Below, piece after piece: positions 1 to 43,071 of a stretch of 43,071 nt of DNA (within the stretch, counting starts at the first letter, position 1; each line of letters starts with the position of its first letter). The position numbers and the translations under genes are program-made. Origin of the DNA: an uncultured Bacteroidota bacterium (GTDB lineage: Bacteria > Bacteroidota > Bacteroidia > Bacteroidales > WCHB1-69); the NCBI GenBank assembly GCA_902774205.1, contig CACYHL010000003.1, forward strand, positions 1 through 43,071. The letters run 5' to 3'. The notes under the pieces were generated by a model. The model saw only the letters and a list, made by a program, of their open reading frames with translations, made no database searches and was not told the origin of the DNA.

Positions 1-601
1 TCAATATAACAAAACCTCATTGAACGAGTTGAACAAGCAGCTTAAGGTTCGTGTTCGCGCGCTGCCGACCTTGAAAAACAAGGAGTCGGCTCTCCGCATG
101 GAGGTGAAAAAAGCCAAACAGCGGGCGGAATCCATTTCCTTGCAATTGCTTGAAAAAATGGACTCTTACGATCATTTGTCCGGATTATGGAACGAGTTTG
201 AACACGGGCTGCTCGCGGTTTCTGATGTGAAACTCAAAACCGTGAAAATCGCCGGTGTGCCTGTCCCTGCTTTGGAAGAGGTTTTTTATGAAGTGAAAGA
301 GATTAATCTTTTCACAAAACCGATGTGGTATGCTGACGGGCTGCAGATTTTGAAAGACCTTGTGCAACTTGGCATTGAATCTGAAGTTTATACAGAAGTC
401 AGCCGTGTTCTTGATTTTCAAAGAAAAAAGACAACTCAGAAAGTGAATCTTTACGAAAAAGTTCAGATTCCGGGATATAATGAGGCAATAAGAAAGATAA
501 AACGTTATATGGAAGACGAGGAAAATCTTTCAAAAGCTTCACAGAAAATTGTTAAAAGCAGGCATTCACAAGAAGAAAAGGAGGCGGAAAATGGTAATTA
601 A
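1..601 (+). CDS. ntpD: V-type ATP synthase subunit D, 5' end runs off the window
   Basis: Frame is open from nt 2 (QYNKTSLNELNKQLKVRVRALPTLKNKESALRMEV...), so the TTG at 20 is probably not the real start. Size is about 200 aa, the protein is coiled-coil rich, and subunits I and K follow directly. Confidence 0.85.
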   Translation, partial: QYNKTSLNELNKQLKVRVRALPTLKNKESALRMEVKKAKQRAESISLQLLEKMDSYDHLSGLWNEFEHGLLAVSDVKLKTVKIAGVPVPALEEVFYEVKEINLFTKPMWYADGLQILKDLVQLGIESEVYTEVSRVLDFQRKKTTQKVNLYEKVQIPGYNEAIRKIKRYMEDEENLSKASQKIVKSRHSQEEKEAENGN

Positions 602-2390
602 AATGACGAAATACTCCTTTATCTTGTTAGATAAGGATTTGAACGGTTTTTTGGAACAGCTTCAGGAATGGGGCGTGGTTGATATCACAAGAACGTACAA
701 GCCCGCTGACGAGAAATCGCAGGAATATTTGGATTTGTCGAGAAGATATTCTTCAGCTATCAGAGAGTTGAAAAATTATAAGGTCAAAGAAGATTGTGTT
801 GATAATACAGGGAAGATAGAGGAGGGGAATCTTCTGGAGATTGTGGAAAGACGGCTGGAACGTGCCCGCGCACTGGCCGCCCGCAGCATGGAGCTGCAAA
901 AGGAACGTACCGCTTCAAAATGCTGGGGCGACTTCAACGCTGATGACATCAGAAAACTGGAAGAGCTCAATCTGGTGCTTCATTTCCACACCGTTCCCGA
1001 AGCGAAATTCAAAGAGGTGTGGGAAAAAGCGTACTCATTGCAGATATTGAATAAAGAGAATGGCAGGGTATATTTTGTGGTTCTCACTTCAAAATTCGAT
1101 GATGGTGAATACTCTTTTCCTGTCGCTGAGGCAAAATTTCCGGAACGTGGTTTCGCTGAAATTGACAAGGAAATCGCTCAAAATGAGATGGATATGCGTG
1201 AGAACGAGTCGGCTCTGCTGGCGTTGCAGTCGCGCCTCGATCTGCTGAAACAGCTTAAGACGGAGCAGGACGCGGTTCTCGACATCTACATGGCTAATCT
1301 TACATCTGAGAAGGTAGCCGAAGGGCAAATTGCTGTGGTTCAAGGTTTTGCACCGACAGACAATGAGGCTGAACTCGCACAAAAACTTGAATCCTGCGAT
1401 GTCTATTATATTGCCGAGCCCGCGACAAAAGAGGACAATCCGCCTATCAAGTTGAAAAACAACTTCTTCGCCACGTTATTTGAGCCGATTGGGAATTTGT
1501 ATATGCTTCCGAAATATGGGGAGCTTGATCTTACTCCGTTTTTTGCACCGTTCTACATGCTCTTCTTCGGGCTTTGCCTTGGAGACATGGGCTACGGCCT
1601 CCTGTTGCTCATCGCCGGACTTGTTGCGATGTTCAAGCTGCCGAAACTGAAAAACTACGCTAAGCTCGTTATGCTCTTGGGACTCGGCTCAATCATAATG
1701 CCGGCAATGACGGGGACTTTCTTTGGCGTTTCGTTGTACGACCACGTTGCGATGCCGCAATGGCTGTACGACAACTGGTACAATCCCGAAACAATCAATA
1801 TCAAGATGTTCTGGTTTGCGCTCATTTTTGGAGTATTCCAGATTTGTGTAGGCCGTTTGATTTCAGCGTTTTACGCTTTCAAACAGCAGGGATGGCAATA
1901 CGGGCTCGCCAACATCGGTTGGGCTGTGTTCTCCGTTTGGGCATCGATTTTCTTCGCGGAATGGCAGGGCGGATTCACATTTCTTACGCCGCTTGCTAAT
2001 TACATAATGCTCGGTATATCAGGAGTTTGTATAATATTCTTCAGCAAGATATCGAGTAATATATTCTTCAGAATCGCTGGCGGCGTGAAAGCTGTTTATG
2101 ACGTCACTGGGCTGCTCGGCGACATACTCTCTTACGTCCGTCTGTTCGGTTTAGGCGCGGCGGGCGGCATTCTCGGCCTTGTGATGAATCAGATAGCGTT
2201 GAGTTTCGTTTCAATACCGTATGTCGGTTGGCTGTTTTTCATCATTATGCTTGTCATCGGGCACTCGCTGGTGCTTTTCCTTTCGTGCCTCGGCGCGTTT
2301 GTACACCCGATACGTCTCACTTTCGTTGAGTTTTACAAAAACGCTAACTTCCAAGGCGGCGGGCGAAAGTTTAACCCTTTGAAAAAATAA
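591..2390 (+). CDS. ntpI: V-type ATP synthase subunit I (membrane a-subunit equivalent)
   Basis: N-terminus MVIKMTKYSFILLDKDLNGFLEQLQEWGVVDI, a soluble coiled N-half and a polytopic C-half (LSYVRLFGLGAAGGILG, FVHPIRLTFVEF). The ATG at 591 overlaps the ntpD stop by 11 nt. The 549 start gives an implausible K/R-rich leader. Confidence 0.85.
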   Translation: MVIKMTKYSFILLDKDLNGFLEQLQEWGVVDITRTYKPADEKSQEYLDLSRRYSSAIRELKNYKVKEDCVDNTGKIEEGNLLEIVERRLERARALAARSMELQKERTASKCWGDFNADDIRKLEELNLVLHFHTVPEAKFKEVWEKAYSLQILNKENGRVYFVVLTSKFDDGEYSFPVAEAKFPERGFAEIDKEIAQNEMDMRENESALLALQSRLDLLKQLKTEQDAVLDIYMANLTSEKVAEGQIAVVQGFAPTDNEAELAQKLESCDVYYIAEPATKEDNPPIKLKNNFFATLFEPIGNLYMLPKYGELDLTPFFAPFYMLFFGLCLGDMGYGLLLLIAGLVAMFKLPKLKNYAKLVMLLGLGSIIMPAMTGTFFGVSLYDHVAMPQWLYDNWYNPETINIKMFWFALIFGVFQICVGRLISAFYAFKQQGWQYGLANIGWAVFSVWASIFFAEWQGGFTFLTPLANYIMLGISGVCIIFFSKISSNIFFRIAGGVKAVYDVTGLLGDILSYVRLFGLGAAGGILGLVMNQIALSFVSIPYVGWLFFIIMLVIGHSLVLFLSCLGAFVHPIRLTFVEFYKNANFQGGGRKFNPLKK

Positions 2391-2444
2391 CAAAACTGAA
2401 AACGAATAAATAAATTAATATCAACAAATTAAAAACAAAAAACT

Positions 2445-2846
2445 ATGGGAACATCATTAATTTTAGCTTATGCGGGAATGGCTGTAATGTTAGGTCTTAC
2501 CTGTGTCGGCAGTGCGATGGGCGTTGTCATTGGTGGTAATGCCGTGGTCGCCTCTTTGAAGAAAAACCCTGACATTTTCGGTTCAGGAATGATTTTGGCG
2601 GCGTTACCGTCAACGCAGGGTTTGTATGGTTTTGCGGCGTTCTTTATGCTGAACAGCTCGCTGCAAGGCATTGGAGAAGGGCTTGCTCTTGTGCAAGGGC
2701 TTGCAGTCTTTGCGGCGGCGTTGGCACTTGGTATCGCAGGACTCATTTCAGCTATGCACCAAGGGCGTCTCGTGGCAAACGGTATCACCGAGATGGGCAA
2801 CGGCCACGATGTCTTCAGCAGCACCCTCATCTTCCCTGACATGTGA
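2445..2846 (+). CDS. ntpK: V-type ATP synthase proteolipid subunit K, apparently C-terminally short
   Basis: Gly/Ala-rich hydrophobic helices (GLTCVGSAMGVVIGGNA, LPSTQGLYGFAAFFML, LAVFAAALALGIAGLISA), last gene of the ntp cluster. The ORF stops at ...GHDVFSSTLIFPDM*, where a fourth helix would be expected. Confidence 0.7.
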   Translation: MGTSLILAYAGMAVMLGLTCVGSAMGVVIGGNAVVASLKKNPDIFGSGMILAALPSTQGLYGFAAFFMLNSSLQGIGEGLALVQGLAVFAAALALGIAGLISAMHQGRLVANGITEMGNGHDVFSSTLIFPDM

Positions 2847-3001
2847 CTCCGCGTGTTCCTTATCCGCTCCTCGGAAGCCCCCGGTGCAATGCGCGAGCTG
2901 TACCGTCTCCGCGAGGAGACCTTCCGCATACATATATGTACCATATTATTATATGATGGCACGTTTAACGTTTATATCATTGCAAAATTAACCGGATGTT
3001 A

Positions 3002-4039
3002 TTATTCCGCAAACTCCTGTGCGGTGAGCGGTATCAGCTTGTCGTCGTTTGTGACGAGGTTACAGCCTGAGTTATAATCTTTCACATAACCCACAACCGA
3101 CACCTCCTTTATCTTCTGAAGTGAGTCGTAGTCTTTTTGCGCTATGGTGAAAAGCAGCTCGTAGTCTTCGCCGCCGTTCAACGCTATTGTTGTCGCCACA
3201 ATGTCAAGTTCCTTAAGGGTTTGGAACGTGATAAGGTCTATTGGCAGTTTGCCTTCGTAGATGTCGCACCCTACATGAGAGGCGTTGCAGATGTGCATGA
3301 CCGCCGCCGCCAAGCCGTTGTCAACAACAGTCATCGCTGTTGGTGCTATATTATTGTCTGCGAGTGCGTTAAGAATATCAGTGCGCGGTTCGGGCTTGAG
3401 GTAGCGTTCGAGCACATAGTGATAGTTGTCGAAATCGGGCTGTGTGTTAGGGTCAGCCTCAAAGGTTTTCTTTTCGCGTTCGAGCAAGACAAGCCCTGTG
3501 TATGCGCTTGCAAGGTCTCCGGTGACGCAGATAAGGTCGTTCTCTTTTGCGCCGGTGCGGGTGAGCAATTTTTCCGGCGTGGCTTCGCCGAAAGCTGAGA
3601 CCGAAGCGACAAGACCGAGCAATGATGTGTTTACCTCAAATTGTAACAGTTTGACTTTGTGTAATTTGCAGAAAATGCGCACCCCGCCCATAAGCTCCTC
3701 AAGAGCCTCAAGCGAAAAACGGTTCGAAACGCCGAGTGAGACATTCAAGCCGGTTGGCAGCCCATTCATCGCCACAATGTCTGCTGCGGCGACAGTCGCC
3801 ATTTTGTAGCCGAGGTGTTTCAGCGGGAAATATGTTAGGTCGAAATGAATATTTTCTATAAAAAGTTTCGATGAGCAGAGAGTCTTCTCCTTTTTCTTCT
3901 CTTCAGCCACAACAACGCCGCAAGCGTTAACGGCTGCAACTTCTTGACAGTCGATATTGTCAAAAGCCTTTTTTATATGCTGTTCGAGGGCGAACTTCCC
4001 CTTTGGCGTGGTCAGGGTTTTGTTAACGTCTTCTGTCAT
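3002..4039 (-). CDS. thiL: thiamine-monophosphate kinase (AIR synthase-related fold)
   Basis: Motifs AADIVAMNGLP and DLICVTGDLASAYTGLVLL, with 345 aa length typical of ThiL/PurM-like proteins. It sits 6 nt downstream of prs on the same strand. Confidence 0.65.
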   Translation of the reverse strand: MTEDVNKTLTTPKGKFALEQHIKKAFDNIDCQEVAAVNACGVVVAEEKKKEKTLCSSKLFIENIHFDLTYFPLKHLGYKMATVAAADIVAMNGLPTGLNVSLGVSNRFSLEALEELMGGVRIFCKLHKVKLLQFEVNTSLLGLVASVSAFGEATPEKLLTRTGAKENDLICVTGDLASAYTGLVLLEREKKTFEADPNTQPDFDNYHYVLERYLKPEPRTDILNALADNNIAPTAMTVVDNGLAAAVMHICNASHVGCDIYEGKLPIDLITFQTLKELDIVATTIALNGGEDYELLFTIAQKDYDSLQKIKEVSVVGYVKDYNSGCNLVTNDDKLIPLTAQEFAE

Positions 4040-4045
4040 AATTTG

Positions 4046-5020
4046 TTACTTCATCTTTTCAGCCATCTCATGCTCAAGAACTTTCTGCACCATCTCGAAG
4101 TGAGATGAGATAGAAGTGTGTTCCATAACGCTCTTTATAACTTCTGCGAACAGATATGCGACAGAGATCACCTCAAATTTAGGCATTTGTTTTTTGAGAG
4201 GTATTGTATCTGTGACCACGATTCTGTCGAGAACGGAGTTCTGAAGTTTCTCCATTGCGTCAGCGGAAAAGACAGGATGAGTGCACATTGCCATAATGCT
4301 GTTTGCGCCGAGCTCTTTGATACGTGAGGCTGCCTTGCATATTGTGCCGCCTGTGTCAATAATGTCATCAATAAGTATAACATCTTTGCCTGCCACATCA
4401 CCAATTATCTGAAGGCTTTGCACCTCGTTGGCTTTGGAGCGTTGTTTGTAGCCAATCGCGAAATCGCAGCCGAGCCATTTCGCATACGACACCGCGCGTT
4501 TTGTCCCGCCCGTGTCTGGAGACACAACGCAGATGTTCGGCAGCTTCATATTTAAAATATAAGGAAGGAGAACGTTGGAGGCATAGAGGTGGTCAACCGG
4601 AAATTCAAAGAATCCCTGAATCTGGTCGGCGTGCAAGTCTATGGTGATCAGCCGGTCAACGCCTGCAGCGGTGAGGGTGTTTGCTATCACTTTTGCTCCG
4701 ATTGAGGTGCGCGACTTGTCTTTGCGGTCTTGTCTCGCATAGCCGAAATAAGGTATAACTGCAATTATTTTTTTCGCAGAGGCGCGTTTCGCCGCATCAA
4801 CGAGCATCAGAAGTTCGATGATATTCTCCGCCGGCGCGAAAGTGGACTGCACAATAAAGACGTTTTTCCCGCGAATAGTCTCATCATAGTTCGCCTGGAT
4901 TTCACCATCTTTAAATTGTTCAATTGTGGTTTTTGTCAATGGGATGTGCAGGTAATTGGAAATGCTTTCCGCCAATTGTCGGCTTGCTCTGCCTGACACG
5001 ATTGCCATTTCTTCCTTCAT
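4046..5020 (-). CDS. prs: ribose-phosphate pyrophosphokinase
   Basis: Motifs YFGYARQDRK, DLHADQIQGFF, VSPDTGG and ILIDDIIDTGGT. Start is taken at MKEEMAIVSG (5020) because a minus-strand TAnnTTTG box (5066-5073) lies inside the longer 5131 ORF. Confidence 0.9.
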   Translation of the reverse strand: MKEEMAIVSGRASRQLAESISNYLHIPLTKTTIEQFKDGEIQANYDETIRGKNVFIVQSTFAPAENIIELLMLVDAAKRASAKKIIAVIPYFGYARQDRKDKSRTSIGAKVIANTLTAAGVDRLITIDLHADQIQGFFEFPVDHLYASNVLLPYILNMKLPNICVVSPDTGGTKRAVSYAKWLGCDFAIGYKQRSKANEVQSLQIIGDVAGKDVILIDDIIDTGGTICKAASRIKELGANSIMAMCTHPVFSADAMEKLQNSVLDRIVVTDTIPLKKQMPKFEVISVAYLFAEVIKSVMEHTSISSHFEMVQKVLEHEMAEKMK

Positions 5021-5065
5021 TTTATCGTAATTTTTTAAGGTTTTAAATGTATGAAATGAACCGTG

Positions 5066-5073
5066 CAAAAATA
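5066..5073 (-). promoter_or_regulatory. Bacteroidetes-type -7 promoter box (TATTTTTG) for prs-thiL
   Basis: Reverse complement of caaaaata matches TAnnTTTG, 46 nt upstream of the prs ATG. Confidence 0.35.
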
Positions 5074-5166
5074 TTATTATTTTTAGAAATAATGAGCATT
5101 TCAGGCAATTTTTTTTCAACTTTATCAACAAGTTATTTTTTATAATTTTTGTATCAAAAAAAATTG

Positions 5167-5174
5167 TATTTTTG
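5167..5174 (+). promoter_or_regulatory. Bacteroidetes-type -7 promoter box (TATTTTTG) for rplM-rpsI
   Basis: Matches TAnnTTTG about 100 nt upstream of the rplM ATG. A TTTG lies at 5148-5151 but its spacing is shorter than canonical. Confidence 0.3.
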
Positions 5175-5274
5175 CAGGCTTAAAAATAGACCGATTATTA
5201 TCTGTTAAAGGTAAAAAAAATAAAAACCGAGTCTGTTGGGTGAACATCAGACTCACAGAAAACAAAAGAAAAAA

Positions 5275-5730
5275 ATGAATGCAGTAAGTTACAAAACCAT
5301 TTCGGCAAACGAAAAAATCGTTAAGAAAGAATGGGTCGTCATTGACGCTGAAAATCAAGTGGTCGGCAGGCTTGCTACCGTAGCGGCACGCATATTGCGC
5401 GGCAAGACAAAGACTTGTTACACCCCGCATTTCGACTGTGGCGACTACGTCATTATCATCAATGCTGACAAGGTCAGATTCACAGGCAAGAAGTTGACAG
5501 ACAAAGAGTATGTGCATCACACCACATATCCGGGCGGTCAGAGATTCATCACTCCGAAGGAGCTGCTCAAGAAAAAGCCAATCGGCGTATTGGAGCACGC
5601 AATCAGAGGGATGCTCCCGAAGAACAAATTAGGTGACGCTATCTATCGCAACCTCTATGTTTACGCGGGACCGAATCATCCGCACGAAGGTCAGCAACCC
5701 AAATTAATCAACATTAACGAAATCAAATAA
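5275..5730 (+). CDS. rplM: 50S ribosomal protein L13
   Basis: KEWVVIDAENQVVGRLATVAARILRGK and typical size from the ATG at 5275. The longer ORF start at 5236 adds an unlikely K-rich leader. Confidence 0.95.
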   Translation: MNAVSYKTISANEKIVKKEWVVIDAENQVVGRLATVAARILRGKTKTCYTPHFDCGDYVIIINADKVRFTGKKLTDKEYVHHTTYPGGQRFITPKELLKKKPIGVLEHAIRGMLPKNKLGDAIYRNLYVYAGPNHPHEGQQPKLININEIK

Positions 5731-5735
5731 CCATT

Positions 5736-6122
5736 ATGGAAGTTATCAATAAAATCGGTAGAAGAAAGACCGCCGTCTCAAGAGTCTATATGCAGAAGGG
5801 CAGCGGCAACATCACGGTCAACGGCCGCGATTATAAAGAATATTTTCCACTTGGCACGATGCAGTATGTTGTCACACAGGCGCTTGTCATTGCAGGTGTT
5901 GAAGGTCAATATGACATCAAAGCCAATATAAAGGGTGGTGGTATCTCAGGTCAGGCTGAGGCTCTCCGTCTCAGCATCGCTAGAGTGCTTGTTGAAGTCA
6001 ATCCGGAACTCCGCCAGACTCTCAAGTCAAAAGGACTTCTCCGCAGAGACCCGCGTATGGTCGAGCGTAAAAAACCGGGCCAGCCGAAAGCACGTAAGAG
6101 ATTCCAATTCAGCAAACGTTAA
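5736..6122 (+). CDS. rpsI: 30S ribosomal protein S9
   Basis: GGGISGQAEALRLSIARVL and C-terminal ...KARKRFQFSKR. It lies 5 nt after rplM, the conserved rplM-rpsI pair. Confidence 0.95.
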   Translation: MEVINKIGRRKTAVSRVYMQKGSGNITVNGRDYKEYFPLGTMQYVVTQALVIAGVEGQYDIKANIKGGGISGQAEALRLSIARVLVEVNPELRQTLKSKGLLRRDPRMVERKKPGQPKARKRFQFSKR

Positions 6123-6227
6123 TGTTTGGCGCATTTGCGCTTAGGTTTAGTATCGAAATCTCCAAGACTTCCAATAGAACTACTTGGGGATTGATTTAAA
6201 GAAAGTAAACAATAAAAAAAATTAAAA

Positions 6228-7142
6228 ATGGCAAACGTAGATTTTAACCAATTATTAGAAGCAGGCTGTCACTTCGGCCACTTGAGAAGAAAATGGAACC
6301 CCGCAATGGCTCAATACATTTTCATGGAGAAGAACGGGATTCATATCATTGACCTCCACAAGACAATAACCAAATTGGACGAAGCTTGTGCAGCGGCACG
6401 CCAGATTGCGAAATCAGGCCGCAAAATATTGTTCGTGGCAACAAAAAAACAGGCGAAAGAGACTGTCACCGAGCTCGTTAAGAACGTGGGAATGCCTTAC
6501 GTCACAGAGCGTTGGCCTGGCGGTATGCTCACCAACTTCTTCACAATCCGCAAAGCTGTGAAGAAAATGTCGAACCTCGACCGTCTTATTGAAGGCGAAC
6601 AGTTCAAGACCCTGTCGAAACGCGAACAGCTCCAGCTCCACCGCGAGAGAGCTAAACTTGAGAAGAACCTCGGTTCAATCTCCGACCTGACACGTCTTCC
6701 TGCAGCAGTGTTCGTAGTCGATATCCTGAAAGAACATATCGCTGTCGCCGAAGCGCGCAGACTCAGTATCACCACATTCGCTATCGTTGATACGAACTCA
6801 AATCCGAACCTCATTGACTTCCCGATTCCGGCTAACGACGACGCCTCAAAATCAATCTCTGTTATCGTCAAGGCTGTTTGTGATGCTATCGCTGAAGGTC
6901 TCGAAGAGAGAAAGATGGATAAAGAGAACTATGCAGAGGAGAATGAGGACGAGTACGATGCTGTTGAGCGCCCTGAAATCATCGATGAAGATGAAGAAGA
7001 GACAACAGAGGCTGAAAAGGACGAGAACAAGGTCAAGAAAGTGAAAGACGTCACCTCTGACGACGCTGCCGAACCAGGCAAACGCAAGAGAATGACTGTC
7101 AAGAAGACCTCCGCCACAAAAGCCGGAAGCTCGAAAAATTAA
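6228..7142 (+). CDS. rpsB: 30S ribosomal protein S2 with a long charged C-terminal extension
   Basis: LLEAGCHFGHLRRKWNP and VTERWPGGMLTNF motifs, followed by tsf. The last ~80 aa are acidic then basic low complexity. Confidence 0.95.
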   Translation: MANVDFNQLLEAGCHFGHLRRKWNPAMAQYIFMEKNGIHIIDLHKTITKLDEACAAARQIAKSGRKILFVATKKQAKETVTELVKNVGMPYVTERWPGGMLTNFFTIRKAVKKMSNLDRLIEGEQFKTLSKREQLQLHRERAKLEKNLGSISDLTRLPAAVFVVDILKEHIAVAEARRLSITTFAIVDTNSNPNLIDFPIPANDDASKSISVIVKAVCDAIAEGLEERKMDKENYAEENEDEYDAVERPEIIDEDEEETTEAEKDENKVKKVKDVTSDDAAEPGKRKRMTVKKTSATKAGSSKN

Positions 7143-7173
7143 AAATTACGTTTAATTAAAAAAGATTACAATT

Positions 7174-8175
7174 ATGGCAAACATAACCGCAAAAGACGTC
7201 AACGAACTTCGCAAGATGACAGGTGTTGGCATGATGGACTGCAAAAACGCCCTTGTCGAAGCTGACGGAGATGTTCAAAAAGCTATCGATATTCTTAGAA
7301 AAAAAGGTCAGAAAGTGGCTGCGAAACGCGCAGACCGTTCTGCTAATGAAGGCCGCGTCATCGCAAAGGTGAACGCTGAACAAAACAAGGGTTATATCCT
7401 CGTATTGAGCTGCGAAACCGACTTTGTTGGCAAAAACGCCGAATTCGTTGCTATGAGCGAGAAAATCATCGCCGAAGCAATGGCACACGACATCAAGACC
7501 CGCGAAGATCTGTTGGCTTACACATTCGATGGCATGACTGTTGCAGACCACCTGCTTCAGCTCACCGGCAAAACTGGCGAGAAAGTTGAAATTCCGGCTT
7601 ACAATGTTATTGATGCGCCGCACGTTACAGCTTACAACCACAATGGCAACCGTCTCGGTGTCATCGCAGGTTTCAACATGCCGGGTTTTGAAGAAACGAC
7701 TCACGAGGTCGCTCTCCAAATCGCCGCTATGAACCCGATGTCACTCAGCGCTGACTGCATTTCCGACGAGGTCAAGGCTCACGAATTGAGCGTCATCATT
7801 GAAAAGACCAAGACTGACGAGATCGCCAAGGCTGTTGAAAACGCAATCCGCAAAGCTGGTATCAATCCTGCCCACGTTGATTCTGATGACCACATCGAAA
7901 GCAACATGGCGAAAGGTTGGATTACTCCTGAACAGGCAAAGCAGGCACGCGAAATCAAGGTTTCAGCCACTGCTGAAGCTCAGGCAAACCTCGAAAAACA
8001 AGCCAAGAAAATCGAAATGATTTCACAAGGCCGTTTGCAGAAATACTACAAGGAAAACACCTTGTTAGCTCAGGATTACTATGCTGACAACAAAATGAAT
8101 GTTGCTGACTTCATGAAGAAAGCTGATGCAAATCTCACCTGCACATCTTACTTCCGTTGCCAATTGGGTGAATAA
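7174..8175 (+). CDS. tsf: translation elongation factor Ts
   Basis: N-terminal UBA-like ITAKDVNELRKMTGVGMMDCKNALVEADGDVQKAIDILRKKG, in the conserved rpsB-tsf arrangement. Confidence 0.95.
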   Translation: MANITAKDVNELRKMTGVGMMDCKNALVEADGDVQKAIDILRKKGQKVAAKRADRSANEGRVIAKVNAEQNKGYILVLSCETDFVGKNAEFVAMSEKIIAEAMAHDIKTREDLLAYTFDGMTVADHLLQLTGKTGEKVEIPAYNVIDAPHVTAYNHNGNRLGVIAGFNMPGFEETTHEVALQIAAMNPMSLSADCISDEVKAHELSVIIEKTKTDEIAKAVENAIRKAGINPAHVDSDDHIESNMAKGWITPEQAKQAREIKVSATAEAQANLEKQAKKIEMISQGRLQKYYKENTLLAQDYYADNKMNVADFMKKADANLTCTSYFRCQLGE

Positions 8176-8200
8176 TCCTACTAAATTCATAACAACGAAA

Positions 8201-8228
8201 AGACCGCTCTCGAGGCGGTCTTTTTTTG
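8201..8228 (+). terminator. rho-independent terminator after tsf
   Basis: Stem AGACCGC (8201-8207) pairs with GCGGTCT (8215-8221), followed by a T-run through 8227. It lies 26 nt after the tsf stop. Confidence 0.7.
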
Positions 8229-8300
8229 CTTCAAAAATGGGTTAATGAATACGAAATTGTAGAAGATTCTGTTGTTTGAAATAATTGTGTGACAATCTCT

Positions 8301-8954
8301 TTATCCTTCGCAAAGTCCGTCTTTCATGACGATGACACGGTCCGACATTTGCGCAAGTTCCTCATTATGAGTTACAATGATGAAACTCTGCTTGAAGTTG
8401 TCGCGCAAATCGAAAAACAGCTGGTGTAATTTGCGGGCGTTCTCCGAGTCGAGGTTCCCCGAAGGCTCATCGGCGAGGATGAGACCTGGGTTGTTGACAA
8501 GGGCGCGGGCTACCGCAACACGCTGCTGTTCTCCTCCGGACAATTCTGATGGCTTGTGAGAGGCTCTGTCTGCAAGTTTCAGGAAATCAAGAAGTTCCAT
8601 AGCTCGAAGCTCGGCCTCTTTTTTTGTTTTTCCGGCAATCAAAGCTGGCAGGGCAACGTTCTCCACTGCGGTGAACTCCGGCAGAAGATGATGGAATTGG
8701 AAGACAAAGCCGATGTGTTGGTTCCTGTAGTCAGAGAGCTGTTTTTCGTCCATCGCATACAGTGATGTCCCCTCAATGATGACCTCCCCGCTGTCGGGCT
8801 TGTCAAGCGTTCCGAGAATGTGAAGCAGCGTTGACTTTCCCGCACCGGAGGCACCAACTATCGTCACAACCTTCGCCGGCTCGATGGTCAGATTTATTCC
8901 TTTCAGAACTTGAAGAGAGCCGTAACTCTTTTTTATATCTTTGATTTCCAGCAT
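8301..8954 (-). CDS. ABC transporter ATP-binding protein (LolD/FtsE-like)
   Basis: Walker [10 protein letters not shown], signature [15 protein letters not shown] and Walker [13 protein letters not shown], in a 217-aa protein. Confidence 0.8.
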
Positions 8955-8955
8955 G

Positions 8956-9708
8956 TTAATTCTTGTGTATCACCCCGTTATATTGTGCGGTGCAGGTCAT
9001 TACTATTTCATTGAGACAGATATGTTCAGGCAATGAAAGCACGTAGTCAACGACATCGGCAACATCTTCAGCTACCAACGGCTTGTAGCCCTCATACACT
9101 TTGTCGGCGCGCGCCTTGTCGCCTTTGAAGCGCACGATTGAGAAATTCGTCTCCACCGCCCCGGGCGCAATTTGCGTGACTTTTATTCCGTAGGGAAGAA
9201 AATCTTCACGCATACCTTTTGTCAGCGCAAGCACCGCATGTTTTGTTGCACAATAGACATTGCCGCCAGGATAGACCTCATAACTCGCAGTAGAGCCGAT
9301 ATTTACGATGTGTCCTGTGCGGCGTTCCACCATCTGGGGAGAAATCAGCTTTGTCATATACAGCAGACCTTTAACATTTGTGTCAATCATCTGTTCCCAA
9401 TCTGCCAAATCGCCATCGTGAAGCGGATTCAAGCCAAGAGCGAGCCCCGCATTGTTTACGAGGACATCAATTTTCTTGAAATTCTCTGGCAGAGATTCCA
9501 CAGCATTTTTACACTCCTCAAAATTTCTGACATCAAACACCAAAGGCAAAACCTCAGATTTCGTCTCTTTGCGGATATTTTCGGCAACGGCGTTCAGCTT
9601 TTCGGCGTTACGGCCGGTAATAATCATTTTACAATTCTTTTTCGCCAAACGTTTCGCCACTGCCTCGCCGATTCCGCTGGTGGCGCCTGTTACCATAATT
9701 GTTCTCAT
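8956..9708 (-). CDS. SDR-family NAD(P)-dependent oxidoreductase (YdfG-like)
   Basis: [12 protein letters not shown] cofactor motif, NNAG, and catalytic Y..xK (YCATKHAV). Length is 250 aa. Confidence 0.8.
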
Positions 9709-9729
9709 AATATGCTTATTAATAATGTT

Positions 9730-11709
9730 TTACCAATCTTTTTCCTGATGGGCTTTCGCCCCCTGTCGCATCTCTTGTGCCTTGACTTTCTGCTGTGTGT
9801 TGCGCTCATTCTGCTGCAACGCGTCTAACTGGCGTTTCTCCTCCTGCCGCTTCTGTTTGTCAGCCGCAGACTCGCCATTATCTTTCTTGTCTTTATTTTG
9901 CTGGTTATCAGAATTTTGTTTGTCTTGCTGATTCTGTTTGTCCTGTTTATCCTGATTCCCGTTATTCTGATTTTGGTCTTGATTCTGCTTGTCTTGCTTA
10001 TCCTTTTTGTCATCACCTTGTCCGCCTTGGTTCTGCTGGTTCTGTTGGTCTTGGTTCTGATCCTGATTCTGATTCTGTTGGTTTTGTTGTTGTTGCTGCT
10101 GTTGTTGTTTCAATTTTTGTTTCGCATATTCAAGATTATATTTTGTATCCAAATCAGAAGGGTCGAGTTTGAGAGAGTTCTTGAAGGCATTGACAGATTC
10201 GCTGTAATTTTCCTGTTTCATAAGGGAGTTGCCGAGGTTGTGATAGGCTTTTGCGCGGAGTTTCGCATCCGCGGAGGGCTGTTCTGCCACGCCTTTGAAA
10301 TATTGCGCGGCCTCGTCGTAACGCTCCTGTCGGTAGAGCGCTGTGCCGAGATTATAGTTCGCCTTGTCGTAGTTTTTATTTGAAGACAAAGCTTTACGGT
10401 ATTGGACCTCAGCGCTTTGGTATCCTTCAGCCGATTTTTTGAAAAGTTCACCCGCTTTGCGTTCGTTTACATTTCCGCCTTTTTCAAGCATAGACATCGC
10501 TTCCTCGCGGTATTTTTCCGACTGGTAAAATTTGTCGTTGCCGTGCCTTATCGAAGAGAGCTCGTCTGTTGTTTGTGCATAAAGCATTGAGGATAAGAAT
10601 ATTAAAACAAGTAAAGAAATAGAAGTTTTGACTTTTAGCATATCCTGCAAACTGTTGAAAATTTTTCTTATTCCGTATTTTGATTTCGAGCCGAGAAGGA
10701 TCATTTCTGCGAAAAGTGCGATAAGTCCGATGATAAGTGGGATTTGGAATTTGCTTTCGTAACGGGCGAATGTGACTTCATCGAGTTCAGTTTTTGTCAT
10801 CGCGTCAATTTTCTCCTGAATCGCCTCGAAGCCCATGTTAGCATTGTTCGCGTGGACGTAGACGCCGTTGCCAGCCGCTGCAATCTCTTGAAGCACAGAC
10901 TCATTTAGGCGGGTCATCACTGTATTGCCCTCATTGTCTTTCTTATAAGAGACTGAGCCGTTCGGAGCACGGACGGGAATTGGTTCACCGCGTGTTGAGC
11001 CGATTCCGATAGTGTGCACGGTGCAGCCCATCGAAGCAACATCTCCGGCAAGTTCCACCGCCTCGTCAAAATGGTCTTCACCATCAGAAACAACAAGTAT
11101 AACTTTGGAAGTCAATGAGTTGAGTTTTTGGCTCTGTTCGTTGCCGTTGTCTTCAGGAATCATTGACACCGCTGCAAGGTCGAGGGCGGCGGCGATATTT
11201 GTGCCTTGCTCGTTCATCATATCGGGTGAGACATAATTCACGAACATCTTAGCTGCGGCGTAGTCGCTGGTGATTGGCAGTTGTACGAATGCGTTCCCTG
11301 CAAAGACAACCAATCCGATGCGGTCGCCGCGCAGGTGGTCGATGAAGCGCGACAACGCCATTTTAGCGGCATCGAGTCTGTTGGGGCGAATGTCTTCCGC
11401 TAACATACTGTTCGAAATGTCGAGACAGACCATGATGTCCACACCCTGACGTTTGCCTTTTTCGAGCGAGCTGCCAACCTGCGGATTCGCGAGCGCGAAG
11501 ATGAGCGCCGCCAATGCCGTCATCAGCAGAGCGAATTTGATGTGCTCTTTCGCAGGCGAGCGGTCGGGTTGCAATTTCTCCAAAAGTGCAATGTCACCGT
11601 ATGTCGCCAAACGATGTTTTCTTCTGATTTTCAGAAAGATATATAAAGCCGTTAGCAGCGGAATCAGCGTGAGCGCGTATAGAACGTATGTGTTTTCAAA
11701 CCGGAACAT
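9730..11709 (-). CDS. BatB-like VWA protein fused in frame to a BatC-like TPR protein with a Q/N/D/K-rich tail
   Basis: N-terminal TM segments plus a VWA MIDAS motif (DIMVCLDISNSM, LVVSDGEDH). An internal signal-like MLKVKTSISLLVLIFLSSMLYAQ sits at codon 357 (ATG at 10641), followed by TPR-like repeats. No in-frame stop separates the two halves. Confidence 0.7.
   Translation of the reverse strand: MFRFENTYVLYALTLIPLLTALYIFLKIRRKHRLATYGDIALLEKLQPDRSPAKEHIKFALLMTALAALIFALANPQVGSSLEKGKRQGVDIMVCLDISNSMLAEDIRPNRLDAAKMALSRFIDHLRGDRIGLVVFAGNAFVQLPITSDYAAAKMFVNYVSPDMMNEQGTNIAAALDLAAVSMIPEDNGNEQSQKLNSLTSKVILVVSDGEDHFDEAVELAGDVASMGCTVHTIGIGSTRGEPIPVRAPNGSVSYKKDNEGNTVMTRLNESVLQEIAAAGNGVYVHANNANMGFEAIQEKIDAMTKTELDEVTFARYESKFQIPLIIGLIALFAEMILLGSKSKYGIRKIFNSLQDMLKVKTSISLLVLIFLSSMLYAQTTDELSSIRHGNDKFYQSEKYREEAMSMLEKGGNVNERKAGELFKKSAEGYQSAEVQYRKALSSNKNYDKANYNLGTALYRQERYDEAAQYFKGVAEQPSADAKLRAKAYHNLGNSLMKQENYSESVNAFKNSLKLDPSDLDTKYNLEYAKQKLKQQQQQQQQNQQNQNQDQNQDQQNQQNQGGQGDDKKDKQDKQNQDQNQNNGNQDKQDKQNQQDKQNSDNQQNKDKKDNGESAADKQKRQEEKRQLDALQQNERNTQQKVKAQEMRQGAKAHQEKDW
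9880..10107 (-). repeat. low-complexity coding repeat (Q/N/D/K-rich, CAG/CAA/AAC/GAC-based)
   Basis: Encodes QQQQQQQQNQQNQNQDQNQDQQNQQNQGGQGDDKKDKQDKQNQDQNQNNGNQDKQDKQNQQDKQNSDNQQNKDKKD. Confidence 0.8.
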
Positions 11710-11747
11710 ATCCTAATTTTTTAAACCGAGTATTTTTATAAGAACCG

Positions 11748-11755
11748 CAAAGATA
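11748..11755 (-). promoter_or_regulatory. -7 promoter box (TATCTTTG) for the batBC-SDR-ABC transcription unit
   Basis: Reverse complement of caaagata matches TAnnTTTG, 39 nt upstream of the ATG at 11709. Confidence 0.35.
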
Positions 11756-11872
11756 CTTATTTTTTGGATATTTTAAACGTTATGGGCAATATGTTTTTTT
11801 TGAAATTTTTTGAGGTGTTATACTCCTGATTTTTGTTTTTTTATAGAGCTTCAGTGGTATTGAAATTTTTTT

Positions 11873-11880
11873 TATCTTTG
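11873..11880 (+). promoter_or_regulatory. -7 promoter box (TATCTTTG) for the glycine-rich gene array
   Basis: Matches TAnnTTTG 67 nt upstream of the ATG at 11947. It is the only such box in the AT-rich 237-nt intergenic region on this strand. Confidence 0.3.
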
Positions 11881-11946
11881 TTGAATAATTGAGAGTATAA
11901 TTGTGAAGGGTAATAAAATAGTTTTTTTGCTGAAAATTATTGGATT

Positions 11947-13524
11947 ATGAAAACAAGAAAAGTGATTTTGTTACTGTCTGCAATTGTGGCGGCTGTTGTG
12001 TGTGCGGATGCGCAAAGCATAACCACAACATACAGTTATGCATGGAAATATGATACGGTGTATAAAAATCAGACGGGGACGCAAGATTATGCGTACACAG
12101 GTTCATATCAGACTTACGCAGCTTCTGCTGGAACGTATAAATTGGAGGTCTGGGGAGCGCAAGGCGGCTATAGAAGTTCCTCCTCATACGGTGGTGCTGG
12201 CGGTTATTCTGTCGGTTCTTTGACACTCACGGCACCGGTCACGTTGTATATTTATGTTGGAGGCTCGGGAAATACGGGCGGCACGAACGGCGGTTTTAAT
12301 GGCGGCGGCATGAGGGCGACATACGCTGGAGGTGGAGGCGGTACGGACATGCGCATTAATGGAACCACATGGTATCATCGTGTTATTGTCGCTGGCGGCG
12401 GCGGCTCGTGCGGGGCGTCATCGTATGGGGGATTTAACAATTACGGTTACGGCGGAGGTACAAATGGCGGCTCTCCTTATAACGGCTGCGGTACAGAATA
12501 TGGTTATGGTACACAGACTGGAAACTCATATTCAACAAATACGTCTTATACTGATAAAAATACAGGTAGCCAAGCTGGTGGATTTGGTTTTGGAGGTTAT
12601 GGCGCGTACTATGCGAGTGGCTACGGTGGCGCTGGTGGCGGCGGCTGGTATGGTGGCGGCGGCTGTTATCCCGATGGCAGTGTAGATGATGATGGCGGTG
12701 GCGGCGGTGGCAGCGGCTACGTTTACACTTCGTCAACGGCTTCATATTATCCTGCCGGTTGCATGTTGAACTCGTCATATTATCTTACCAATGCGCAGAC
12801 AATTGCGGGTAACACATCTTTCCCATCTACAATTACAGGAACAAATGAAACCGGACATAGTGGAAATGGCTATGCCAGAATAACATATACTTATAAAGTT
12901 ATCGACCATATTGACTCCACAGTTAATCATATCTATGTTACTACAACAATTACTGACTTCGTGTGCAAGAATGGCGTTTATAACCAATACGGTTTTACGA
13001 TCAATGGCCAGACTTTGACGAGTGGAGTTCACACTTTTACAAATCATTTCAGTTATGGGAATACCGATAGCACTGTTTGTCTGAATATAACTATACGCCC
13101 TGATCCTACAACGTTTGAGGAGATTGAAGCCCCATACTCTTACACATGGCCTGTAAATGGAATAACATACACAGAATCAGGTATATATAGCTATTCAACT
13201 GTTACACAAGACGGCTGCGACAGCACTGTGATTCTTGCCCTCACAATTTACGACCCGACAATTGGAATTGGGGAAAATGTTGATTTTCAAGATGTTATTG
13301 TTAAACCGAATCCTGCGCAAGATTATATAGATATAATAACAGAAGTCGCCTCAGCGGTTGATTTGACAGTTTATAACATTTATGGTCAGGCGTGCCTGAC
13401 AAAACAACTGACAGAGAGAGAGACAAGGGTTTCGCTCAGCGCGCTTCCAGTGGGAACATATTTTCTTCGTTTTGGCGAGGCAGGGAAAAAATTCAAAACC
13501 CATAAGATTATTAAAACCGAATAA
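11947..13524 (+). CDS. secreted glycine-rich-domain protein with T9SS C-terminal sorting domain (paralogue 1)
   Basis: Signal peptide MKTRKVILLLSAIVAAVVCADAQ. Motifs YTGSYQTY..AGTYKLEVWGAQGG, GGAGGYSVG..LYIYVGGSG, GGGGGTDMRI and RVIVAGGGGS, ending ETGHSGNGYARITY (PF12810-type Gly-rich pattern). A conserved middle domain follows. The last ~80 aa (KPNPAQDYIDI..LTVYNIYGQ..LPVGTYFLRF..KIIK) look like a Por secretion tail. Confidence 0.8.
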   Translation: MKTRKVILLLSAIVAAVVCADAQSITTTYSYAWKYDTVYKNQTGTQDYAYTGSYQTYAASAGTYKLEVWGAQGGYRSSSSYGGAGGYSVGSLTLTAPVTLYIYVGGSGNTGGTNGGFNGGGMRATYAGGGGGTDMRINGTTWYHRVIVAGGGGSCGASSYGGFNNYGYGGGTNGGSPYNGCGTEYGYGTQTGNSYSTNTSYTDKNTGSQAGGFGFGGYGAYYASGYGGAGGGGWYGGGGCYPDGSVDDDGGGGGGSGYVYTSSTASYYPAGCMLNSSYYLTNAQTIAGNTSFPSTITGTNETGHSGNGYARITYTYKVIDHIDSTVNHIYVTTTITDFVCKNGVYNQYGFTINGQTLTSGVHTFTNHFSYGNTDSTVCLNITIRPDPTTFEEIEAPYSYTWPVNGITYTESGIYSYSTVTQDGCDSTVILALTIYDPTIGIGENVDFQDVIVKPNPAQDYIDIITEVASAVDLTVYNIYGQACLTKQLTERETRVSLSALPVGTYFLRFGEAGKKFKTHKIIKTE

Positions 13525-13535
13525 ATTCCGCTAAT

Positions 13536-15116
13536 ATGAGAAAGTTCCTGAGTCTATATATTGTGATTTTCATATTTTCATGTGTTTACTCGCAAAGTAT
13601 CACAACAACATACAGTTACACGTGGAAGTATGATACGATATATACCAATGGGCAAACAGGAACACAAAATTTCGCTTATACGGGTAGTGTGCAGACATTC
13701 AATGCGCCATCAGCGGGAAGCTATACGTTTGAAGGCTGGGGTGGGCAAGGTGGAGGAACCCGTGGTGGAAAAGGTGCTTATGCAAAATGTGTGATGACAT
13801 TGACACAAGCGAAAACCATATATGTTTTAGTTGGCGGAAATGCCGGAGTCTCTTCGCAAGGTTCTAATTATTGTGGTGGCGGCGGTGGTGGAACATACAT
13901 TTATTTTAGTAGCACGGATCCCAATCCGATATTGGTTGCCGGTGGCGGCGGCGGTCAGGCGGAAAATGCGTATGGTGGTGTCGGAAGCGGGACGAACAGC
14001 GCTACAAATTCAACTTCTGGAACAGGAAATGGCCCATTGGCAAGTGTTGGATATGGCGGAAATAGTGGGACAAATATAGGAAGTTATTCTTGTGCGGCAG
14101 GTGGGGCAGGTTGGCTGACAAATGGCAGTGACGGTCTGACAATCAGAAATTTTGGCGGTGAAGGAGGAAAAGCTCCGCGTAATGGAGGCGCAGGTGGATA
14201 TGGCTATCATTCAAGTGGTTATAGTGGATTTGGCGGCGCTTTTGGCGGCGGCGGCGCGAATTGTGATAATACAGGCGCAGGTGGCGGCGGTGGTGGATAT
14301 ACTGGCGGGTCTGGTGGAAATAACTATGCCGGCTCACAGGTATGGGGCGCGGGTGGCGGCGGCGGCTCCTATTATTATGGTGCGACAGGTCAGTTGATTT
14401 CCGGAGACAATGTTATGCCATCAACTTCCGGCGGTACTGAAACAGGGCATAGTGGAAATGGTTATGCTAAAATAACTTATAATACCAAAGTCATAGATCA
14501 TATCGACTCCTCCATACTTTACACATACGTTATAACAAACATTTACGATTCTGTCTGCCCTGACGGCATCTACAGCAAATTCGGCTTCATTGTCAAAGGT
14601 GACACACTGTCGGAGGGAGCGCACACATACAGCCATTTGACACAAACCTCAGGGAAAGACAGTACGACAATTCTTCACCTTACTATCAAGCACTCAATGA
14701 CAATTTTTGATGAGGTTGACGCCCCATATTCTTACACATGGCCGATAAATGGAGTGACATATACAGAATCAGGGATTTACAATTACACTGCGCTCACCCA
14801 AGACGGCTGCGACAGCACTGTGATTCTTGCCCTCACAATTTACGACCCGACAATTGGAATTGAAGAGAAAATTAAGATACAAGATATTATTGTTAAACCG
14901 AATCCTGCTCAAGACTTTGTGGATATAACAATGGAAGTCGCTTCGGCGATTGAATTGACAGTGTATAATATTTATGGTCAGGCATGCCTGACAAAAAAAC
15001 TGACAGAGAGAGAGACAAGAGTTTCGCTCAGCGCGCTTCCGGTGGGAATTTACATACTTCGTTTCGGCGAAGCAGGAAATAAAATCAAAACCTATAAGAT
15101 AGTTAAAAACGAATAA
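13536..15116 (+). CDS. secreted glycine-rich-domain protein with T9SS C-terminal sorting domain (paralogue 2)
   Basis: Same architecture, with a divergent core carrying GGGGGGTYIYF...PILVAGGGGGQA and GAGGGGGGYTGGSGG blocks. Starts 11 nt after paralogue 1. Confidence 0.8.
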   Translation: MRKFLSLYIVIFIFSCVYSQSITTTYSYTWKYDTIYTNGQTGTQNFAYTGSVQTFNAPSAGSYTFEGWGGQGGGTRGGKGAYAKCVMTLTQAKTIYVLVGGNAGVSSQGSNYCGGGGGGTYIYFSSTDPNPILVAGGGGGQAENAYGGVGSGTNSATNSTSGTGNGPLASVGYGGNSGTNIGSYSCAAGGAGWLTNGSDGLTIRNFGGEGGKAPRNGGAGGYGYHSSGYSGFGGAFGGGGANCDNTGAGGGGGGYTGGSGGNNYAGSQVWGAGGGGGSYYYGATGQLISGDNVMPSTSGGTETGHSGNGYAKITYNTKVIDHIDSSILYTYVITNIYDSVCPDGIYSKFGFIVKGDTLSEGAHTYSHLTQTSGKDSTTILHLTIKHSMTIFDEVDAPYSYTWPINGVTYTESGIYNYTALTQDGCDSTVILALTIYDPTIGIEEKIKIQDIIVKPNPAQDFVDITMEVASAIELTVYNIYGQACLTKKLTERETRVSLSALPVGIYILRFGEAGNKIKTYKIVKNE

Positions 15117-15130
15117 TAAAATCTGCTAAA

Positions 15131-16666
15131 ATGAGAAAGTTCCTATGTGTGGTTATAGTAATTTTCATATTCTCAGACATTTACTCTCAAAACATCACAA
15201 CAACATACAGTTACACATGGAAGTATGACACGGCATATAATAGTCAGGTAGGAACGCAAAATTTTGCTTATACTGGTTCCGTTCAGACTTATACGGTTAA
15301 TCCAGGGACATATACATTGGAAGTATGGGGGGCGCAGGGAGGATATTATAGTTCCAATATAGGGGGGTATGGAGGATATTCAATTGGTACACTTACTGTT
15401 ACAGGACAAACTGTATTATATATTTATTGTGGCGGTTATCCGGGATATTCTTCTGTGAGTGGGTTTAATGGGGGCGGAACAGGCTCATCGTCTTATGGTG
15501 GCGGCGGCGGTGGCGGTTCAGATATTCGTGTTGGCTCGAATTCTCTTTATGCGCGTGTCATAGTGGCTGGTGGTGGCGGCGGCTCGGGCTATAATCATGG
15601 TTCTGGTGAAACTGGTGGTTATGGCGGCGGGACACAAGGCGGTACAGGAACGTGTGCGTCTTATACTGCTTTATCTTATTTTGGACAAGGTGGAACTCAA
15701 AATTCTGGAGGAAGCAATACTTCCGCATATACAGGCAATTACACATCGGCTTCTTTTGGGCAAGGGGCGTCCAACACCAACTCCTACTATGGGTTTGGTG
15801 GTGGTGGTGGCTGGTATGGTGGCGGTGCGGGACAATATGAACCTGCTGGCGGTGGGAGCGGTTACGTATATACTTCTGCAACAGCAAGTTATTATCCTCA
15901 AGGTTGCCTGCTTAATTCATCTCATTACCTGACTTCCGCAGTAACATACGCAGGTAATACTTCCTTTGCGTCCACTACAGGGGGAATAGAAACAGGACAT
16001 AGCGGAAATGGTTATGCAAGAATCAAGTATTCTTTCAAAACTATTGACCATATCGATTCTTCGATAAATCATATTTATGTTACTACAACAATTACTGATT
16101 TTGTCTGCAAAAATGGGGTTTACAATAACTATGGCTTTACTGTTAATGGAGCATCTTTGTCAAGTGGAGTTCATACTTTTACTAATCATTTTACGTATGG
16201 AAATACAGACAGCATTGTCTGTTTGAATTTAACAATCAGACCTGATGCAACTGTATTTGATGAAGTTGAAGCCCCATATTCTTATACTTGGCCGATAAAT
16301 GGAGTAACTTACACGGAATCAGGTATATACAACTATACTACCGTGACGGCTGAAGGTTGTGACAGCACTGTGATTCTTGCCCTCACAATTTACGACCCGA
16401 CAATTGGAATTGAAGAGAATGCTGATTTACAAGATATTATTATAACACCGAATCCGGTAAACGATCATATTGACATAAAAACAACAGATGTTGCCAATTC
16501 ACTTAATTTGACCGTGTATAACATATATGGTCAAATTTGTCTCACGCAAATGTTGACAAATAGTGAGACACGGATTTCCGTTAGCGAGTTTCCTGCGGGA
16601 ACCTATTTTTTCTGTTTTATCAAGGCAGGGAAAAAATTAATAACTAAAACAATTATAAAAAACTAA
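15131..16666 (+). CDS. secreted glycine-rich-domain protein with T9SS C-terminal sorting domain (paralogue 3)
   Basis: Same architecture (YTLEVWGAQGG, GGGGGGSDIRV, RVIVAGGGGGSG, ETGHSGNGYARIKY, T9SS tail). Starts 14 nt after paralogue 2. Confidence 0.8.
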   Translation: MRKFLCVVIVIFIFSDIYSQNITTTYSYTWKYDTAYNSQVGTQNFAYTGSVQTYTVNPGTYTLEVWGAQGGYYSSNIGGYGGYSIGTLTVTGQTVLYIYCGGYPGYSSVSGFNGGGTGSSSYGGGGGGGSDIRVGSNSLYARVIVAGGGGGSGYNHGSGETGGYGGGTQGGTGTCASYTALSYFGQGGTQNSGGSNTSAYTGNYTSASFGQGASNTNSYYGFGGGGGWYGGGAGQYEPAGGGSGYVYTSATASYYPQGCLLNSSHYLTSAVTYAGNTSFASTTGGIETGHSGNGYARIKYSFKTIDHIDSSINHIYVTTTITDFVCKNGVYNNYGFTVNGASLSSGVHTFTNHFTYGNTDSIVCLNLTIRPDATVFDEVEAPYSYTWPINGVTYTESGIYNYTTVTAEGCDSTVILALTIYDPTIGIEENADLQDIIITPNPVNDHIDIKTTDVANSLNLTVYNIYGQICLTQMLTNSETRISVSEFPAGTYFFCFIKAGKKLITKTIIKN

Positions 16667-16682
16667 AAAAAACAAAGGCATC

Positions 16683-18233
16683 ATGAAAAAGCTAATCAAC
16701 ACTTTAATTCTGATTTGCGTGTTTTCAAGTGTTTACTCTCAAAGTATTTCTACAACTTACAGTTTCACTTGGAAATATGACACGGTTTACAACACACAGA
16801 ACTCTGTACAGAATTTTTCTTACACGGGATCTGTTCAAACGTACTCGGTGAGTGCAGGAACATACAAATTGGAGGTATGGGGTGCACAAGGCGGTCGTGC
16901 GTATTATTCGTCAAGTAGTTATGGATATGGTTATGGAGGCTATGGAGGCTATGCATCAGGTACTTATACTGTAAATGCACCTACGACCTTGTATGTATGT
17001 GTGGGGGCGGAAGGCACGTATAGTAACAGCAATAGCGGCTCAAGCAGCGGTGGTTATAATGGTGGCGGTGCGGGTTATTATTACGGTGCTGGTGGCGGTG
17101 GCGCTACTCATATATCCTTAATGAGTGGTCTGCTACAGAATATTGGCACTTCGAATAAATCAAAGATACTTTTGGTTGCAGGCGGTGGCGGCGGCGGTTA
17201 TCATTATGCGTCCACAAGTTCTTCATACGCGTATCAGGGCGGTTATGGTGGCGGTTCGTCTGGTGGAAGCGGTAGCGGGTATTCATACTATGGTTATGGT
17301 GGAAGCCAATCGTGTGCGGGACATTCAAGTTACAGCTCATCGTATGGCGCAGGCGGCTTTGGTTATGGTGGAAGTTATTACAGCTCAAGTTCAGGGTATG
17401 CCACTGGCGGCGGCGGCGGCGGACTCTATGGCGGCGGCGGCTCCTATAGACGTGGCTCAGGCGGCGGCGGCTCTGGTTATGTGAATACATCGTTACTTAC
17501 AAATTATCAGAACTCATCTGGTAACACATCTTTCCCATCCACTGTTTCTGGAAATACAGAGACAGGACATAGTGGTAATGGATATGCCAGAATATCATAT
17601 TCTTATACGTCAATAGATCATATAGATTCAACCATTGCACACACATATATCAGAACAGATATCTACGATTCGATTTGCAATGGTGAAATGTACAGCCAAT
17701 TGGGGTTCACAATAGATTCTGATACGATTTCTGATGGAATGCATTTGTACACAAAGCATTTCTCTACAACAAACACAGACAGCATGGCATACCTTCATCT
17801 TACAATCAAACCAGACATAGAGGTTTACGAGGAGATTGATGCGCCATATACCTATACGTGGCCAGTGAATGGGGTAACTTACACGGAATCAGGTATATAT
17901 AGCTATTCTACTGTGACAGATGAAGGCTGTGACAGCACTATAATTCTCGCTCTTACAATTTATGACCCGACAATTGGAATTGAGGAAAATATTGATTCGC
18001 AAGATATTAGAATCTCTCCAAATCCTGCGCATGATTATATTGATGTGAAAAGTGATTTCACAAATGTTGATGTGTATATATATAATATGTATGGGCAAAA
18101 ATGTATGGAGAAAAAGTTGACGGAAAATGATACGCGTATTTCTTTAAGCGGGCTTCAAGCAGGGGCATATTTTCTCCGTTTTGCTGAGTCTGGAAAAATT
18201 TTCAAAACACATAAAATTATAAAAAGCGAGTAA
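16683..18233 (+). CDS. secreted glycine-rich-domain protein with T9SS C-terminal sorting domain (paralogue 4)
   Basis: Same architecture with a Gly/Ser/Tyr-rich core (YKLEVWGAQGG, GAGGGGATHISL, LLVAGGGGGGYHY, ETGHSGNGYARISY, T9SS tail). Starts 16 nt after paralogue 3. Confidence 0.8.
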   Translation: MKKLINTLILICVFSSVYSQSISTTYSFTWKYDTVYNTQNSVQNFSYTGSVQTYSVSAGTYKLEVWGAQGGRAYYSSSSYGYGYGGYGGYASGTYTVNAPTTLYVCVGAEGTYSNSNSGSSSGGYNGGGAGYYYGAGGGGATHISLMSGLLQNIGTSNKSKILLVAGGGGGGYHYASTSSSYAYQGGYGGGSSGGSGSGYSYYGYGGSQSCAGHSSYSSSYGAGGFGYGGSYYSSSSGYATGGGGGGLYGGGGSYRRGSGGGGSGYVNTSLLTNYQNSSGNTSFPSTVSGNTETGHSGNGYARISYSYTSIDHIDSTIAHTYIRTDIYDSICNGEMYSQLGFTIDSDTISDGMHLYTKHFSTTNTDSMAYLHLTIKPDIEVYEEIDAPYTYTWPVNGVTYTESGIYSYSTVTDEGCDSTIILALTIYDPTIGIEENIDSQDIRISPNPAHDYIDVKSDFTNVDVYIYNMYGQKCMEKKLTENDTRISLSGLQAGAYFLRFAESGKIFKTHKIIKSE

Positions 18234-18267
18234 TCAATAGATTGTATTGCAAATAATAGTTTTTTTT

Positions 18268-18300
18268 AACATCTTCGATTGTAAGATGTTTTCTTTTTTT
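18268..18300 (+). terminator. rho-independent terminator closing the four-gene array
   Basis: 8-bp stem AACATCTT (18268-18275) pairs with AAGATGTT (18283-18290) around a 7-nt loop, followed by TTCTTTTTTT. Confidence 0.7.
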
Positions 18301-18302
18301 AT

Positions 18303-18310
18303 TATCTTTG
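18303..18310 (+). promoter_or_regulatory. -7 promoter box (TATCTTTG) for the lipoprotein / mltF-like unit
   Basis: Matches TAnnTTTG 30 nt upstream of the ATG at 18340, immediately after the terminator. Confidence 0.4.
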
Positions 18311-18339
18311 CAATTCATAAAAATTAAAGATAAAGTCCA

Positions 18340-18732
18340 ATGAAAAAGTTTTTTTATCTTCCGATATTTGTTTTAATGGTAGTCGTTTTGGCGGTCGCTT
18401 GTAAAAAAGACACTTCTTGTGGTGCTTTGATTCGTGTCTATTTCTCTGAAAATGGGCAAGATGCGGAGGAGCCGGCTACTGACGCGCTCGTGCAAATCGG
18501 TACTAACGCCAACTATGCTGATTTCGCTAAAGCGGAGGGGTATACTAATGCTGACGGCGTTTTCGAGTGGACATTCAAGTACGAGGCTTCTCTCGATATC
18601 GTGGTTACTACCACGCGCCCGTTTTTTATAAATGACTCTACTATGGTTGAAATGCCGTATAAGGGCACGTCTCAGGTGAAACTGGAACCGGGTGAGACTG
18701 TTGAGGTTACGGTTTTGGTTCTGCCTGAGTAA
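18340..18732 (+). CDS. small lipoprotein of unknown function
   Basis: Lipobox-like signal MKKFFYLPIFVLMVVVLAVAC followed by a beta-rich 110-aa body. No family recognised. Confidence 0.6.
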   Translation: MKKFFYLPIFVLMVVVLAVACKKDTSCGALIRVYFSENGQDAEEPATDALVQIGTNANYADFAKAEGYTNADGVFEWTFKYEASLDIVVTTTRPFFINDSTMVEMPYKGTSQVKLEPGETVEVTVLVLPE

Positions 18733-18746
18733 TTTAGCCTCGGGTT

Positions 18747-20108
18747 GTGGCTTTGAAACAGAGTAAGTCAGCCTTTTTTCTACTTGGACTTTCTTCTTTG
18801 TGTCTGTTTCTTATAATTTATTGGTGCTTTCCAGCAAATAATTATAAAACAGAACATTATAAGAATGTTTGTGAATCTGACAGCACTTCGTTAAACGTTT
18901 TTTTGTTTGCGAATTATTCCGATTATTTTGTCTATCGTGGAGTTCCTCTTGGTTTTCAGTATGAATTATTGAAAATTTTGGGGGATTCTCTGCATTTGGA
19001 TTTGAATATTGATGTGGAGTGCGACTATTATAATATAGTATGTGAGCCAAGAGGGAAAAAATATGATGTCGTGGCGATGGAACTGCCTCATTGTGAATGG
19101 CTTAACTCAATGGTCTGTTGGTCTTTGCCATTCGATACCACTTATCCTGTTTTGGTTGGCGGCAAGCGTCTCCTTACTACAGATAGCGCATGTACGCTTT
19201 ATCTGCCTGCGAATTTTGCTGCTGCGATTTCATACGATTCCCTTCCGAAATCGGCTAAATGGACGGTTGAGAAGAGCAGTTACGCCACAGTTGAGGATCT
19301 TTTCGACTGGCTTGACAAAGGCCGTATTGACTATATGGCTTCTGATTATCATACCGCTGCGCTTCTTTTGCAGTTTTATCCCGATTTGTCTATTGTAAAG
19401 CAGATTGGACATCCTTATTCGAGGCAATGGATTCTCAGGTTTGAAAATGATTCCCTTAACATGGTGATTAATAATTGGTTGGGGGATTTTGTTAATTCAA
19501 GAAAATATAATTCGCTTTGCAGAAAATATTTTTCACAAAGATCGAATGTGCAGAATGTCCCTCAGGCGAAGAGAAAGACACATCATATTTCGCCATACGA
19601 TAACATTGTTAGAAAATATTCAGCGGCCGCAGGTGTTGATTGGCGTTTTGTACTCTCGATTATGTATCAGGAATCGAAGTTCTATAGCGGTTTGTACGGG
19701 CTTGGCGGTAGTTTTGGGCTTATGCAGATGATGCCTGTAACGTGTGAGAAGTATGGCATTGACGAGAACTCTTCAGAAGAGGAGCAGATAAGTGCCGGAG
19801 TAAGGCATATCAAGTCGATTCAGCGTTTTTTTGCTAATATTGATGATGAGCGGGAGAAGATGAAATTTACGGCAGCCGCGTATAATTCGGGGCCCGGTCA
19901 CATTCAGGATGCGCAACGGCTTTGCTTGAAATATGGTGATAATCCGTATTTATGGGAGGACGTTTCAAAATACCTTATATTGAAGGCTGAAAAAGAGTTT
20001 TACACAGATCCTGTTGTCAGGTGCGGCTACTATCCGGGACGTCATGCTGTAAATTATGCCGACATTGTAATTAACAGGTATGACTCATACTGTCTGTTGT
20101 TCAGATAG
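18747..20108 (+). CDS. MltF-like membrane-bound lytic transglycosylase (solute-binding-like N-domain plus SLT domain)
   Basis: N-terminal TM/signal, and C-terminal SLT motifs MYQESKF, GLMQMMPVT and AAYNSGPGH. GTG start at 18747, 14 nt after the lipoprotein gene. Confidence 0.75.
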   Translation: MALKQSKSAFFLLGLSSLCLFLIIYWCFPANNYKTEHYKNVCESDSTSLNVFLFANYSDYFVYRGVPLGFQYELLKILGDSLHLDLNIDVECDYYNIVCEPRGKKYDVVAMELPHCEWLNSMVCWSLPFDTTYPVLVGGKRLLTTDSACTLYLPANFAAAISYDSLPKSAKWTVEKSSYATVEDLFDWLDKGRIDYMASDYHTAALLLQFYPDLSIVKQIGHPYSRQWILRFENDSLNMVINNWLGDFVNSRKYNSLCRKYFSQRSNVQNVPQAKRKTHHISPYDNIVRKYSAAAGVDWRFVLSIMYQESKFYSGLYGLGGSFGLMQMMPVTCEKYGIDENSSEEEQISAGVRHIKSIQRFFANIDDEREKMKFTAAAYNSGPGHIQDAQRLCLKYGDNPYLWEDVSKYLILKAEKEFYTDPVVRCGYYPGRHAVNYADIVINRYDSYCLLFR

Positions 20109-20175
20109 TTGCTGTGATTTTGTTAATATTTGTTAAATTTTTGTAATATCTATTGATTTTTAATTAATAGTTTAT

Positions 20176-20183
20176 TATATTTG
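20176..20183 (+). promoter_or_regulatory. -7 promoter box (TATATTTG) for the amidase gene
   Basis: Matches TAnnTTTG 35 nt upstream of the ATG at 20218. Confidence 0.4.
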
Positions 20184-20217
20184 CATTGATAAATAGTAAC
20201 AACTAAAACCAACTACC

Positions 20218-23200
20218 ATGAACAAGATGAAACAATTATCACTAATTTTATTGCTTATGACTGAAACAGTTATTTGTCATACGCAATCAATCAGCAACAA
20301 CAATTATTCAGAAGAATGTAGGAGGGAGTGCCGGCGGCGGCAGGAGTCGGTTATGCGTAGTGTCGATTCGGCATACGCAGTGGTGGAGCCGTTCTTCAGG
20401 CGGGCATACACTTTGTATCCCTCTGTCCCACGCGGGTTTCTTGAGGCGGTGTCGTATTATTATACGCGTTTTGCCTTTGTGCCTTTTGATGAGAGAGACA
20501 TTGGGGGCGCGGAGGAAATACCTAAGACATACGGAGTTATGGGGCTGACACTTGATGGGAAGGGCGTTTTCAGGAACAATCTCATTCTGGTTTCCGAACT
20601 CTCAGGTGTGCCTTTGCCCGACATCTTATCTTCTCCGCAGAAAAGTGTTGCAGCTTACGCCGCCGCTTTTGCAGAATTGCAGAAACGGATGGGTGTATAT
20701 TCTGATTCGCCAGAAGATTATATTCCTATTTTGCTGGAACTTTCAGAGCTTCCTTTTGATGATGACTTGGAGGAAAATTTCGCCATGCAGAGTTATCTCT
20801 ATTCTGTTTTTGAATTTATGTCGGATTATGCGGGAAATTCGAAATATGGGGTGCCGCGGCGAAATATTGATATGAAAAAAATATTCGGAAGTCGGTTGGA
20901 ATTGCACAGCGCGCCGAAAATTCAGATGTCGGAGAATGATGCGCGTGCGGTGCCCGATTATGACTTGGCAATTTGGAATCCTGCTGGCTCATGTAACTAT
21001 ACCACAATGCAGTCGCGGAATATTTCAGCGGTTACAATCCATTATACATCAGGCACATACGCGGGTTCGATAGCGTGGTTTCAAAACTGCACATACAATG
21101 GGGTGGGGGCGCAGGCGTCGGCTCACTACGTCATCCGCTCATCAGATGGGCAGATTACGCAGATGGTAAGGGAAAAAGACAAGGCGTGGCATGTGAGGAC
21201 GGAAAACGGCTACACAATTGGAATTGAACATGAAGCCTACGGCAATGTCTATAGCTTTTTCACGCCAGCGATGTATAATGCGTCGGCTGAGCTTGTTCGC
21301 GACATCTGTGCGCGCTATCAAATTAACCCGCATCGCACTTTTTATAGGGACACTCTTGATGACGGAACATGTTTGAATGTTGGTGTGCACAGTCTCGGTG
21401 GAGAGGCCGCGTGTACCAAAATCCGTGGACATCAGCATTTCCCGAACCAGACACATACTGACCCCGGACCATACTGGGATTGGAACTACTATTATAAGTT
21501 GTTGAATCCCAATCCCGAAGTGCATACTTTTACCGCTGCTACGGGCGTTTTGACAGACAGCGGCGGCGAAGACGGGGATTATGGCTGTGATGAAAGAATT
21601 TTGTATCTGATAGAAGTCCCTGATGCGAAGCGGATTGCGCTTAAATTTACAAATTTTGACTTGGAAAAGAACTATGACTTTTTGTGGATTTATGATGGCA
21701 ACTCTGTCTATTCACCGTTATTAGGACGTTGGAACAGCGTTTCACCGGAAGTCGTCACTTCATCTTCGAATGCGCTGCTGTTGGAGTTCCGTTCAGATTG
21801 TGCGACAACGGCTTCCGGTTGGAAAGCGTTATGGGAAGCTGAATTTGACGCGGAGGAGGTGGTATATGACACATCGCCGCAGACCGAAATATGGCTTGAT
21901 GAAAACAAATGGCAGACCAAGGATTTTTCCGTCGAATTTAAGGATGTCGCAACGGCCGGTGTCAAGTACAGTTTTTATCAGGTCATTGAAAATGATGGTT
22001 CGGAATGGCGTGCCAACGGGAAGCGTGGATTTCTATGCTCAAATTTCGACCAGTCGCTTGCAAATACCGATTGGAAGACAGTTTCAGGAAATTGGAAAGT
22101 GCTGGTCCACAGGCTTGAGCAAACAGATGTGTCGGCAGAGGTAGCTGTCATTGCAATTCCGTTTAATCCTACAGAAAGCGATGTTTCTCTTTACGATGTT
22201 TATGCAAATGTGCTTGAAAATGGTGCGGGGGCTTGCGGCGTGGGCATATACTTCTGTGCCGATAACAAAAATTCTCCTCAAAACGGCTATTATTTGGAGA
22301 TACTACCGACAGAGAAAAAGATGAAACTTTACAGATTGCGCAATGGCGTGACCACTGTTTTGAAGACGTTGAATAATATTGTAACTAACTTGAATCAGAA
22401 CTATTTATATAGGATTTGTCATGATAGGAAAACCGGGATCATAAAGGTCTTCCGTCACAATAATCTGCTAATGCAGGTTGGAGACGGCTTTCCTCCAGCA
22501 ATTTCAAACGGCTTTTTTATGCTTCAAACGAATAATTGTCGTGTCGCGTTTGACAATTTGCGGGCATATCGTTCCCGAAGTGACAATGTCGTTGTAACTG
22601 TCGGCTCTGGAAGTCAGAAAGATGTCACATCACAAGCTGTTGGCGGTGTCTCCAAATGTAAAGTCAAGTCGATAATTATTGATGAAAATGACAATTTTTC
22701 CTCCTTGTCGGAGAAGAAGGTGCTTGTTGACTACACTGCTCCGCCGAAGCCGAAATGGGTTAAGGTTGAGCCGTGGCAGACGAATTTGAGCGTGTATGAT
22801 AACAGTCCTGTGAAAGTGACATGGGAGAGTGTCAGTGATATTCATTCGGCGCCGGTTGAATACAGTTACCAGATAACTGAGACCGGTGTTGGAGGCAAGA
22901 CTGTCGCTTCGAAATGGATGGATGTTGGCGAAAGTTGTGAGGTCGTTGTTACTTCTGCGTTCGACAAAGGAAAAAGTTATGTTGTGCGGGTTGTGGCGCG
23001 CAATCAGGCGGGATTAAGTTCGGCGGTGGCCTTGTCGTCACAGTTTGTGGCAGGAGGTCATGTGGTTCATGAGACGTTGTCTTCGGCTGAAAGTGGTTCT
23101 GTTGTTTGCGGAGAGGTGGGCGAGAGCCCATTTGATAAGTGGGGTAGGGCAGAGGAATTGCTGATTTATCCCAATCCGGCTTCGGCGGAGGTCACGCTCA

Positions 23201-23364
23201 GCGGGGCTTGTGCGGGGGCGCGTGTGGGGATATATGGCGCTGCAGGCGGAATTGTGCGCACTTGTACGTTGAGCGGTGACTGTAAAATTGATGTTTCTGG
23301 CTTGCCTCGCGGAATGTATGTGATAAAAGTTGGAAATGCGGTAGCACGCTTCGTCAAGTATTGA
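20218..23364 (+). CDS. multidomain secreted N-acetylmuramoyl-L-alanine amidase (Amidase_2/PGRP-like) with CUB-like domain and T9SS C-terminal sorting domain
   Basis: Signal peptide. Amidase_2-like block at aa ~255-425 (VTIHYTSG, SAHYVIRSSDGQITQMV, KAWHV, IGIEHEA, HQHF..THTDPGPYWDW). CUB-like block at aa ~437-543 (GCDERILYLIEVPDAKRIALKFTNFDLEKNYDFLWIYDGNS...LLLEFRSDCATTASGWKALWEA). C-terminal LLIYPNPASAEVTL...GMYVIKVGN...FVKY. Confidence 0.75.
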   Translation: MNKMKQLSLILLLMTETVICHTQSISNNNYSEECRRECRRRQESVMRSVDSAYAVVEPFFRRAYTLYPSVPRGFLEAVSYYYTRFAFVPFDERDIGGAEEIPKTYGVMGLTLDGKGVFRNNLILVSELSGVPLPDILSSPQKSVAAYAAAFAELQKRMGVYSDSPEDYIPILLELSELPFDDDLEENFAMQSYLYSVFEFMSDYAGNSKYGVPRRNIDMKKIFGSRLELHSAPKIQMSENDARAVPDYDLAIWNPAGSCNYTTMQSRNISAVTIHYTSGTYAGSIAWFQNCTYNGVGAQASAHYVIRSSDGQITQMVREKDKAWHVRTENGYTIGIEHEAYGNVYSFFTPAMYNASAELVRDICARYQINPHRTFYRDTLDDGTCLNVGVHSLGGEAACTKIRGHQHFPNQTHTDPGPYWDWNYYYKLLNPNPEVHTFTAATGVLTDSGGEDGDYGCDERILYLIEVPDAKRIALKFTNFDLEKNYDFLWIYDGNSVYSPLLGRWNSVSPEVVTSSSNALLLEFRSDCATTASGWKALWEAEFDAEEVVYDTSPQTEIWLDENKWQTKDFSVEFKDVATAGVKYSFYQVIENDGSEWRANGKRGFLCSNFDQSLANTDWKTVSGNWKVLVHRLEQTDVSAEVAVIAIPFNPTESDVSLYDVYANVLENGAGACGVGIYFCADNKNSPQNGYYLEILPTEKKMKLYRLRNGVTTVLKTLNNIVTNLNQNYLYRICHDRKTGIIKVFRHNNLLMQVGDGFPPAISNGFFMLQTNNCRVAFDNLRAYRSRSDNVVVTVGSGSQKDVTSQAVGGVSKCKVKSIIIDENDNFSSLSEKKVLVDYTAPPKPKWVKVEPWQTNLSVYDNSPVKVTWESVSDIHSAPVEYSYQITETGVGGKTVASKWMDVGESCEVVVTSAFDKGKSYVVRVVARNQAGLSSAVALSSQFVAGGHVVHETLSSAESGSVVCGEVGESPFDKWGRAEELLIYPNPASAEVTLSGACAGARVGIYGAAGGIVRTCTLSGDCKIDVSGLPRGMYVIKVGNAVARFVKY

Positions 23365-23450
23365 TGTTCAAGGTGCCGTCTGATAATGTTATGAACAAAA
23401 AAATGTTGATTTCTAAGACGGCAATCAAAGGTAAATGGGAATAAAGTGGA

Positions 23451-23458
23451 ATATATTT
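23451..23458 (+). promoter_or_regulatory. -7 promoter box (TATATTTG) for the SEDS gene
   Basis: Matches TAnnTTTG 21 nt upstream of the ATG at 23479. It lies inside the longer GTG-initiated ORF (23446), arguing for the shorter start. Confidence 0.4.
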
Positions 23459-23478
23459 GCAAAGCAAAATATCAAAGT

Positions 23479-24585
23479 ATGGAAAATCGTTTTTCAAAAA
23501 TATTATCCAAATTGAATTTCAAAGGTGATAAAATCGTATTGGCGATAACAATCATCTTGTCATTAATCTCATTTATAGTCGTTTATAGTTCGACAGGCGT
23601 TATTTGGGGGCACCTTAAACATTTTTTGGTCTGCTATGCGGCGATGGCATTTTTCTATCACATAAATTACGTGAAGGCATCTGTTTCAGCGCCTTTTCTG
23701 CTGCTGCTTGCACTGATACTTTTGTTCTGGACATTGCTTAGTGGCGGTGAGGCGAACCGTGGCGTTTCCATTGGCGGAATTGACATTCAGACGTTCTATC
23801 TTATAGGCTTTTTGGTGATTTATGTCATTTCTTATTTTTTGGCGCGGCAGTTGAACAGAGGTATTGAGTTGTCACCGCGGGCTTCGTGGACACTGGTGGG
23901 TATAATATTGTTCTTTTGTGCAGGAATCGCTTACACCAATATGTCAACTTCCATAATTCTCTTCCTTACAAGTGTGGTCGTCCTCTTTTTGGGCAAAGTT
24001 CGTCCGAAATATATCCTTACCTTGTTCGCGATAGTCATTATTGGAGTCGCAGGTTTGTGGGTTACTGGTATCGGTCGCGCTGAGACATTCAAGGGGCGCA
24101 TACATTACTATCTGACACAGGACAATACAGACCATTACGGAGACCAGATGATATTGGCGAAAGCAGCCATAGCGCGCTCTGGATTGACACCAGCCGGACC
24201 TGGGCAGGGAGTCATAAAAAAATCGCTGCCGGAAAAAGAGACGGACTATGTCTATGCGACACTTTTTGAAGAGGCCGGTCTTTTAATCGGATTGCTTGTC
24301 TTGTTTTTGTACTTGGTCTTATACACGAGGGCTTACAAGATTGCAAGGAAAAGCAAAGGCACATTCGGAATGTTGCTGGCGATGGGTATAGGCTTTTGGT
24401 TTACCTGTCAGGGACTTGTACACATTGCGGTTAATACGGAGCTGATACCAGCCACGGGGCAGACACTGCCTTTCATCAGTCGAGGCGGAGCTTCATTGCT
24501 CTTTTCAGGGATTATGATAGGTGTTCTTTTGAATATCAGCAGAAATGATAATTTGGAAGAAAGTGATGAGTATATGGGAAAATGA
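23479..24585 (+). CDS. FtsW/RodA/SpoVE (SEDS) family peptidoglycan polymerase
   Basis: Polytopic membrane protein with a conserved C-terminal TGQTLPFISRGGASLLFSG motif. Confidence 0.8.
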   Translation: MENRFSKILSKLNFKGDKIVLAITIILSLISFIVVYSSTGVIWGHLKHFLVCYAAMAFFYHINYVKASVSAPFLLLLALILLFWTLLSGGEANRGVSIGGIDIQTFYLIGFLVIYVISYFLARQLNRGIELSPRASWTLVGIILFFCAGIAYTNMSTSIILFLTSVVVLFLGKVRPKYILTLFAIVIIGVAGLWVTGIGRAETFKGRIHYYLTQDNTDHYGDQMILAKAAIARSGLTPAGPGQGVIKKSLPEKETDYVYATLFEEAGLLIGLLVLFLYLVLYTRAYKIARKSKGTFGMLLAMGIGFWFTCQGLVHIAVNTELIPATGQTLPFISRGGASLLFSGIMIGVLLNISRNDNLEESDEYMGK

Positions 24586-24587
24586 TG

Positions 24588-24595
24588 TATTTTTG
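24588..24595 (+). promoter_or_regulatory. -7 promoter box (TATTTTTG) for the tlpA-like / murB / MBL / HAD run
   Basis: Matches TAnnTTTG 29 nt upstream of the ATG at 24624. Confidence 0.35.
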
Positions 24596-24623
24596 TAGGA
24601 TTTAAACGAAAATTATTACGATT

Positions 24624-26366
24624 ATGATGCAAAACAGATTTTTCTTTTTTGCTTTCGCTATTATTCTCAGCTTTTTCTTCCTATCCGTATGCAATATTTA
24701 CGCACACAATTATTCTTGTGAAGAGCAATCTGCCATGACTGTTTTGAAAGGGCATGTCATTAATAATGAGCAGACTAAATTTACAAAAGTTGTACTTCAA
24801 CTCGCTTATGGACAGGGCGCAAAAAAATACGCGGAATCTCCTATTGCCGCTGACGGCTCTTTTACGCTTTCGGCTACAATTTCTCAAGATGATATATTCA
24901 AACTCTCTTTTGCTGATAAATATAATTTGCTGATTTGCCTGAAACCTAATCAAAATGTTGAGATAGAGATAGATGCATCTAATTTGCAGTTTTTCATCAC
25001 CACATCTGGTTCTTCGTCACTTGCGTTCCAAAAGAGATTTCTTGATTTGGTTAAAGCGAAAAATGACTATCTGACTGAGATGAACAAACGGTTGCAGGAC
25101 GACAAGGAACAAAAGTTCTATTATTCTTTGGCTCAGAAATTTGACCAGTATCATCAGACGAACCAAACTGTTGACAATAATATTTTGAAGACTTTCGAGG
25201 ATGCGGATTCTTTATACAAACTCACAATGGAGTGCTCTGACGGGAAAGCTGTCAACCAGAAATTGTCGGGTTCCTTTTTGAGCCGCGCCGTTGCATTGAT
25301 GAAAAGCATAACAGACCATTATCAGCCATACCGCAATTACAAGGAAAACGTTGGAACTTACTATGACTTTTCTTCAAATAGGGATAAGAAATATTCACAA
25401 TTATACGCACATGTTGACAGTTATATTGAGGCATTGGAACTTCGGCATAAAAGTGCCGAGGCGGCTTTGGGAAAATATGCGGACGAATGCTCACAACTTG
25501 TAAAGAAGTATGAAGATTTGAATGATAAAGGCAAATTGGAAAATAAAAAGACAAAAACGGCTTTATGCAATGATATTGTCTCTTTTGTCATGGAAAATAA
25601 CCCGAACAAGGATGGGCAGACTGAACTCTATAAAATGAATGTTGAGACAGGCATCTCGGCATTGAAGAATGTACAATCGGAAGCCCAAAAGGGGGCGAAT
25701 GCCGTGGTGAAAAAGTATCAGGATATGTATAATGCTGAGGAACGTGTCAAGAATGACAGTTTGGTGGCTCTTATGCGGCAAAACAAGTCGGATATTGCGG
25801 TTATGATTTTCCTCGATTCCTATTTCCCGAAAGAGAAAAACATCGATTTTTACACGGAGATAATTAATTCATTGTCAGAGAGTTATCCTGAACATCAGCT
25901 CGTTCAGTCGTATAAAGACCAGCTGAATGTGTATAAAGGTACGTCTGGGGGCAGCATTGCTCCGGAGCTTGCGTTCCCGAATCCTGACGGGAAGATCATG
26001 AAACTTTCCGATTTGCGCGGCAAGGTGGTTCTGCTCGACTTTTGGGCTTCGTGGTGCCGCCCGTGCCGTAACGCAAACCCTGGTGTGGTCGCTATTTACA
26101 ATAAGTACAAGGACTCCGGTTTCGATGTCTTCAGCGTGTCACTTGACAGGGACAAAAACAGTTGGAAGAATGCAATTGAAGCTGATAAGTTGACTTGGCC
26201 GAATCATGTGAGCGACTTGAAACAGTGGTCCTCCGCGGCTGCGGCGTTGTATGGGGTACATTCAATACCTACAACATACCTCATTGACAAGGAGGGACGC
26301 ATAGTAGCAAAGAATTTGCATGGTCCTGATTTGGAAAACAAAATTAAGGAACTGCTTGGAAAATAG
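24624..26366 (+). CDS. TlpA/ResA-like thiol-disulfide oxidoreductase with a long N-terminal extension
   Basis: Signal/TM N-terminus and a C-terminal thioredoxin fold with LLDFWASWCRPCR (CxxC) and IPTTYLIDKEGRIV. Confidence 0.75.
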   Translation: MMQNRFFFFAFAIILSFFFLSVCNIYAHNYSCEEQSAMTVLKGHVINNEQTKFTKVVLQLAYGQGAKKYAESPIAADGSFTLSATISQDDIFKLSFADKYNLLICLKPNQNVEIEIDASNLQFFITTSGSSSLAFQKRFLDLVKAKNDYLTEMNKRLQDDKEQKFYYSLAQKFDQYHQTNQTVDNNILKTFEDADSLYKLTMECSDGKAVNQKLSGSFLSRAVALMKSITDHYQPYRNYKENVGTYYDFSSNRDKKYSQLYAHVDSYIEALELRHKSAEAALGKYADECSQLVKKYEDLNDKGKLENKKTKTALCNDIVSFVMENNPNKDGQTELYKMNVETGISALKNVQSEAQKGANAVVKKYQDMYNAEERVKNDSLVALMRQNKSDIAVMIFLDSYFPKEKNIDFYTEIINSLSESYPEHQLVQSYKDQLNVYKGTSGGSIAPELAFPNPDGKIMKLSDLRGKVVLLDFWASWCRPCRNANPGVVAIYNKYKDSGFDVFSVSLDRDKNSWKNAIEADKLTWPNHVSDLKQWSSAAAALYGVHSIPTTYLIDKEGRIVAKNLHGPDLENKIKELLGK

Positions 26367-26372
26367 TTGGTT

Positions 26373-27380
26373 ATGAAACAGTTCTCGGCTTTTTCGCTTA
26401 AGAGTCATAATACTTTTGCGGTTAATGCGCACTGTGATTCTTTTGTGGTGCTGGAGTCTATTGGTGATGTGAAAAAAGCTGTCGGAGAGGGGTGTTTTGT
26501 TGGAAAGTTCCTTATTTTGGGCGGCGGCAGCAATATCTTGTTTACGTCAGATTTTCATGGGACAGTTGTTCATCCCGCTTTCTGTGGCATATCATTGGTG
26601 GGGGAGACGGAGAAAAGTGCGCGCGTTGAGGCTGCGGCTGGTGAGAGTTGGGAGGACTTGGTGGCATACACGGTCGCGAATGGATATTATGGAATTGAGA
26701 ACCTGACTGGCATCCCAGGAAATGTCGGGAGCTGTCCCGTGCAGAATATTGGAGCGTATGGCGTTGAGGTTAAAGATGTCATTGCCGAGGTGCGTGCTGT
26801 GAAACTTGATACGGGTGAGCAAGTAACTTTCTCTAATCCAGAGTGTTGTTTCGGCTATCGGGATTCAATTTTCAAGAAAGCACTGAAAAATAAAGTCCTG
26901 ATTACAAGTGTCGTTTTTGAATTCTCTAAGATGAAAAAATTCACTTTGACGTACACACCTTTGAAAAACGCGCTTCAGAATTGCAGTGAACTCTCTTTGG
27001 CGAAAGTGGTTGAAACAGTTCAGTCCATTAGAAATTCGAAACTGCCGCAAGTTGGTAAAGTTGGAAGTGCAGGTAGTTTCTTTAAGAATCCGATTCTGCC
27101 TGCTGAAAGTGTTGTGAGACTCCAGCAAACTTATCCGGAATTGCAGACGTATAATATTGATGGCCAGCTTGTTAAGTTGTCTGCCGCCCAATTGATTGAT
27201 CTTGCAGGTTGTAAGTCATGGCGGGAGGGTGATGTTGCGGTTTTCCCTTCTCAACCGTTGGTTATCGTTAATTATGGAAACGCCACAGGAGGAGAGATAG
27301 TGAGGTTTTATGAAAAGGTTCAACAGGCGGTGTCCGACAAATTTGGTATTATGCTTGAAACAGAAGTAAATATATTGTAG
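26373..27380 (+). CDS. murB: UDP-N-acetylenolpyruvoylglucosamine reductase
   Basis: FAD-binding domain motifs ILGGGSNILF and GIENLTGIPGNVGSCPVQNIGAYG, plus C-terminal GSAGSFFKNP. Confidence 0.9.
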   Translation: MKQFSAFSLKSHNTFAVNAHCDSFVVLESIGDVKKAVGEGCFVGKFLILGGGSNILFTSDFHGTVVHPAFCGISLVGETEKSARVEAAAGESWEDLVAYTVANGYYGIENLTGIPGNVGSCPVQNIGAYGVEVKDVIAEVRAVKLDTGEQVTFSNPECCFGYRDSIFKKALKNKVLITSVVFEFSKMKKFTLTYTPLKNALQNCSELSLAKVVETVQSIRNSKLPQVGKVGSAGSFFKNPILPAESVVRLQQTYPELQTYNIDGQLVKLSAAQLIDLAGCKSWREGDVAVFPSQPLVIVNYGNATGGEIVRFYEKVQQAVSDKFGIMLETEVNIL

Positions 27381-27382
27381 TT

Positions 27383-28783
27383 ATGAAAATTCAATTTTTG
27401 GGAGCGACATCTGAAGTTACTGGCAGCAAGTTTTTGTTGACCACGTCAAAAGGAGTTAAAATTCTCTTGGATTGCGGTATGTATCAAGGAAAGGGACTTG
27501 AAACGGATGCTATGAACAGGGATTTGGGTTTCGAGCCTACTGAAATTGATTTCTTGCTGCTTTCACATGCGCATATCGACCATTCAGGGCTCATACCATA
27601 TATTTACAAATTGGGTTTTAGGGGAAAGATTTTCTGCACACCAGCCACACGTGACCTTTGCTCAATAATGTTGACAGATTCGGGAAAGATTCAAGAGGTT
27701 GATACTGTGCAGTTTAATAAAAAACGTGCCAAATCCGGTCTGCCGCCAGTTGACCCTATTTATACGATGAAAGATGCGGCTGACTGTATGCAGCAGTTTA
27801 TCAGTGTTCCATACGATTTGAAATACAGCCTGACACCAGACTTTTCCGTGACTTTTATTGATACGGGGCACATGCTCGGAAGTTCTGCTGTTTACATTGA
27901 ATTTAAGGAAGGCCGGAAAAAGCGGAGTTTGTGCTATACGGGCGATGTTGGCAGGTATGACAAGCGTATTTTACGCGACCCCAAACCGTTCCCGCAAGCT
28001 GATTATATCATCACGGAGTCAACCTATGGCGACAAGTTGCATTCCACATTGGAAATCGCTGAGCAGGACCTTTTGCTGACAGTGAAGGATGCTTGTGCGA
28101 AACGTAGGGGAAAACTGCTGATACCGTCATTCGCAATCGGAAGAACACAGGAGATTGTTTATGCGCTTCACCGGCTGAAAATCAAGGGCGATCTACCCGA
28201 TATTGACATTTTTGTCGATAGCCCGTTGGCGTTGTCGGCAACAAATATCTTCAGACTTCATGCGGATTGTTTTAACGAGGATATGCAGGAGTTCCTTGCG
28301 AAAGAGACTGACCCGTTCGGATTCGAGAATCTGCACTATGTCCGTTCGATAGAGGATTCCAAGAATCTTAACAGTTACAACCGACCATGCGTCATTATTT
28401 CTGCTTCGGGGATGATGGAGGCGGGGCGTATCAAGCACCACTTGGCAAACAATATCGAGAATCCGCGCACCACAATACTTTGTGTCGGTTATTGCTCGCC
28501 AACAACGCTCGGCGCGAAAATCATGCGTGGCGACAAGGAGGTCTCAATTTTCGGTGTCAACTACAAGGTGAAGGCGACTTTGGTGCGGATTGAGGCCTTC
28601 TCGGGGCACGGCGACTACAGCGAACTGATACGCTATCTCTCATGTCAGGACAAGAAAAAGGTCAGAAATATTTTCATCGTTCATGGTGAGGACGAGGTGC
28701 GTGGACACTATAGCAACCACCTCAATGAGGCTGGCTTCCATAAAAATTATGTTCCGTCATTTAAGGAAGAGATTAAAATATAA
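27383..28783 (+). CDS. MBL-fold / beta-CASP metallo-hydrolase (RNA-metabolising type)
   Basis: LSHAHIDHSG (HxHxDH) and DTGHMLGSS, a beta-CASP-sized insert, and C-terminal FSGHGD. Confidence 0.8.
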   Translation: MKIQFLGATSEVTGSKFLLTTSKGVKILLDCGMYQGKGLETDAMNRDLGFEPTEIDFLLLSHAHIDHSGLIPYIYKLGFRGKIFCTPATRDLCSIMLTDSGKIQEVDTVQFNKKRAKSGLPPVDPIYTMKDAADCMQQFISVPYDLKYSLTPDFSVTFIDTGHMLGSSAVYIEFKEGRKKRSLCYTGDVGRYDKRILRDPKPFPQADYIITESTYGDKLHSTLEIAEQDLLLTVKDACAKRRGKLLIPSFAIGRTQEIVYALHRLKIKGDLPDIDIFVDSPLALSATNIFRLHADCFNEDMQEFLAKETDPFGFENLHYVRSIEDSKNLNSYNRPCVIISASGMMEAGRIKHHLANNIENPRTTILCVGYCSPTTLGAKIMRGDKEVSIFGVNYKVKATLVRIEAFSGHGDYSELIRYLSCQDKKKVRNIFIVHGEDEVRGHYSNHLNEAGFHKNYVPSFKEEIKI

Positions 28784-28819
28784 TTCTGTTTGAAGACTAA
28801 ATTTTTGATACTCAACATT

Positions 28820-30289
28820 ATGAAAAGAATTGTTTTAATTTTTATCGCGTGCATGTTTGGAATGAATTTTAATTCTTGTCATAAAAAGGAGGAGTCTAAA
28901 GATGAGATTGCCCATTTGAAAAGGTCGGATTGGGCGGCGGACGTGAAATCTGCTATAAATGATTTTTTCGACTTATATTCCAATGCACCTGACGCGTACG
29001 TTGTCTTTGATTTTGACAACACCTCTTCCATTTTTGATGTTGAGGAGCAGTTGATGGTTTATCAGTTGCAGATAATGGGGTTCGCGATGTCTCCAGACGA
29101 ATTGAAGTTGGCAGTAAGCAGTGGCTTGGAAGATTTTATGGGCGAGTTAACGCCTTGGGTGACAGATGTTTATAATGCGTATAAGTTCCTATATGATGAA
29201 TATGGCCCGTTTGTTCCGGCTGGGCTTCCAAGTGAGCGGCAAAGTGTGGTGCAGGCTGACCCTATGTGGCGGGAGTTCGCTTCAAAAATGGCTTGCATGT
29301 ATGATAAAGTTGATGAGTGTGCAGGCTCTGAAGTAGCTTACAGCTGGGTGTTGGCGTGGTTTTCGGGAATGACAGAAAAGGAGGTTTACGACATTGCATA
29401 CCGTTCTCATAAAAAGTTCGCCGCGTTGCCGACTTCCAAGGAGGTTATAGAAGGACCGCAAGAAGTCGCTTCTTCGGTCGGTGCGGTCAGTTATGAGTAT
29501 ATTTCTGGGGTTCAGGTTACGGAAAATATCAAGGAGTTATGGAAAGACTTGAGCCAAAACGGATTTGATGTGTGGGTCTGCTCCGCTTCAGGAATTCAGC
29601 AGATATTGGCTGCGGTTGACGCTTTCGGGCTGCATGATTATTGTACGGGTGTGATTGGAATGACAATGAAATTGGATGATGCGGGGAAATATCTGCCAGA
29701 GTACAATTATGATGGCACTGCCTTCGTATCCCATGTCAACTCTTGGGGGCGCGACAATGCTCCGACTATGGCGAAAACACTCGCTGCGGGCAAGGTTACT
29801 GCGATTGATAATGTGTTGAGACCAAAATATGGTGGGAAAGGACCTCTGGCTGGTTTTATGGACTCGTCTGGCGACTTTAATTTCTGCACGGAATATTCCT
29901 CTTTGAAAATGGTGGTCTGCTTTAACCGAGCCAACAGAAAAGTGACTGATGGCGGGGGATTGGTTGCGGAAGTGGCTATGTATGAGAGAGATGTGCTTGG
30001 GTATGATTTAAAATCCGCCAATGCTGCAGGTGAGACACTCTATCTGTTGCAAGGACGCGATGAAAACGGCATCCGCACCTTCCGTCCCTCCAATGCCACG
30101 ATTCGGTACGGCAATGCCGCCGAACAGCTTTTTGCCAATGATGACAATTATGCCCAGCTTGAGTATATGAAACAGTCGGAAATGTCTGTAAAAGAAGCGT
30201 TTGACAAATTCGCCTTAAAGACCGCCGTAGGAGAACTCGGCTTCGCATACGGTTTCCTTGACAGCTATTCGGGGTACCATAGCAGGTAA
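28820..30289 (+). CDS. HAD-like hydrolase lipoprotein (tentative)
   Basis: Lipoprotein signal MKRIVLIFIACMFGMNFNSC and a DxDxT-like VVFDFDNTSS motif. The family call is weak. Confidence 0.45.
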   Translation: MKRIVLIFIACMFGMNFNSCHKKEESKDEIAHLKRSDWAADVKSAINDFFDLYSNAPDAYVVFDFDNTSSIFDVEEQLMVYQLQIMGFAMSPDELKLAVSSGLEDFMGELTPWVTDVYNAYKFLYDEYGPFVPAGLPSERQSVVQADPMWREFASKMACMYDKVDECAGSEVAYSWVLAWFSGMTEKEVYDIAYRSHKKFAALPTSKEVIEGPQEVASSVGAVSYEYISGVQVTENIKELWKDLSQNGFDVWVCSASGIQQILAAVDAFGLHDYCTGVIGMTMKLDDAGKYLPEYNYDGTAFVSHVNSWGRDNAPTMAKTLAAGKVTAIDNVLRPKYGGKGPLAGFMDSSGDFNFCTEYSSLKMVVCFNRANRKVTDGGGLVAEVAMYERDVLGYDLKSANAAGETLYLLQGRDENGIRTFRPSNATIRYGNAAEQLFANDDNYAQLEYMKQSEMSVKEAFDKFALKTAVGELGFAYGFLDSYSGYHSR

Positions 30290-30315
30290 ATTTTTCTGGG
30301 AAATACAAATGCCCT

Positions 30316-30938
30316 CTATTTTTCCCGTTTCCTGTATTTCTGATTTCTGTCATTGCGTTTATCTGGAATGGTCATTTCCAAAACGCCCATATCCACAAGA
30401 GTTTGGATGAGTCTTTTGCGATTGACAGACTGATTGGATAGTCCCAATCTGGCTAAAATCTCTTGTGCAGACCTCGGAACAGAACAGAAATTCACAATAT
30501 CCTTTTGTGTCTTTGTCAATGCAGGTTTACGAACTTTTTCTTGGTTACTTTCTTGGTTACTTTCTTGGTTACTTCCTTTCATTTCCAGTAAGGCCTGTTT
30601 CAAGCATTGTAGCATAAATGTTATGAAAGCAGTGCTGTTGGCTTCCGAGTCGCTCTTGGCGATGGCGGCATAGTACTCCTGTTGGTGTTCTTTGACAATG
30701 GTTTCTACTGGAATCCATGCAAAGACAGGCTTCCATTGCATCAGCAAGAGTGTTTGCCACATACGTCCCATTCGTCCATTCCCGTCGGCAAAGGGATGGA
30801 TGAATTCAAATTCATTCCCTTGCGCAGATGTGGGGATGGCAGTTCTGTTGTTGTGGCTGTCAAAAGCCCAACTTGCTCAGCAGTCTCTGCAACCAAAGAT
30901 GTTATTTCGTCTGTTATCGTGAATGGCGGTATATACAT
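30316..30938 (-). pseudogene. Fic/DOC-family gene remnant (internal deletion plus frame change)
   Basis: The N-terminal frame gives MYIPPFTITDEITSLVAETAEQVGLL...SPHLRKG. Only a different frame gives NEFEFIHPFADGNGRMGRMWQTLLL... plus a C-terminal wHTH-like tail. The segment normally lying between the LRK and FIHPF regions is absent. Confidence 0.7.
30541..30576 (-). repeat. 12-nt tandem repeat x3 inside the Fic remnant
   Basis: ttggttactttc / ttggttactttc / ttggttacttcc, encoding (SNQE)3 on the minus strand. Confidence 0.9.
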
Positions 30939-31157
30939 GGTTCTCACTTTTGGGGGCGACTTTCTTTGATACTGCAAAAGTAGTGTTTTTTTTAATACAC
31001 TATAAAGAAGTTAAGTGATTAATTTTCAGTTATTTATCATAATATTGTGACGAATTCGCACCCCATTAGGGGCGACAAGACACAGGTGCGGAAAATAGGG
31101 GAGGTGGTTGCCGTGGAAGAGGGGGGAGGATGATTCCCCATAAACTCAAAGCAAAGG

Positions 31158-31736
31158 TTACAGATCGTCCATAGCGGCGTTGCGCACCTTATCGGAGTTG
31201 ACCTTGTCGTAGTAGGAAAGGCGGGCGCAAGCCGTATGGTATTTTGAACCAGCCATAATAGACAATTCGATATCACCCAATTCCGTGGTGAAAGTGGTGT
31301 ACCACACGTATTCACCATCTTTCAATGCGTACATGATAAGACCATTGTCATTGCCGTTATAATCGGTAAATTTCTCTTTTGAATCTGACGGGGTGCCATA
31401 CTTTTCGGTGAGCATGGCTTTGAGATGTTCGTAATCACTCAGTACTGCCGACCAAGTGTCCTTATCGGGGAAGAGGACAGCGATATGGCTGACCACGTCG
31501 AGGTTCTTCAGGGTGGACACGCCGACTGTACAGCCTTTGTAGCCGGCGAAGTCACCGGTCAGAAGTGCGGTGCCGTCTTGGGTGAGTTCGTATTGGAATC
31601 CAGCTTTCACCATGGCGTCGGTATAAGACTTCAGTGTTCCGTTGATGGGCACGCCCTTAAACGAAAGGTGTTGCTGGGCGAAGATGCTGCCTGCAAACAT
31701 AAGGCAGGCGATGAAAAGGGTGATCTGTTTTTTCAT
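31158..31736 (-). CDS. secreted protein of unknown function
   Basis: Signal peptide MKKQITLFIACLMFAGSIFAQQ in a 192-aa protein. No family recognised. Confidence 0.6.
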   Translation of the reverse strand: MKKQITLFIACLMFAGSIFAQQHLSFKGVPINGTLKSYTDAMVKAGFQYELTQDGTALLTGDFAGYKGCTVGVSTLKNLDVVSHIAVLFPDKDTWSAVLSDYEHLKAMLTEKYGTPSDSKEKFTDYNGNDNGLIMYALKDGEYVWYTTFTTELGDIELSIMAGSKYHTACARLSYYDKVNSDKVRNAAMDDL

Positions 31737-31864
31737 GATGGGAAGTTTTTTTTGTATTTGTTAATTATTATGCTGTTTGGTATCCATAATCTAATGTGCG
31801 ATTTCGATGATTGGTTTGTGATGCTGATTCTGAATATAATACTGAAATTGTGGTCACCGTGCTA

Positions 31865-33217
31865 TTATACCTCTGACAAGAGGAACATCATATAGAACGG
31901 CAACGTCAGTAGTTGTCCGTTGCGACCGACATTGTAATTGCCGAATTTCAAGGCTTGACGGACATGGTAATGTTCAGGATGCTTGAGTACGGTTTGCATA
32001 GACTTTGCATTTCCTGACCGGGCCTTACATTCCAACGGATAGCATTCTCCCTTGTATCGAGTGAGGAAGTCGAGTTCCAGTCCGCCCTCCTTCTGAAAGT
32101 AGTACAACTTCCGTCCCATTTTGCACAAGATGTCTGCGGCAAGATTTTCAAAAATTGCACCTTTGTAGCCAAAAAGGTTCCCCTGCAAGATACTCCAAGC
32201 CGTACCCTCTTCCAACATACTGACCAACAGGCCAATATCCGTCATATAGACTTTAAAGATATCGGGGATGGCATTGCCGTCGAGAGGCAATTCTGTGATG
32301 GCGACGTTGTGGCACCGGTGGATGATGCCGGCATCCTCAATCCATTGCAGACTTCCGGCATACTGACTTGAACGCCCTCCCCTGCGTATCACGGAGTATT
32401 GAAACTTCTTGTTCTCTTTGGCCAACTGTGCGGGTATGGAATCAAAGCATTCGCGTATGCGGGGCTTGTCCTCCTGACGGGCATACTTCAGCATGTCTGC
32501 CTTATAGGTTTCGATAATGCCGTGTTGCACATCCGACACATCGTTCATATTGTTGGTTTCAAGAAAAGTGCTGACAGCCTCAGGCATTCCGCCCACTACC
32601 ACATAGCGCAGCAACAACTCACACATTCTCTGGTGAATGCCCTCATTGACCGGTGTTTCGTTCTCCAGACAGTTGCGCAGATAGTCGATGTGCTGCTGCT
32701 CAATGCCGTTAGCCCACAGCCACTCCTCGAAGTCCATTGGGTACATTGTGACGATCTGCTCAAATCCAACGGGGACGGATGCCTGTTCCTCTTCCTCTTG
32801 TTCCTCCTTGCTGCGGTAGCCGTTGACTCCCAGCAGAGAGCCCGTGCAAATGACATCATAGCGCCCGTCGAGCTTGAAGAACTTCAACGATGCGCGAGCA
32901 TTGGGGCATTCCTGTATCTCGTCAAGTACCAGACATGTCTCGCCCGCTACGAACCGTGCACCTCGTATGCCTGCTGAGATGGCCAATGTCAATGTATCCA
33001 CGTCAAGTGCTCCGGCAAAGAATGACTTGTATTCCTTGTGCTCGTGGAAGTCCATACAGACAACATACTTGTAGTTCCTGTGGGCAAAATCCAGAACCGA
33101 GCTGGTTTTCCCGCACTGGCGACATCCTTTTATCACCAGCGGTTTATGCCCTTTCTTGTTTTTCCACTGGCTTAAAACCTTCTCTATTTTTCGTTTATAC
33201 ATAGCCATTGTTCCCAT
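31865..33217 (-). CDS. AAA-type ATPase (AAA_14 / DUF4143-like architecture)
   Basis: Walker A-like GCRQCGKTS, Walker B-like CLVLDEIQ, and a C-terminal region resembling the DUF4143 nuclease-like fold. Start is ambiguous among M1, M4 and M6. Confidence 0.65.
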   Translation of the reverse strand: MGTMAMYKRKIEKVLSQWKNKKGHKPLVIKGCRQCGKTSSVLDFAHRNYKYVVCMDFHEHKEYKSFFAGALDVDTLTLAISAGIRGARFVAGETCLVLDEIQECPNARASLKFFKLDGRYDVICTGSLLGVNGYRSKEEQEEEEQASVPVGFEQIVTMYPMDFEEWLWANGIEQQHIDYLRNCLENETPVNEGIHQRMCELLLRYVVVGGMPEAVSTFLETNNMNDVSDVQHGIIETYKADMLKYARQEDKPRIRECFDSIPAQLAKENKKFQYSVIRRGGRSSQYAGSLQWIEDAGIIHRCHNVAITELPLDGNAIPDIFKVYMTDIGLLVSMLEEGTAWSILQGNLFGYKGAIFENLAADILCKMGRKLYYFQKEGGLELDFLTRYKGECYPLECKARSGNAKSMQTVLKHPEHYHVRQALKFGNYNVGRNGQLLTLPFYMMFLLSEV

Positions 33218-33235
33218 TTGTTTCCGCCCTTTTAT

Positions 33236-33327
33236 TGCAATTTTCCCGCCGACTTTTCAATCTGTTTCCACACTTTTCGGGGCGAGTTTTTTGGTTACAT
33301 ACACACTTTTCCATGCGACTTTTTTGG
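33236..33327 (-). repeat. three imperfect direct repeats with 33-nt period in the leader of the ATPase gene
   Basis: Plus strand: tgcaattttcccgccgacttttcaa (33236-), cacacttttcggggcgagttttttgg (33269-33294) and cacacttttccatgcgacttttttgg (33302-33327). The last two match at 22 of 26 positions. Confidence 0.7.
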
Positions 33328-33332
33328 AACTG

Positions 33333-33340
33333 CAAAGATA
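33333..33340 (-). promoter_or_regulatory. -7 promoter box (TATCTTTG) upstream of the repeat-bearing leader
   Basis: Reverse complement of caaagata matches TAnnTTTG. It lies about 115-130 nt upstream of the ATPase start, so the repeats would be transcribed. Confidence 0.3.
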
Positions 33341-33407
33341 AATTTTTTTTGAATACAATAAAATGAATTCAAATAAAAGAGAAGGCGTTGTCGTCCACTC
33401 GCTTTTT

Positions 33408-34658
33408 TCACCCCAACGGCTGGCAACGCTCTTTGCGCACCACACGGTCGCGCATAAGACGAGGGTCGGAAATGTTGCGGGCGATATTGCAAATGAGATC
33501 AAAATAATTATCCTTGCCGTCTTTATCCCTGTAGTAATAGGGCTTGATGGAAACACAATTCTTATGCTCAAAGAGTGTTTTCAGAAGTGTACGGTCAGAG
33601 ATGCCACAGGAGAGCCCCATTATACAAACTTGATATGGCCCTAGCTCAATGAACCCAAGCATTTTTCGGTAATTGGAGGACTCCAAATAGCGGAAAGATT
33701 TGATGTGGCGCAAATACTCGTTATTATTTTTCTTCATCAATGGTTGATATTCATCGTCATGCTCATCTCCATAACCAAAAATCACACTTTGAGGATTTGA
33801 CAGAGAACCATGAATGTGATTGACTGAAAACAAATCATTGGTTTGCAAATAGATATCTGCCGTATTCGTATAATTGAAGTTTAGCAGCATAATTTTGTCT
33901 GGAAGCCGATATGCGGGACAACTCTTTCCTATATATTCATCTCTGAAATCGCCATAACGAATAGCAACTTCGAATTCATGTTTAAAGCTTTTAATAGAAT
34001 TGGTAGAATAACTTGAGCCCCCTAAAATTGCATTATACGCAGCAAAGAGGTGTTCCCACTGATCATCATTGTAATCCAACCGCTCTTTCATCATATCCTT
34101 CCATTGATCCATTGAACCAATGGCGATGTCGTCTGGAGAGATCGGTGATAAAATTTTCCATTTTATACTGGGAATAACAATGCTATCAGTTATTTCCTTT
34201 TGTATCTCTGACAAATACTCTATCAGATTGGACTTGACAATATCCAATTCCTTATTGACATCTTTAGCAGGGCGGGGTATGCTGTCATGACGTTTCAAAT
34301 GTTTGTAATAAATCTCCTCTATGTCAACCCAACCTTTTGCCTCAATATTCAGACATATTTCGTGAAACATTGGAGTAAACTCCATTGAAAAACTGTTGGT
34401 ATTTTTCCTAATCTCCTCAACAATTGCTTTGCCATCAATTTTTGAATACGATGAAATACAACTATACGCCCAAACACTCCAATAAATCGATTCATTATTG
34501 ATTTTAAAAGAACAAAGTCCATCATCGGATATATTACTTAAAAGACCTCTGAATCCATAGACACGCTTTGTCCAATACCACTTGATGAAGTCTTCATAAC
34601 CCGTTTTCAAGTCATGTGCCAAGTCAAAACCGTTGCCGATGAGGATGATTCTGTTCAT
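33408..34658 (-). CDS. abiH: AbiH-family abortive-infection protein
   Basis: N-terminus MNRIILIGNGFDLAHDLKTGYEDFIKWYW is the characteristic AbiH signature, and 416 aa fits the family. The start codon is 2 nt from the hsdM stop. Confidence 0.75.
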   Translation of the reverse strand: MNRIILIGNGFDLAHDLKTGYEDFIKWYWTKRVYGFRGLLSNISDDGLCSFKINNESIYWSVWAYSCISSYSKIDGKAIVEEIRKNTNSFSMEFTPMFHEICLNIEAKGWVDIEEIYYKHLKRHDSIPRPAKDVNKELDIVKSNLIEYLSEIQKEITDSIVIPSIKWKILSPISPDDIAIGSMDQWKDMMKERLDYNDDQWEHLFAAYNAILGGSSYSTNSIKSFKHEFEVAIRYGDFRDEYIGKSCPAYRLPDKIMLLNFNYTNTADIYLQTNDLFSVNHIHGSLSNPQSVIFGYGDEHDDEYQPLMKKNNNEYLRHIKSFRYLESSNYRKMLGFIELGPYQVCIMGLSCGISDRTLLKTLFEHKNCVSIKPYYYRDKDGKDNYFDLICNIARNISDPRLMRDRVVRKERCQPLG

Positions 34659-34660
34659 TG

Positions 34661-36307
34661 CTATTCCTCAAACTTCAATTTTCCCAACTGCTCCAGAATC
34701 TCTCCCTCCAATTCGTGGCTCTCTGAGAACATTTCCGATAGTTTCTTCTTATGTTCTGCCATCCTGGAATTGAATTCTTCGGCAGTGATGTCCACGTATT
34801 CGATTTTGATGTCGAAGTACTGACCGGCTGAAAGCGAATATTTTTTGTCCTTTATTTCTTTGAAAGTGACCACTTTCGAGAAATCGTCCACCTCTTTCTG
34901 TTGCTTGAACGTATCGATGATTTGTTCTATTTCAAAGTCGCGTAGGACAGTTTTCTGGTTGTTGTCTATCTTGACTTTCTCGCCGAGTTTGGAAGCGTCA
35001 ATCAGGATCACATTACCATCCTTGTTTGCTTTGTCGATGAAGATAACACTAACATTGGTGCCGGTGTTGGCAAAGATATTGGAGGGCATAGAAACGACAC
35101 CTCGCAACCATCCTTCGTCAATGATGCGTTGTTTGATTTTCAGCGGAATACCGCTGCCGGCGGTTAAGAACCCGGTCGGCACCACCACCGCCGCCTTGCC
35201 GGTCGATTTCAGGATGTAGAGGATGTGCTGGAGGAAGCACTGATAGATGGCCATACTGTCCTTCTTTTTGTTAGGAATGTTTGGAACTCCTGCAAAGAAG
35301 CGGTCAGTGTTTTGGAAGGCTTTGTGCGTCACACTCTCGCTGAAATCCACATTGAATGGCGGATTACTCACCACATAGTCGAACTGTCCCATCATCTCAC
35401 CGTTTTTGCCGGCGTGGCCCCAGCTGATGAGCGAATCGCCTTGCACCACGTTGGGCAATGAATGCACCAGATTGTTTAAAATCAGATTCAACCGCAACAT
35501 CGTGGTGCTCTTCTGGCTTTGGTCCTGGCTGTAGATGGTGCAGCGGTCTTCGCCAATTTGGTGGGCCAAGGCCATCAACAGCGTGCCGGTACCGGCGGAC
35601 GGGTCGCAGCAGGTGATGCTTTTCAGCTCTTCCTTTTGATCCACCAACAGACGGGCCATCACAGTGGCCACGGCGTGCGGGGTGAAATACTCCGCATATT
35701 TGCCGCCTCCGTTTTTGTTGTAGTCGGCAATCAGATACTCGAACACGGTGGCGAAGAAATCGTATTTCTGGTCGAATACCTCCTCAAAGTTGAAGGTGAT
35801 AAGCTTGTTCACCAGCGCTTTCGCGAAGTCGTCGCGTTTATCCACATCGGTGACATTGGTGGTGATGGCTTCGAACAGAGCCACATTGCTCTTGCCAGAG
35901 GTTTTGATACTGTAACGGTCGGCATTGGCCTGTCCCAGCGACACCATCGTGTCGTCAAAGGTGCCAGCGAAGCCGTCTTCCGCCATACGGTTATAGAGGG
36001 AAGCTATCAGAAACTCGGGCTTCATCCGCGGAGCTTCAGGCACAAAATCCTGCAGGTCTTCGCGTTCCGCATCCGTCAGTGCCTTGTAGGCGTCTTCCCA
36101 GTGCTCGGCATTGCGCAATCTGTCGCGGTAATCCGTGTCGGCACGTTTCACTTCGTAGCCGAATTTGTCGTTCAAGTATTTGTACAGGAACACTTGTACG
36201 ATGATTTTGTACTCGCTACTGTCGCCCGACAACCCGTAGGCGGAGCAGGTGGCGCGAAGGGCGTCAATCAACGCCTCGGTCTTTTCTATATGCTGTTTTG
36301 TATCCAT
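34661..36307 (-). CDS. hsdM: type I restriction-modification system methyltransferase subunit
   Basis: HsdM N-domain style start, AdoMet motif CDPSAGTGTLL and catalytic VVSNPPFNVDF, in a 548-aa protein. Confidence 0.9.
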   Translation of the reverse strand: MDTKQHIEKTEALIDALRATCSAYGLSGDSSEYKIIVQVFLYKYLNDKFGYEVKRADTDYRDRLRNAEHWEDAYKALTDAEREDLQDFVPEAPRMKPEFLIASLYNRMAEDGFAGTFDDTMVSLGQANADRYSIKTSGKSNVALFEAITTNVTDVDKRDDFAKALVNKLITFNFEEVFDQKYDFFATVFEYLIADYNKNGGGKYAEYFTPHAVATVMARLLVDQKEELKSITCCDPSAGTGTLLMALAHQIGEDRCTIYSQDQSQKSTTMLRLNLILNNLVHSLPNVVQGDSLISWGHAGKNGEMMGQFDYVVSNPPFNVDFSESVTHKAFQNTDRFFAGVPNIPNKKKDSMAIYQCFLQHILYILKSTGKAAVVVPTGFLTAGSGIPLKIKQRIIDEGWLRGVVSMPSNIFANTGTNVSVIFIDKANKDGNVILIDASKLGEKVKIDNNQKTVLRDFEIEQIIDTFKQQKEVDDFSKVVTFKEIKDKKYSLSAGQYFDIKIEYVDITAEEFNSRMAEHKKKLSEMFSESHELEGEILEQLGKLKFEE

Positions 36308-36334
36308 AGAATCTTATTCTTTTGAATTATGAAT

Positions 36335-37420
36335 TCAATGTATTTTTCGAGATTCGTCGTTTTTGAATTTGTACATTCCGGTTTCGTGGGAAATGCGACC
36401 CAGAACTATCCATTTGTGCAAATTGTTCTCTTCTGCCCACTGGCTATATTTTTTTTCTATCAGCCAAGGTTTGTTGAGCTGCACTTGAGGAATGGTAGTG
36501 GATTTCCAAAGCTTTTCGGGAATAAGGTGGTTGCAAGCAAACGTATTGGCCTCTTGTTCTTCTTTTGTGTCCTCCATCAGATTGATAAACCTCTTTTCGG
36601 TTTCTGAAACATGAAGCTTTAAATGACCGATTTCATGCATCACAGCGAAAGCAAAATTGTCTATTCTGTCATATCGCTTGGTTACAACGATGGAAGGGAT
36701 TCCATCTGTGTCTAAGAATGAATAGCCATCGATGCTCGCCTTATCGACTTTTTCCACAATGCAAAACCTTATACCATTATCTGACAATATTTTTTTGGTG
36801 CTTTCAATGACATCTTCATTTTTATTAAAAACATCTGCCAATTGTTGTATATAATCATTCTTTTCAGGGTTGTACACCTGAGTGGTTTGCTGTTGACGTG
36901 CAGCATACTGGGCAAGGACTTCCCAAGTGAATATAGCCCGCTGATCCGTACCTGACTTCTCAGATTTGCGGAATTTGCCCAAATTATATTTCAGCTCAGC
37001 AGGTTTGGGCAAAAGCAATTGGTGGACAACAAAATTCAATTTTTCGACACACGAAGCAAAGGCAACACCAACTCGCTTGAATATCAAATTGATGTTAATC
37101 ATTTCGTCATACTCGTTTAATAACAATTGTGCTTTTTGTTCCTTGATACTGCGTTTTTTTATGACTTCACAGTCATACTCGTATTCGGCTTGCAACTTCA
37201 TCCAGAATTTCGCATTGATGCCGAGCTCCCGTTCGAGGTCGTCGGCAACTTTCGGGGAAATGGCACGCTTGCCCTTTATGAGCTCGCTCAAATGGGTGGC
37301 TTGCATACCAATGGCTTTGGCAAAATCCTTTTGCTTGATGTTGCGCGCTTCAAGTTCGGCTTTAATGGTCGCTCCGGGCGCGACTGCCATAAAGGGTACT
37401 ATTTTATTTTTTTCTTCCAT
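36335..37420 (-). CDS. HigA-like XRE HTH fused to an ImmA/IrrE (M78, COG2856) zinc metallopeptidase domain
   Basis: N-terminal HTH (IKQKDFAKAIGMQATHLSELIKGKRAISPKVADDLERELGINAKFWMKLQ) and C-terminal HExxH (AVMHEIGHLKLH). It overlaps the upstream toxin-like gene by 17 nt. Confidence 0.75.
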   Translation of the reverse strand: MEEKNKIVPFMAVAPGATIKAELEARNIKQKDFAKAIGMQATHLSELIKGKRAISPKVADDLERELGINAKFWMKLQAEYEYDCEVIKKRSIKEQKAQLLLNEYDEMININLIFKRVGVAFASCVEKLNFVVHQLLLPKPAELKYNLGKFRKSEKSGTDQRAIFTWEVLAQYAARQQQTTQVYNPEKNDYIQQLADVFNKNEDVIESTKKILSDNGIRFCIVEKVDKASIDGYSFLDTDGIPSIVVTKRYDRIDNFAFAVMHEIGHLKLHVSETEKRFINLMEDTKEEQEANTFACNHLIPEKLWKSTTIPQVQLNKPWLIEKKYSQWAEENNLHKWIVLGRISHETGMYKFKNDESRKIH

Positions 37421-37727
37421 AATGGGATTCGTTTATTTCTAACAATAATATTCTAATGCCTTCGTCAAATTCTTCGAATATTAACCGTTCTACTCGACCA
37501 TTTTGTATCCTTACGGAGCTTTGTCCAGACCGATCGAATTTGAGTTTCTCATAGTGTAAAGAGCTGAATTGTTTCAATTCTTCTGTGTTTTCCACCGATA
37601 ACAAACGATTGTAAACCGACACTAATGCTGCGCAGAAGACTTTATCTTTAGATAGTTTCTTATATTTATTGTTTTTTCCATACTCTATTAATTCTTGTAA
37701 GTCAATATCCGCAAAATCAACAATCAT
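37404..37727 (-). CDS. HigB-like (plasmid maintenance system killer / RelE-fold) toxin
   Basis: ~107 aa with LHYEKLKFDRSGQSSVRIQNGRVERLIFEE, resembling the HigB L.G...G.ySiRin..wRlvF block, and it precedes a HigA-type HTH. Start is set at 37727 because a -7 box covers the ATG at 37751. Confidence 0.6.
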   Translation of the reverse strand: MIVDFADIDLQELIEYGKNNKYKKLSKDKVFCAALVSVYNRLLSVENTEELKQFSSLHYEKLKFDRSGQSSVRIQNGRVERLIFEEFDEGIRILLLEINESHYGRKK

Positions 37728-37748
37728 AATGTGATATTTTTGAGAGTG

Positions 37749-37756
37749 CAAAAATA
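37749..37756 (-). promoter_or_regulatory. -7 promoter box (TATTTTTG) for higB-like / XRE-peptidase / hsdM / abiH
   Basis: Reverse complement of caaaaata matches TAnnTTTG, about 22 nt upstream of the ATG at 37727. Confidence 0.35.
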
Positions 37757-37764
37757 CAAAAAAA

Positions 37765-37781
37765 TTACCATATCATGGTAA
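37765..37781 (-). promoter_or_regulatory. perfect 7-3-7 palindrome TTACCAT-ATC-ATGGTAA (operator and/or terminator hairpin)
   Basis: Seen directly. On the minus strand the hairpin is followed by a T7 run, which makes it terminator-like for the DUF2971 gene. It also sits just upstream of the -7 box of the HTH-encoding operon. Confidence 0.55.
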
Positions 37782-37811
37782 CTTTTTTATTTTTTCTCTA
37801 CATCACTCCGT

Positions 37812-38588
37812 TCATATCACCTCCGCCTGCAGCCGGAAGGCATTGCCGTCCACACGCATTTGGTAAAGTTTGATTTCCGGATTCAGCTTCTTGCGGGCAT
37901 ATTTGATTATTTTTTCTTTTTCAGTCGGATCTGTGTTCACACCAAAGTATATCGACTCAAAACATTCGCCCTTCAGCGGCATATAATGGTGAACCTCTTT
38001 CCAATCCATAACTTCATTGCTTTTGGAGCGTTCGGCTTGTTCGGGTGTTAAGGCCGCGTACATAGGACCCGGCTTGGGCATGACCAACCTGACCTCCTGT
38101 TCATACGCCCATTCTTTTGCTTTAGTACGCCATTGATAACTGAAAATATCCTCTGCACTATGATAAGCATTGGGGCGTTCAATTATATCCTGATATTGAA
38201 CCTCTAAAATAAACGGTTCAAGATACAGGGAACCGAACATAGGAGGAACAGATTTCATCACTTTGTCCATGTCCAGCCCGATGCAAACGCCTTTGTGGTT
38301 ATAGCAATAGTGACTCCACATCAGTATTGAATCATTGATTTTCGATAAACTGCAGAGCCAGGTATCGTTGCGCAAATTGAGGGCATCGAGTTCTTCTTTC
38401 TCAATCCACCAATCCTCTGGTATCCAACCTTGCAATCTTGAGGCGGGCACATTCGAGTAGTCTATCAATTTGGGATGACAATCGAAAGGGTCATTTAGCT
38501 GGGAGGCATTGGTGAATTGGAGATCTTGGTTCCCAATCATGCATTTAGCTCCGACAATGTCCAAATATTTGTAGAGAATGCGGGACAT
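37812..38588 (-). CDS. DUF2971-family protein
   Basis: MSRILYKYLD..., LQFTNASQLNDPFDC, WLCSLSKINDSILMWSHYCYNHKGVCIGLD and KEWAYEQEVRL follow the DUF2971 motif series (LYKY / NDPFE / MWSHYA..HKG / W.yE.E.R). Confidence 0.7.
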   Translation of the reverse strand: MSRILYKYLDIVGAKCMIGNQDLQFTNASQLNDPFDCHPKLIDYSNVPASRLQGWIPEDWWIEKEELDALNLRNDTWLCSLSKINDSILMWSHYCYNHKGVCIGLDMDKVMKSVPPMFGSLYLEPFILEVQYQDIIERPNAYHSAEDIFSYQWRTKAKEWAYEQEVRLVMPKPGPMYAALTPEQAERSKSNEVMDWKEVHHYMPLKGECFESIYFGVNTDPTEKEKIIKYARKKLNPEIKLYQMRVDGNAFRLQAEVI

Positions 38589-38644
38589 ACTTATTCTATC
38601 GTTACTTGACCGTTCCTCAACAACACATTGCTGAAATTAGACGT

Positions 38645-39517
38645 TTAGTCCTCGCCATAATAAACTTTTTTTGCCTTTTCTACAAGAGGAACAAAAACAT
38701 CTTTATGTTTCTTGAATTCATCATGATTAGGGAAAGAGATTTTATAAACATTATCACTTGAAATATAAGAGACATCCAACCCTGTATTTTCTATTTTTTG
38801 AGTTGTCTCCTCATCTTCGGGAAGTTTTATAAATAAGAATACAAAATTCTTTCGAGGTCTAAAGTAAATAAAGTTTTTTGCAACTCCATCTTTTGCTATC
38901 CCGATATAAAACTTATTGAACTTCAATTCAAAATCACCTATTATTTCTTTAAGTTCAGTAAAAATACTATCTACTGTTTTTATGATTTTTGGGGTACTAG
39001 ACTTTTCCCAGTAATTTCTATCAGTAACCTCTGCAGTTTCAAAGTCAGCATCATTAGCTAAAGAAATTCTGTCTAAGACTTTTGTGAAAATAAGTTCAAC
39101 ATCATCTCCGTGTTTGATGGCAGACATTTGCAAGGCAATTAACGGTATTGCTCCATTAAAAAGGGAAATGACATTCATAAATCTGCCCGTTATTTCTTCA
39201 GCAACAATAACAGCGCAATGGTTATATTGGGGATAGCGTTTTTTCTCGGTATCCCAATACTCTAAAGTGCGAATGATGTGGCTTGGATCGGTACTGCCGA
39301 GCTGAATTTCGACTTCATATCTTTCCACACCGTCCTGATCTGAAAGTAGAATATCCAGAATTCCTCCCATGGGCTGCCTCTTTTCTCGTTGGATTGGAAT
39401 TAAGTTTCCCAAGCCAAGCACAGAAGGGTCTGTAAAAATAAACTCCTGTATTGATTTTTCATTGATTTCAGGATGGTTTTTAAGCAATATCTTCTCGCTC
39501 TTTACTAATTTAGCCAT
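38645..39517 (-). CDS. PD-(D/E)XK-like (NucS/DUF91-style) N-domain protein with an uncharacterised C-domain
   Basis: The pattern QREKRQPMGGILDILLSDQDGVERYEVEIQLGSTDPSHIIRTLEYW resembles E...GxxDxL..D..G....vE.K....a....v.Q...Y, with Q in the usual K position. The C-half has a YIGIAKDG..NFIYFRPRKNFVFLFIKL pattern. The gene is very AT-rich. Confidence 0.5.
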   Translation of the reverse strand: MAKLVKSEKILLKNHPEINEKSIQEFIFTDPSVLGLGNLIPIQREKRQPMGGILDILLSDQDGVERYEVEIQLGSTDPSHIIRTLEYWDTEKKRYPQYNHCAVIVAEEITGRFMNVISLFNGAIPLIALQMSAIKHGDDVELIFTKVLDRISLANDADFETAEVTDRNYWEKSSTPKIIKTVDSIFTELKEIIGDFELKFNKFYIGIAKDGVAKNFIYFRPRKNFVFLFIKLPEDEETTQKIENTGLDVSYISSDNVYKISFPNHDEFKKHKDVFVPLVEKAKKVYYGED

Positions 39518-39552
39518 ATTTATTGGTATTTTATATTTTCGTACTAATTTGA

Positions 39553-40763
39553 TTATTCTTCTATCTCAACTTGCCCGTTCATCAGCATCGGCAACAGCGA
39601 ATCTCGAAGGCGGGTGAGGTGATTCTTCTCATCTGTTACTTGTTTTTGTTTTTCTCTAAAAGCATTGGTAATATTGCAATAGGTTTCTATCAATTTATCA
39701 GGAGGAAACGCAACTATATAGGACATCAAGTTTTCCTGATTAATTTTCTTTTGAATAGAACCCGTTTCAATTAACACCACAGGTATTGTCTTCAATAAGA
39801 AATAGCAGTACTCTAACCATTTTTTATTATTCAATGTGATAATATGAGCGTGATTATTCACCCAATTTTTACCCCAAATATATTGAACAACGGGATTGCC
39901 ATTTTCATCGGACGTTGATCCGTCTTCTGCCAACAGCAAATAATCCCCATCAAATATGTATTCATCTACATAATCCATAATACCCGTAGCTCCATAATAT
40001 GGGAATGGTCCTTTTTTATTTTCTCTTTCCTTATTTGATAATGGTATCCGTCGATAGTCTTCTAAAATTAGAATATTACTTAATTCTTTCACTTCCCACC
40101 CCTCCGGAATCTCTCTCTTCAGTTTTTCGTTCCACACCATCTTTCCCCCGGAGGATTTGTAGGGCTTGCCGTTTTCATCGGGCTTGCCCTGAGCAAAGTC
40201 GAAGGGGAAATCGAACTGCACGAACCAATAGTCGTAGAGCTGCTTGGCCATCGCCTCCAACTCGGCGTTCATGCGGGTGTTGAGGGAGATCTTTTGGTCA
40301 ATATCAAATAATAGATTCCCAATTTTCTCTTGTTCAGAAATACTTGGGAGTATGAATTCAAAATCTCCAAGTTGTTCTAAACTTATATGAGGTATTGATG
40401 TGCCAGTATGTATTGTTTTGATATACTGCTCAAATCTATCGCTAAAGATAGCATAATACAAGTATTTTTGGATAGATTTTTCGTTATGTCGCACACATGC
40501 AACACGTTGAGCAAGGTAAAGCGGCAAATCACTTTCAGATACGATTGCTCTATTTCTCCCTACACGCGAACCATCCATTCCTATAACAATATCTTCATTT
40601 CTTTAAATGGATAATTCCACCTTTTATCAATATCCCATCTAAGATTACCGATGGTAACATTATCTCCTCTTACAACTCTAATTCCTTCTGATGAGTATTT
40701 GTGTCCATCAAAAGGGAAACCAGCTATAAGAGATGCGACTTCATTCAATTTACATTTCTTCAT
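39553..40763 (-). pseudogene. hsdS: type I R-M specificity subunit, split by a single frameshift
   Basis: The 60-aa N-fragment (MKKCKLNEVASLIAGFPFDG...) ends at a TAG at 40581. The -1 frame continues ...RNEDIVIGMDGSRVGRNRAIVSESDLPLYLAQRVACVR. A central conserved helix (AELEAMAKQLYDYWFVQFDFP) and C-terminal LRDSLLPMLMNGQVEI are present. The combined length of about 400 aa is typical of HsdS. Confidence 0.8.
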
Positions 40764-40766
40764 CTC

Positions 40767-43071
40767 TTATCTCAAAACATTATATTCCCTTAAATACTCT
40801 CCGGCGATGAGGTTGGATATGTAGCGGCGGTCGTCGGGCTGGGCCTTCACGTCAATGTCCCTCAATGCCGTTGCCACGGCGTAGATGACCTGCGCGTTGA
40901 AATCGGCCTCGTTGCAGATCAATTGCTCGCGGTTCATGATCAGCAGGTCGATGGCATCCTTCACATTGTTCAGCGCCCTGCACTGCTCCACCTCCTGTGG
41001 CGACAGCAGCGTTTTGCCGCTTTCCTGCTCGTGGCTGCGTATGCGCTTGTGCGCCCGCACAAATTTCACATCGCCACGGTATTTCTTCTGCAAATTGGCA
41101 TTGCGGCGGTTAATCTCCCGAATGCGCTCCATTGCCATATCCATAAAACCGATATCCTCTTTGGCGTCGGCCATGCTGCCCACCTCGAAATTGCGCTTGG
41201 CAAAATGCTCCTGTATCAACTGCATCAGCGAGATGTATTCCTCATCATCCTGGTCAATGCAAGCCTGCATTTCATTGCTCAAAGCTTTCCGTTTCTGGCG
41301 CATCTCGTCTTTGATGTCGGTGCCTATCTCCAACTCGTTTTCGCCCCGCTTGCGGAACCGGAAGTCAATGGTGGCCAATGCCTCGTTAATCATACTGCTC
41401 ACCTCGGCCTCGTGGCTAAACATGCTTTTCAGATTCAGGTTGTCGATGCGTGCATTCACCACCTTCAGCAGGTTCTGCAAGTCGCCGGGGTTCATCTCCT
41501 GTGCCAAATCTTTCAGTTCCGGGCTTCCGAATGTGCGCACCTCGTTCCACACCGCTTTCGCCTCCTCCAAACGATGGCGGATCTGTATCAACTTATCACG
41601 GTCTTCAATCTCCTCCATCTCCTGCGAGAACAGTTCGGCATTTGAAGGCGTGTAATCGAACAGCACCTCCTGAACATTCGCCATAATCTCCCTCACTTCG
41701 TGAGGCGTTACCAGCACCGTTTCGGTCATTGTCTTCCCCTCTTCGCCAGTGCCAAACTGGTTCAGCTCTCTGGCGTAGGCATCGTTAATCTGGTCGAAAT
41801 TGTCCTGTATGTCGGCAAAATCCACCACATAGCCGAACTGCATCTGCTTGTAGGGGCGGTTCACACGGGTCAATGCCTGTAACAGATTGTGGTCTTTCAG
41901 CTTACGGCCCAAATAAAGCCGTTTCAGACGGTGGGCGTCAAAACCCGTCAGCAGCATATTGTTGACGATGAGCAGGTCGGGGTGGTTTTTCTTTCGGAAC
42001 CGGTAGCAAATGCCCTTTCTCGTCTCTTTGTCGTAAAAATCGTGAAGGATAAGTTCCGCGGAAATATCGTGATGCTGCCACGGAGTTTGCTCAAGGTCAT
42101 CTTCGGGGATTTGCGCATCTGGTTCAGGCATATAGCTTCCGTCGGGTCCCGGCCCCATCTTCAGCAGGCGGAACATCATCCGCGCCTGCGGGTTGGTTTC
42201 GCATACAATGATGCCACCTAACGAGTTGTCGGCCTGCTGGATACGCCAGCGTTTGAAATCGGCGATGATATAGTCGAGCAAGGCGCCCACATAACGCGGA
42301 TTTTCCAATATCCGCTCGCGTCGCACATCTTCCCGTTTTACCTGTATGGTCTCCTTGAGCTGCTCCCATACCTCCTGCAGTCGCAGCCGGTAGGAGGTCT
42401 CGATGTCTTCGCGGAGTATTTTCTTTGTAAAACCGTCCTCAATACTGCGGTTATAGTAGTAGGTGCTGATATAGTCGCCAAACACATCGCGGCTTTTCAC
42501 CTCGTCGCCAATAAGCGGAGTTCCGGTAAGTGCAATATGAATGGCTTTCGGGTCGCTTTCGAACAGCCGCGCGAGGAAAGAGCCTTGCGGATTATAGTCG
42601 CGATGGGCTTCGTCAAGGAAGTAGATGCGCTGGATGTTGACGGCATAGTCCGGGATATTCACATTGCCATCACTGTCTTTCAGTTTCTGGATATTCACCA
42701 CGATGATTTCGGGTTTGCCCTCGTTGCCCTGTTGTGCCGTGGTGGTTTGGAAGGTCTTCATCAGCTCGTCGCGCGAATCCACATTAATGACCTTCAACCC
42801 ACGATTGGAGAATTCAATGGTGGCCTGTTCCATCAGATCGAGACGATCGACAAAGAAGTAATATTTGGGCACGATGCCCTTGTTCTTGTAATAGTCGGTC
42901 AGCACGCGGGAGGCGAAATAGGACAGGGCCGTTTTGCCCGAGCCCTGCGTGTGCCAGATGATGCCGCTGCGCACTCCTTCGCTAAGTTTTTGGCGGATGG
43001 CCTGCGTGCCGAACACCTGCGGATAGCGCATCACGTGTTTCTCCAAAACCGCTTTGTTGGTATCTTCGTCG
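40767..43071 (-). CDS. hsdR: type I restriction enzyme R subunit, N-terminal part beyond the window
   Basis: Helicase motifs WHTQGSGKTALS, YFLDEAHRDY and ALTGTPL, with a long C-terminal helical domain. The frame stays open to the right edge (…DEDTNKAVLEKHVMRYPQ). The stop is 3 nt from the hsdS start. Confidence 0.9.
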   Translation of the reverse strand, partial: DEDTNKAVLEKHVMRYPQVFGTQAIRQKLSEGVRSGIIWHTQGSGKTALSYFASRVLTDYYKNKGIVPKYYFFVDRLDLMEQATIEFSNRGLKVINVDSRDELMKTFQTTTAQQGNEGKPEIIVVNIQKLKDSDGNVNIPDYAVNIQRIYFLDEAHRDYNPQGSFLARLFESDPKAIHIALTGTPLIGDEVKSRDVFGDYISTYYYNRSIEDGFTKKILREDIETSYRLRLQEVWEQLKETIQVKREDVRRERILENPRYVGALLDYIIADFKRWRIQQADNSLGGIIVCETNPQARMMFRLLKMGPGPDGSYMPEPDAQIPEDDLEQTPWQHHDISAELILHDFYDKETRKGICYRFRKKNHPDLLIVNNMLLTGFDAHRLKRLYLGRKLKDHNLLQALTRVNRPYKQMQFGYVVDFADIQDNFDQINDAYARELNQFGTGEEGKTMTETVLVTPHEVREIMANVQEVLFDYTPSNAELFSQEMEEIEDRDKLIQIRHRLEEAKAVWNEVRTFGSPELKDLAQEMNPGDLQNLLKVVNARIDNLNLKSMFSHEAEVSSMINEALATIDFRFRKRGENELEIGTDIKDEMRQKRKALSNEMQACIDQDDEEYISLMQLIQEHFAKRNFEVGSMADAKEDIGFMDMAMERIREINRRNANLQKKYRGDVKFVRAHKRIRSHEQESGKTLLSPQEVEQCRALNNVKDAIDLLIMNREQLICNEADFNAQVIYAVATALRDIDVKAQPDDRRYISNLIAGEYLREYNVLR

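Follow-up and report, generated by a model that had tools for sequence, protein, structure and literature searches.

Tandem T9SS cargo proteins with cassette-exchanged ALK/LTK-type glycine-rich heads in a Bacteroidales bacterium: a possible set of surface binding modules

Introduction

The glycine-rich domain of ALK/LTK counts among the few polyglycine-II lattices known so far, and we know of no function assigned to its bacterial and viral relatives. In an uncultured member of the Bacteroidales from gut or rumen, four adjacent genes encode proteins carrying this domain (W_1 to W_4), each with an export signal at either end. What would a bacterium do with several divergent glycine-rich heads mounted on one chassis?

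Results

Layout of the array

The four genes lie side by side on the plus strand of the window, i.e., the whole stretch of 43,071 nt that was analyzed (Table 1). They have the same orientation and are separated by gaps of 11, 14, and 16 nt (W_1/W_2, W_2/W_3, and W_3/W_4, respectively); the ORF coordinates hence bear out an earlier note on this DNA, which had read four co-oriented frames of 511–526 aa with 11–16 nt in between. Judging solely from these narrow gaps, the four paralogous T9SS cargo genes probably constitute one transcription unit. The single promoter box that had been placed upstream, TATCTTTG, keeps its position together with its T-rich surroundings upstream of the arrays of two relatives (L002 and L090), but the motif TAnnTTTG is not enriched across the window (39 matches vs 34.8 expected), and we therefore rate the box as a candidate only. 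Furthermore, the terminator had been called strong but turned out to be only moderate: its A/U-rich stem of 8 bp (18268–18290) has a dG of −7.1 kcal/mol with a z of −3.2, and one out of 200 shuffled sequences folds equally well. Because the stem is A/U-rich, this hairpin was overlooked by a consensus scan.

Table 1. Features of the array and its surroundings (positions in the window)
Feature	Position	Strand	Residues	Basis or remark
Candidate Bacteroidetes −7 promoter box, TATCTTTG	11873–11880	+		Read from sequence; 67 nt upstream of W_1 ATG
W_1, 525 aa	11947–13524	+		ORF; PF12810 152.6 bits, PF18962 36.8 bits
W_1 signal peptide	11947–12012	+	1–22	
W_1 TG/GRD head	12013–12888	+	23–314	AlphaFold model matches ALK/LTK
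W_1 exchangeable head core	12169–12846	+	75–300	
W_1 spacer, two-unit ~51-aa repeat	12895–13269	+	317–441	
W_1 linker and type-A C-terminal domain	13270–13521	+	442–525	AlphaFold model matches T9SS C-terminal domains
W_2, 526 aa	13536–15116	+		PF12810 25.1 bits only
W_2 signal peptide			1–19	
W_2 TG/GRD head, divergent, more ALK-like	13593–14480	+	20–315	AlphaFold pLDDT 91–98
W_2 spacer	14487–14861	+	318–442	
W_2 C-terminal domain region			443–526	
W_3, 511 aa	15131–16666	+		PF12810 143.3 bits, PF18962 41.1 bits
W_3 signal peptide			1–19	
W_3 TG/GRD head	15188–16030	+	20–300	
W_3 spacer	16037–16411	+	303–427	
W_3 C-terminal domain region			428–511	
W_4, 516 aa	16683–18233	+		PF12810 111.7 bits, PF18962 43 bits
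W_4 signal peptide			1–19	
W_4 TG/GRD head, Ser/Tyr-rich	16740–17600	+	20–306	
W_4 spacer	17607–17981	+	309–433	
W_4 C-terminal domain region			434–516	
Candidate intrinsic terminator, AACATCTT...AAGATGTT hairpin then U-run	18268–18300	+		Sequence and fold
T9SS cargo, 1048 aa, Amidase_2 + CUB + type-A C-terminal domain	20218–23364	+		TIGR04183 27.8 bits; AmpD-like amidase stretch

Around the array lie a BatB-like gene, an SLT gene, an amidase gene, FtsW, and MurB. In every relative, the array is followed by the gene of a 130-aa protein, an SLT/MltF-like gene, and the gene of the 1048-aa Amidase_2/CUB/T9SS cargo; this last protein is rated only as a syntenic neighbor and shows, by its predicted sorting domain, that the genome encodes further type-A cargo. 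Other members of the family were found in unrelated gene contexts. A defense island is situated 12 kb downstream of the array and is not syntenic with it in the relatives.

Heads with the predicted fold of the ALK/LTK domain

All four proteins follow one plan: a Sec signal peptide, an ALK/LTK-type TG head, a two-unit spacer, and a type-A C-terminal sorting domain. The domain calls of the earlier note (signal peptide, PF12810 head, Cys-containing middle domain, type-A T9SS tail) were right throughout, and the HMM cut-offs were passed by all four proteins. The N-termini are hydrophobic over 19–22 residues and end in YS or DA followed by Gln, as read from each sequence; a Sec signal peptide with cleavage before the Gln is hence predicted in each protein, and the corresponding stretch is helical in both AlphaFold models (W_1 and W_2). 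In the search with PF12810 (IPR055163, ALK_LTK_GRD), every head scored above the Pfam gathering score of 24.5 bits, W_2 being marginal. A profile of the array family (alignment A3) furthermore matched the human ALK GRD (7ls0) with an E-value of 1.3e-36 over some 300 positions (profile positions 37–332), LTK with 1.3e-32, and C. elegans SCD-2 with 4.8e-21. ALK/LTK TG domains were also the only significant matches in the PDB when the modeled heads of W_1 and W_2 were searched with Foldseek; with either model, the best 20–21 matches were all ALK/LTK (TM 0.30–0.61), reaching 0.45 for W_1 and 0.61 for W_2, the latter with the LTK TG domain 7nx1 (E 9.6e-11, 26% identity).

In the models, strands are found at residues 24–103 and 280–319, and the Gly region between them is nearly devoid of helix and strand; the head is accordingly predicted to be a TNF-like beta-sandwich, in which N- and C-terminal strands enclose a glycine-rich subdomain. 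The N-terminal block and the ETGHSGNGY motif, which had been taken for separate modules, are in the models and in the profile alignment with ALK the two halves of that one sandwich and, together with the Gly core, make up a single TG domain. While residues 136–284 of W_2 contain almost no helix or strand, their block-mean pLDDT is 82–98, which is consistent with a predicted polyglycine-II lattice. Each head has six or seven runs of GGG or longer, and Gly occupies 28 of the 43 columns that are invariant in the heads, with indels sitting between the Gly runs. These runs are collinear among the four copies; the cores differ in length, as had been claimed, and in loop sequence, but not in the order of their motifs.

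Spacer and sorting domain

The middle domain of 130 aa, the "Cys stalk" of the earlier note, is built from a ~51-aa repeat with two Cys per unit (period 49–52 aa; consensus C-x-S-Y-T-W ... G-C-D-S ... L-x-L-T-V), which is present here as two degenerate units and for which neither Pfam nor NCBIfam has a model. One of the two Cys per unit is retained in the W proteins, and C340 and C424 (W_1 numbering) are invariant in all four copies. At E ≤ 1e-3, the domain matches 6678 representative clusters (50% identity), and a single giant protein can contain as many as 68 repeat stretches; tails of the Por_Secre_tail or CHU_C type occur in 8 of the 12 distinct repeat carriers checked. By significant similarity, the spacer can be placed in this unnamed repeat of giant proteins, a very large unannotated family whose checked members are mostly T9SS cargo.

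At the extreme C-terminus, all four proteins exceed the curated cut-off of TIGR04183 (39.2–41.4 bits, cut-off 23), and the scores against PF18962 are 35.5–43 bits (cut-off 27). The sorting domains of both models match solved T9SS C-terminal domains at TM 0.7–0.8, that of W_1 matching 8glk_D (TM 0.80) and 8qb1 (TM 0.71). None of porK/L/M/N, sov, and porU/V is located within the 43-kb window, although the second type-A cargo at 20218–23364 lends indirect support to a T9SS in this genome. From established T9SS biology, the C-terminal domain would carry the protein through the T9SS and then be cleaved, upon which the protein would either be anchored on the cell surface or leave the cell, with its head facing outward.

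Conserved heads and exchanged cores

Among the paralogues, identity is 69–75% in the N-terminal block and 49–76% in the C-terminal domain (both with few gaps), 75–88% in the ETGH motif and 59–83% in the middle domain (both without gaps), the highest value in the latter being that between W_3 and W_1; the Gly-rich core shows only 38–55%, with 23–107 gapped columns. Orthologues present a different pattern. The core of W_2 is 92% identical to that of its orthologue L2_1, and W_4, the orthologue of the last copy in relatives, has a core 84% identical to that of L2_6; the heads are thus the best-conserved part of the protein, as compared with 46–71% for stalk plus sorting domain and with a baseline of 73–95% for the flanking genes. 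The dN/dS of orthologous head cores is about 0.03–0.04, and that of most of the tail is 0.15–0.29, except for a short tract (mid_b, W_4 vs L2_6) where it falls to 0.04. Each head type is evidently under strong purifying selection, and stalk and sorting domain evidently drift or recombine. At least three old GRD lineages are represented among the heads, and several deeply divergent types are maintained side by side per genome.

In a strain of a related species, the core of one head has been cleanly replaced, with breakpoints at EVWGAQGG and GNGxARI. Indeed, when copy 2 of L090 is compared with L3_2, from strains whose other heads are 99–100% identical, identity is 98–100% over nt 1–195, 38–69% over nt ~200–875, and mostly 85–100% over nt 880–1536, with a dip to 72% around nt 1090–1150. 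The head core is thus exchanged as a cassette by homologous recombination at these conserved flanks. W_1 is a mosaic, its middle domain resembling that of W_3 and its C-terminal domain that of W_2; because the synonymous divergence among paralogue tails is furthermore low or zero, recombination between paralogues is indicated. The syntenic arrays hold 4 copies here and 5, 5, and 6 in the relatives rather than the same four everywhere, a change of copy number that proceeds through unequal crossing-over. The idea of a constant chassis with a diversified head accordingly gains from the core swap and the varying copy number, but the heads are not diversifying fast and the chassis is constant only within one genome.

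Relatives of the heads in phages

The nearest relative of the W_1 head is a tail-module protein of a Blautia prophage, a triple-GRD protein to one module of which W_1 is 62–67% identical; in a neighbor-joining tree of Gly-rich sequences, the two group together before any array paralogue joins, with a moderate support of 85% bootstrap. Prophage proteins P0003, P0072, P0047, and P0100 combine the same module types in differing order, W_1 matches phrog_1589 at 9e-32, and 72 predicted viral structures, among them virion structural proteins of cyanophages, match the W_1 model. In three phage lineages, GRD proteins are encoded at or beside the distal end of the tail-fiber region: namely, gp21 of the C. 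difficile phage phiCDHM11, the Blautia prophage protein, and a GRD-only protein of an IMG/VR viral contig. The GRD-bearing PtsHN10M (C. difficile PtsM-type) has been experimentally shown to be a receptor-binding protein, in which only the non-GRD C-terminal fragment 259–570 bound cells and the GRD fragment 1–269 did not (PMC9615553).

The window contains no phage genes around the array, which lies outside any phage tail module. We have thus rejected the array proteins as tail-fiber proteins of a phage, since phage neighbors are absent and the head alone is common to both.

Discussion

We favor, at a probability of roughly 0.6, the reading that these tandem proteins are exported by the T9SS and that their cassette-exchanged TG heads act as a surface binding set. 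Each head would act as a module that binds a distinct, stable target without being an enzyme, and the cell would gain from the array a small set of recognition specificities that varies between strains. Such a surface-displayed set of distinct binding heads is suggested by analogy with ligand binding in ALK/LTK and with the GRD proteins of phage tail-fiber modules; we know of no binding partner of a bacterial GRD. As evidence to the contrary, the isolated GRD fragment of PtsHN10M, the sole phage protein tested, did not bind cells. This same result would suit a structural coat, in which rigid, protease-resistant polyglycine-II tiles cover the outer membrane for protection or spacing, the head types being interchangeable and having no specific ligand. 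Polyglycine-II bundles are known for their stability, the Gly-run scaffold is the most invariant part of the heads, and the four genes appear to be expressed jointly. Nonetheless, the loops between the Gly runs are also strongly conserved in orthologues (92% identity, dN/dS 0.03), which argues for a type-specific function over interchangeable tiles, and the retention of deeply divergent head types in one genome and the position of phage GRD proteins at or next to the distal tail-fiber end likewise speak against a coat, which we regard as unlikely.

The affinity of W_1 to the Blautia prophage module could also mean that phage-like heads bind other bacteria (e.g., Gram-positive Lachnospiraceae) as the targeting arm of an antibacterial or wall-scavenging locus, cooperating with the T9SS-secreted peptidoglycan amidase and the lytic transglycosylase encoded downstream. 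The 130-aa, SLT/MltF-like, and amidase cargo genes do follow the array in every relative, but this synteny is seen among close relatives only, and FtsW and MurB look like ordinary wall housekeeping; moreover, toxin, immunity, and lysis genes are absent inside the array, the other family members reside in unrelated contexts, and 62–67% identity does not represent a recent transfer, so that such a role is distinctly improbable. That the heads, on the surface or borne by vesicles, hinder phage adsorption as decoys or receptor shields has their homology to phage tail-module proteins and the nearby defense island in its favor; the related phages, however, infect Firmicutes and not Bacteroidales, a copied phage receptor-binding protein would compete for a receptor that belongs to the host itself, with no obvious benefit, and the island does not accompany the array in relatives, which leaves very little probability to this idea. 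Least credible of all are secreted enzymes with E-T-G-H-S-G-N-G-Y as a catalytic or metal-binding site. While its Glu, His, and Ser are invariant in all four copies, the motif aligns with the non-catalytic terminal strand EGHGEVNI of ALK, and one natural head lacks it and reads GTNSGNGKARISY instead; no enzyme family in Pfam or NCBIfam was matched, and no enzyme was significant among the PDB matches in Foldseek, beta-glucuronidases appearing only at E ≥ 0.006 with TM ~0.1.

The locus is a compact natural experiment, in which divergent heads, clean natural swaps, and purifying selection on each head type are brought together; because the heads share one chassis, the targets of bacterial GRDs become directly testable here. 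The swap breakpoints furthermore show at which points the fold accepts a graft, a help in designing proteins on polyglycine-II scaffolds. As the heads tie to phage tail-fiber modules, the comparison suggests that GRDs may be a general extracellular recognition module common to phages, bacteria, giant viruses, and metazoan receptors. A bolder and improbable proposal is that Bacteroidales display a recombining set of receptor-binding modules, variable between strains and from the pool on which gut Firmicutes phages draw for their tail tips, to grip specific neighboring bacteria, W_1 for example gripping Blautia-like Gram-positives. If so, such contact would serve to co-aggregate cells or to deliver the T9SS-secreted peptidoglycan amidase encoded nearby, and anaerobic gut or rumen Bacteroidales would possess a contact-dependent targeting system derived from phages. 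New here are the ~51-aa repeat, the single-sandwich head, the natural core swap, the conservation of the heads, and the prophage affinity of W_1.

Comparison with known systems

The array heads are homologous to the ALK/LTK TG domain (PF12810; 7nx1, 7ls0, 7n00) along its full ~300 residues, with Gly runs in the same order and ETGHSGNGY..I corresponding to EGHGEVNI. Unlike ALK/LTK, however, the array proteins have no kinase, transmembrane helix, EGF-like, or MAM/LDLa domain and lack the N-terminal element CGAxGxxGPTQ, and they occur as tandem paralogues exported by Sec and the T9SS; to our knowledge, ALKAL-type ligands are not expected in bacteria. Heads of the W_2 type are fused elsewhere, in several phyla, to Big_2, PKD, pilin-like N_methyl, and PEP-CTERM surface-anchoring modules.

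With type-A cargo such as gingipains, mirolase, and the giant repeat adhesins of Bacteroidota, the W proteins have the C-terminal domain in common, and their spacer is the repeat that fills giant proteins, most of those checked being equipped with T9SS tails. They differ in that the passenger is a GRD instead of the usual protease, glycosidase, or long repeat fiber, that only two repeat units are held, and that the genes form a recombining tandem array. The phage tail-module GRD proteins (PtsHN10M and gp21 of C. difficile phages, the Blautia prophage protein, and PHROGs 1589, 5811, and 7388) belong to the same domain family as the array heads and likewise have modular, shuffled heads, but have neither a signal peptide nor the stalk repeat nor a T9SS sorting domain.

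As a working analogy, the T-even adhesin gp38 (Salmonella phage S16, 6F45) presents variable loops on a polyglycine-II scaffold of conserved Gly-rich motifs, comparable to the lattice predicted for the heads, and the specificity of gp38-type adhesins is altered by swapping. Homology to gp38 is not detectable, 6F45 being absent from the PDB matches that Foldseek listed for the two models, and we do not assign the heads to the gp38-type (S16/T2) family. Moreover, the loops of gp38 are hypervariable, whereas those of the array are conserved within a head type and whole cores are swapped.

Array genes and domain architecture

The four paralogues of the window array (W_1 to W_4) lie on the + strand as the earlier note had described them, co-oriented and with gaps of only 11, 14, and 16 nt, and this tandem organisation is probably co-transcribed. 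The family assignments proposed there also held: all four proteins exceed the cut-offs of PF12810 ALK_LTK_GRD, the glycine-rich domain (GRD, also TG) of ALK/LTK type (152.6, 25.1, 143.3, and 111.7 bits for W_1 to W_4; gathering cut-off, 24.5), of PF18962 Por_Secre_tail (35.5-43 bits; cut-off, 27), and of NCBIfam TIGR04183 (39-41 bits; cut-off, 23). Read from the sequence, the signal peptides end in ...YS or ...DA before a Gln residue. The architecture of signal peptide, glycine-rich head, middle domain (stalk), and C-terminal domain is near-certain, and the NCBI label on the proteins of relatives is solely "T9SS type A sorting domain-containing protein." When compared with solved T9SS C-terminal domains, the C-terminal domain matched 8glk_D (TM 0.80) and mirolase 8qb1 (TM 0.71); judged by this domain, the W proteins are type-A T9SS cargo. 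No T9SS core genes were found within the 43-kb window.

No model in Pfam or NCBIfam matches the 125-aa middle domain. An exhaustive search with it, nonetheless, returned 6678 representative clusters at E<=1e-3, and the 150 best hits (554 to about 6600 aa in length) contain 8 to 68 matched stretches per protein. The repeat unit has a period of 49-52 aa (~51), two cysteines, and the consensus C-x-S-Y-T-W-x-x-N-G-x-T-Y-x-x-S-G-T-Y ... G-C-D-S-x-x-T-L-x-L-T-V, and eight of the 12 repeat carriers checked end in Por_Secre_tail or CHU_C. In the W proteins, two degenerate units are found, each of which has kept one of its two cysteines (C340 and C424). The locus thus exposes a large unnamed repeat family.

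Fold and composition of the heads

The family profile aligned with the GRD of human ALK over ~300 positions (E 1.3e-36) and with those of LTK (E 1.3e-32) and Caenorhabditis elegans SCD-2 (E 4.8e-21). AlphaFold models had a mean pLDDT of 74.5 for W_1 and 83.5 for W_2 (91-98 in the W_2 head), and the only significant matches of the two head models among solved structures were ALK/LTK TG domains, with TM up to 0.45 for W_1 and, for W_2 against the LTK TG domain 7nx1, E 9.6e-11, TM 0.61, and 26% identity. A further Foldseek match of the W_2 model, to the Aureispira grappling-hook protein GhpA (E 3.8e-3, probability 0.33), is too weak to count. The beta-strands of the two models are supplied by the N-terminal block and by the stretch that ends in ETGHSGNGYARITY; the long Gly-run region separating them is assigned hardly any helix or strand (block means of pLDDT in W_2, 82-98). 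The N-terminal block and the closing motif, which had been taken as separate parts, are therefore better described as together forming the TNF-like sandwich of a single TG domain, each supplying one half. A polyglycine-II lattice in the heads is consistent with these models. Of the 43 head columns that are invariant among ten non-redundant paralogues, 28 are Gly, and indels occur in 154 of the 353 columns; the alignment suggests a picture of a conserved Gly scaffold with variable connectors.

Regulatory signals and neighbourhood

Upstream of the array is a Bacteroidetes-type -7 box, TATCTTTG, the position of which is kept ahead of the arrays of relatives. Enrichment of this promoter motif was looked for in the window and was not found, so the box stays a candidate promoter. 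Of the two signals claimed earlier, the single promoter box thus stands as a candidate; the terminator, an A/U-rich hairpin with a U-run (-7.1 kcal/mol, z -3.2 in the fold), is present but is moderate rather than strong. An invertible, phase-variable promoter was ruled out by the lack of inverted repeats within 11600-18400, and silent donor cassettes in the window by tblastn with the four proteins, which gave no matches outside the array. The W_4 orthologue, which is the last copy in the relatives, lies ~226 nt apart from the other copies there, as compared with 16 nt in the window, and this gap in L002 contains a called 54-aa ORF on the - strand; in the genomes of L002, L003, and L090, this gene may be driven by a separate promoter.

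The gene that follows the array has a TATCTTTG box of its own and encodes a 130-aa protein, the N-terminus of which resembles that of a lipoprotein (..LAVAC). This is the most conserved gene of the neighbourhood (95% protein identity between species), and no family was found for it beyond a weak FAM171 N-terminal match. The MltF-like lytic transglycosylase and the 1048-aa T9SS cargo, which comprises an Amidase_2 (AmpD-like peptidoglycan amidase) stretch, a CUB domain, and a type-A C-terminal domain, are always syntenic with the array; export of a peptidoglycan amidase past the outer membrane is odd. On the other side, the BatB-like VWA/TPR protein has a low-complexity C-terminal tail of ~110 residues rich in Gln/Asn/Asp/Lys (QQQQQQQQNQQNQNQDQNQDQQ...). 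Farther away, a beta-CASP/MBL-fold nuclease scored 413 bits against NCBIfam 'type VII CRISPR-associated Cas14' (cut-off, 800) and 299 against archaeal aCPSF1; as both scores are under the cut-offs, it is probably not a Cas protein but a housekeeping beta-CASP RNase. The end of the window is occupied by an island with a defence and mobile look, and the GC skew of the window reverses its sign near 32 kb.

Coordinates of the features discussed (window positions unless a locus is named)
Feature	Position	Strand	Remark
BatB-like VWA/TPR protein	9730-11709	-	
-7 box of array	11873-11880		candidate promoter
W_1	11947-13524	+	525-aa ORF
Two-unit stalk of W_1	12895-13269		equivalent stretch in W_2 to W_4; repeat carriers P0236-P0385
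W_2	13536-15116	+	526-aa ORF
W_3	15131-16666	+	511-aa ORF
W_4	16683-18233	+	516-aa ORF
Hairpin and U-run	18268-18300		
-7 box of 130-aa gene	18303-18310		
130-aa protein	18340-18732		
MltF-like lytic transglycosylase	18747-20108		
Amidase_2/CUB T9SS cargo	20218-23364		1048 aa
beta-CASP/MBL-fold nuclease	27383-28783		466 aa
Defence and mobile-looking island	30316-43046	-	
Fic-like C-terminal fragment	30316-30771	-	island
DUF4143/AAA_14 ATPase	31865-33217	-	island
AbiH	33408-34658	-	island
Type I R-M N6-methylase	34661-36307	-	island
HTH + M78 peptidase	36335-37420	-	island
DUF2971 protein	37812-38588	-	island
HsdR-like SWI2/SNF2 ResIII protein	40767-43046	-	island
Gap before last copy	L002 16326-16552		
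Gap before last copy	L003 8301-8527		
Gap before last copy	L090 13193-13419		
Copy with swapped-in head	L090 8450-9985		copy 2
Triple-GRD protein P0072	L086-L088 10001-12640		relatives P0003, P0047, P0100

Head exchange within and between arrays

Within the window, the Gly-rich core (the exchangeable part of the head) is the most divergent block, with paralogue identities of 38-55% and 23-107 gapped columns, as compared with 69-75% in the N-terminal block (few gaps), 75-88% in the ETGH motif (no gaps), 59-83% in the middle domain (no gaps), and 49-76% in the C-terminal domain (few gaps). W_1 is a mosaic, its middle domain resembling that of W_3 and its C-terminal domain that of W_2. In the second middle-domain unit, dS was 0.5-0.8 in five of the six pairs of paralogues; in other blocks, it was mostly >1 or saturated. 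Because the best paralogue identity in DNA is only 83-85% (3' ends of W_1 and W_2), recent gene conversion was ruled out; exchange in the window array is old, recent events being confined to the L002 species.

Syntenic arrays in relatives, which have the BatB-like VWA/TPR gene on one side and the genes of the 130-aa protein, SLT, and the Amidase_2/CUB/T9SS cargo on the other, contain six copies in L002, five in L003 (a yak-rumen MAG), and five in L090 (GCA_017443555.1), as compared with four in the window. The heads shared among these three are 99-100% identical, and they are thus regarded as one species-level group, the flanking proteins of which are 73-95% identical to those of the window. 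Two head types have clear orthologues between the window and the group (L2_n and L3_n being the nth copies in L002 and L003). W_2 and L2_1 are 92% identical in the core (dN/dS 0.03), 71% in the middle domain, and 46% in the C-terminal domain; for W_4 and L2_6, the corresponding values are 84% (dN/dS 0.04), 58%, and 55%. Constraint is therefore strongest on the head. The earlier note had envisaged a constant chassis with diversified heads, which is correct in that tails are homogenised within a genome (L2_1 to L2_3 share 95-99% identity in their middle domains, and dS between L2_2 and L2_3 is 0.00 over the ETGH motif and first middle-domain unit); between species, however, it is the tails that drift or recombine and the orthologous heads that are most constrained.

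The decisive comparison is that of L090 copy 2 with its positional allele L3_2: the two are 98-100% identical at nt 1-195, 38-69% at nt ~200-875, and again mostly 85-100% at nt 880-1536 (down to 72% around nt 1090-1150). As judged from this alignment, the head core of L090 copy 2 has been replaced between breakpoints at EVWGAQGG and GNGxARI. The swapped-in head reads GTNSGNGKARISY in place of the ETGH motif, which is otherwise invariant, and has a Gly-poor segment, 'GGGATHIATVTGLLANISSASILIVAGGGGG', like the W_4/L2_6 type. Cassettes are thus exchanged at conserved flanks, with purifying selection on each head type. Taken together, the cassette, copy-number, and orthologue data indicate that the repertoire shifts by swap, duplication, and loss and that each head type is old and conserved.

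Relatives of the heads in phages

The top database hits to W_1 were ~879-aa proteins with three tandem GRDs and no signal peptide. They are encoded in the tail region of a prophage of Blautia wexlerae or B. obeum, with matches to tail-fibre and tail-protein PHROGs upstream and a GH25/CHAP endolysin gene ~3.7 kb downstream. These triple-GRD proteins fall into a very large number of clusters at 90% identity in metagenomes of the human gut, and the variants contain the same module types in different orders and combinations, as though modules were being shuffled within a protein of the tail region. In a tree of GRD modules (222 columns, 200 bootstraps), W_1 grouped with one prophage module type (85%), with identities of 66-67% as compared with <=59% to any array paralogue. 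W_4 grouped with L2_6 (98%) and W_2 with L2_1 (98%), the latter pair being nested in a clade (98%) of ALK-like GRDs that spans several phyla and in which the domain is joined to Big_2, PKD, pilin-like N_methyl, choice-of-anchor, and PEP-CTERM modules.

GRD proteins are also found at the end of tail-fibre modules in two further phage lineages: gp21 of C. difficile phage phiCDHM11 (PF12810, 164.7 bits) follows the tail-fibre gene gp20, and an IMG/VR viral contig encodes, after baseplate and fibre genes, a GRD-only protein of 310 aa that shares 56% identity with the W_1 head. Many viral GRDs are present in PHROGs and BFVD, the latter giving 72 viral matches at E<=1e-3, among them virion structural proteins of cyanophages and proteins of giant viruses. 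When sequenced phages were searched by tblastn with the W_1 head, no match was obtained, probably owing to low-complexity masking; the triple-GRD protein as query did find C. difficile phages. The heads hence share ancestry with phage tail-module proteins.

Possible function and comparison with known systems

We consider that the W proteins would be exported by Sec and then by the T9SS, followed by attachment to the surface or release, that the head would act as a non-enzymatic binding module, and that the array would supply a small, strain-variable set of specificities. To this overall reading, exported heads as a strain-variable binding set, we assign a probability of roughly 0.6. Binding by the heads is plausible by analogy. 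Experiments exist for a single GRD-bearing receptor-binding protein, PtsHN10M of a C. difficile prophage (PMC9615553), which forms trimers; in this protein, nonetheless, cells were bound only by the C-terminal fragment 259-570 and not by the GRD fragment. A structural coat with no ligand would dispense with binding altogether and is unlikely. It is somewhat less probable that the heads serve as a targeting arm for the neighbouring secreted amidase, directed at other bacteria. Heads that act as phage decoys are improbable, and enzymes slightly more so: ETGHSGNGY as an enzyme site was ruled out by the comparison with the ALK profile and by the swapped-in L090 head, from which this motif is absent.

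This locus makes the question of what bacterial GRDs do open to testing. Our literature search on bacterial PF12810 or T9SS-linked GRD proteins found none beyond the PtsHN10M paper and reviews on polyproline-II bundles, which name only antifreeze proteins, Obg, acetophenone carboxylase, S16 gp38, and ALK/LTK. The architecture is already covered by automatic annotation, and the function is predicted only. In terms of known systems, the heads are members of PF12810 by both sequence and predicted fold, and the W proteins of the window are not phage proteins; with gp38, there is no homology, and the likeness is a working analogy only. New here is a recombining tandem family of T9SS cargo with an ALK-type TG passenger, cassette-style head exchange, and a connection to phages.

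Follow-up and report, generated by a model that had tools for sequence, protein, structure and literature searches.

The archetype of coupling between a restriction-modification (R-M) enzyme and an abortive infection (Abi) effector is PrrC/EcoprrI. The genes embedded in type I R-M, BREX and DISARM loci, which are mostly defence genes, have been catalogued by Payne et al. 2024 (10.1101/2024.01.29.577857), the source of the PDC models used below. Individual cases include the RRDM island of EPEC, with RptR, a type I R-M system, embedded DarTG2 and an M48 peptidase (PMC12255303), the type I R-M locus of Vibrio cholerae VPI-2, with embedded TgvAB (PMC11411939), and the hsd loci of Campylobacter jejuni, for which the latter paper cites rlo ORFs (doi 10.1099/mic.0.27327-0, Microbiology 151). 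The locus described here, a good example of this catalogued arrangement rather than a new type of system, comes from rumen Bacteroidales and lies at one end of the window, i.e., the entire 43,071-nucleotide stretch of DNA that was analysed.

The island (33408-43071) consists of eight genes, all on the minus strand, in the order hsdR, hsdS, a gene for a 290-aa protein, a DUF2971 gene, a HigB-like gene, a gene for an XRE-M78 fusion protein, hsdM and AbiH, i.e., four anti-phage-type genes are located between hsdS and hsdM, and AbiH is at the end. The spacers are 3 nt between hsdR and hsdS (40764-40766), 35 nt between hsdS and the 290-aa gene, 56 nt from there to the DUF2971 gene, 60 nt between the latter and the HigB-like gene if the mechanically called ORF start is used (TTG at 37751) or 84 nt from the ATG at 37727, 27 nt between the XRE-M78 gene and hsdM, and 2 nt between hsdM and AbiH; the HigB-like and XRE-M78 genes overlap by 17 nt (37404-37420). 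This order, all spacer lengths and all hand-counted G+C values of a preliminary description of this DNA were reproduced; the distance from the hsdS stop to the hsdM start (3245 nt) agrees with its estimate that the methylase is about 3.2 kb away from R and S, and the gene identities (Pfam, PADLOC) support its reading of a composite defence island on a type I R-M operon. Three corrections concern the truncation of hsdR by the window end, a frame break in hsdS and the start of the HigB-like gene.

The hsdR gene (40767..43071) matches SWI2_SNF2 (E = 4e-39), ResIII and a T1R_D3-like domain in Pfam as well as TIGR00348, hsdR (E = 7e-57). Its 5' end lies beyond the window, which holds 767 of about 1055 codons; relatives encode 1055 aa, and the protein from one of these, the L003 locus, shows 97% amino acid identity. 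The hsdM gene (34661..36307) matches N6_Mtase (Pfam, E = 1e-65) and, over the full length, the PADLOC MTase_I model PDLC03033 (E = 4e-228). Comparison of hsdR and hsdM with L003 yields 97% protein identity but about 92% DNA identity, so that the differences are mostly synonymous, which points to purifying selection. The specificity gene, hsdS (39553..40763), matches Methylase_S (Pfam, E = 7e-25) and the PADLOC Specificity_I model (E = 2e-87, profile positions 85-398 of 403). In the window, it is represented by two ORFs in different frames, 40763-40581 (60 aa) and 40578-39553 (341 aa), with a break at 40579-40583 that had been overlooked. A sibling public scaffold from the same sample (L001) has an N10 gap plus 21 additional bases at precisely this position, and its hsdS is called as a single 413-aa gene; compared with this scaffold, 31 nt are collapsed in the window between a pair of TTAARGAA motifs, a pattern that resembles an assembly join. 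No record of the 341-aa product was found elsewhere. Given the coincidence with the N-gap, the frame break is probably an assembly artefact; were it real, the R-M enzyme would be dead.

The gene downstream of hsdS (38645..39517) encodes a 290-aa protein whose AF2 model (mean pLDDT 82.8) combines a NucS-like PD-(D/E)XK N-terminal domain with a MotA-C/DUF5655-like C-terminal domain. A Foldseek search started with this model identifies 2vld and 5gke (NucS/EndoMS) at E = 4e-5 and the MotA C-domain with a target TM of 0.55-0.59. Weak matches to NucS_C are detectable in 20 of the 35 family members and to DUF5655 in three; residues D55, E68, E70 and Q72 are invariant in the family, and the protein lacks the canonical lysine of the D-ExK motif. 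The PDC matches in PADLOC are marginal (PDC-S18, E = 7e-5), and in 72 of 80 species loci the family is found away from R-M genes. To judge from the model, the protein is probably a NucS-like nuclease. Between its gene and DUF2971 lies a degenerate second copy of the hsdS 3' end (38591..38640), which ends with SNVLLRNGQVTIE and a stop codon and is fused to the DUF2971 start. This fusion aligns exactly with the hsdS-DUF2971 junctions of L003, L004 and L005, and comparison of the translations reveals derived changes in the remnant that are common to the window and L026.

The DUF2971 gene (37812..38588) matches PF11185 (E = 1.7e-9) and the PADLOC candidate PDC-S31 (E = 1.2e-34); W91, H93, Y94 and Y162-E163-x-E165 are invariant in the family. 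DUF2971 has been assigned to the ADP-ribosyltransferases (ARTs), and DarT is the family it is said to resemble (PMC12522546). The protein is a predicted ART-type effector; its own AF2 model (pLDDT 44) is too poor to confirm the ART fold. The lactococcal DUF2971 protein Aristaios defends against phage as a single cloned gene, with an abortive-infection phenotype (PMC11381338). In every close relative, the DUF2971 gene directly follows hsdS (in the window, the decayed hsdS tail is at this junction). Among 32 Bacteroidales species loci, about 20 have the gene linked to hsdS, and in about 16 it begins 0-4 nt downstream of hsdS, under both the R-S-M and the R-M-S order. Most of these loci have an hsdS tail before it; in three (L058, L066, L078), there is only a decayed tail and no hsd gene nearby. 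Furthermore, DUF2971 and hsdM co-diverge (88/97, 91/95, 75/87 and 78/88% identity). Going by the gene neighbourhoods, the DUF2971 gene is a long-standing hsdS-linked partner and not a recent insert; the tight linkage could signify functional coupling rather than hitch-hiking.

The HigB-like gene (37404..37727) encodes a 107-aa protein of the RelE fold; its homologues begin at MIVDF, so that the start is most likely the ATG at 37727, with the 84-nt gap. The family alignment includes invariant H58, R73, R81 and H102-Y103-G104, nine of the 33 members match PF05015, HigB-like_toxin, and the protein itself matches phrog_3066, "toxin of TA system" (E = 2e-5), and does not match the PADLOC PD-Lambda-2_A model. 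The overlapping gene (36335..37420) encodes a fusion of a HigA-type HTH domain (HTH_3) with an M78 (ImmA/IrrE) metallopeptidase containing the HEIGH motif. In PADLOC, the fusion protein matches PD-Lambda-2_B (E = 2.5e-44, residues 6-355) and, in the peptidase region, the RmrA models (about 1e-14); it also matches TIGR02607, HigA, above the cutoff (51.1 bits) and the HigA structure 4mcx (PDB, E = 5e-7). Elsewhere, the two genes always overlap by about 17 nt and are never joined by a third, so that in Bacteroidales the module always comprises just these two; they also occur next to integrase genes, within integrative elements and at the ends of prophages. This distribution marks the pair as a mobile two-gene module.

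The control region of this toxin-antitoxin (TA)-like cassette (37749..37790) comprises an A-tract, a palindrome, a T-tract and a TAnnTTTG -7 box. The palindrome, TTACCAT-N3-ATGGTAA at 37781-37765, is exact and unique in the window, the hairpin at 37790-37756 has 16 pairs (-14.4 kcal/mol, shuffle z-score -2.7), and the -7 box at 37756-37749 is perfect. Both the hairpin and the box had been noticed before, and both are kept in four related loci (L004, L009, L015, L078), but the terminator function ascribed to the hairpin is less secure. The palindrome lies at about -33 relative to the cassette's own promoter, and the distant modules L036 and L042 carry different palindromes in the same position, one of them with a divergent upstream gene, so that the case for a putative operator is no weaker than that for a terminator. 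The related proposal that hsdM is driven from the TA promoter is in line with the -7 box travelling with the pair and with the 27-nt gap before hsdM, in which no promoter or terminator motif was found; against it, an intragenic -7 match at 36545-36538 is a candidate promoter of hsdM itself.

The last gene of the island, AbiH (33408..34658), matches PF14253 (E = 8e-26, residues 4-370) and the PADLOC AbiH model (E = 1e-12). It is located 2-4 nt from hsdM in four lineages, the AbiH alleles of relatives are 42-74% identical beside hsdM of 88-95% identity, and the homology to relatives breaks near 34570. Outside the coordinates covered by the preliminary description, an AAA_14-DUF4143 ATPase gene (31865..33217, minus strand; PADLOC candidate PDC-S01, E = 9e-153) is preceded by a separate -7 box (33340-33333).

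Rumen Bacteroidales relatives contain differing cassette sets in the same slots, including PDC-M64B/C and PDC-S27 (PADLOC), and among close relatives the HigB-like/XRE-M78 pair, the 290-aa gene and AbiH are each present in some and absent in others. The L003 and L005 loci have the order R-S-DUF2971-[PDC-M64B+HTH]-M, with an 86-aa HTH protein encoded by an XRE-type HTH gene abutting hsdM, and both lack AbiH; L004 contains both TA-like pairs with a 96-nt duplicate of the DUF2971 3' end between them; in L015, the block [DUF2971 fragment]-HigB-like-XRE-M-AbiH is joined to a different M'-S'-PDC-S27 locus; and signs of degradation are seen in L009, whose hsdM has an internal deletion, whose XRE-M78 gene is split and whose AbiH is truncated. 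Cassette junctions are marked by decayed duplicates of the 3' end of the upstream gene, and remnants of DUF2971 and HTH genes are found in relatives. In Neisseria (L010, L011, L013, L021), which has the closest unsplit loci, R-S-M is contiguous, with hsdM next to hsdS as expected; type I hsd loci in other phyla have the order R-M-S. The locus is modular, and the R-first order, hsdR-hsdS-hsdM, is a family trait. Of the four genes that had been described as unrelated later inserts, the TA-like pair and the 290-aa gene are indeed variably present, as is AbiH, but the DUF2971 gene is an old hsdS partner; part of the gene order is also shared, given that R-S-290aa-DUF2971-M-AbiH recurs in another lineage (L026-L030), without the TA pair and with 8 nt between DUF2971 and hsdM. 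This recurrence speaks in part for an ancestral operon and against insertion. G+C content, used as an argument for late insertion, is no guide to the order in which the genes arrived. The 60-nt samples show 50.0% G+C in hsdR (41041-41100) and 58.3% in hsdM (35521-35580), compared with 21.7% in the 290-aa gene (38821-38880), 35.0% in DUF2971 (38161-38220), 33.3% in AbiH (34201-34260) and 41.7% in XRE-M78 (36661-36720). However, the core gene hsdS, at 32-38%, is comparable to the supposed inserts, the DUF2971 gene, at 44.4%, is at the host mean (45.3 +/- 2.7%), and hsdR and hsdM are outliers in their turn (GC3 67-70% versus 47.5 +/- 7.6% in the host).

Given the identified genes, the variation in synteny among relatives and the remnants at the junctions, the locus is likely a layered anti-phage island on a type I R-M operon, with cargo modules reshuffled between hsd loci. 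The R-M enzyme would restrict unmethylated DNA, and the cargo genes would act as self-contained modules, most of which belong to the abortive-infection or toxin type and which are probably co-transcribed with the operon. Assembly, which may be still ongoing, would proceed by recombination between related hsd loci with different cargo, the conserved hsd genes providing the homology and each event leaving, at its single illegitimate joint, a second copy of the upstream gene's 3' end. Under this scenario, DUF2971 would be an old hsdS-linked passenger, the entry of the 290-aa gene would predate the split of the window and L026 lineages, and the TA-like pair would have come with a promoter and a palindrome of its own, and this promoter could now also serve hsdM-AbiH.

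A possible, albeit unlikely, alternative is that the HigB-like/HigA-M78 pair mainly serves as a switch that controls hsdM-AbiH. With its HigA-type HTH bound to the palindrome, the fusion protein would keep the cassette promoter repressed until a phage cue, acting via the M78 peptidase, lifts repression and increases expression of the methylase and AbiH, by analogy with C proteins and with RptR, a small protein that represses a type I island (PMC12255303). The palindrome directly 5' of the -7 box, conserved with the cassette and replaced by other palindromes in distant modules, the motif-free gap before hsdM, and the HTH gene abutting hsdM in the PDC-M64B cargo are all compatible with this role; yet the L026-L030 and Neisseria loci would express hsdM without such a pair, the same pair occurs in prophages and integrative elements without a downstream methylase, and hsdM might have the intragenic promoter of its own. 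Functional coupling of the PrrC type, in which HsdMS/R restrains DUF2971 and perhaps the 290-aa nuclease or AbiH until a phage anti-restriction protein disables the enzyme and releases the effector, would turn embedding into a physical or regulatory partnership. The spacing and co-divergence of DUF2971, the short hsdM-AbiH distance in four lineages and the nearly exclusive presence of PrrC in type I loci (10.1101/2024.01.29.577857) would fit, but DUF2971 persists in three loci that lack nearby hsd genes, Aristaios protects as a lone gene, AbiH alleles are exchanged next to an unchanged hsdM, and L003 and L005 have no AbiH, which makes such coupling improbable.

It appears still less plausible that the locus is decaying, with R-M inactivated by the hsdS frameshift and with addiction modules that, together with gene remnants, persist selfishly through post-segregational killing and not on account of defence. 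The frame break, the remnants of hsdS, DUF2971 and HTH genes, and the degraded L009 locus could be so interpreted, but the break coincides with the N-gap of the sibling scaffold and looks like an assembly join, the remaining genes are all full length, and hsdR and hsdM carry the signal of purifying selection. The reshuffled island accordingly remains the preferred reading, and it can be set against the described systems.

As in the loci surveyed by Payne et al. 2024, extra genes are inserted between hsd genes, two genes here match models from that screen (DUF2971, PDC-S31; AAA_14-DUF4143, PDC-S01), and PDC-M64B/C and PDC-S27 occupy the same slots in relatives; unlike in that survey, three embedded modules and AbiH are stacked in a single operon, and the 290-aa gene has only marginal PDC matches. 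Junction remnants revealing the stacking of cassettes were not found in the text of 10.1101/2024.01.29.577857 and are an added detail. The VPI-2 and C. jejuni loci (PMC11411939) similarly contain unrelated defence genes inside an hsd operon in a strain-variable arrangement, but the cargo there consists of GmrSD-like type IV restriction and RloA-H, whereas here it includes an ART-like gene, a TA-like pair, a NucS-like gene and AbiH. PrrC likewise is an effector encoded within a type I locus; it is, however, an ABC-ATPase anticodon nuclease without a homologue at this locus, and coupling here would be hypothetical.

Components A and B of E. coli PD-lambda-2 are a toxic/neutralising pair (Vassallo et al. 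2022, PMC9519451). That system and RosmerTA share with the present pair the succession of a HigB-like gene and a HigA-HTH/peptidase fusion, the fusion here matching PD-Lambda-2_B over its full length and RmrA in the peptidase region; the P4-antitoxin-like third component that PD-lambda-2 needs for defence is absent here, and the PD-Lambda-2_A model is unmatched. Aristaios (PMC11381338), compared at the family level, is also a lone DUF2971-domain protein for which an ADP-ribosyltransferase fold is predicted, but consists of 316 aa rather than 258 aa and is plasmid-borne in Firmicutes. The EPEC RRDM island resembles this locus in having a TA-type system between type I subunit genes, an ART-type toxin family (DarT, resembling DUF2971; PMC12522546), and a small HTH regulator together with a metallopeptidase gene; it differs in its order, M-S-[DarTG]-R with the regulator first, compared with R-S-[cargo]-M here, where DUF2971 has no adjacent DarG-like antitoxin and the peptidase belongs to the M78 family and is fused to the HTH domain.

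From position 33408 to the window end, every substantial ORF lies on the minus strand, and these genes are best explained as a modular, layered defence island, probably built by recombination, around a type I restriction-modification (R-M) locus. The gene order and the spacers (3, 35, 56, 60, -17, 27 and 2 nt) agree exactly with the preliminary description of a composite locus, in which hsdR, hsdS and the start of the HigB-like gene had to be corrected; its reading as a split R-M defence island is supported in part.

The hsdR gene (43071-40767, minus strand; SWI2_SNF2, ResIII and T1R_D3 domains) is cut by the window end and encodes 767 aa here versus 1055 aa, with the HSDR_N domain, in relatives. 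What is present includes the SF2 motor and domain 3; the N-terminal nuclease region falls outside the window. The hsdM gene (36307-34661, minus strand) encodes an N6-adenine methyltransferase (N6_Mtase, E 1e-65; PADLOC MTase_I over the full length, E 4e-228). The hsdS gene (40763-39553, minus strand) contains two Methylase_S stretches, and its frame is broken at 40579-40583, leaving a 60-aa ORF that ends at 40581 and a 341-aa ORF from 40578 in a different frame. L001, the sibling public scaffold of the same contig, begins at the window-end base and is 99.96-99.99% identical to the window; at the break (2480-2490 in L001) a run of ten Ns is preceded by 7 bases and followed by 14, and the window sequence reads there as if collapsed by 31 nt between two TTAARGAA motifs. 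An exact-product look-up finds the 341-aa product in no other assembly on record. The frame break is treated here as a probable assembly artefact.

Recounting the six 60-nt G+C samples of the preliminary description reproduces its values exactly, but the conclusion drawn from them, that low G+C marks later insertions, does not survive a per-gene comparison with the host baseline (nineteen flanking genes, G+C 45.3 +/- 2.7%, GC3 47.5 +/- 7.6%). The high outliers are hsdR (52.6% G+C, GC3 70%) and hsdM (50.1% G+C, GC3 67%). Low values are found in hsdS (32-38%), the 290-aa gene (34.6%) and the HigB-like gene (32.2%), and ordinary ones in the DUF2971 gene (44.4%) and the XRE-M78 gene (41.2%). The island is a compositional mosaic in which low G+C fails to separate inserts from scaffold, and base composition was rejected as evidence for the order of insertion.

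A scan with HsdM yields 23 related loci and identifies the R-first order as a trait of this hsd family. Empty versions with hsdS adjoining hsdM do exist at ~53% HsdM identity, as anticipated in the preliminary description: four Neisseria loci have R-S-M without interruption, and an uninterrupted R-M-S order is seen in several loci from Bacteroidota and Firmicutes. In Cardiobacterium and Aggregatibacter, a single gene lies between R and S. Among the close relatives from rumen Bacteroidales (HsdM 87-97% identical), every locus is split, each differently, by cargo, i.e., non-hsd genes within the hsd locus. Two of them (L003 and L005) have the order R-S-DUF2971, a 158-aa PDC-M64B protein (PDC being the PADLOC candidate defence models) with an 86-aa HTH protein (PDC-M64C), and M. 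In L004, R-S-DUF2971 and the same M64B-HTH pair are followed by a 96-nt duplicate of the DUF2971 3' end and then by HigB-like, XRE-M78, M and AbiH. L015 retains remnants of the HTH and DUF2971 genes before HigB-like-XRE-M78-M-AbiH, joined to a different M'-S'-PDC-S27 locus. Finally, L026-L030 have the order R-S-290aa-DUF2971-M-AbiH with a DUF2971-hsdM gap of only 8 nt; compared with L026, the window carries a 1.5-kb insertion (~37836-36309) that contains a palindrome, a -7 box and the toxin-antitoxin (TA)-like pair.

The PDC-M64B and PDC-M64C genes overlap and occupy the slot upstream of hsdM (L003 6498-7228, L005 5654-6387, L004 7667-8397); since the XRE HTH gene is the last of this pair, both kinds of cargo end in an HTH gene abutting hsdM. 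In a reindeer-rumen MAG (L009, 620-4340), the right-hand block is degraded, with XRE-M78 split, hsdM without residues 97-252 and AbiH truncated, which could be real decay or a MAG assembly error.

The junctions retain scars. Between the 290-aa and DUF2971 genes, the final ~45 nt of hsdS recur in decayed form, reading ..SNVLLRNGQVTIE and then a stop; this copy meets the DUF2971 start codon exactly as hsdS meets DUF2971 in L003, L004 and L005. The same scar, more decayed, is present in L026 and has derived changes in common with the window, which argues that the 290-aa gene entered once, before the window and L026 lineages split. The scars are consistent with recombination among allelic hsd loci that differ in cargo, a route we infer here, in which each event would combine one homologous crossover in an hsd gene with one illegitimate joint.

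The DUF2971 protein (38588-37812, minus strand; PF11185, 39 bits against a cutoff of 22; PADLOC PDC-S31, E 1e-34) belongs to a domain family assigned to the DarT-like ADP-ribosyltransferases (PMC12522546). Among 34 homologues, W91, H93 and Y94 (WxHY) and E163-x-E165 (ExE) are invariant, so that the protein contains the conserved Tyr of motif II and the ExE of motif III as defined in the same work. Aristaios, itself a DUF2971 protein, confers abortive-infection-type phage defence in lactococci (PMC11381338). A profile search finds no PDB sequence match for the window protein, and its AF2 model is unusable (mean pLDDT 44; shallow alignment, 73-90% identity); the ADP-ribosyltransferase (ART) fold is thus a prediction that rests on the literature.

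A scan with DUF2971 identifies 32 Bacteroidales species loci (70-91% identity), including Hoylesella, Bacteroides, Parabacteroides and Segatella. An hsdS that ends in ..LLPLLMNGQITIE precedes the gene by 0-4 nt in about 16 of these, and in three more the gene follows apparently another HsdS type; in L058, L066 and L078, it is preceded only by a decayed hsdS tail, with no hsd gene adjacent. On these comparisons, DUF2971 is an old hsdS-linked passenger that moves with the hsdS tail, and in the R-S-M family this linkage alone suffices to part S from M. In L078 (6615-9247), an HTH gene, the decayed hsdS tail, DUF2971, HigB-like and XRE-M78 genes form a cluster with no hsd gene in the vicinity and border on a homologue of the 192-aa gene of the window (31158-31736); hence the cargo can outlast, or travel without, the R-M genes.

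The 290-aa ORF (39517-38645, minus strand), the PD-(D/E)XK-like gene of the preliminary description, matches no Pfam family at the gathering score. Fold comparison of its AF2 model (pLDDT 83) matches residues 1-150 to the PD-(D/E)XK domain of NucS/EndoMS (2vld, 5gke; E 4e-5) and residues 165-290 to the C-terminal double-wing domain of MotA; weak matches to NucS_C and DUF5655 across the family are consistent with these assignments. The invariant residues are D55, E68, E70 and Q72, with Gln72 at the position expected for the Lys of the D...ExK motif and no Lys. Whereas the nuclease domain of NucS/EndoMS is C-terminal, the nuclease-like domain is N-terminal here and is followed by the MotA-C/DUF5655-like domain, and the N-terminal DNA-binding/dimerisation domain of NucS is absent. 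This domain order rules out a NucS orthologue.

The 290-aa family comprises more than 7000 clusters at 90% identity and at least 527 species loci, with no annotation, and homologues 48-66% identical occur across many bacterial phyla, CPR groups and Methanobrevibacter. Such conservation between phyla suggests that the gene stands alone and is highly mobile. The family was rejected as R-M-specific cargo, with hsd genes within 6 kb in only 8 of 80 species loci (L086-L165). In Oscillospiraceae (L031-L035; ~7718-8867 in L031), the homologue overlaps by 8 nt an upstream gene for a 96-aa Polbeta/MNT-type nucleotidyltransferase, and the Firmicutes homologue occupies the place of the HEPN toxin in MNT-HEPN pairs.

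The small ORF (37751/37727-37404, minus strand) is HigB-like by its family: homologues keep the pattern H..L.G...G.S.RI....R..F......HYG, 9 of 33 family members match PF05015, and some sources name them "plasmid maintenance system killer". As the homologues begin with MIVDF, the gene start is the ATG at 37727 and the upstream gap is 84 nt. The partner (37420-36335, minus strand), an HTH_3-Peptidase_M78 fusion, combines a HigA-type HTH (PDB 4mcx, E 5e-7) with an M78 domain containing the HEIGH motif. With a HigA-type protein above the TIGR02607 cutoff encoded downstream of the HigB-like gene and overlapping it by 17 nt, the pair has the architecture of a type II HigBA module (a RelE-fold HigB before a HigA with an XRE HTH), and would be a putative toxin-antitoxin pair that differs from HigBA by the additional M78 domain of the antitoxin-like protein.

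The same protein matches component B of PD-lambda-2 (PADLOC PD-Lambda-2_B, E 2.5e-44; residues 6-355 against profile positions 51-385 of 402). Defence by PD-lambda-2 requires a third protein, C, in addition to the toxic B and to A, which neutralises B (PMC9519451). In the window pair, the HigB-like protein would be a putative A and the fusion protein B, and C has no counterpart: no P4-antitoxin-like gene is present, the next gene, 27 nt downstream, being hsdM, and homologous modules elsewhere also contain no third gene. The PD-Lambda-2_A profile of PADLOC does not match the HigB-like protein even at E<=1. In other Bacteroidales, the overlapping pair forms a two-gene unit located beside integrases, at prophage ends and in integrative elements.

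Upstream of the pair lies a perfect palindrome, TTACCAT-N3-ATGGTAA, between an A run and a T run (-14.4 kcal/mol; z -2.7 against shuffles), followed shortly by a perfect Bacteroides-type -7 box, TATTTTTG (37756-37749), 21 nt before the ATG. The hairpin (37790-37756) had been described as terminator-like, but its 16-pair stem has only 2 G-C pairs and the terminator scan is silent there. The palindrome and -7 box are kept in every locus with the HigB-like/XRE-M78 cassette; in more distant modules (L036, L042), palindromes of other sequence take this place ahead of a -7 box, and in L036 a terminator would be functionless, the upstream gene being divergent. Both this variation and the location at -33 of a promoter-like box favour an operator, and a putative operator for the HigA-type HTH is here rated no less likely than a terminator. 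Across the window, the single -7 motif shows no enrichment (39 observed vs 34.8 expected; one intragenic match lies at 36545-36538), so the cassette box is supported by position and conservation, not by statistics. The composite -33/-7 Bacteroides pattern has no match in the island. A sigma-70 scan (22 sites vs 19.2 expected) is uninformative, being of the wrong promoter type for Bacteroidota, and Rfam detects no family at the gathering score in the whole window.

The AbiH protein (34658-33408, minus strand) matches PF14253 over residues 4-370 (92 bits against a cutoff of 30.9; E 8e-26). AbiH alleles are 42-74% identical where HsdM proteins are 88-95% identical, and nucleotide homology with four relatives stops ~85 nt into AbiH (window ~34570); the conserved AbiH N-terminus (MNRIILIGNGFDLAHDL..) appears to be a crossover point for allele swaps. 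Downstream of the range first described lies a candidate defence gene encoding an AAA_14-DUF4143 ATPase (33217-31865, minus strand; PDC-S01, E 9e-153). Between a -7 box (TATCTTTG, 33340-33333) and the gene start, its leader contains two direct repeats of 26 nt (33269-33327 in plus coordinates; 85% identical, 33 nt apart), which may be a regulatory site. A 151-aa ORF (30316-30771, minus strand) matches only the C-terminal domain of Fic-like proteins and may be a remnant at the island edge. Further away, at 11947-18233 (plus strand), four tandem paralogues of 511-526 aa with low GC3 (30-39%) each combine an ALK/LTK glycine-rich domain with a type IX secretion C-terminal sorting domain.

Several other explanations are compatible with a modular island assembled by recombination. 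The TA-like pair could play a controller role, a possibility we regard as tentative: the 27-nt gap before hsdM contains neither a promoter nor a terminator signal, and it is plausible that hsdM-AbiH would be read from the cassette promoter, although the intragenic -7 match at 36545-36538 may instead serve hsdM. It is unlikely that DUF2971 or AbiH is coupled to the R-M enzyme in the manner of PrrC. A decaying locus, with the hsdS break as a probable artefact, is more improbable still.

A broader and rather doubtful proposal is that type I hsd operons of gut and rumen Bacteroidales may act as integrase-free cassette platforms. The final ~45 nt of hsdS, which are conserved, would be portable handles for recombination, as would the 3' ends of resident cargo genes, and modules of Abi and TA type would then be stacked, exchanged or precisely lost from one locus to another. 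In this locus, insertion of HigB-like/HigA-M78 would also place hsdM-AbiH under a protease-gated, palindrome-controlled promoter, which would make expression of the methylase and Abi genes responsive to infection.

This locus illustrates, in compact natural form, how R-M operons gather second-line defences, and its relatives provide an unusually clear assembly record, with empty, single-cargo and stacked states and junction scars. It also brings up two poorly studied candidates, the hsdS-linked ART-like DUF2971 protein, widespread in Bacteroidales, and the NucS-like/DUF5655-like protein, very widespread and highly conserved. What is possibly new is modest: the scar-based stacking record, the linkage of DUF2971 to the hsdS tail, a possible rewiring of hsdM-AbiH to a HigA-M78-controlled promoter, and the unannotated 290-aa family. 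That type I R-M loci can contain embedded genes has been clear since PrrC and the rlo ORFs of Campylobacter jejuni. Such genes have been tested in Vibrio cholerae (TgvAB; PMC11411939) and in EPEC (DarTG2, with RptR, the repressor of the R-M island; PMC12255303), and were mined systematically by Payne et al. (10.1101/2024.01.29.577857), whose PDC models are matched by the DUF2971 and AAA_14-DUF4143 genes of the window and by the cargo of its relatives. Thus, given these precedents, the locus belongs to a known kind and leaves the current picture of defence islands unchanged.

Follow-up and report, generated by a model that had tools for sequence, protein, structure and literature searches.

Adjacent NucS-like and DUF2971 genes as probable independent accessory modules in the cassette slot of a Bacteroidales type I restriction-modification operon

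The presence of defence genes inside type I restriction-modification (R-M) operons is well established (Payne et al. bioRxiv 10.1101/2024.01.29.577857; TgvAB, PMC11411939), and the locus described here raises the question of whether two such genes lying side by side constitute one system or two. The window, by which we mean the whole 43,071-nucleotide stretch of DNA analysed, carries a type I operon in which two co-directional genes of 290 and 258 amino acids (gene A and gene B), 56 nt apart, follow hsdS; coordinates, homologues numbering in the hundreds to thousands for each gene, and confident structural models agree on the existence of both. An earlier note, made from the letters of the DNA, had proposed them as an uncharacterised defence pair. 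The analysis presented here favours, with a probability of roughly 0.6, a different reading, in which A and B are accessory modules of one gene each, unrelated to one another, that have come to lie in tandem at a variable position of a Bacteroidales type I R-M operon, and it makes their role as defence cargo embedded in that operon plausible.

The elements of the operon are as follows:

40767..43071, minus strand: hsdR (Pfam SWI2_SNF2, ResIII and T1R_D3-like), extending past the window end
39553..40763, minus strand: hsdS specificity subunit (Pfam Methylase_S), split by a frameshift near 40600
38645..39517, minus strand: gene A, 290 aa, supported by its ORF, homologues and a confident model
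37812..38588, minus strand: gene B, 258 aa, DUF2971 / PADLOC PDC-S31
36335..37751, minus strand: toxin-antitoxin (TA)-like cassette between B and hsdM, with a 115-aa toxin-like gene and a 361-aa HTH_3 + Peptidase_M78 gene
34661..36307, minus strand: hsdM (Pfam N6_Mtase, 1.2e-65)
33408..34658, minus strand: abiH (Pfam AbiH, 8.2e-26)

The reading frame of hsdR stays open up to the window end, which rules out a truncated or disrupted gene, and its counterpart in relatives has 1055 aa. The hsdS gene consists here of two ORFs that are not in the same frame, one of 60 and one of 341 aa, with relatives aligning in the second frame from 40599 on, and because of this frameshift the operon is possibly not fully functional in this strain. 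Gene A starts 35 nt past the hsdS stop. The hsdM and abiH genes form the conserved 3' half of the operon and keep the same order in the relatives L001, L009, L013 and L158. The slot order of this Bacteroidales operon is hsdR-hsdS-(A)-(B)-(TA)-hsdM-abiH, where A, B and TA are variable cassettes. In the TA-like cassette, the 361-aa protein matches Pfam HTH_3 and Peptidase_M78, PADLOC PD-Lambda-2_B (2.5e-44) and HigA TIGR02607, and the 115-aa protein matches phrog_3066, annotated as 'toxin of TA system' (2.9e-5). Matches to Pfam, PADLOC and NCBIfam models thus bear out the location of A and B in an R-M locus beside AbiH and a TA-like pair; the extreme AT-richness attributed to both genes holds for A (34.6% GC) and not for B, whose GC content (44.4%) equals the window mean.

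Gene A has homologues with E-values down to 1e-186, grouped in at least some 1,700 clusters (1697 at 50% identity, E<=1e-3). Its AlphaFold model (pLDDT 94.4) comprises an N-terminal NucS-like PD-(D/E)XK nuclease domain (residues ~1-150) and a C-terminal DUF5655/MotA-CTD-like double-wing domain (~165-290). Foldseek matched the nuclease domain to NucS/EndoMS (2vld, E = 1.5e-6; 5gke, 1.5e-5), with 19-27% identity over 103-114 aligned columns and an rmsd of 2.5-4.1 Å, and the C-terminal domain to the T4 MotA CTD (1kaf, 5jlt); in the viral library there was a full-length match to Bacillus phage G Gp54, as well as one to a DUF5655 protein. Searches of the PDB by sequence, with single proteins and with profiles, yielded nothing useful for either A or B. 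Pfam detected DUF5655 in 12 of 76 A relatives and NucS_C in five of them, and A itself scored under the cut-offs of the curated NucS models (Pfam NucS_C, 16.3 bits vs 24; NCBIfam NF003270, 20 vs 216). The NucS-like signature first read from the letters of A is accordingly sustained by structure, with sequence models giving sub-threshold matches only. The shared catalytic-domain fold is set in a different layout, since NucS has an N-terminal DNA-binding/dimerisation domain followed by the nuclease, whereas A has the nuclease first, then the DUF5655/MotA-like domain, and carries ExQ instead of ExK. The residues concerned are encoded at two positions:

39302..39316, minus strand: A motif E68-V-E70-I-Q72 (EVEIQ, an ExQ variant of ExK) on predicted strand beta3, from alignment and model
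39353-39355, minus strand: codon of the partner aspartate D55 of A, from alignment

Across 76 members of the family, conservation reaches at least 90% for D55, E70 and Q72 and is complete for E107 and R83. The PD-(D/E)XK core fold is thus present in A with its Asp and Glu conserved, and the Lys position is Gln in at least 90% of the family; this retention makes the replacement of K by Q at residues 68-72, which the earlier note had pointed out, a family trait and not decay. The invariant R83, or H80, may stand in for the missing Lys, and with Q in place of the catalytic K the protein could also bind DNA without cutting it.

No model dedicated to the A family was found in Pfam, NCBIfam, PHROGs or PADLOC. 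The PADLOC matches of A are weak in the window (PDC-S18, 7.2e-5; PDC-S11, 1.7e-3) and somewhat better among its 76 relatives (PDC-S18 in 11/76, best 8e-9; PDC-S11 in 16/76, best 5e-7), and the weak profile match is colinear, with residues 103-244 of A corresponding to positions 125-266 of a 307-position model. These matches to PDC-S11, PDC-S18 and DUF5655 proteins lie far below membership level and, as far as sequence comparison goes, indicate distant kinship with the two PDC families, not membership. The family is unusually conserved for a defence gene, with 50-60% identity across phyla and members reaching into the Archaea.

Gene B, with homologues at E-values down to 1e-162, is a DUF2971 protein (Pfam PF11185, 39.3 bits vs a cut-off of 22, residues 90-168), as had been recognised from its translation. 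It matches five PDC-S31 models in PADLOC (best 1.2e-34, another 1.7e-28), with PrrC absent from its five PADLOC matches at E<=0.01, and phrog_1762 at 7.8e-43. PDC candidates were found through their embedding in R-M, BREX or DISARM loci (Payne et al. 2024, 10.1101/2024.01.29.577857), and B fits that pattern, being a lone gene of a type I R-M operon that lies between hsdS and hsdM. PDC-S31 is a prediction only, and neither it nor PDC-S18 is mentioned in the literature searched or in the incomplete supplement tables of Payne et al.; the conserved R-S-B-M-AbiH operon of B (R, S and M for the hsd genes) and its three architectures, described below, go beyond the catalogue entry. The view that B has no named counterpart and that DUF2971 is wholly uncharacterised is out of date, given the PDC-S31 match and the existence of Aristaios, an abortive-infection system that has been validated, consists of one DUF2971 gene and stops transcription of the phage (PMC11381338, PMC13064643). 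Aristaios and B have the DUF2971 Pfam domain in common, and for Aristaios an ADP-ribosyltransferase-like fold is predicted and a partner gene is lacking. Unlike B, it is a 316-aa protein, plasmid-borne in Lactococcus and located outside any R-M operon, and Lactococcus was absent from the matches listed, and from the top ten organisms, in a tblastn search of plasmids with B (E<=1e-3).

An ADP-ribosyltransferase (ART) fold has been predicted for DUF2971, together with a link to DarT and the assignment of its ExE motif to ART catalytic motif III (PMC12522546). Both family motifs of that study, a conserved Tyr and ExE, occur in B, as Y94 in MWSHY and as the following element:

38094..38102, minus strand: B ExE motif E163-Q-E165, from alignment, with the motif assignment taken from PMC12522546

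Residues N32-D33-P34, M90, W91, H93, Y94, W160, E163, E165 and R167 are invariant, also in plasmid homologues of 23-30% identity. A five-sequence DUF2971 profile search returned nearly exclusively the same close clade, plus three new distant sequences. The AlphaFold model of B (pLDDT 84, pTM 0.82), searched against the PDB, had DarT chains as its top six matches, the only ones with probability >=0.4, so that DarT is the only family of solved structure resembling the model; the similarity is weak (TM-scores 0.35-0.44, E = 7.7e-3 to 6.7e-2, rmsd >9 Å). B shares with DarT an ExE-type acidic motif and differs from it in its large helical insertions and additional C-terminal portion, in giving no sequence-level match and in being flanked by hsdS, A, the HigB-like/HTH-M78 pair and hsdM, with no macrodomain antitoxin (DarG) adjoining it.

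Genomic neighbourhoods tie B to type I systems and separate it from A. Type I genes dominate the immediate neighbours of B (n=142; Methylase_S 31, N6_Mtase 10), and among the 33 well-flanked loci a type I gene lies within 4 kb in 19 (~60%) and is undetectable in 14. Genes of the B clade occur in three type I architectures, R-S-B-M-AbiH, M-x-S-B and HTH-B-M-x-S-R. A 76%-identical B stands straight after hsdS without A in R-S-B-M-AbiH (L009-L012), and further layouts are R-S-B-other pair-M-AbiH (L013) and R-S-B-TA-M-AbiH (L158). Outside such operons, Bacteroides phage BS-TP3 carries a 50%-identical B as a lone gene, and plasmids carry distant DUF2971 genes that stand alone as well. This linkage of the B family to R-M, and the gain and loss of cassettes between hsdS and hsdM in relatives, uphold the proposal that the slot carries horizontally shuffled cargo of defence type.

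The neighbourhoods of A were sampled in 73 genome loci from many phyla, with ORFs called crudely as greedy longest ORFs. Restriction genes lie within 6 kb of A in at least 14 of the 73, often directly upstream and on the same strand, and about four fifths of the loci have no recurrent restriction-gene cluster within that distance; recurrent neighbours other than restriction genes include ABC transporters, response regulators and redox enzymes. No conserved neighbour family emerged among the 73 loci, the biggest real cluster (8/73) being ABC transporters. An 82%-identical A follows a different type I system without B (M-S-R-A, L186-L188), and A is also seen in a helicase-SLFN helicase-A arrangement (L189-L191) and alone amid sugar-utilisation genes (L005-L008). 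A tblastn search of phage genomes gave no match to A, and only seven loci were found among 2.9 million viral contigs scanned.

Joint occurrence of the two genes was assessed in both directions. With the B protein of the window as query, B was detectable in none of the 73 genome loci of A relatives from many phyla, and A was found in none of the 76 metagenome loci of B relatives. A rare or very divergent DUF2971 gene beside A could have escaped this count because of the crude ORFs, the single-protein query and a Pfam neighbour table that comprised the best 25 of 161 families. Beyond the window, A and B are adjacent in L001-L004, as R-S-A-B-M-AbiH, co-directional and with a gap of 52-56 nt. A seemingly recurrent DUF2971 + PD-(D/E)XK combination on a Sphingomonas plasmid was rejected, the nuclease there being a PDDEXK_4 protein unrelated to A (E = 1.3).

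How the adjacency arose can be read from scars that are still present on both sides of B:

38591..38622, minus strand: relic of an hsdS 3' end in the A-B spacer, in frame (VLLRNGQVTIE*), matching the real hsdS end
37756..37790, minus strand: AT-rich hairpin with A-run and T-run flanks, followed by a putative TAnnTTTG-type -7 element, read from the sequence by comparison with the consensus; from folding and comparison with relatives

The spacer relic is identical to the true hsdS end (39553-39588) at 26 of 32 nt, a score equalled by 0 of 2000 shuffles. The same hsdS end directly abuts the B start codon in L009, L158 and L013, and L001 carries the same relic in its spacer. The relic marks where recombination placed A and the hsdS allele now present ahead of B; its position between A and B therefore shows that A came by recombination. 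On the other side of B, the hairpin that had been taken as the end of the gene pair does fold (-18.2 kcal/mol, z = -4.85, with 0 of 200 shuffles folding as well), and it was missed by a consensus terminator scan because its stem is too poor in G-C pairs. It does not belong to the pair: hairpin and downstream sequence are common only to L158, which has the TA genes and no A, and both are absent from L001 and L009, where hsdM begins ~8 nt past B. Hairpin and presumed promoter were inherited with the TA genes and form the left edge of the TA cassette, which entered between B and hsdM as an insertion of its own. A, B and the TA cassette are independent of one another.

These observations frame a model in which we infer the activities, triggers and anti-phage effect of the two modules. 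B is the older, conserved resident, its ATG abutting the hsdS stop in relatives, and would act alone as an abortive-infection-type effector in the manner of Aristaios: once infection is sensed, it may carry out NAD+-dependent ADP-ribosylation of a nucleic acid or of a protein of the gene-expression machinery and, being expressed along with the R-M enzyme, would provide a second line of defence. A joined later, recombined into the locus along with the hsdS allele now present, and would be a free-standing DNA nuclease whose NucS-like D-ExQ catalytic domain is guided by the DUF5655/MotA-like, putatively DNA-binding domain, and would cut invading or abnormal DNA by itself, akin to a solitary restriction nuclease.

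Against this model stands the proposal that A and B form one defence system, in which a sensor or nuclease and an effector depend on one another. It draws on their adjacency, common direction and 52-56 nt spacing within the same operon in the window and L001-L004, and the evidence leaves it unsupported and highly improbable: the co-occurrence check suggested with the original proposal gave 0/73 and 0/76, the closest relatives of each gene exist without the other, the spacer that separates them bears the scar of recombination, a phage and plasmids carry B alone, PADLOC treats both related families as single-gene candidates, and the nuclease beside DUF2971 on the Sphingomonas plasmid is no kin of A. 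A closer link of B to its host operon is conceivable. PrrC/Rlo and TgvAB resemble this locus in that an extra effector gene is nested among hsd genes and co-expressed, a likeness of genomic arrangement alone, as PrrC (an ABC-ATPase anticodon nuclease) and TgvAB (GmrSD-like) are proteins unrelated to A or B. By analogy, B might be a sentinel silenced by HsdMS/R or its regulation and freed as an ADP-ribosylating suicide toxin upon phage anti-restriction. The three type I architectures of the B clade, the abutting hsdS stop and B start codon, the lack of an antitoxin gene and the precedent of PrrC as a toxin embedded in type I R-M (PMC3874168; Payne et al. 10.1101/2024.01.29.577857) are in keeping with such a role. 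We nonetheless judge it unlikely in view of the solitary 50%-identical B in a Bacteroides phage, the 14 of 33 well-flanked loci in which no type I gene could be detected within 4 kb, the solitary distant genes on plasmids and the action of Aristaios as a single gene.

For A, a role outside immunity is the more serious contender, though still a doubtful one: the nuclease may work in DNA repair or maintenance, or its gene may be a selfish, free-standing one, and recombination-prone R-M loci would simply be where it lands. Its very high conservation over Bacteria and Archaea, sampled neighbourhoods that mostly have no recurrent restriction genes and include several recurrent metabolic or transport neighbours, a nearest solved fold (NucS/EndoMS) that is a repair enzyme, its arrival here via recombination and its near-absence from phage records, with seven loci in the viral contigs scanned, all argue in that direction; its patchy occurrence, its repeated 3'-terminal placement in defence operons built on restriction enzymes or helicases, its kinship to the embedding-derived candidates PDC-S11 and PDC-S18 and its lack of the NucS N-terminal domain argue for a part in defence. 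The two genes can also be read jointly, the Bacteroidales DUF2971 clade as a dedicated type I partner and ADP-ribosylating counterpart of PrrC, and the A family as solitary restriction factors, a combination to which we give little credence. On the side of B, the protein would be co-translated with HsdS and restrained as long as the enzyme is intact, to be unleashed once phage anti-restriction proteins have neutralised that enzyme. On the side of A, it envisages a large unmodelled family of putative NucS-like D-ExQ nucleases appended to R-M operons.

The reading of A and B as separate accessory modules corrects a tempting misreading, since being neighbours in a defence locus is not enough to turn genes into a system. 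It presents the type I R-M operon as a site where defence cassettes of one gene each can dock independently, which is clear in this case because the recombination scars are still visible. A is an uncharacterised putative nuclease and represents a widespread nuclease family with a confident fold that none of the family databases searched covers with a model. B belongs to an already catalogued candidate anti-phage family, and its clade, abundant in gut Bacteroidales, could reveal a new backup to restriction based on ADP-ribosylation.

The genes of the type I restriction-modification (R-M) locus lie on the minus strand in the order listed below, and the sizes, the gene order and the 56-nt spacing between the NucS-like gene (gene A) and the DUF2971 gene (gene B) are as the earlier note had given them.

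Genes of the locus
43071..40767, minus strand, hsdR, running past the window end
40763..39553, minus strand, hsdS
39517..38645, minus strand, gene A, 290 aa
38588..37812, minus strand, gene B, 258 aa
37751..37404, minus strand, toxin-like gene, 115 aa
37420..36335, minus strand, HTH_3 and Peptidase_M78 gene, 361 aa
36307..34661, minus strand, hsdM
34658..33408, minus strand, abiH
33217..31865, minus strand, AAA_14/DUF4143 ATPase

Both A and B are clearly genuine genes, with more than 7,000 and more than 1,300 scored homologues, respectively, and confident structure models (pLDDT 94.4 and 84.2). The AT-richness previously read as a sign of horizontal acquisition holds for A (34.6% GC), hsdS, the toxin-like gene and abiH, but not for B, whose GC content (44.4%) equals the window mean. 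The hsdS gene is split over two frames (60-aa and 341-aa ORFs; window 40581-40610, minus strand); the hsdS of relatives aligns with the second frame from 40599 on, and the canonical EDIVIGMDGS motif spans the apparent stop. Judged by sequence, the split is a 1-nt frameshift, meaning that hsdS is a pseudogene here or that the sequence contains an error; a real frameshift would leave the type I enzyme without an intact specificity subunit.

The co-occurrence analysis put forward in the earlier note, which had taken A and B for a candidate defence pair, was run in both directions on loci whose genes were called with a greedy longest-ORF heuristic. Homologues of A were sought with a 76-sequence alignment, one genome per species, and the best 80 of at least 588 matches (48-69% identity) were taken, spanning many bacterial phyla, candidate phyla radiation (CPR) lineages and Methanobrevibacter; A was intact and called in 73 of these loci, the other 7 yielding no intact A ORF. 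Gene B was found in none of these 73 best-scoring A loci, and type I genes in just a handful, using phmmer with the window's proteins, a search that divergent versions can escape. Genes lying up to 6 kb from A in the 73 loci, clustered all against all, included no conserved partner, the biggest neighbour cluster being ABC transporters (8/73), and a Pfam scan assigned the 139 immediate neighbours to 161 different families; DUF2971 is absent among the 25 of these listed, each with at least two members. Conversely, a search of metagenomes with the B alignment (best 80 of at least 512 matches, 47-80% identity) gave 76 loci with a called B, none of which contained A anywhere in the locus. Close relatives agree with this lack of joint occurrence, and on these samples the travelling pair is rejected.

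Among those relatives, A at 84% identity lies inside hsdR-hsdS-A-B-hsdM-abiH; at 82% it follows another type I system (hsdM-hsdS-hsdR-A) without DUF2971, at 71% it lies behind a DEAD and a Schlafen-type helicase, and at 69% it stands alone amid fructan-utilisation genes. Gene B at 76% identity occurs in hsdR-hsdS-B-hsdM-abiH without A, another B has a different pair of small genes behind it, and a further fetched locus, L158, has the window layout minus A (hsdR-hsdS-B-TA-hsdM-abiH, where TA denotes the 115-aa and 361-aa genes).

Alignment of the window with L158 and two other loci, L001 and L009, shows that two distinct insertions entered an ancestral order in which hsdS, B and hsdM were tightly packed. 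Directly 3' of the hsdS stop, L009, L158 and L013 have the B start codon (…MNGQVTIE* ATG), and in L001 and L009 about 8 nt separate the B stop from the hsdM start. The window and L001 retain an hsdS end, VLLRNGQVTIE*, within the 56-nt A-B spacer (~38591-38622); this relic is identical to the current hsdS end at 26 of 32 nt, a score reached by none of 2000 shuffles. A and the current hsdS allele therefore recombined in upstream of an older hsdS 3' end. The hairpin and T-run 3' of B is real (-18.2 kcal/mol, z = -4.85), but it does not mark the end of an A-B unit: the window has it in common with L158, along with the TA genes and a promoter element of the TAnnTTTG type, and the hairpin is thus the edge of a TA cassette.

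The TA-like pair (36335-37751, minus strand) is similar to genes one and two of PD-lambda-2, a three-gene defence system, with the 361-aa protein matching PD-Lambda-2_B at 2.5e-44 and the 115-aa protein matching a phage 'toxin of TA system' family, but the third component (P4 antitoxin-like) is missing. The toxic part of PD-lambda-2 is the HTH-peptidase (PMC9519451). Just past abiH, the AAA_14/DUF4143 ATPase (31865-33217, minus strand) matches PADLOC PDC-S01 at 9e-153 and adds one more catalogued single-gene candidate for defence to the island. A 151-aa ORF (30316-30771, minus strand) carries an SNQE-SNQE-SNQE repeat and matches only the C-terminal domain of the Fic-like type (1.8e-8); it looks like what is left of the Fic gene located 3' of abiH in L009 and L013. 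In loci L186-L188, hsdM-hsdS-hsdR-A is followed by a 191/206-aa gene, the 191-aa version with a weak TIR_2 match (1.3e-4), and L187 has, in addition, an AbiH fragment of 50 aa; in L001 and L009, a gene of 206 aa lies 3' of abiH. Alternative type I systems appear to occupy one chromosomal site in L186-L188 and in L001/L009, and if the 206-aa gene is the same in both sets, the site would be a defence hotspot swapping whole R-M cassettes.

Gene B passes the Pfam threshold for DUF2971, the family to which the earlier note had assigned it, but is not without known counterparts. It matches the PDC-S31 models of PADLOC (1.2e-34) and phrog_1762, a phage family of unknown function (7.8e-43); since PADLOC defence candidates (PDC) were drawn from genes that lie inside BREX, DISARM or type I R-M loci (Payne et al.), B belongs to a family that already has an entry as a single-gene candidate for defence. 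Aristaios, a lactococcal single-gene abortive-infection system that interferes with phage transcription, is a protein with the same DUF2971 domain (PMC11381338, PMC13064643). A bioinformatic classification (PMC12522546) places DUF2971 as an ADP-ribosyltransferase family in the HYE clade, near DarT and AbiGi, and gives it a conserved Tyr and an ExE motif. The top six PDB matches of the B model are all DarT, with no other match above probability 0.2, at weak scores (TM 0.35-0.44, E from 7.7e-3) and from a prediction based on a low-diversity alignment. N32-D33-P34, M90-W91-x-H93-Y94, H98-x-G100 and W160-x-Y162-E163-x-E165-x-R167 are invariant, even against plasmid homologues of 23-30% identity. 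From motif position and secondary structure, we infer the equivalence of catalytic residues between B and DarT, and likewise between A and NucS.

The B clade is strongly tied to type I R-M. A type I gene lies within 4 kb in 19 of the 33 B loci flanked by 3 kb or more on each side, a lower bound given that only the window's own type I versions served as probes, and the 142 immediate neighbours include 31 Methylase_S, 10 N6_Mtase/HsdM_N and 7 integrase-type recombinases, which we take to belong to hsdS shufflons, as well as GmrSD, RAMA and TIR. Three architectures occur: hsdR-hsdS-B-hsdM-AbiH, hsdM-x-hsdS-B, and a small HTH gene followed by B-hsdM-x-hsdS-hsdR. In the last (L160-L174, 50-53% identity; e.g. 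L160:1652-1870), a 67-73-aa HTH_3 protein directly upstream of B heads the operon and may serve either as a C-protein-like controller or as the antitoxin of B. Many B loci (L098-L130) carry several hsdS genes in both orientations and a tyrosine recombinase (Phage_integrase, 7/142 neighbours), which points to phase-variable hsdS shufflons with B right behind the expressed hsdS.

Solitary copies also exist, at 50% identity in the temperate Bacteroides phage BS-TP3 (L185:5887-6747) and, more distantly, on enterobacterial, Vibrio and Sphingomonas plasmids. The BS-TP3 gene, between DUF4886 and lysophospholipase-like genes a few kb upstream of holin/endolysin, may be a superinfection-exclusion moron. 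On a Sphingomonas aerolata plasmid (L095:4058-6165) DUF2971 precedes a PD-(D/E)XK gene, but this nuclease is PDDEXK_4 with no likeness to A (E = 1.3), and the resemblance to the window pair is coincidental or convergent.

The model of A has two domains. The NucS-type nuclease fold suggested earlier is borne out by structure, domain 1 resembling the NucS/EndoMS catalytic domain (2vld, E = 1.5e-6, 27% identity over 103 columns; 5gke, 1.5e-5), but not by curated models, of which the window's A passes none in Pfam, NCBIfam or PHROGs; weak DUF5655 (12/76) and NucS_C (5/76) matches occur within its family. Domain 2 resembles the T4 MotA double-wing DNA-binding domain (target-normalised TM 0.51-0.64) and also YjbR-like proteins. 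Among viral proteins, Bacillus phage G Gp54 matches A best, at full length (E = 1.5e-13), ahead of a DUF5655 protein, MotA and RecB-family nucleases. At 50% identity the family comprises 1697 clusters (E<=1e-3) or 406 (E<=1e-30), and it is probably a distant relative of the PADLOC single-gene candidates PDC-S11 and PDC-S18. Its consensus is GGRLD55…RY-E68-V-E70-I-Q72-LG-x-T-D77-x-S-H80-IIR83-TIE86-YWD89…AVIVAE107, with R83, W88 and E107 invariant. Conservation is 90% or higher at D55, E70 and Q72, so that the replacement of K by Q in the ExK motif, correctly noticed before, is a fixed family trait. BglII is a working PD-(D/E)XK nuclease with ExQ, which makes the predicted nuclease activity of A plausible. 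Restriction genes lie within 6 kb of A in at least 14 of the 73 loci (hsdR 6, MmeI-type 4, Mrr 3, hsdM 3; counts overlap), often directly upstream on the same strand. Its other recurrent neighbours are ordinary (ABC transporters, response regulators, redox enzymes), except for a Fic cluster in 3 loci.

Taken together, family, fold, motif and context suggest, as the likeliest role of B, an Aristaios-like abortive-infection effector that acts autonomously; it would use a DarT-like NAD+-dependent transferase activity and, expressed as part of the R-M operon, provide a second defence layer. That B is so tightly embedded and lacks an antitoxin would also suit a PrrC-like arrangement in which the type I enzyme itself restrains B, but the solitary phage and plasmid copies speak against this as a general rule, and we consider it unlikely. 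That A and B form a two-gene system is more improbable still. For A, the likeliest role is that of a self-contained DNA nuclease whose DUF5655/MotA-like domain would pick the substrate, presumably foreign or abnormal DNA, and whose D-ExQ site would cut it; a role of A in defence is only moderately supported.

Accessory defence genes embedded in type I operons are established through PrrC, the Rlo genes and guilt-by-embedding (Payne et al.), and TgvAB is a further case (PMC11411939). No finding here is categorically new: B is an addition to a catalogued candidate family with a validated relative sharing its domain, and the A family is an unmodelled sister of catalogued candidates. What is useful is that the pair is rejected, that the scars of cassette exchange can still be seen and that two well-defined targets for experiment emerge.
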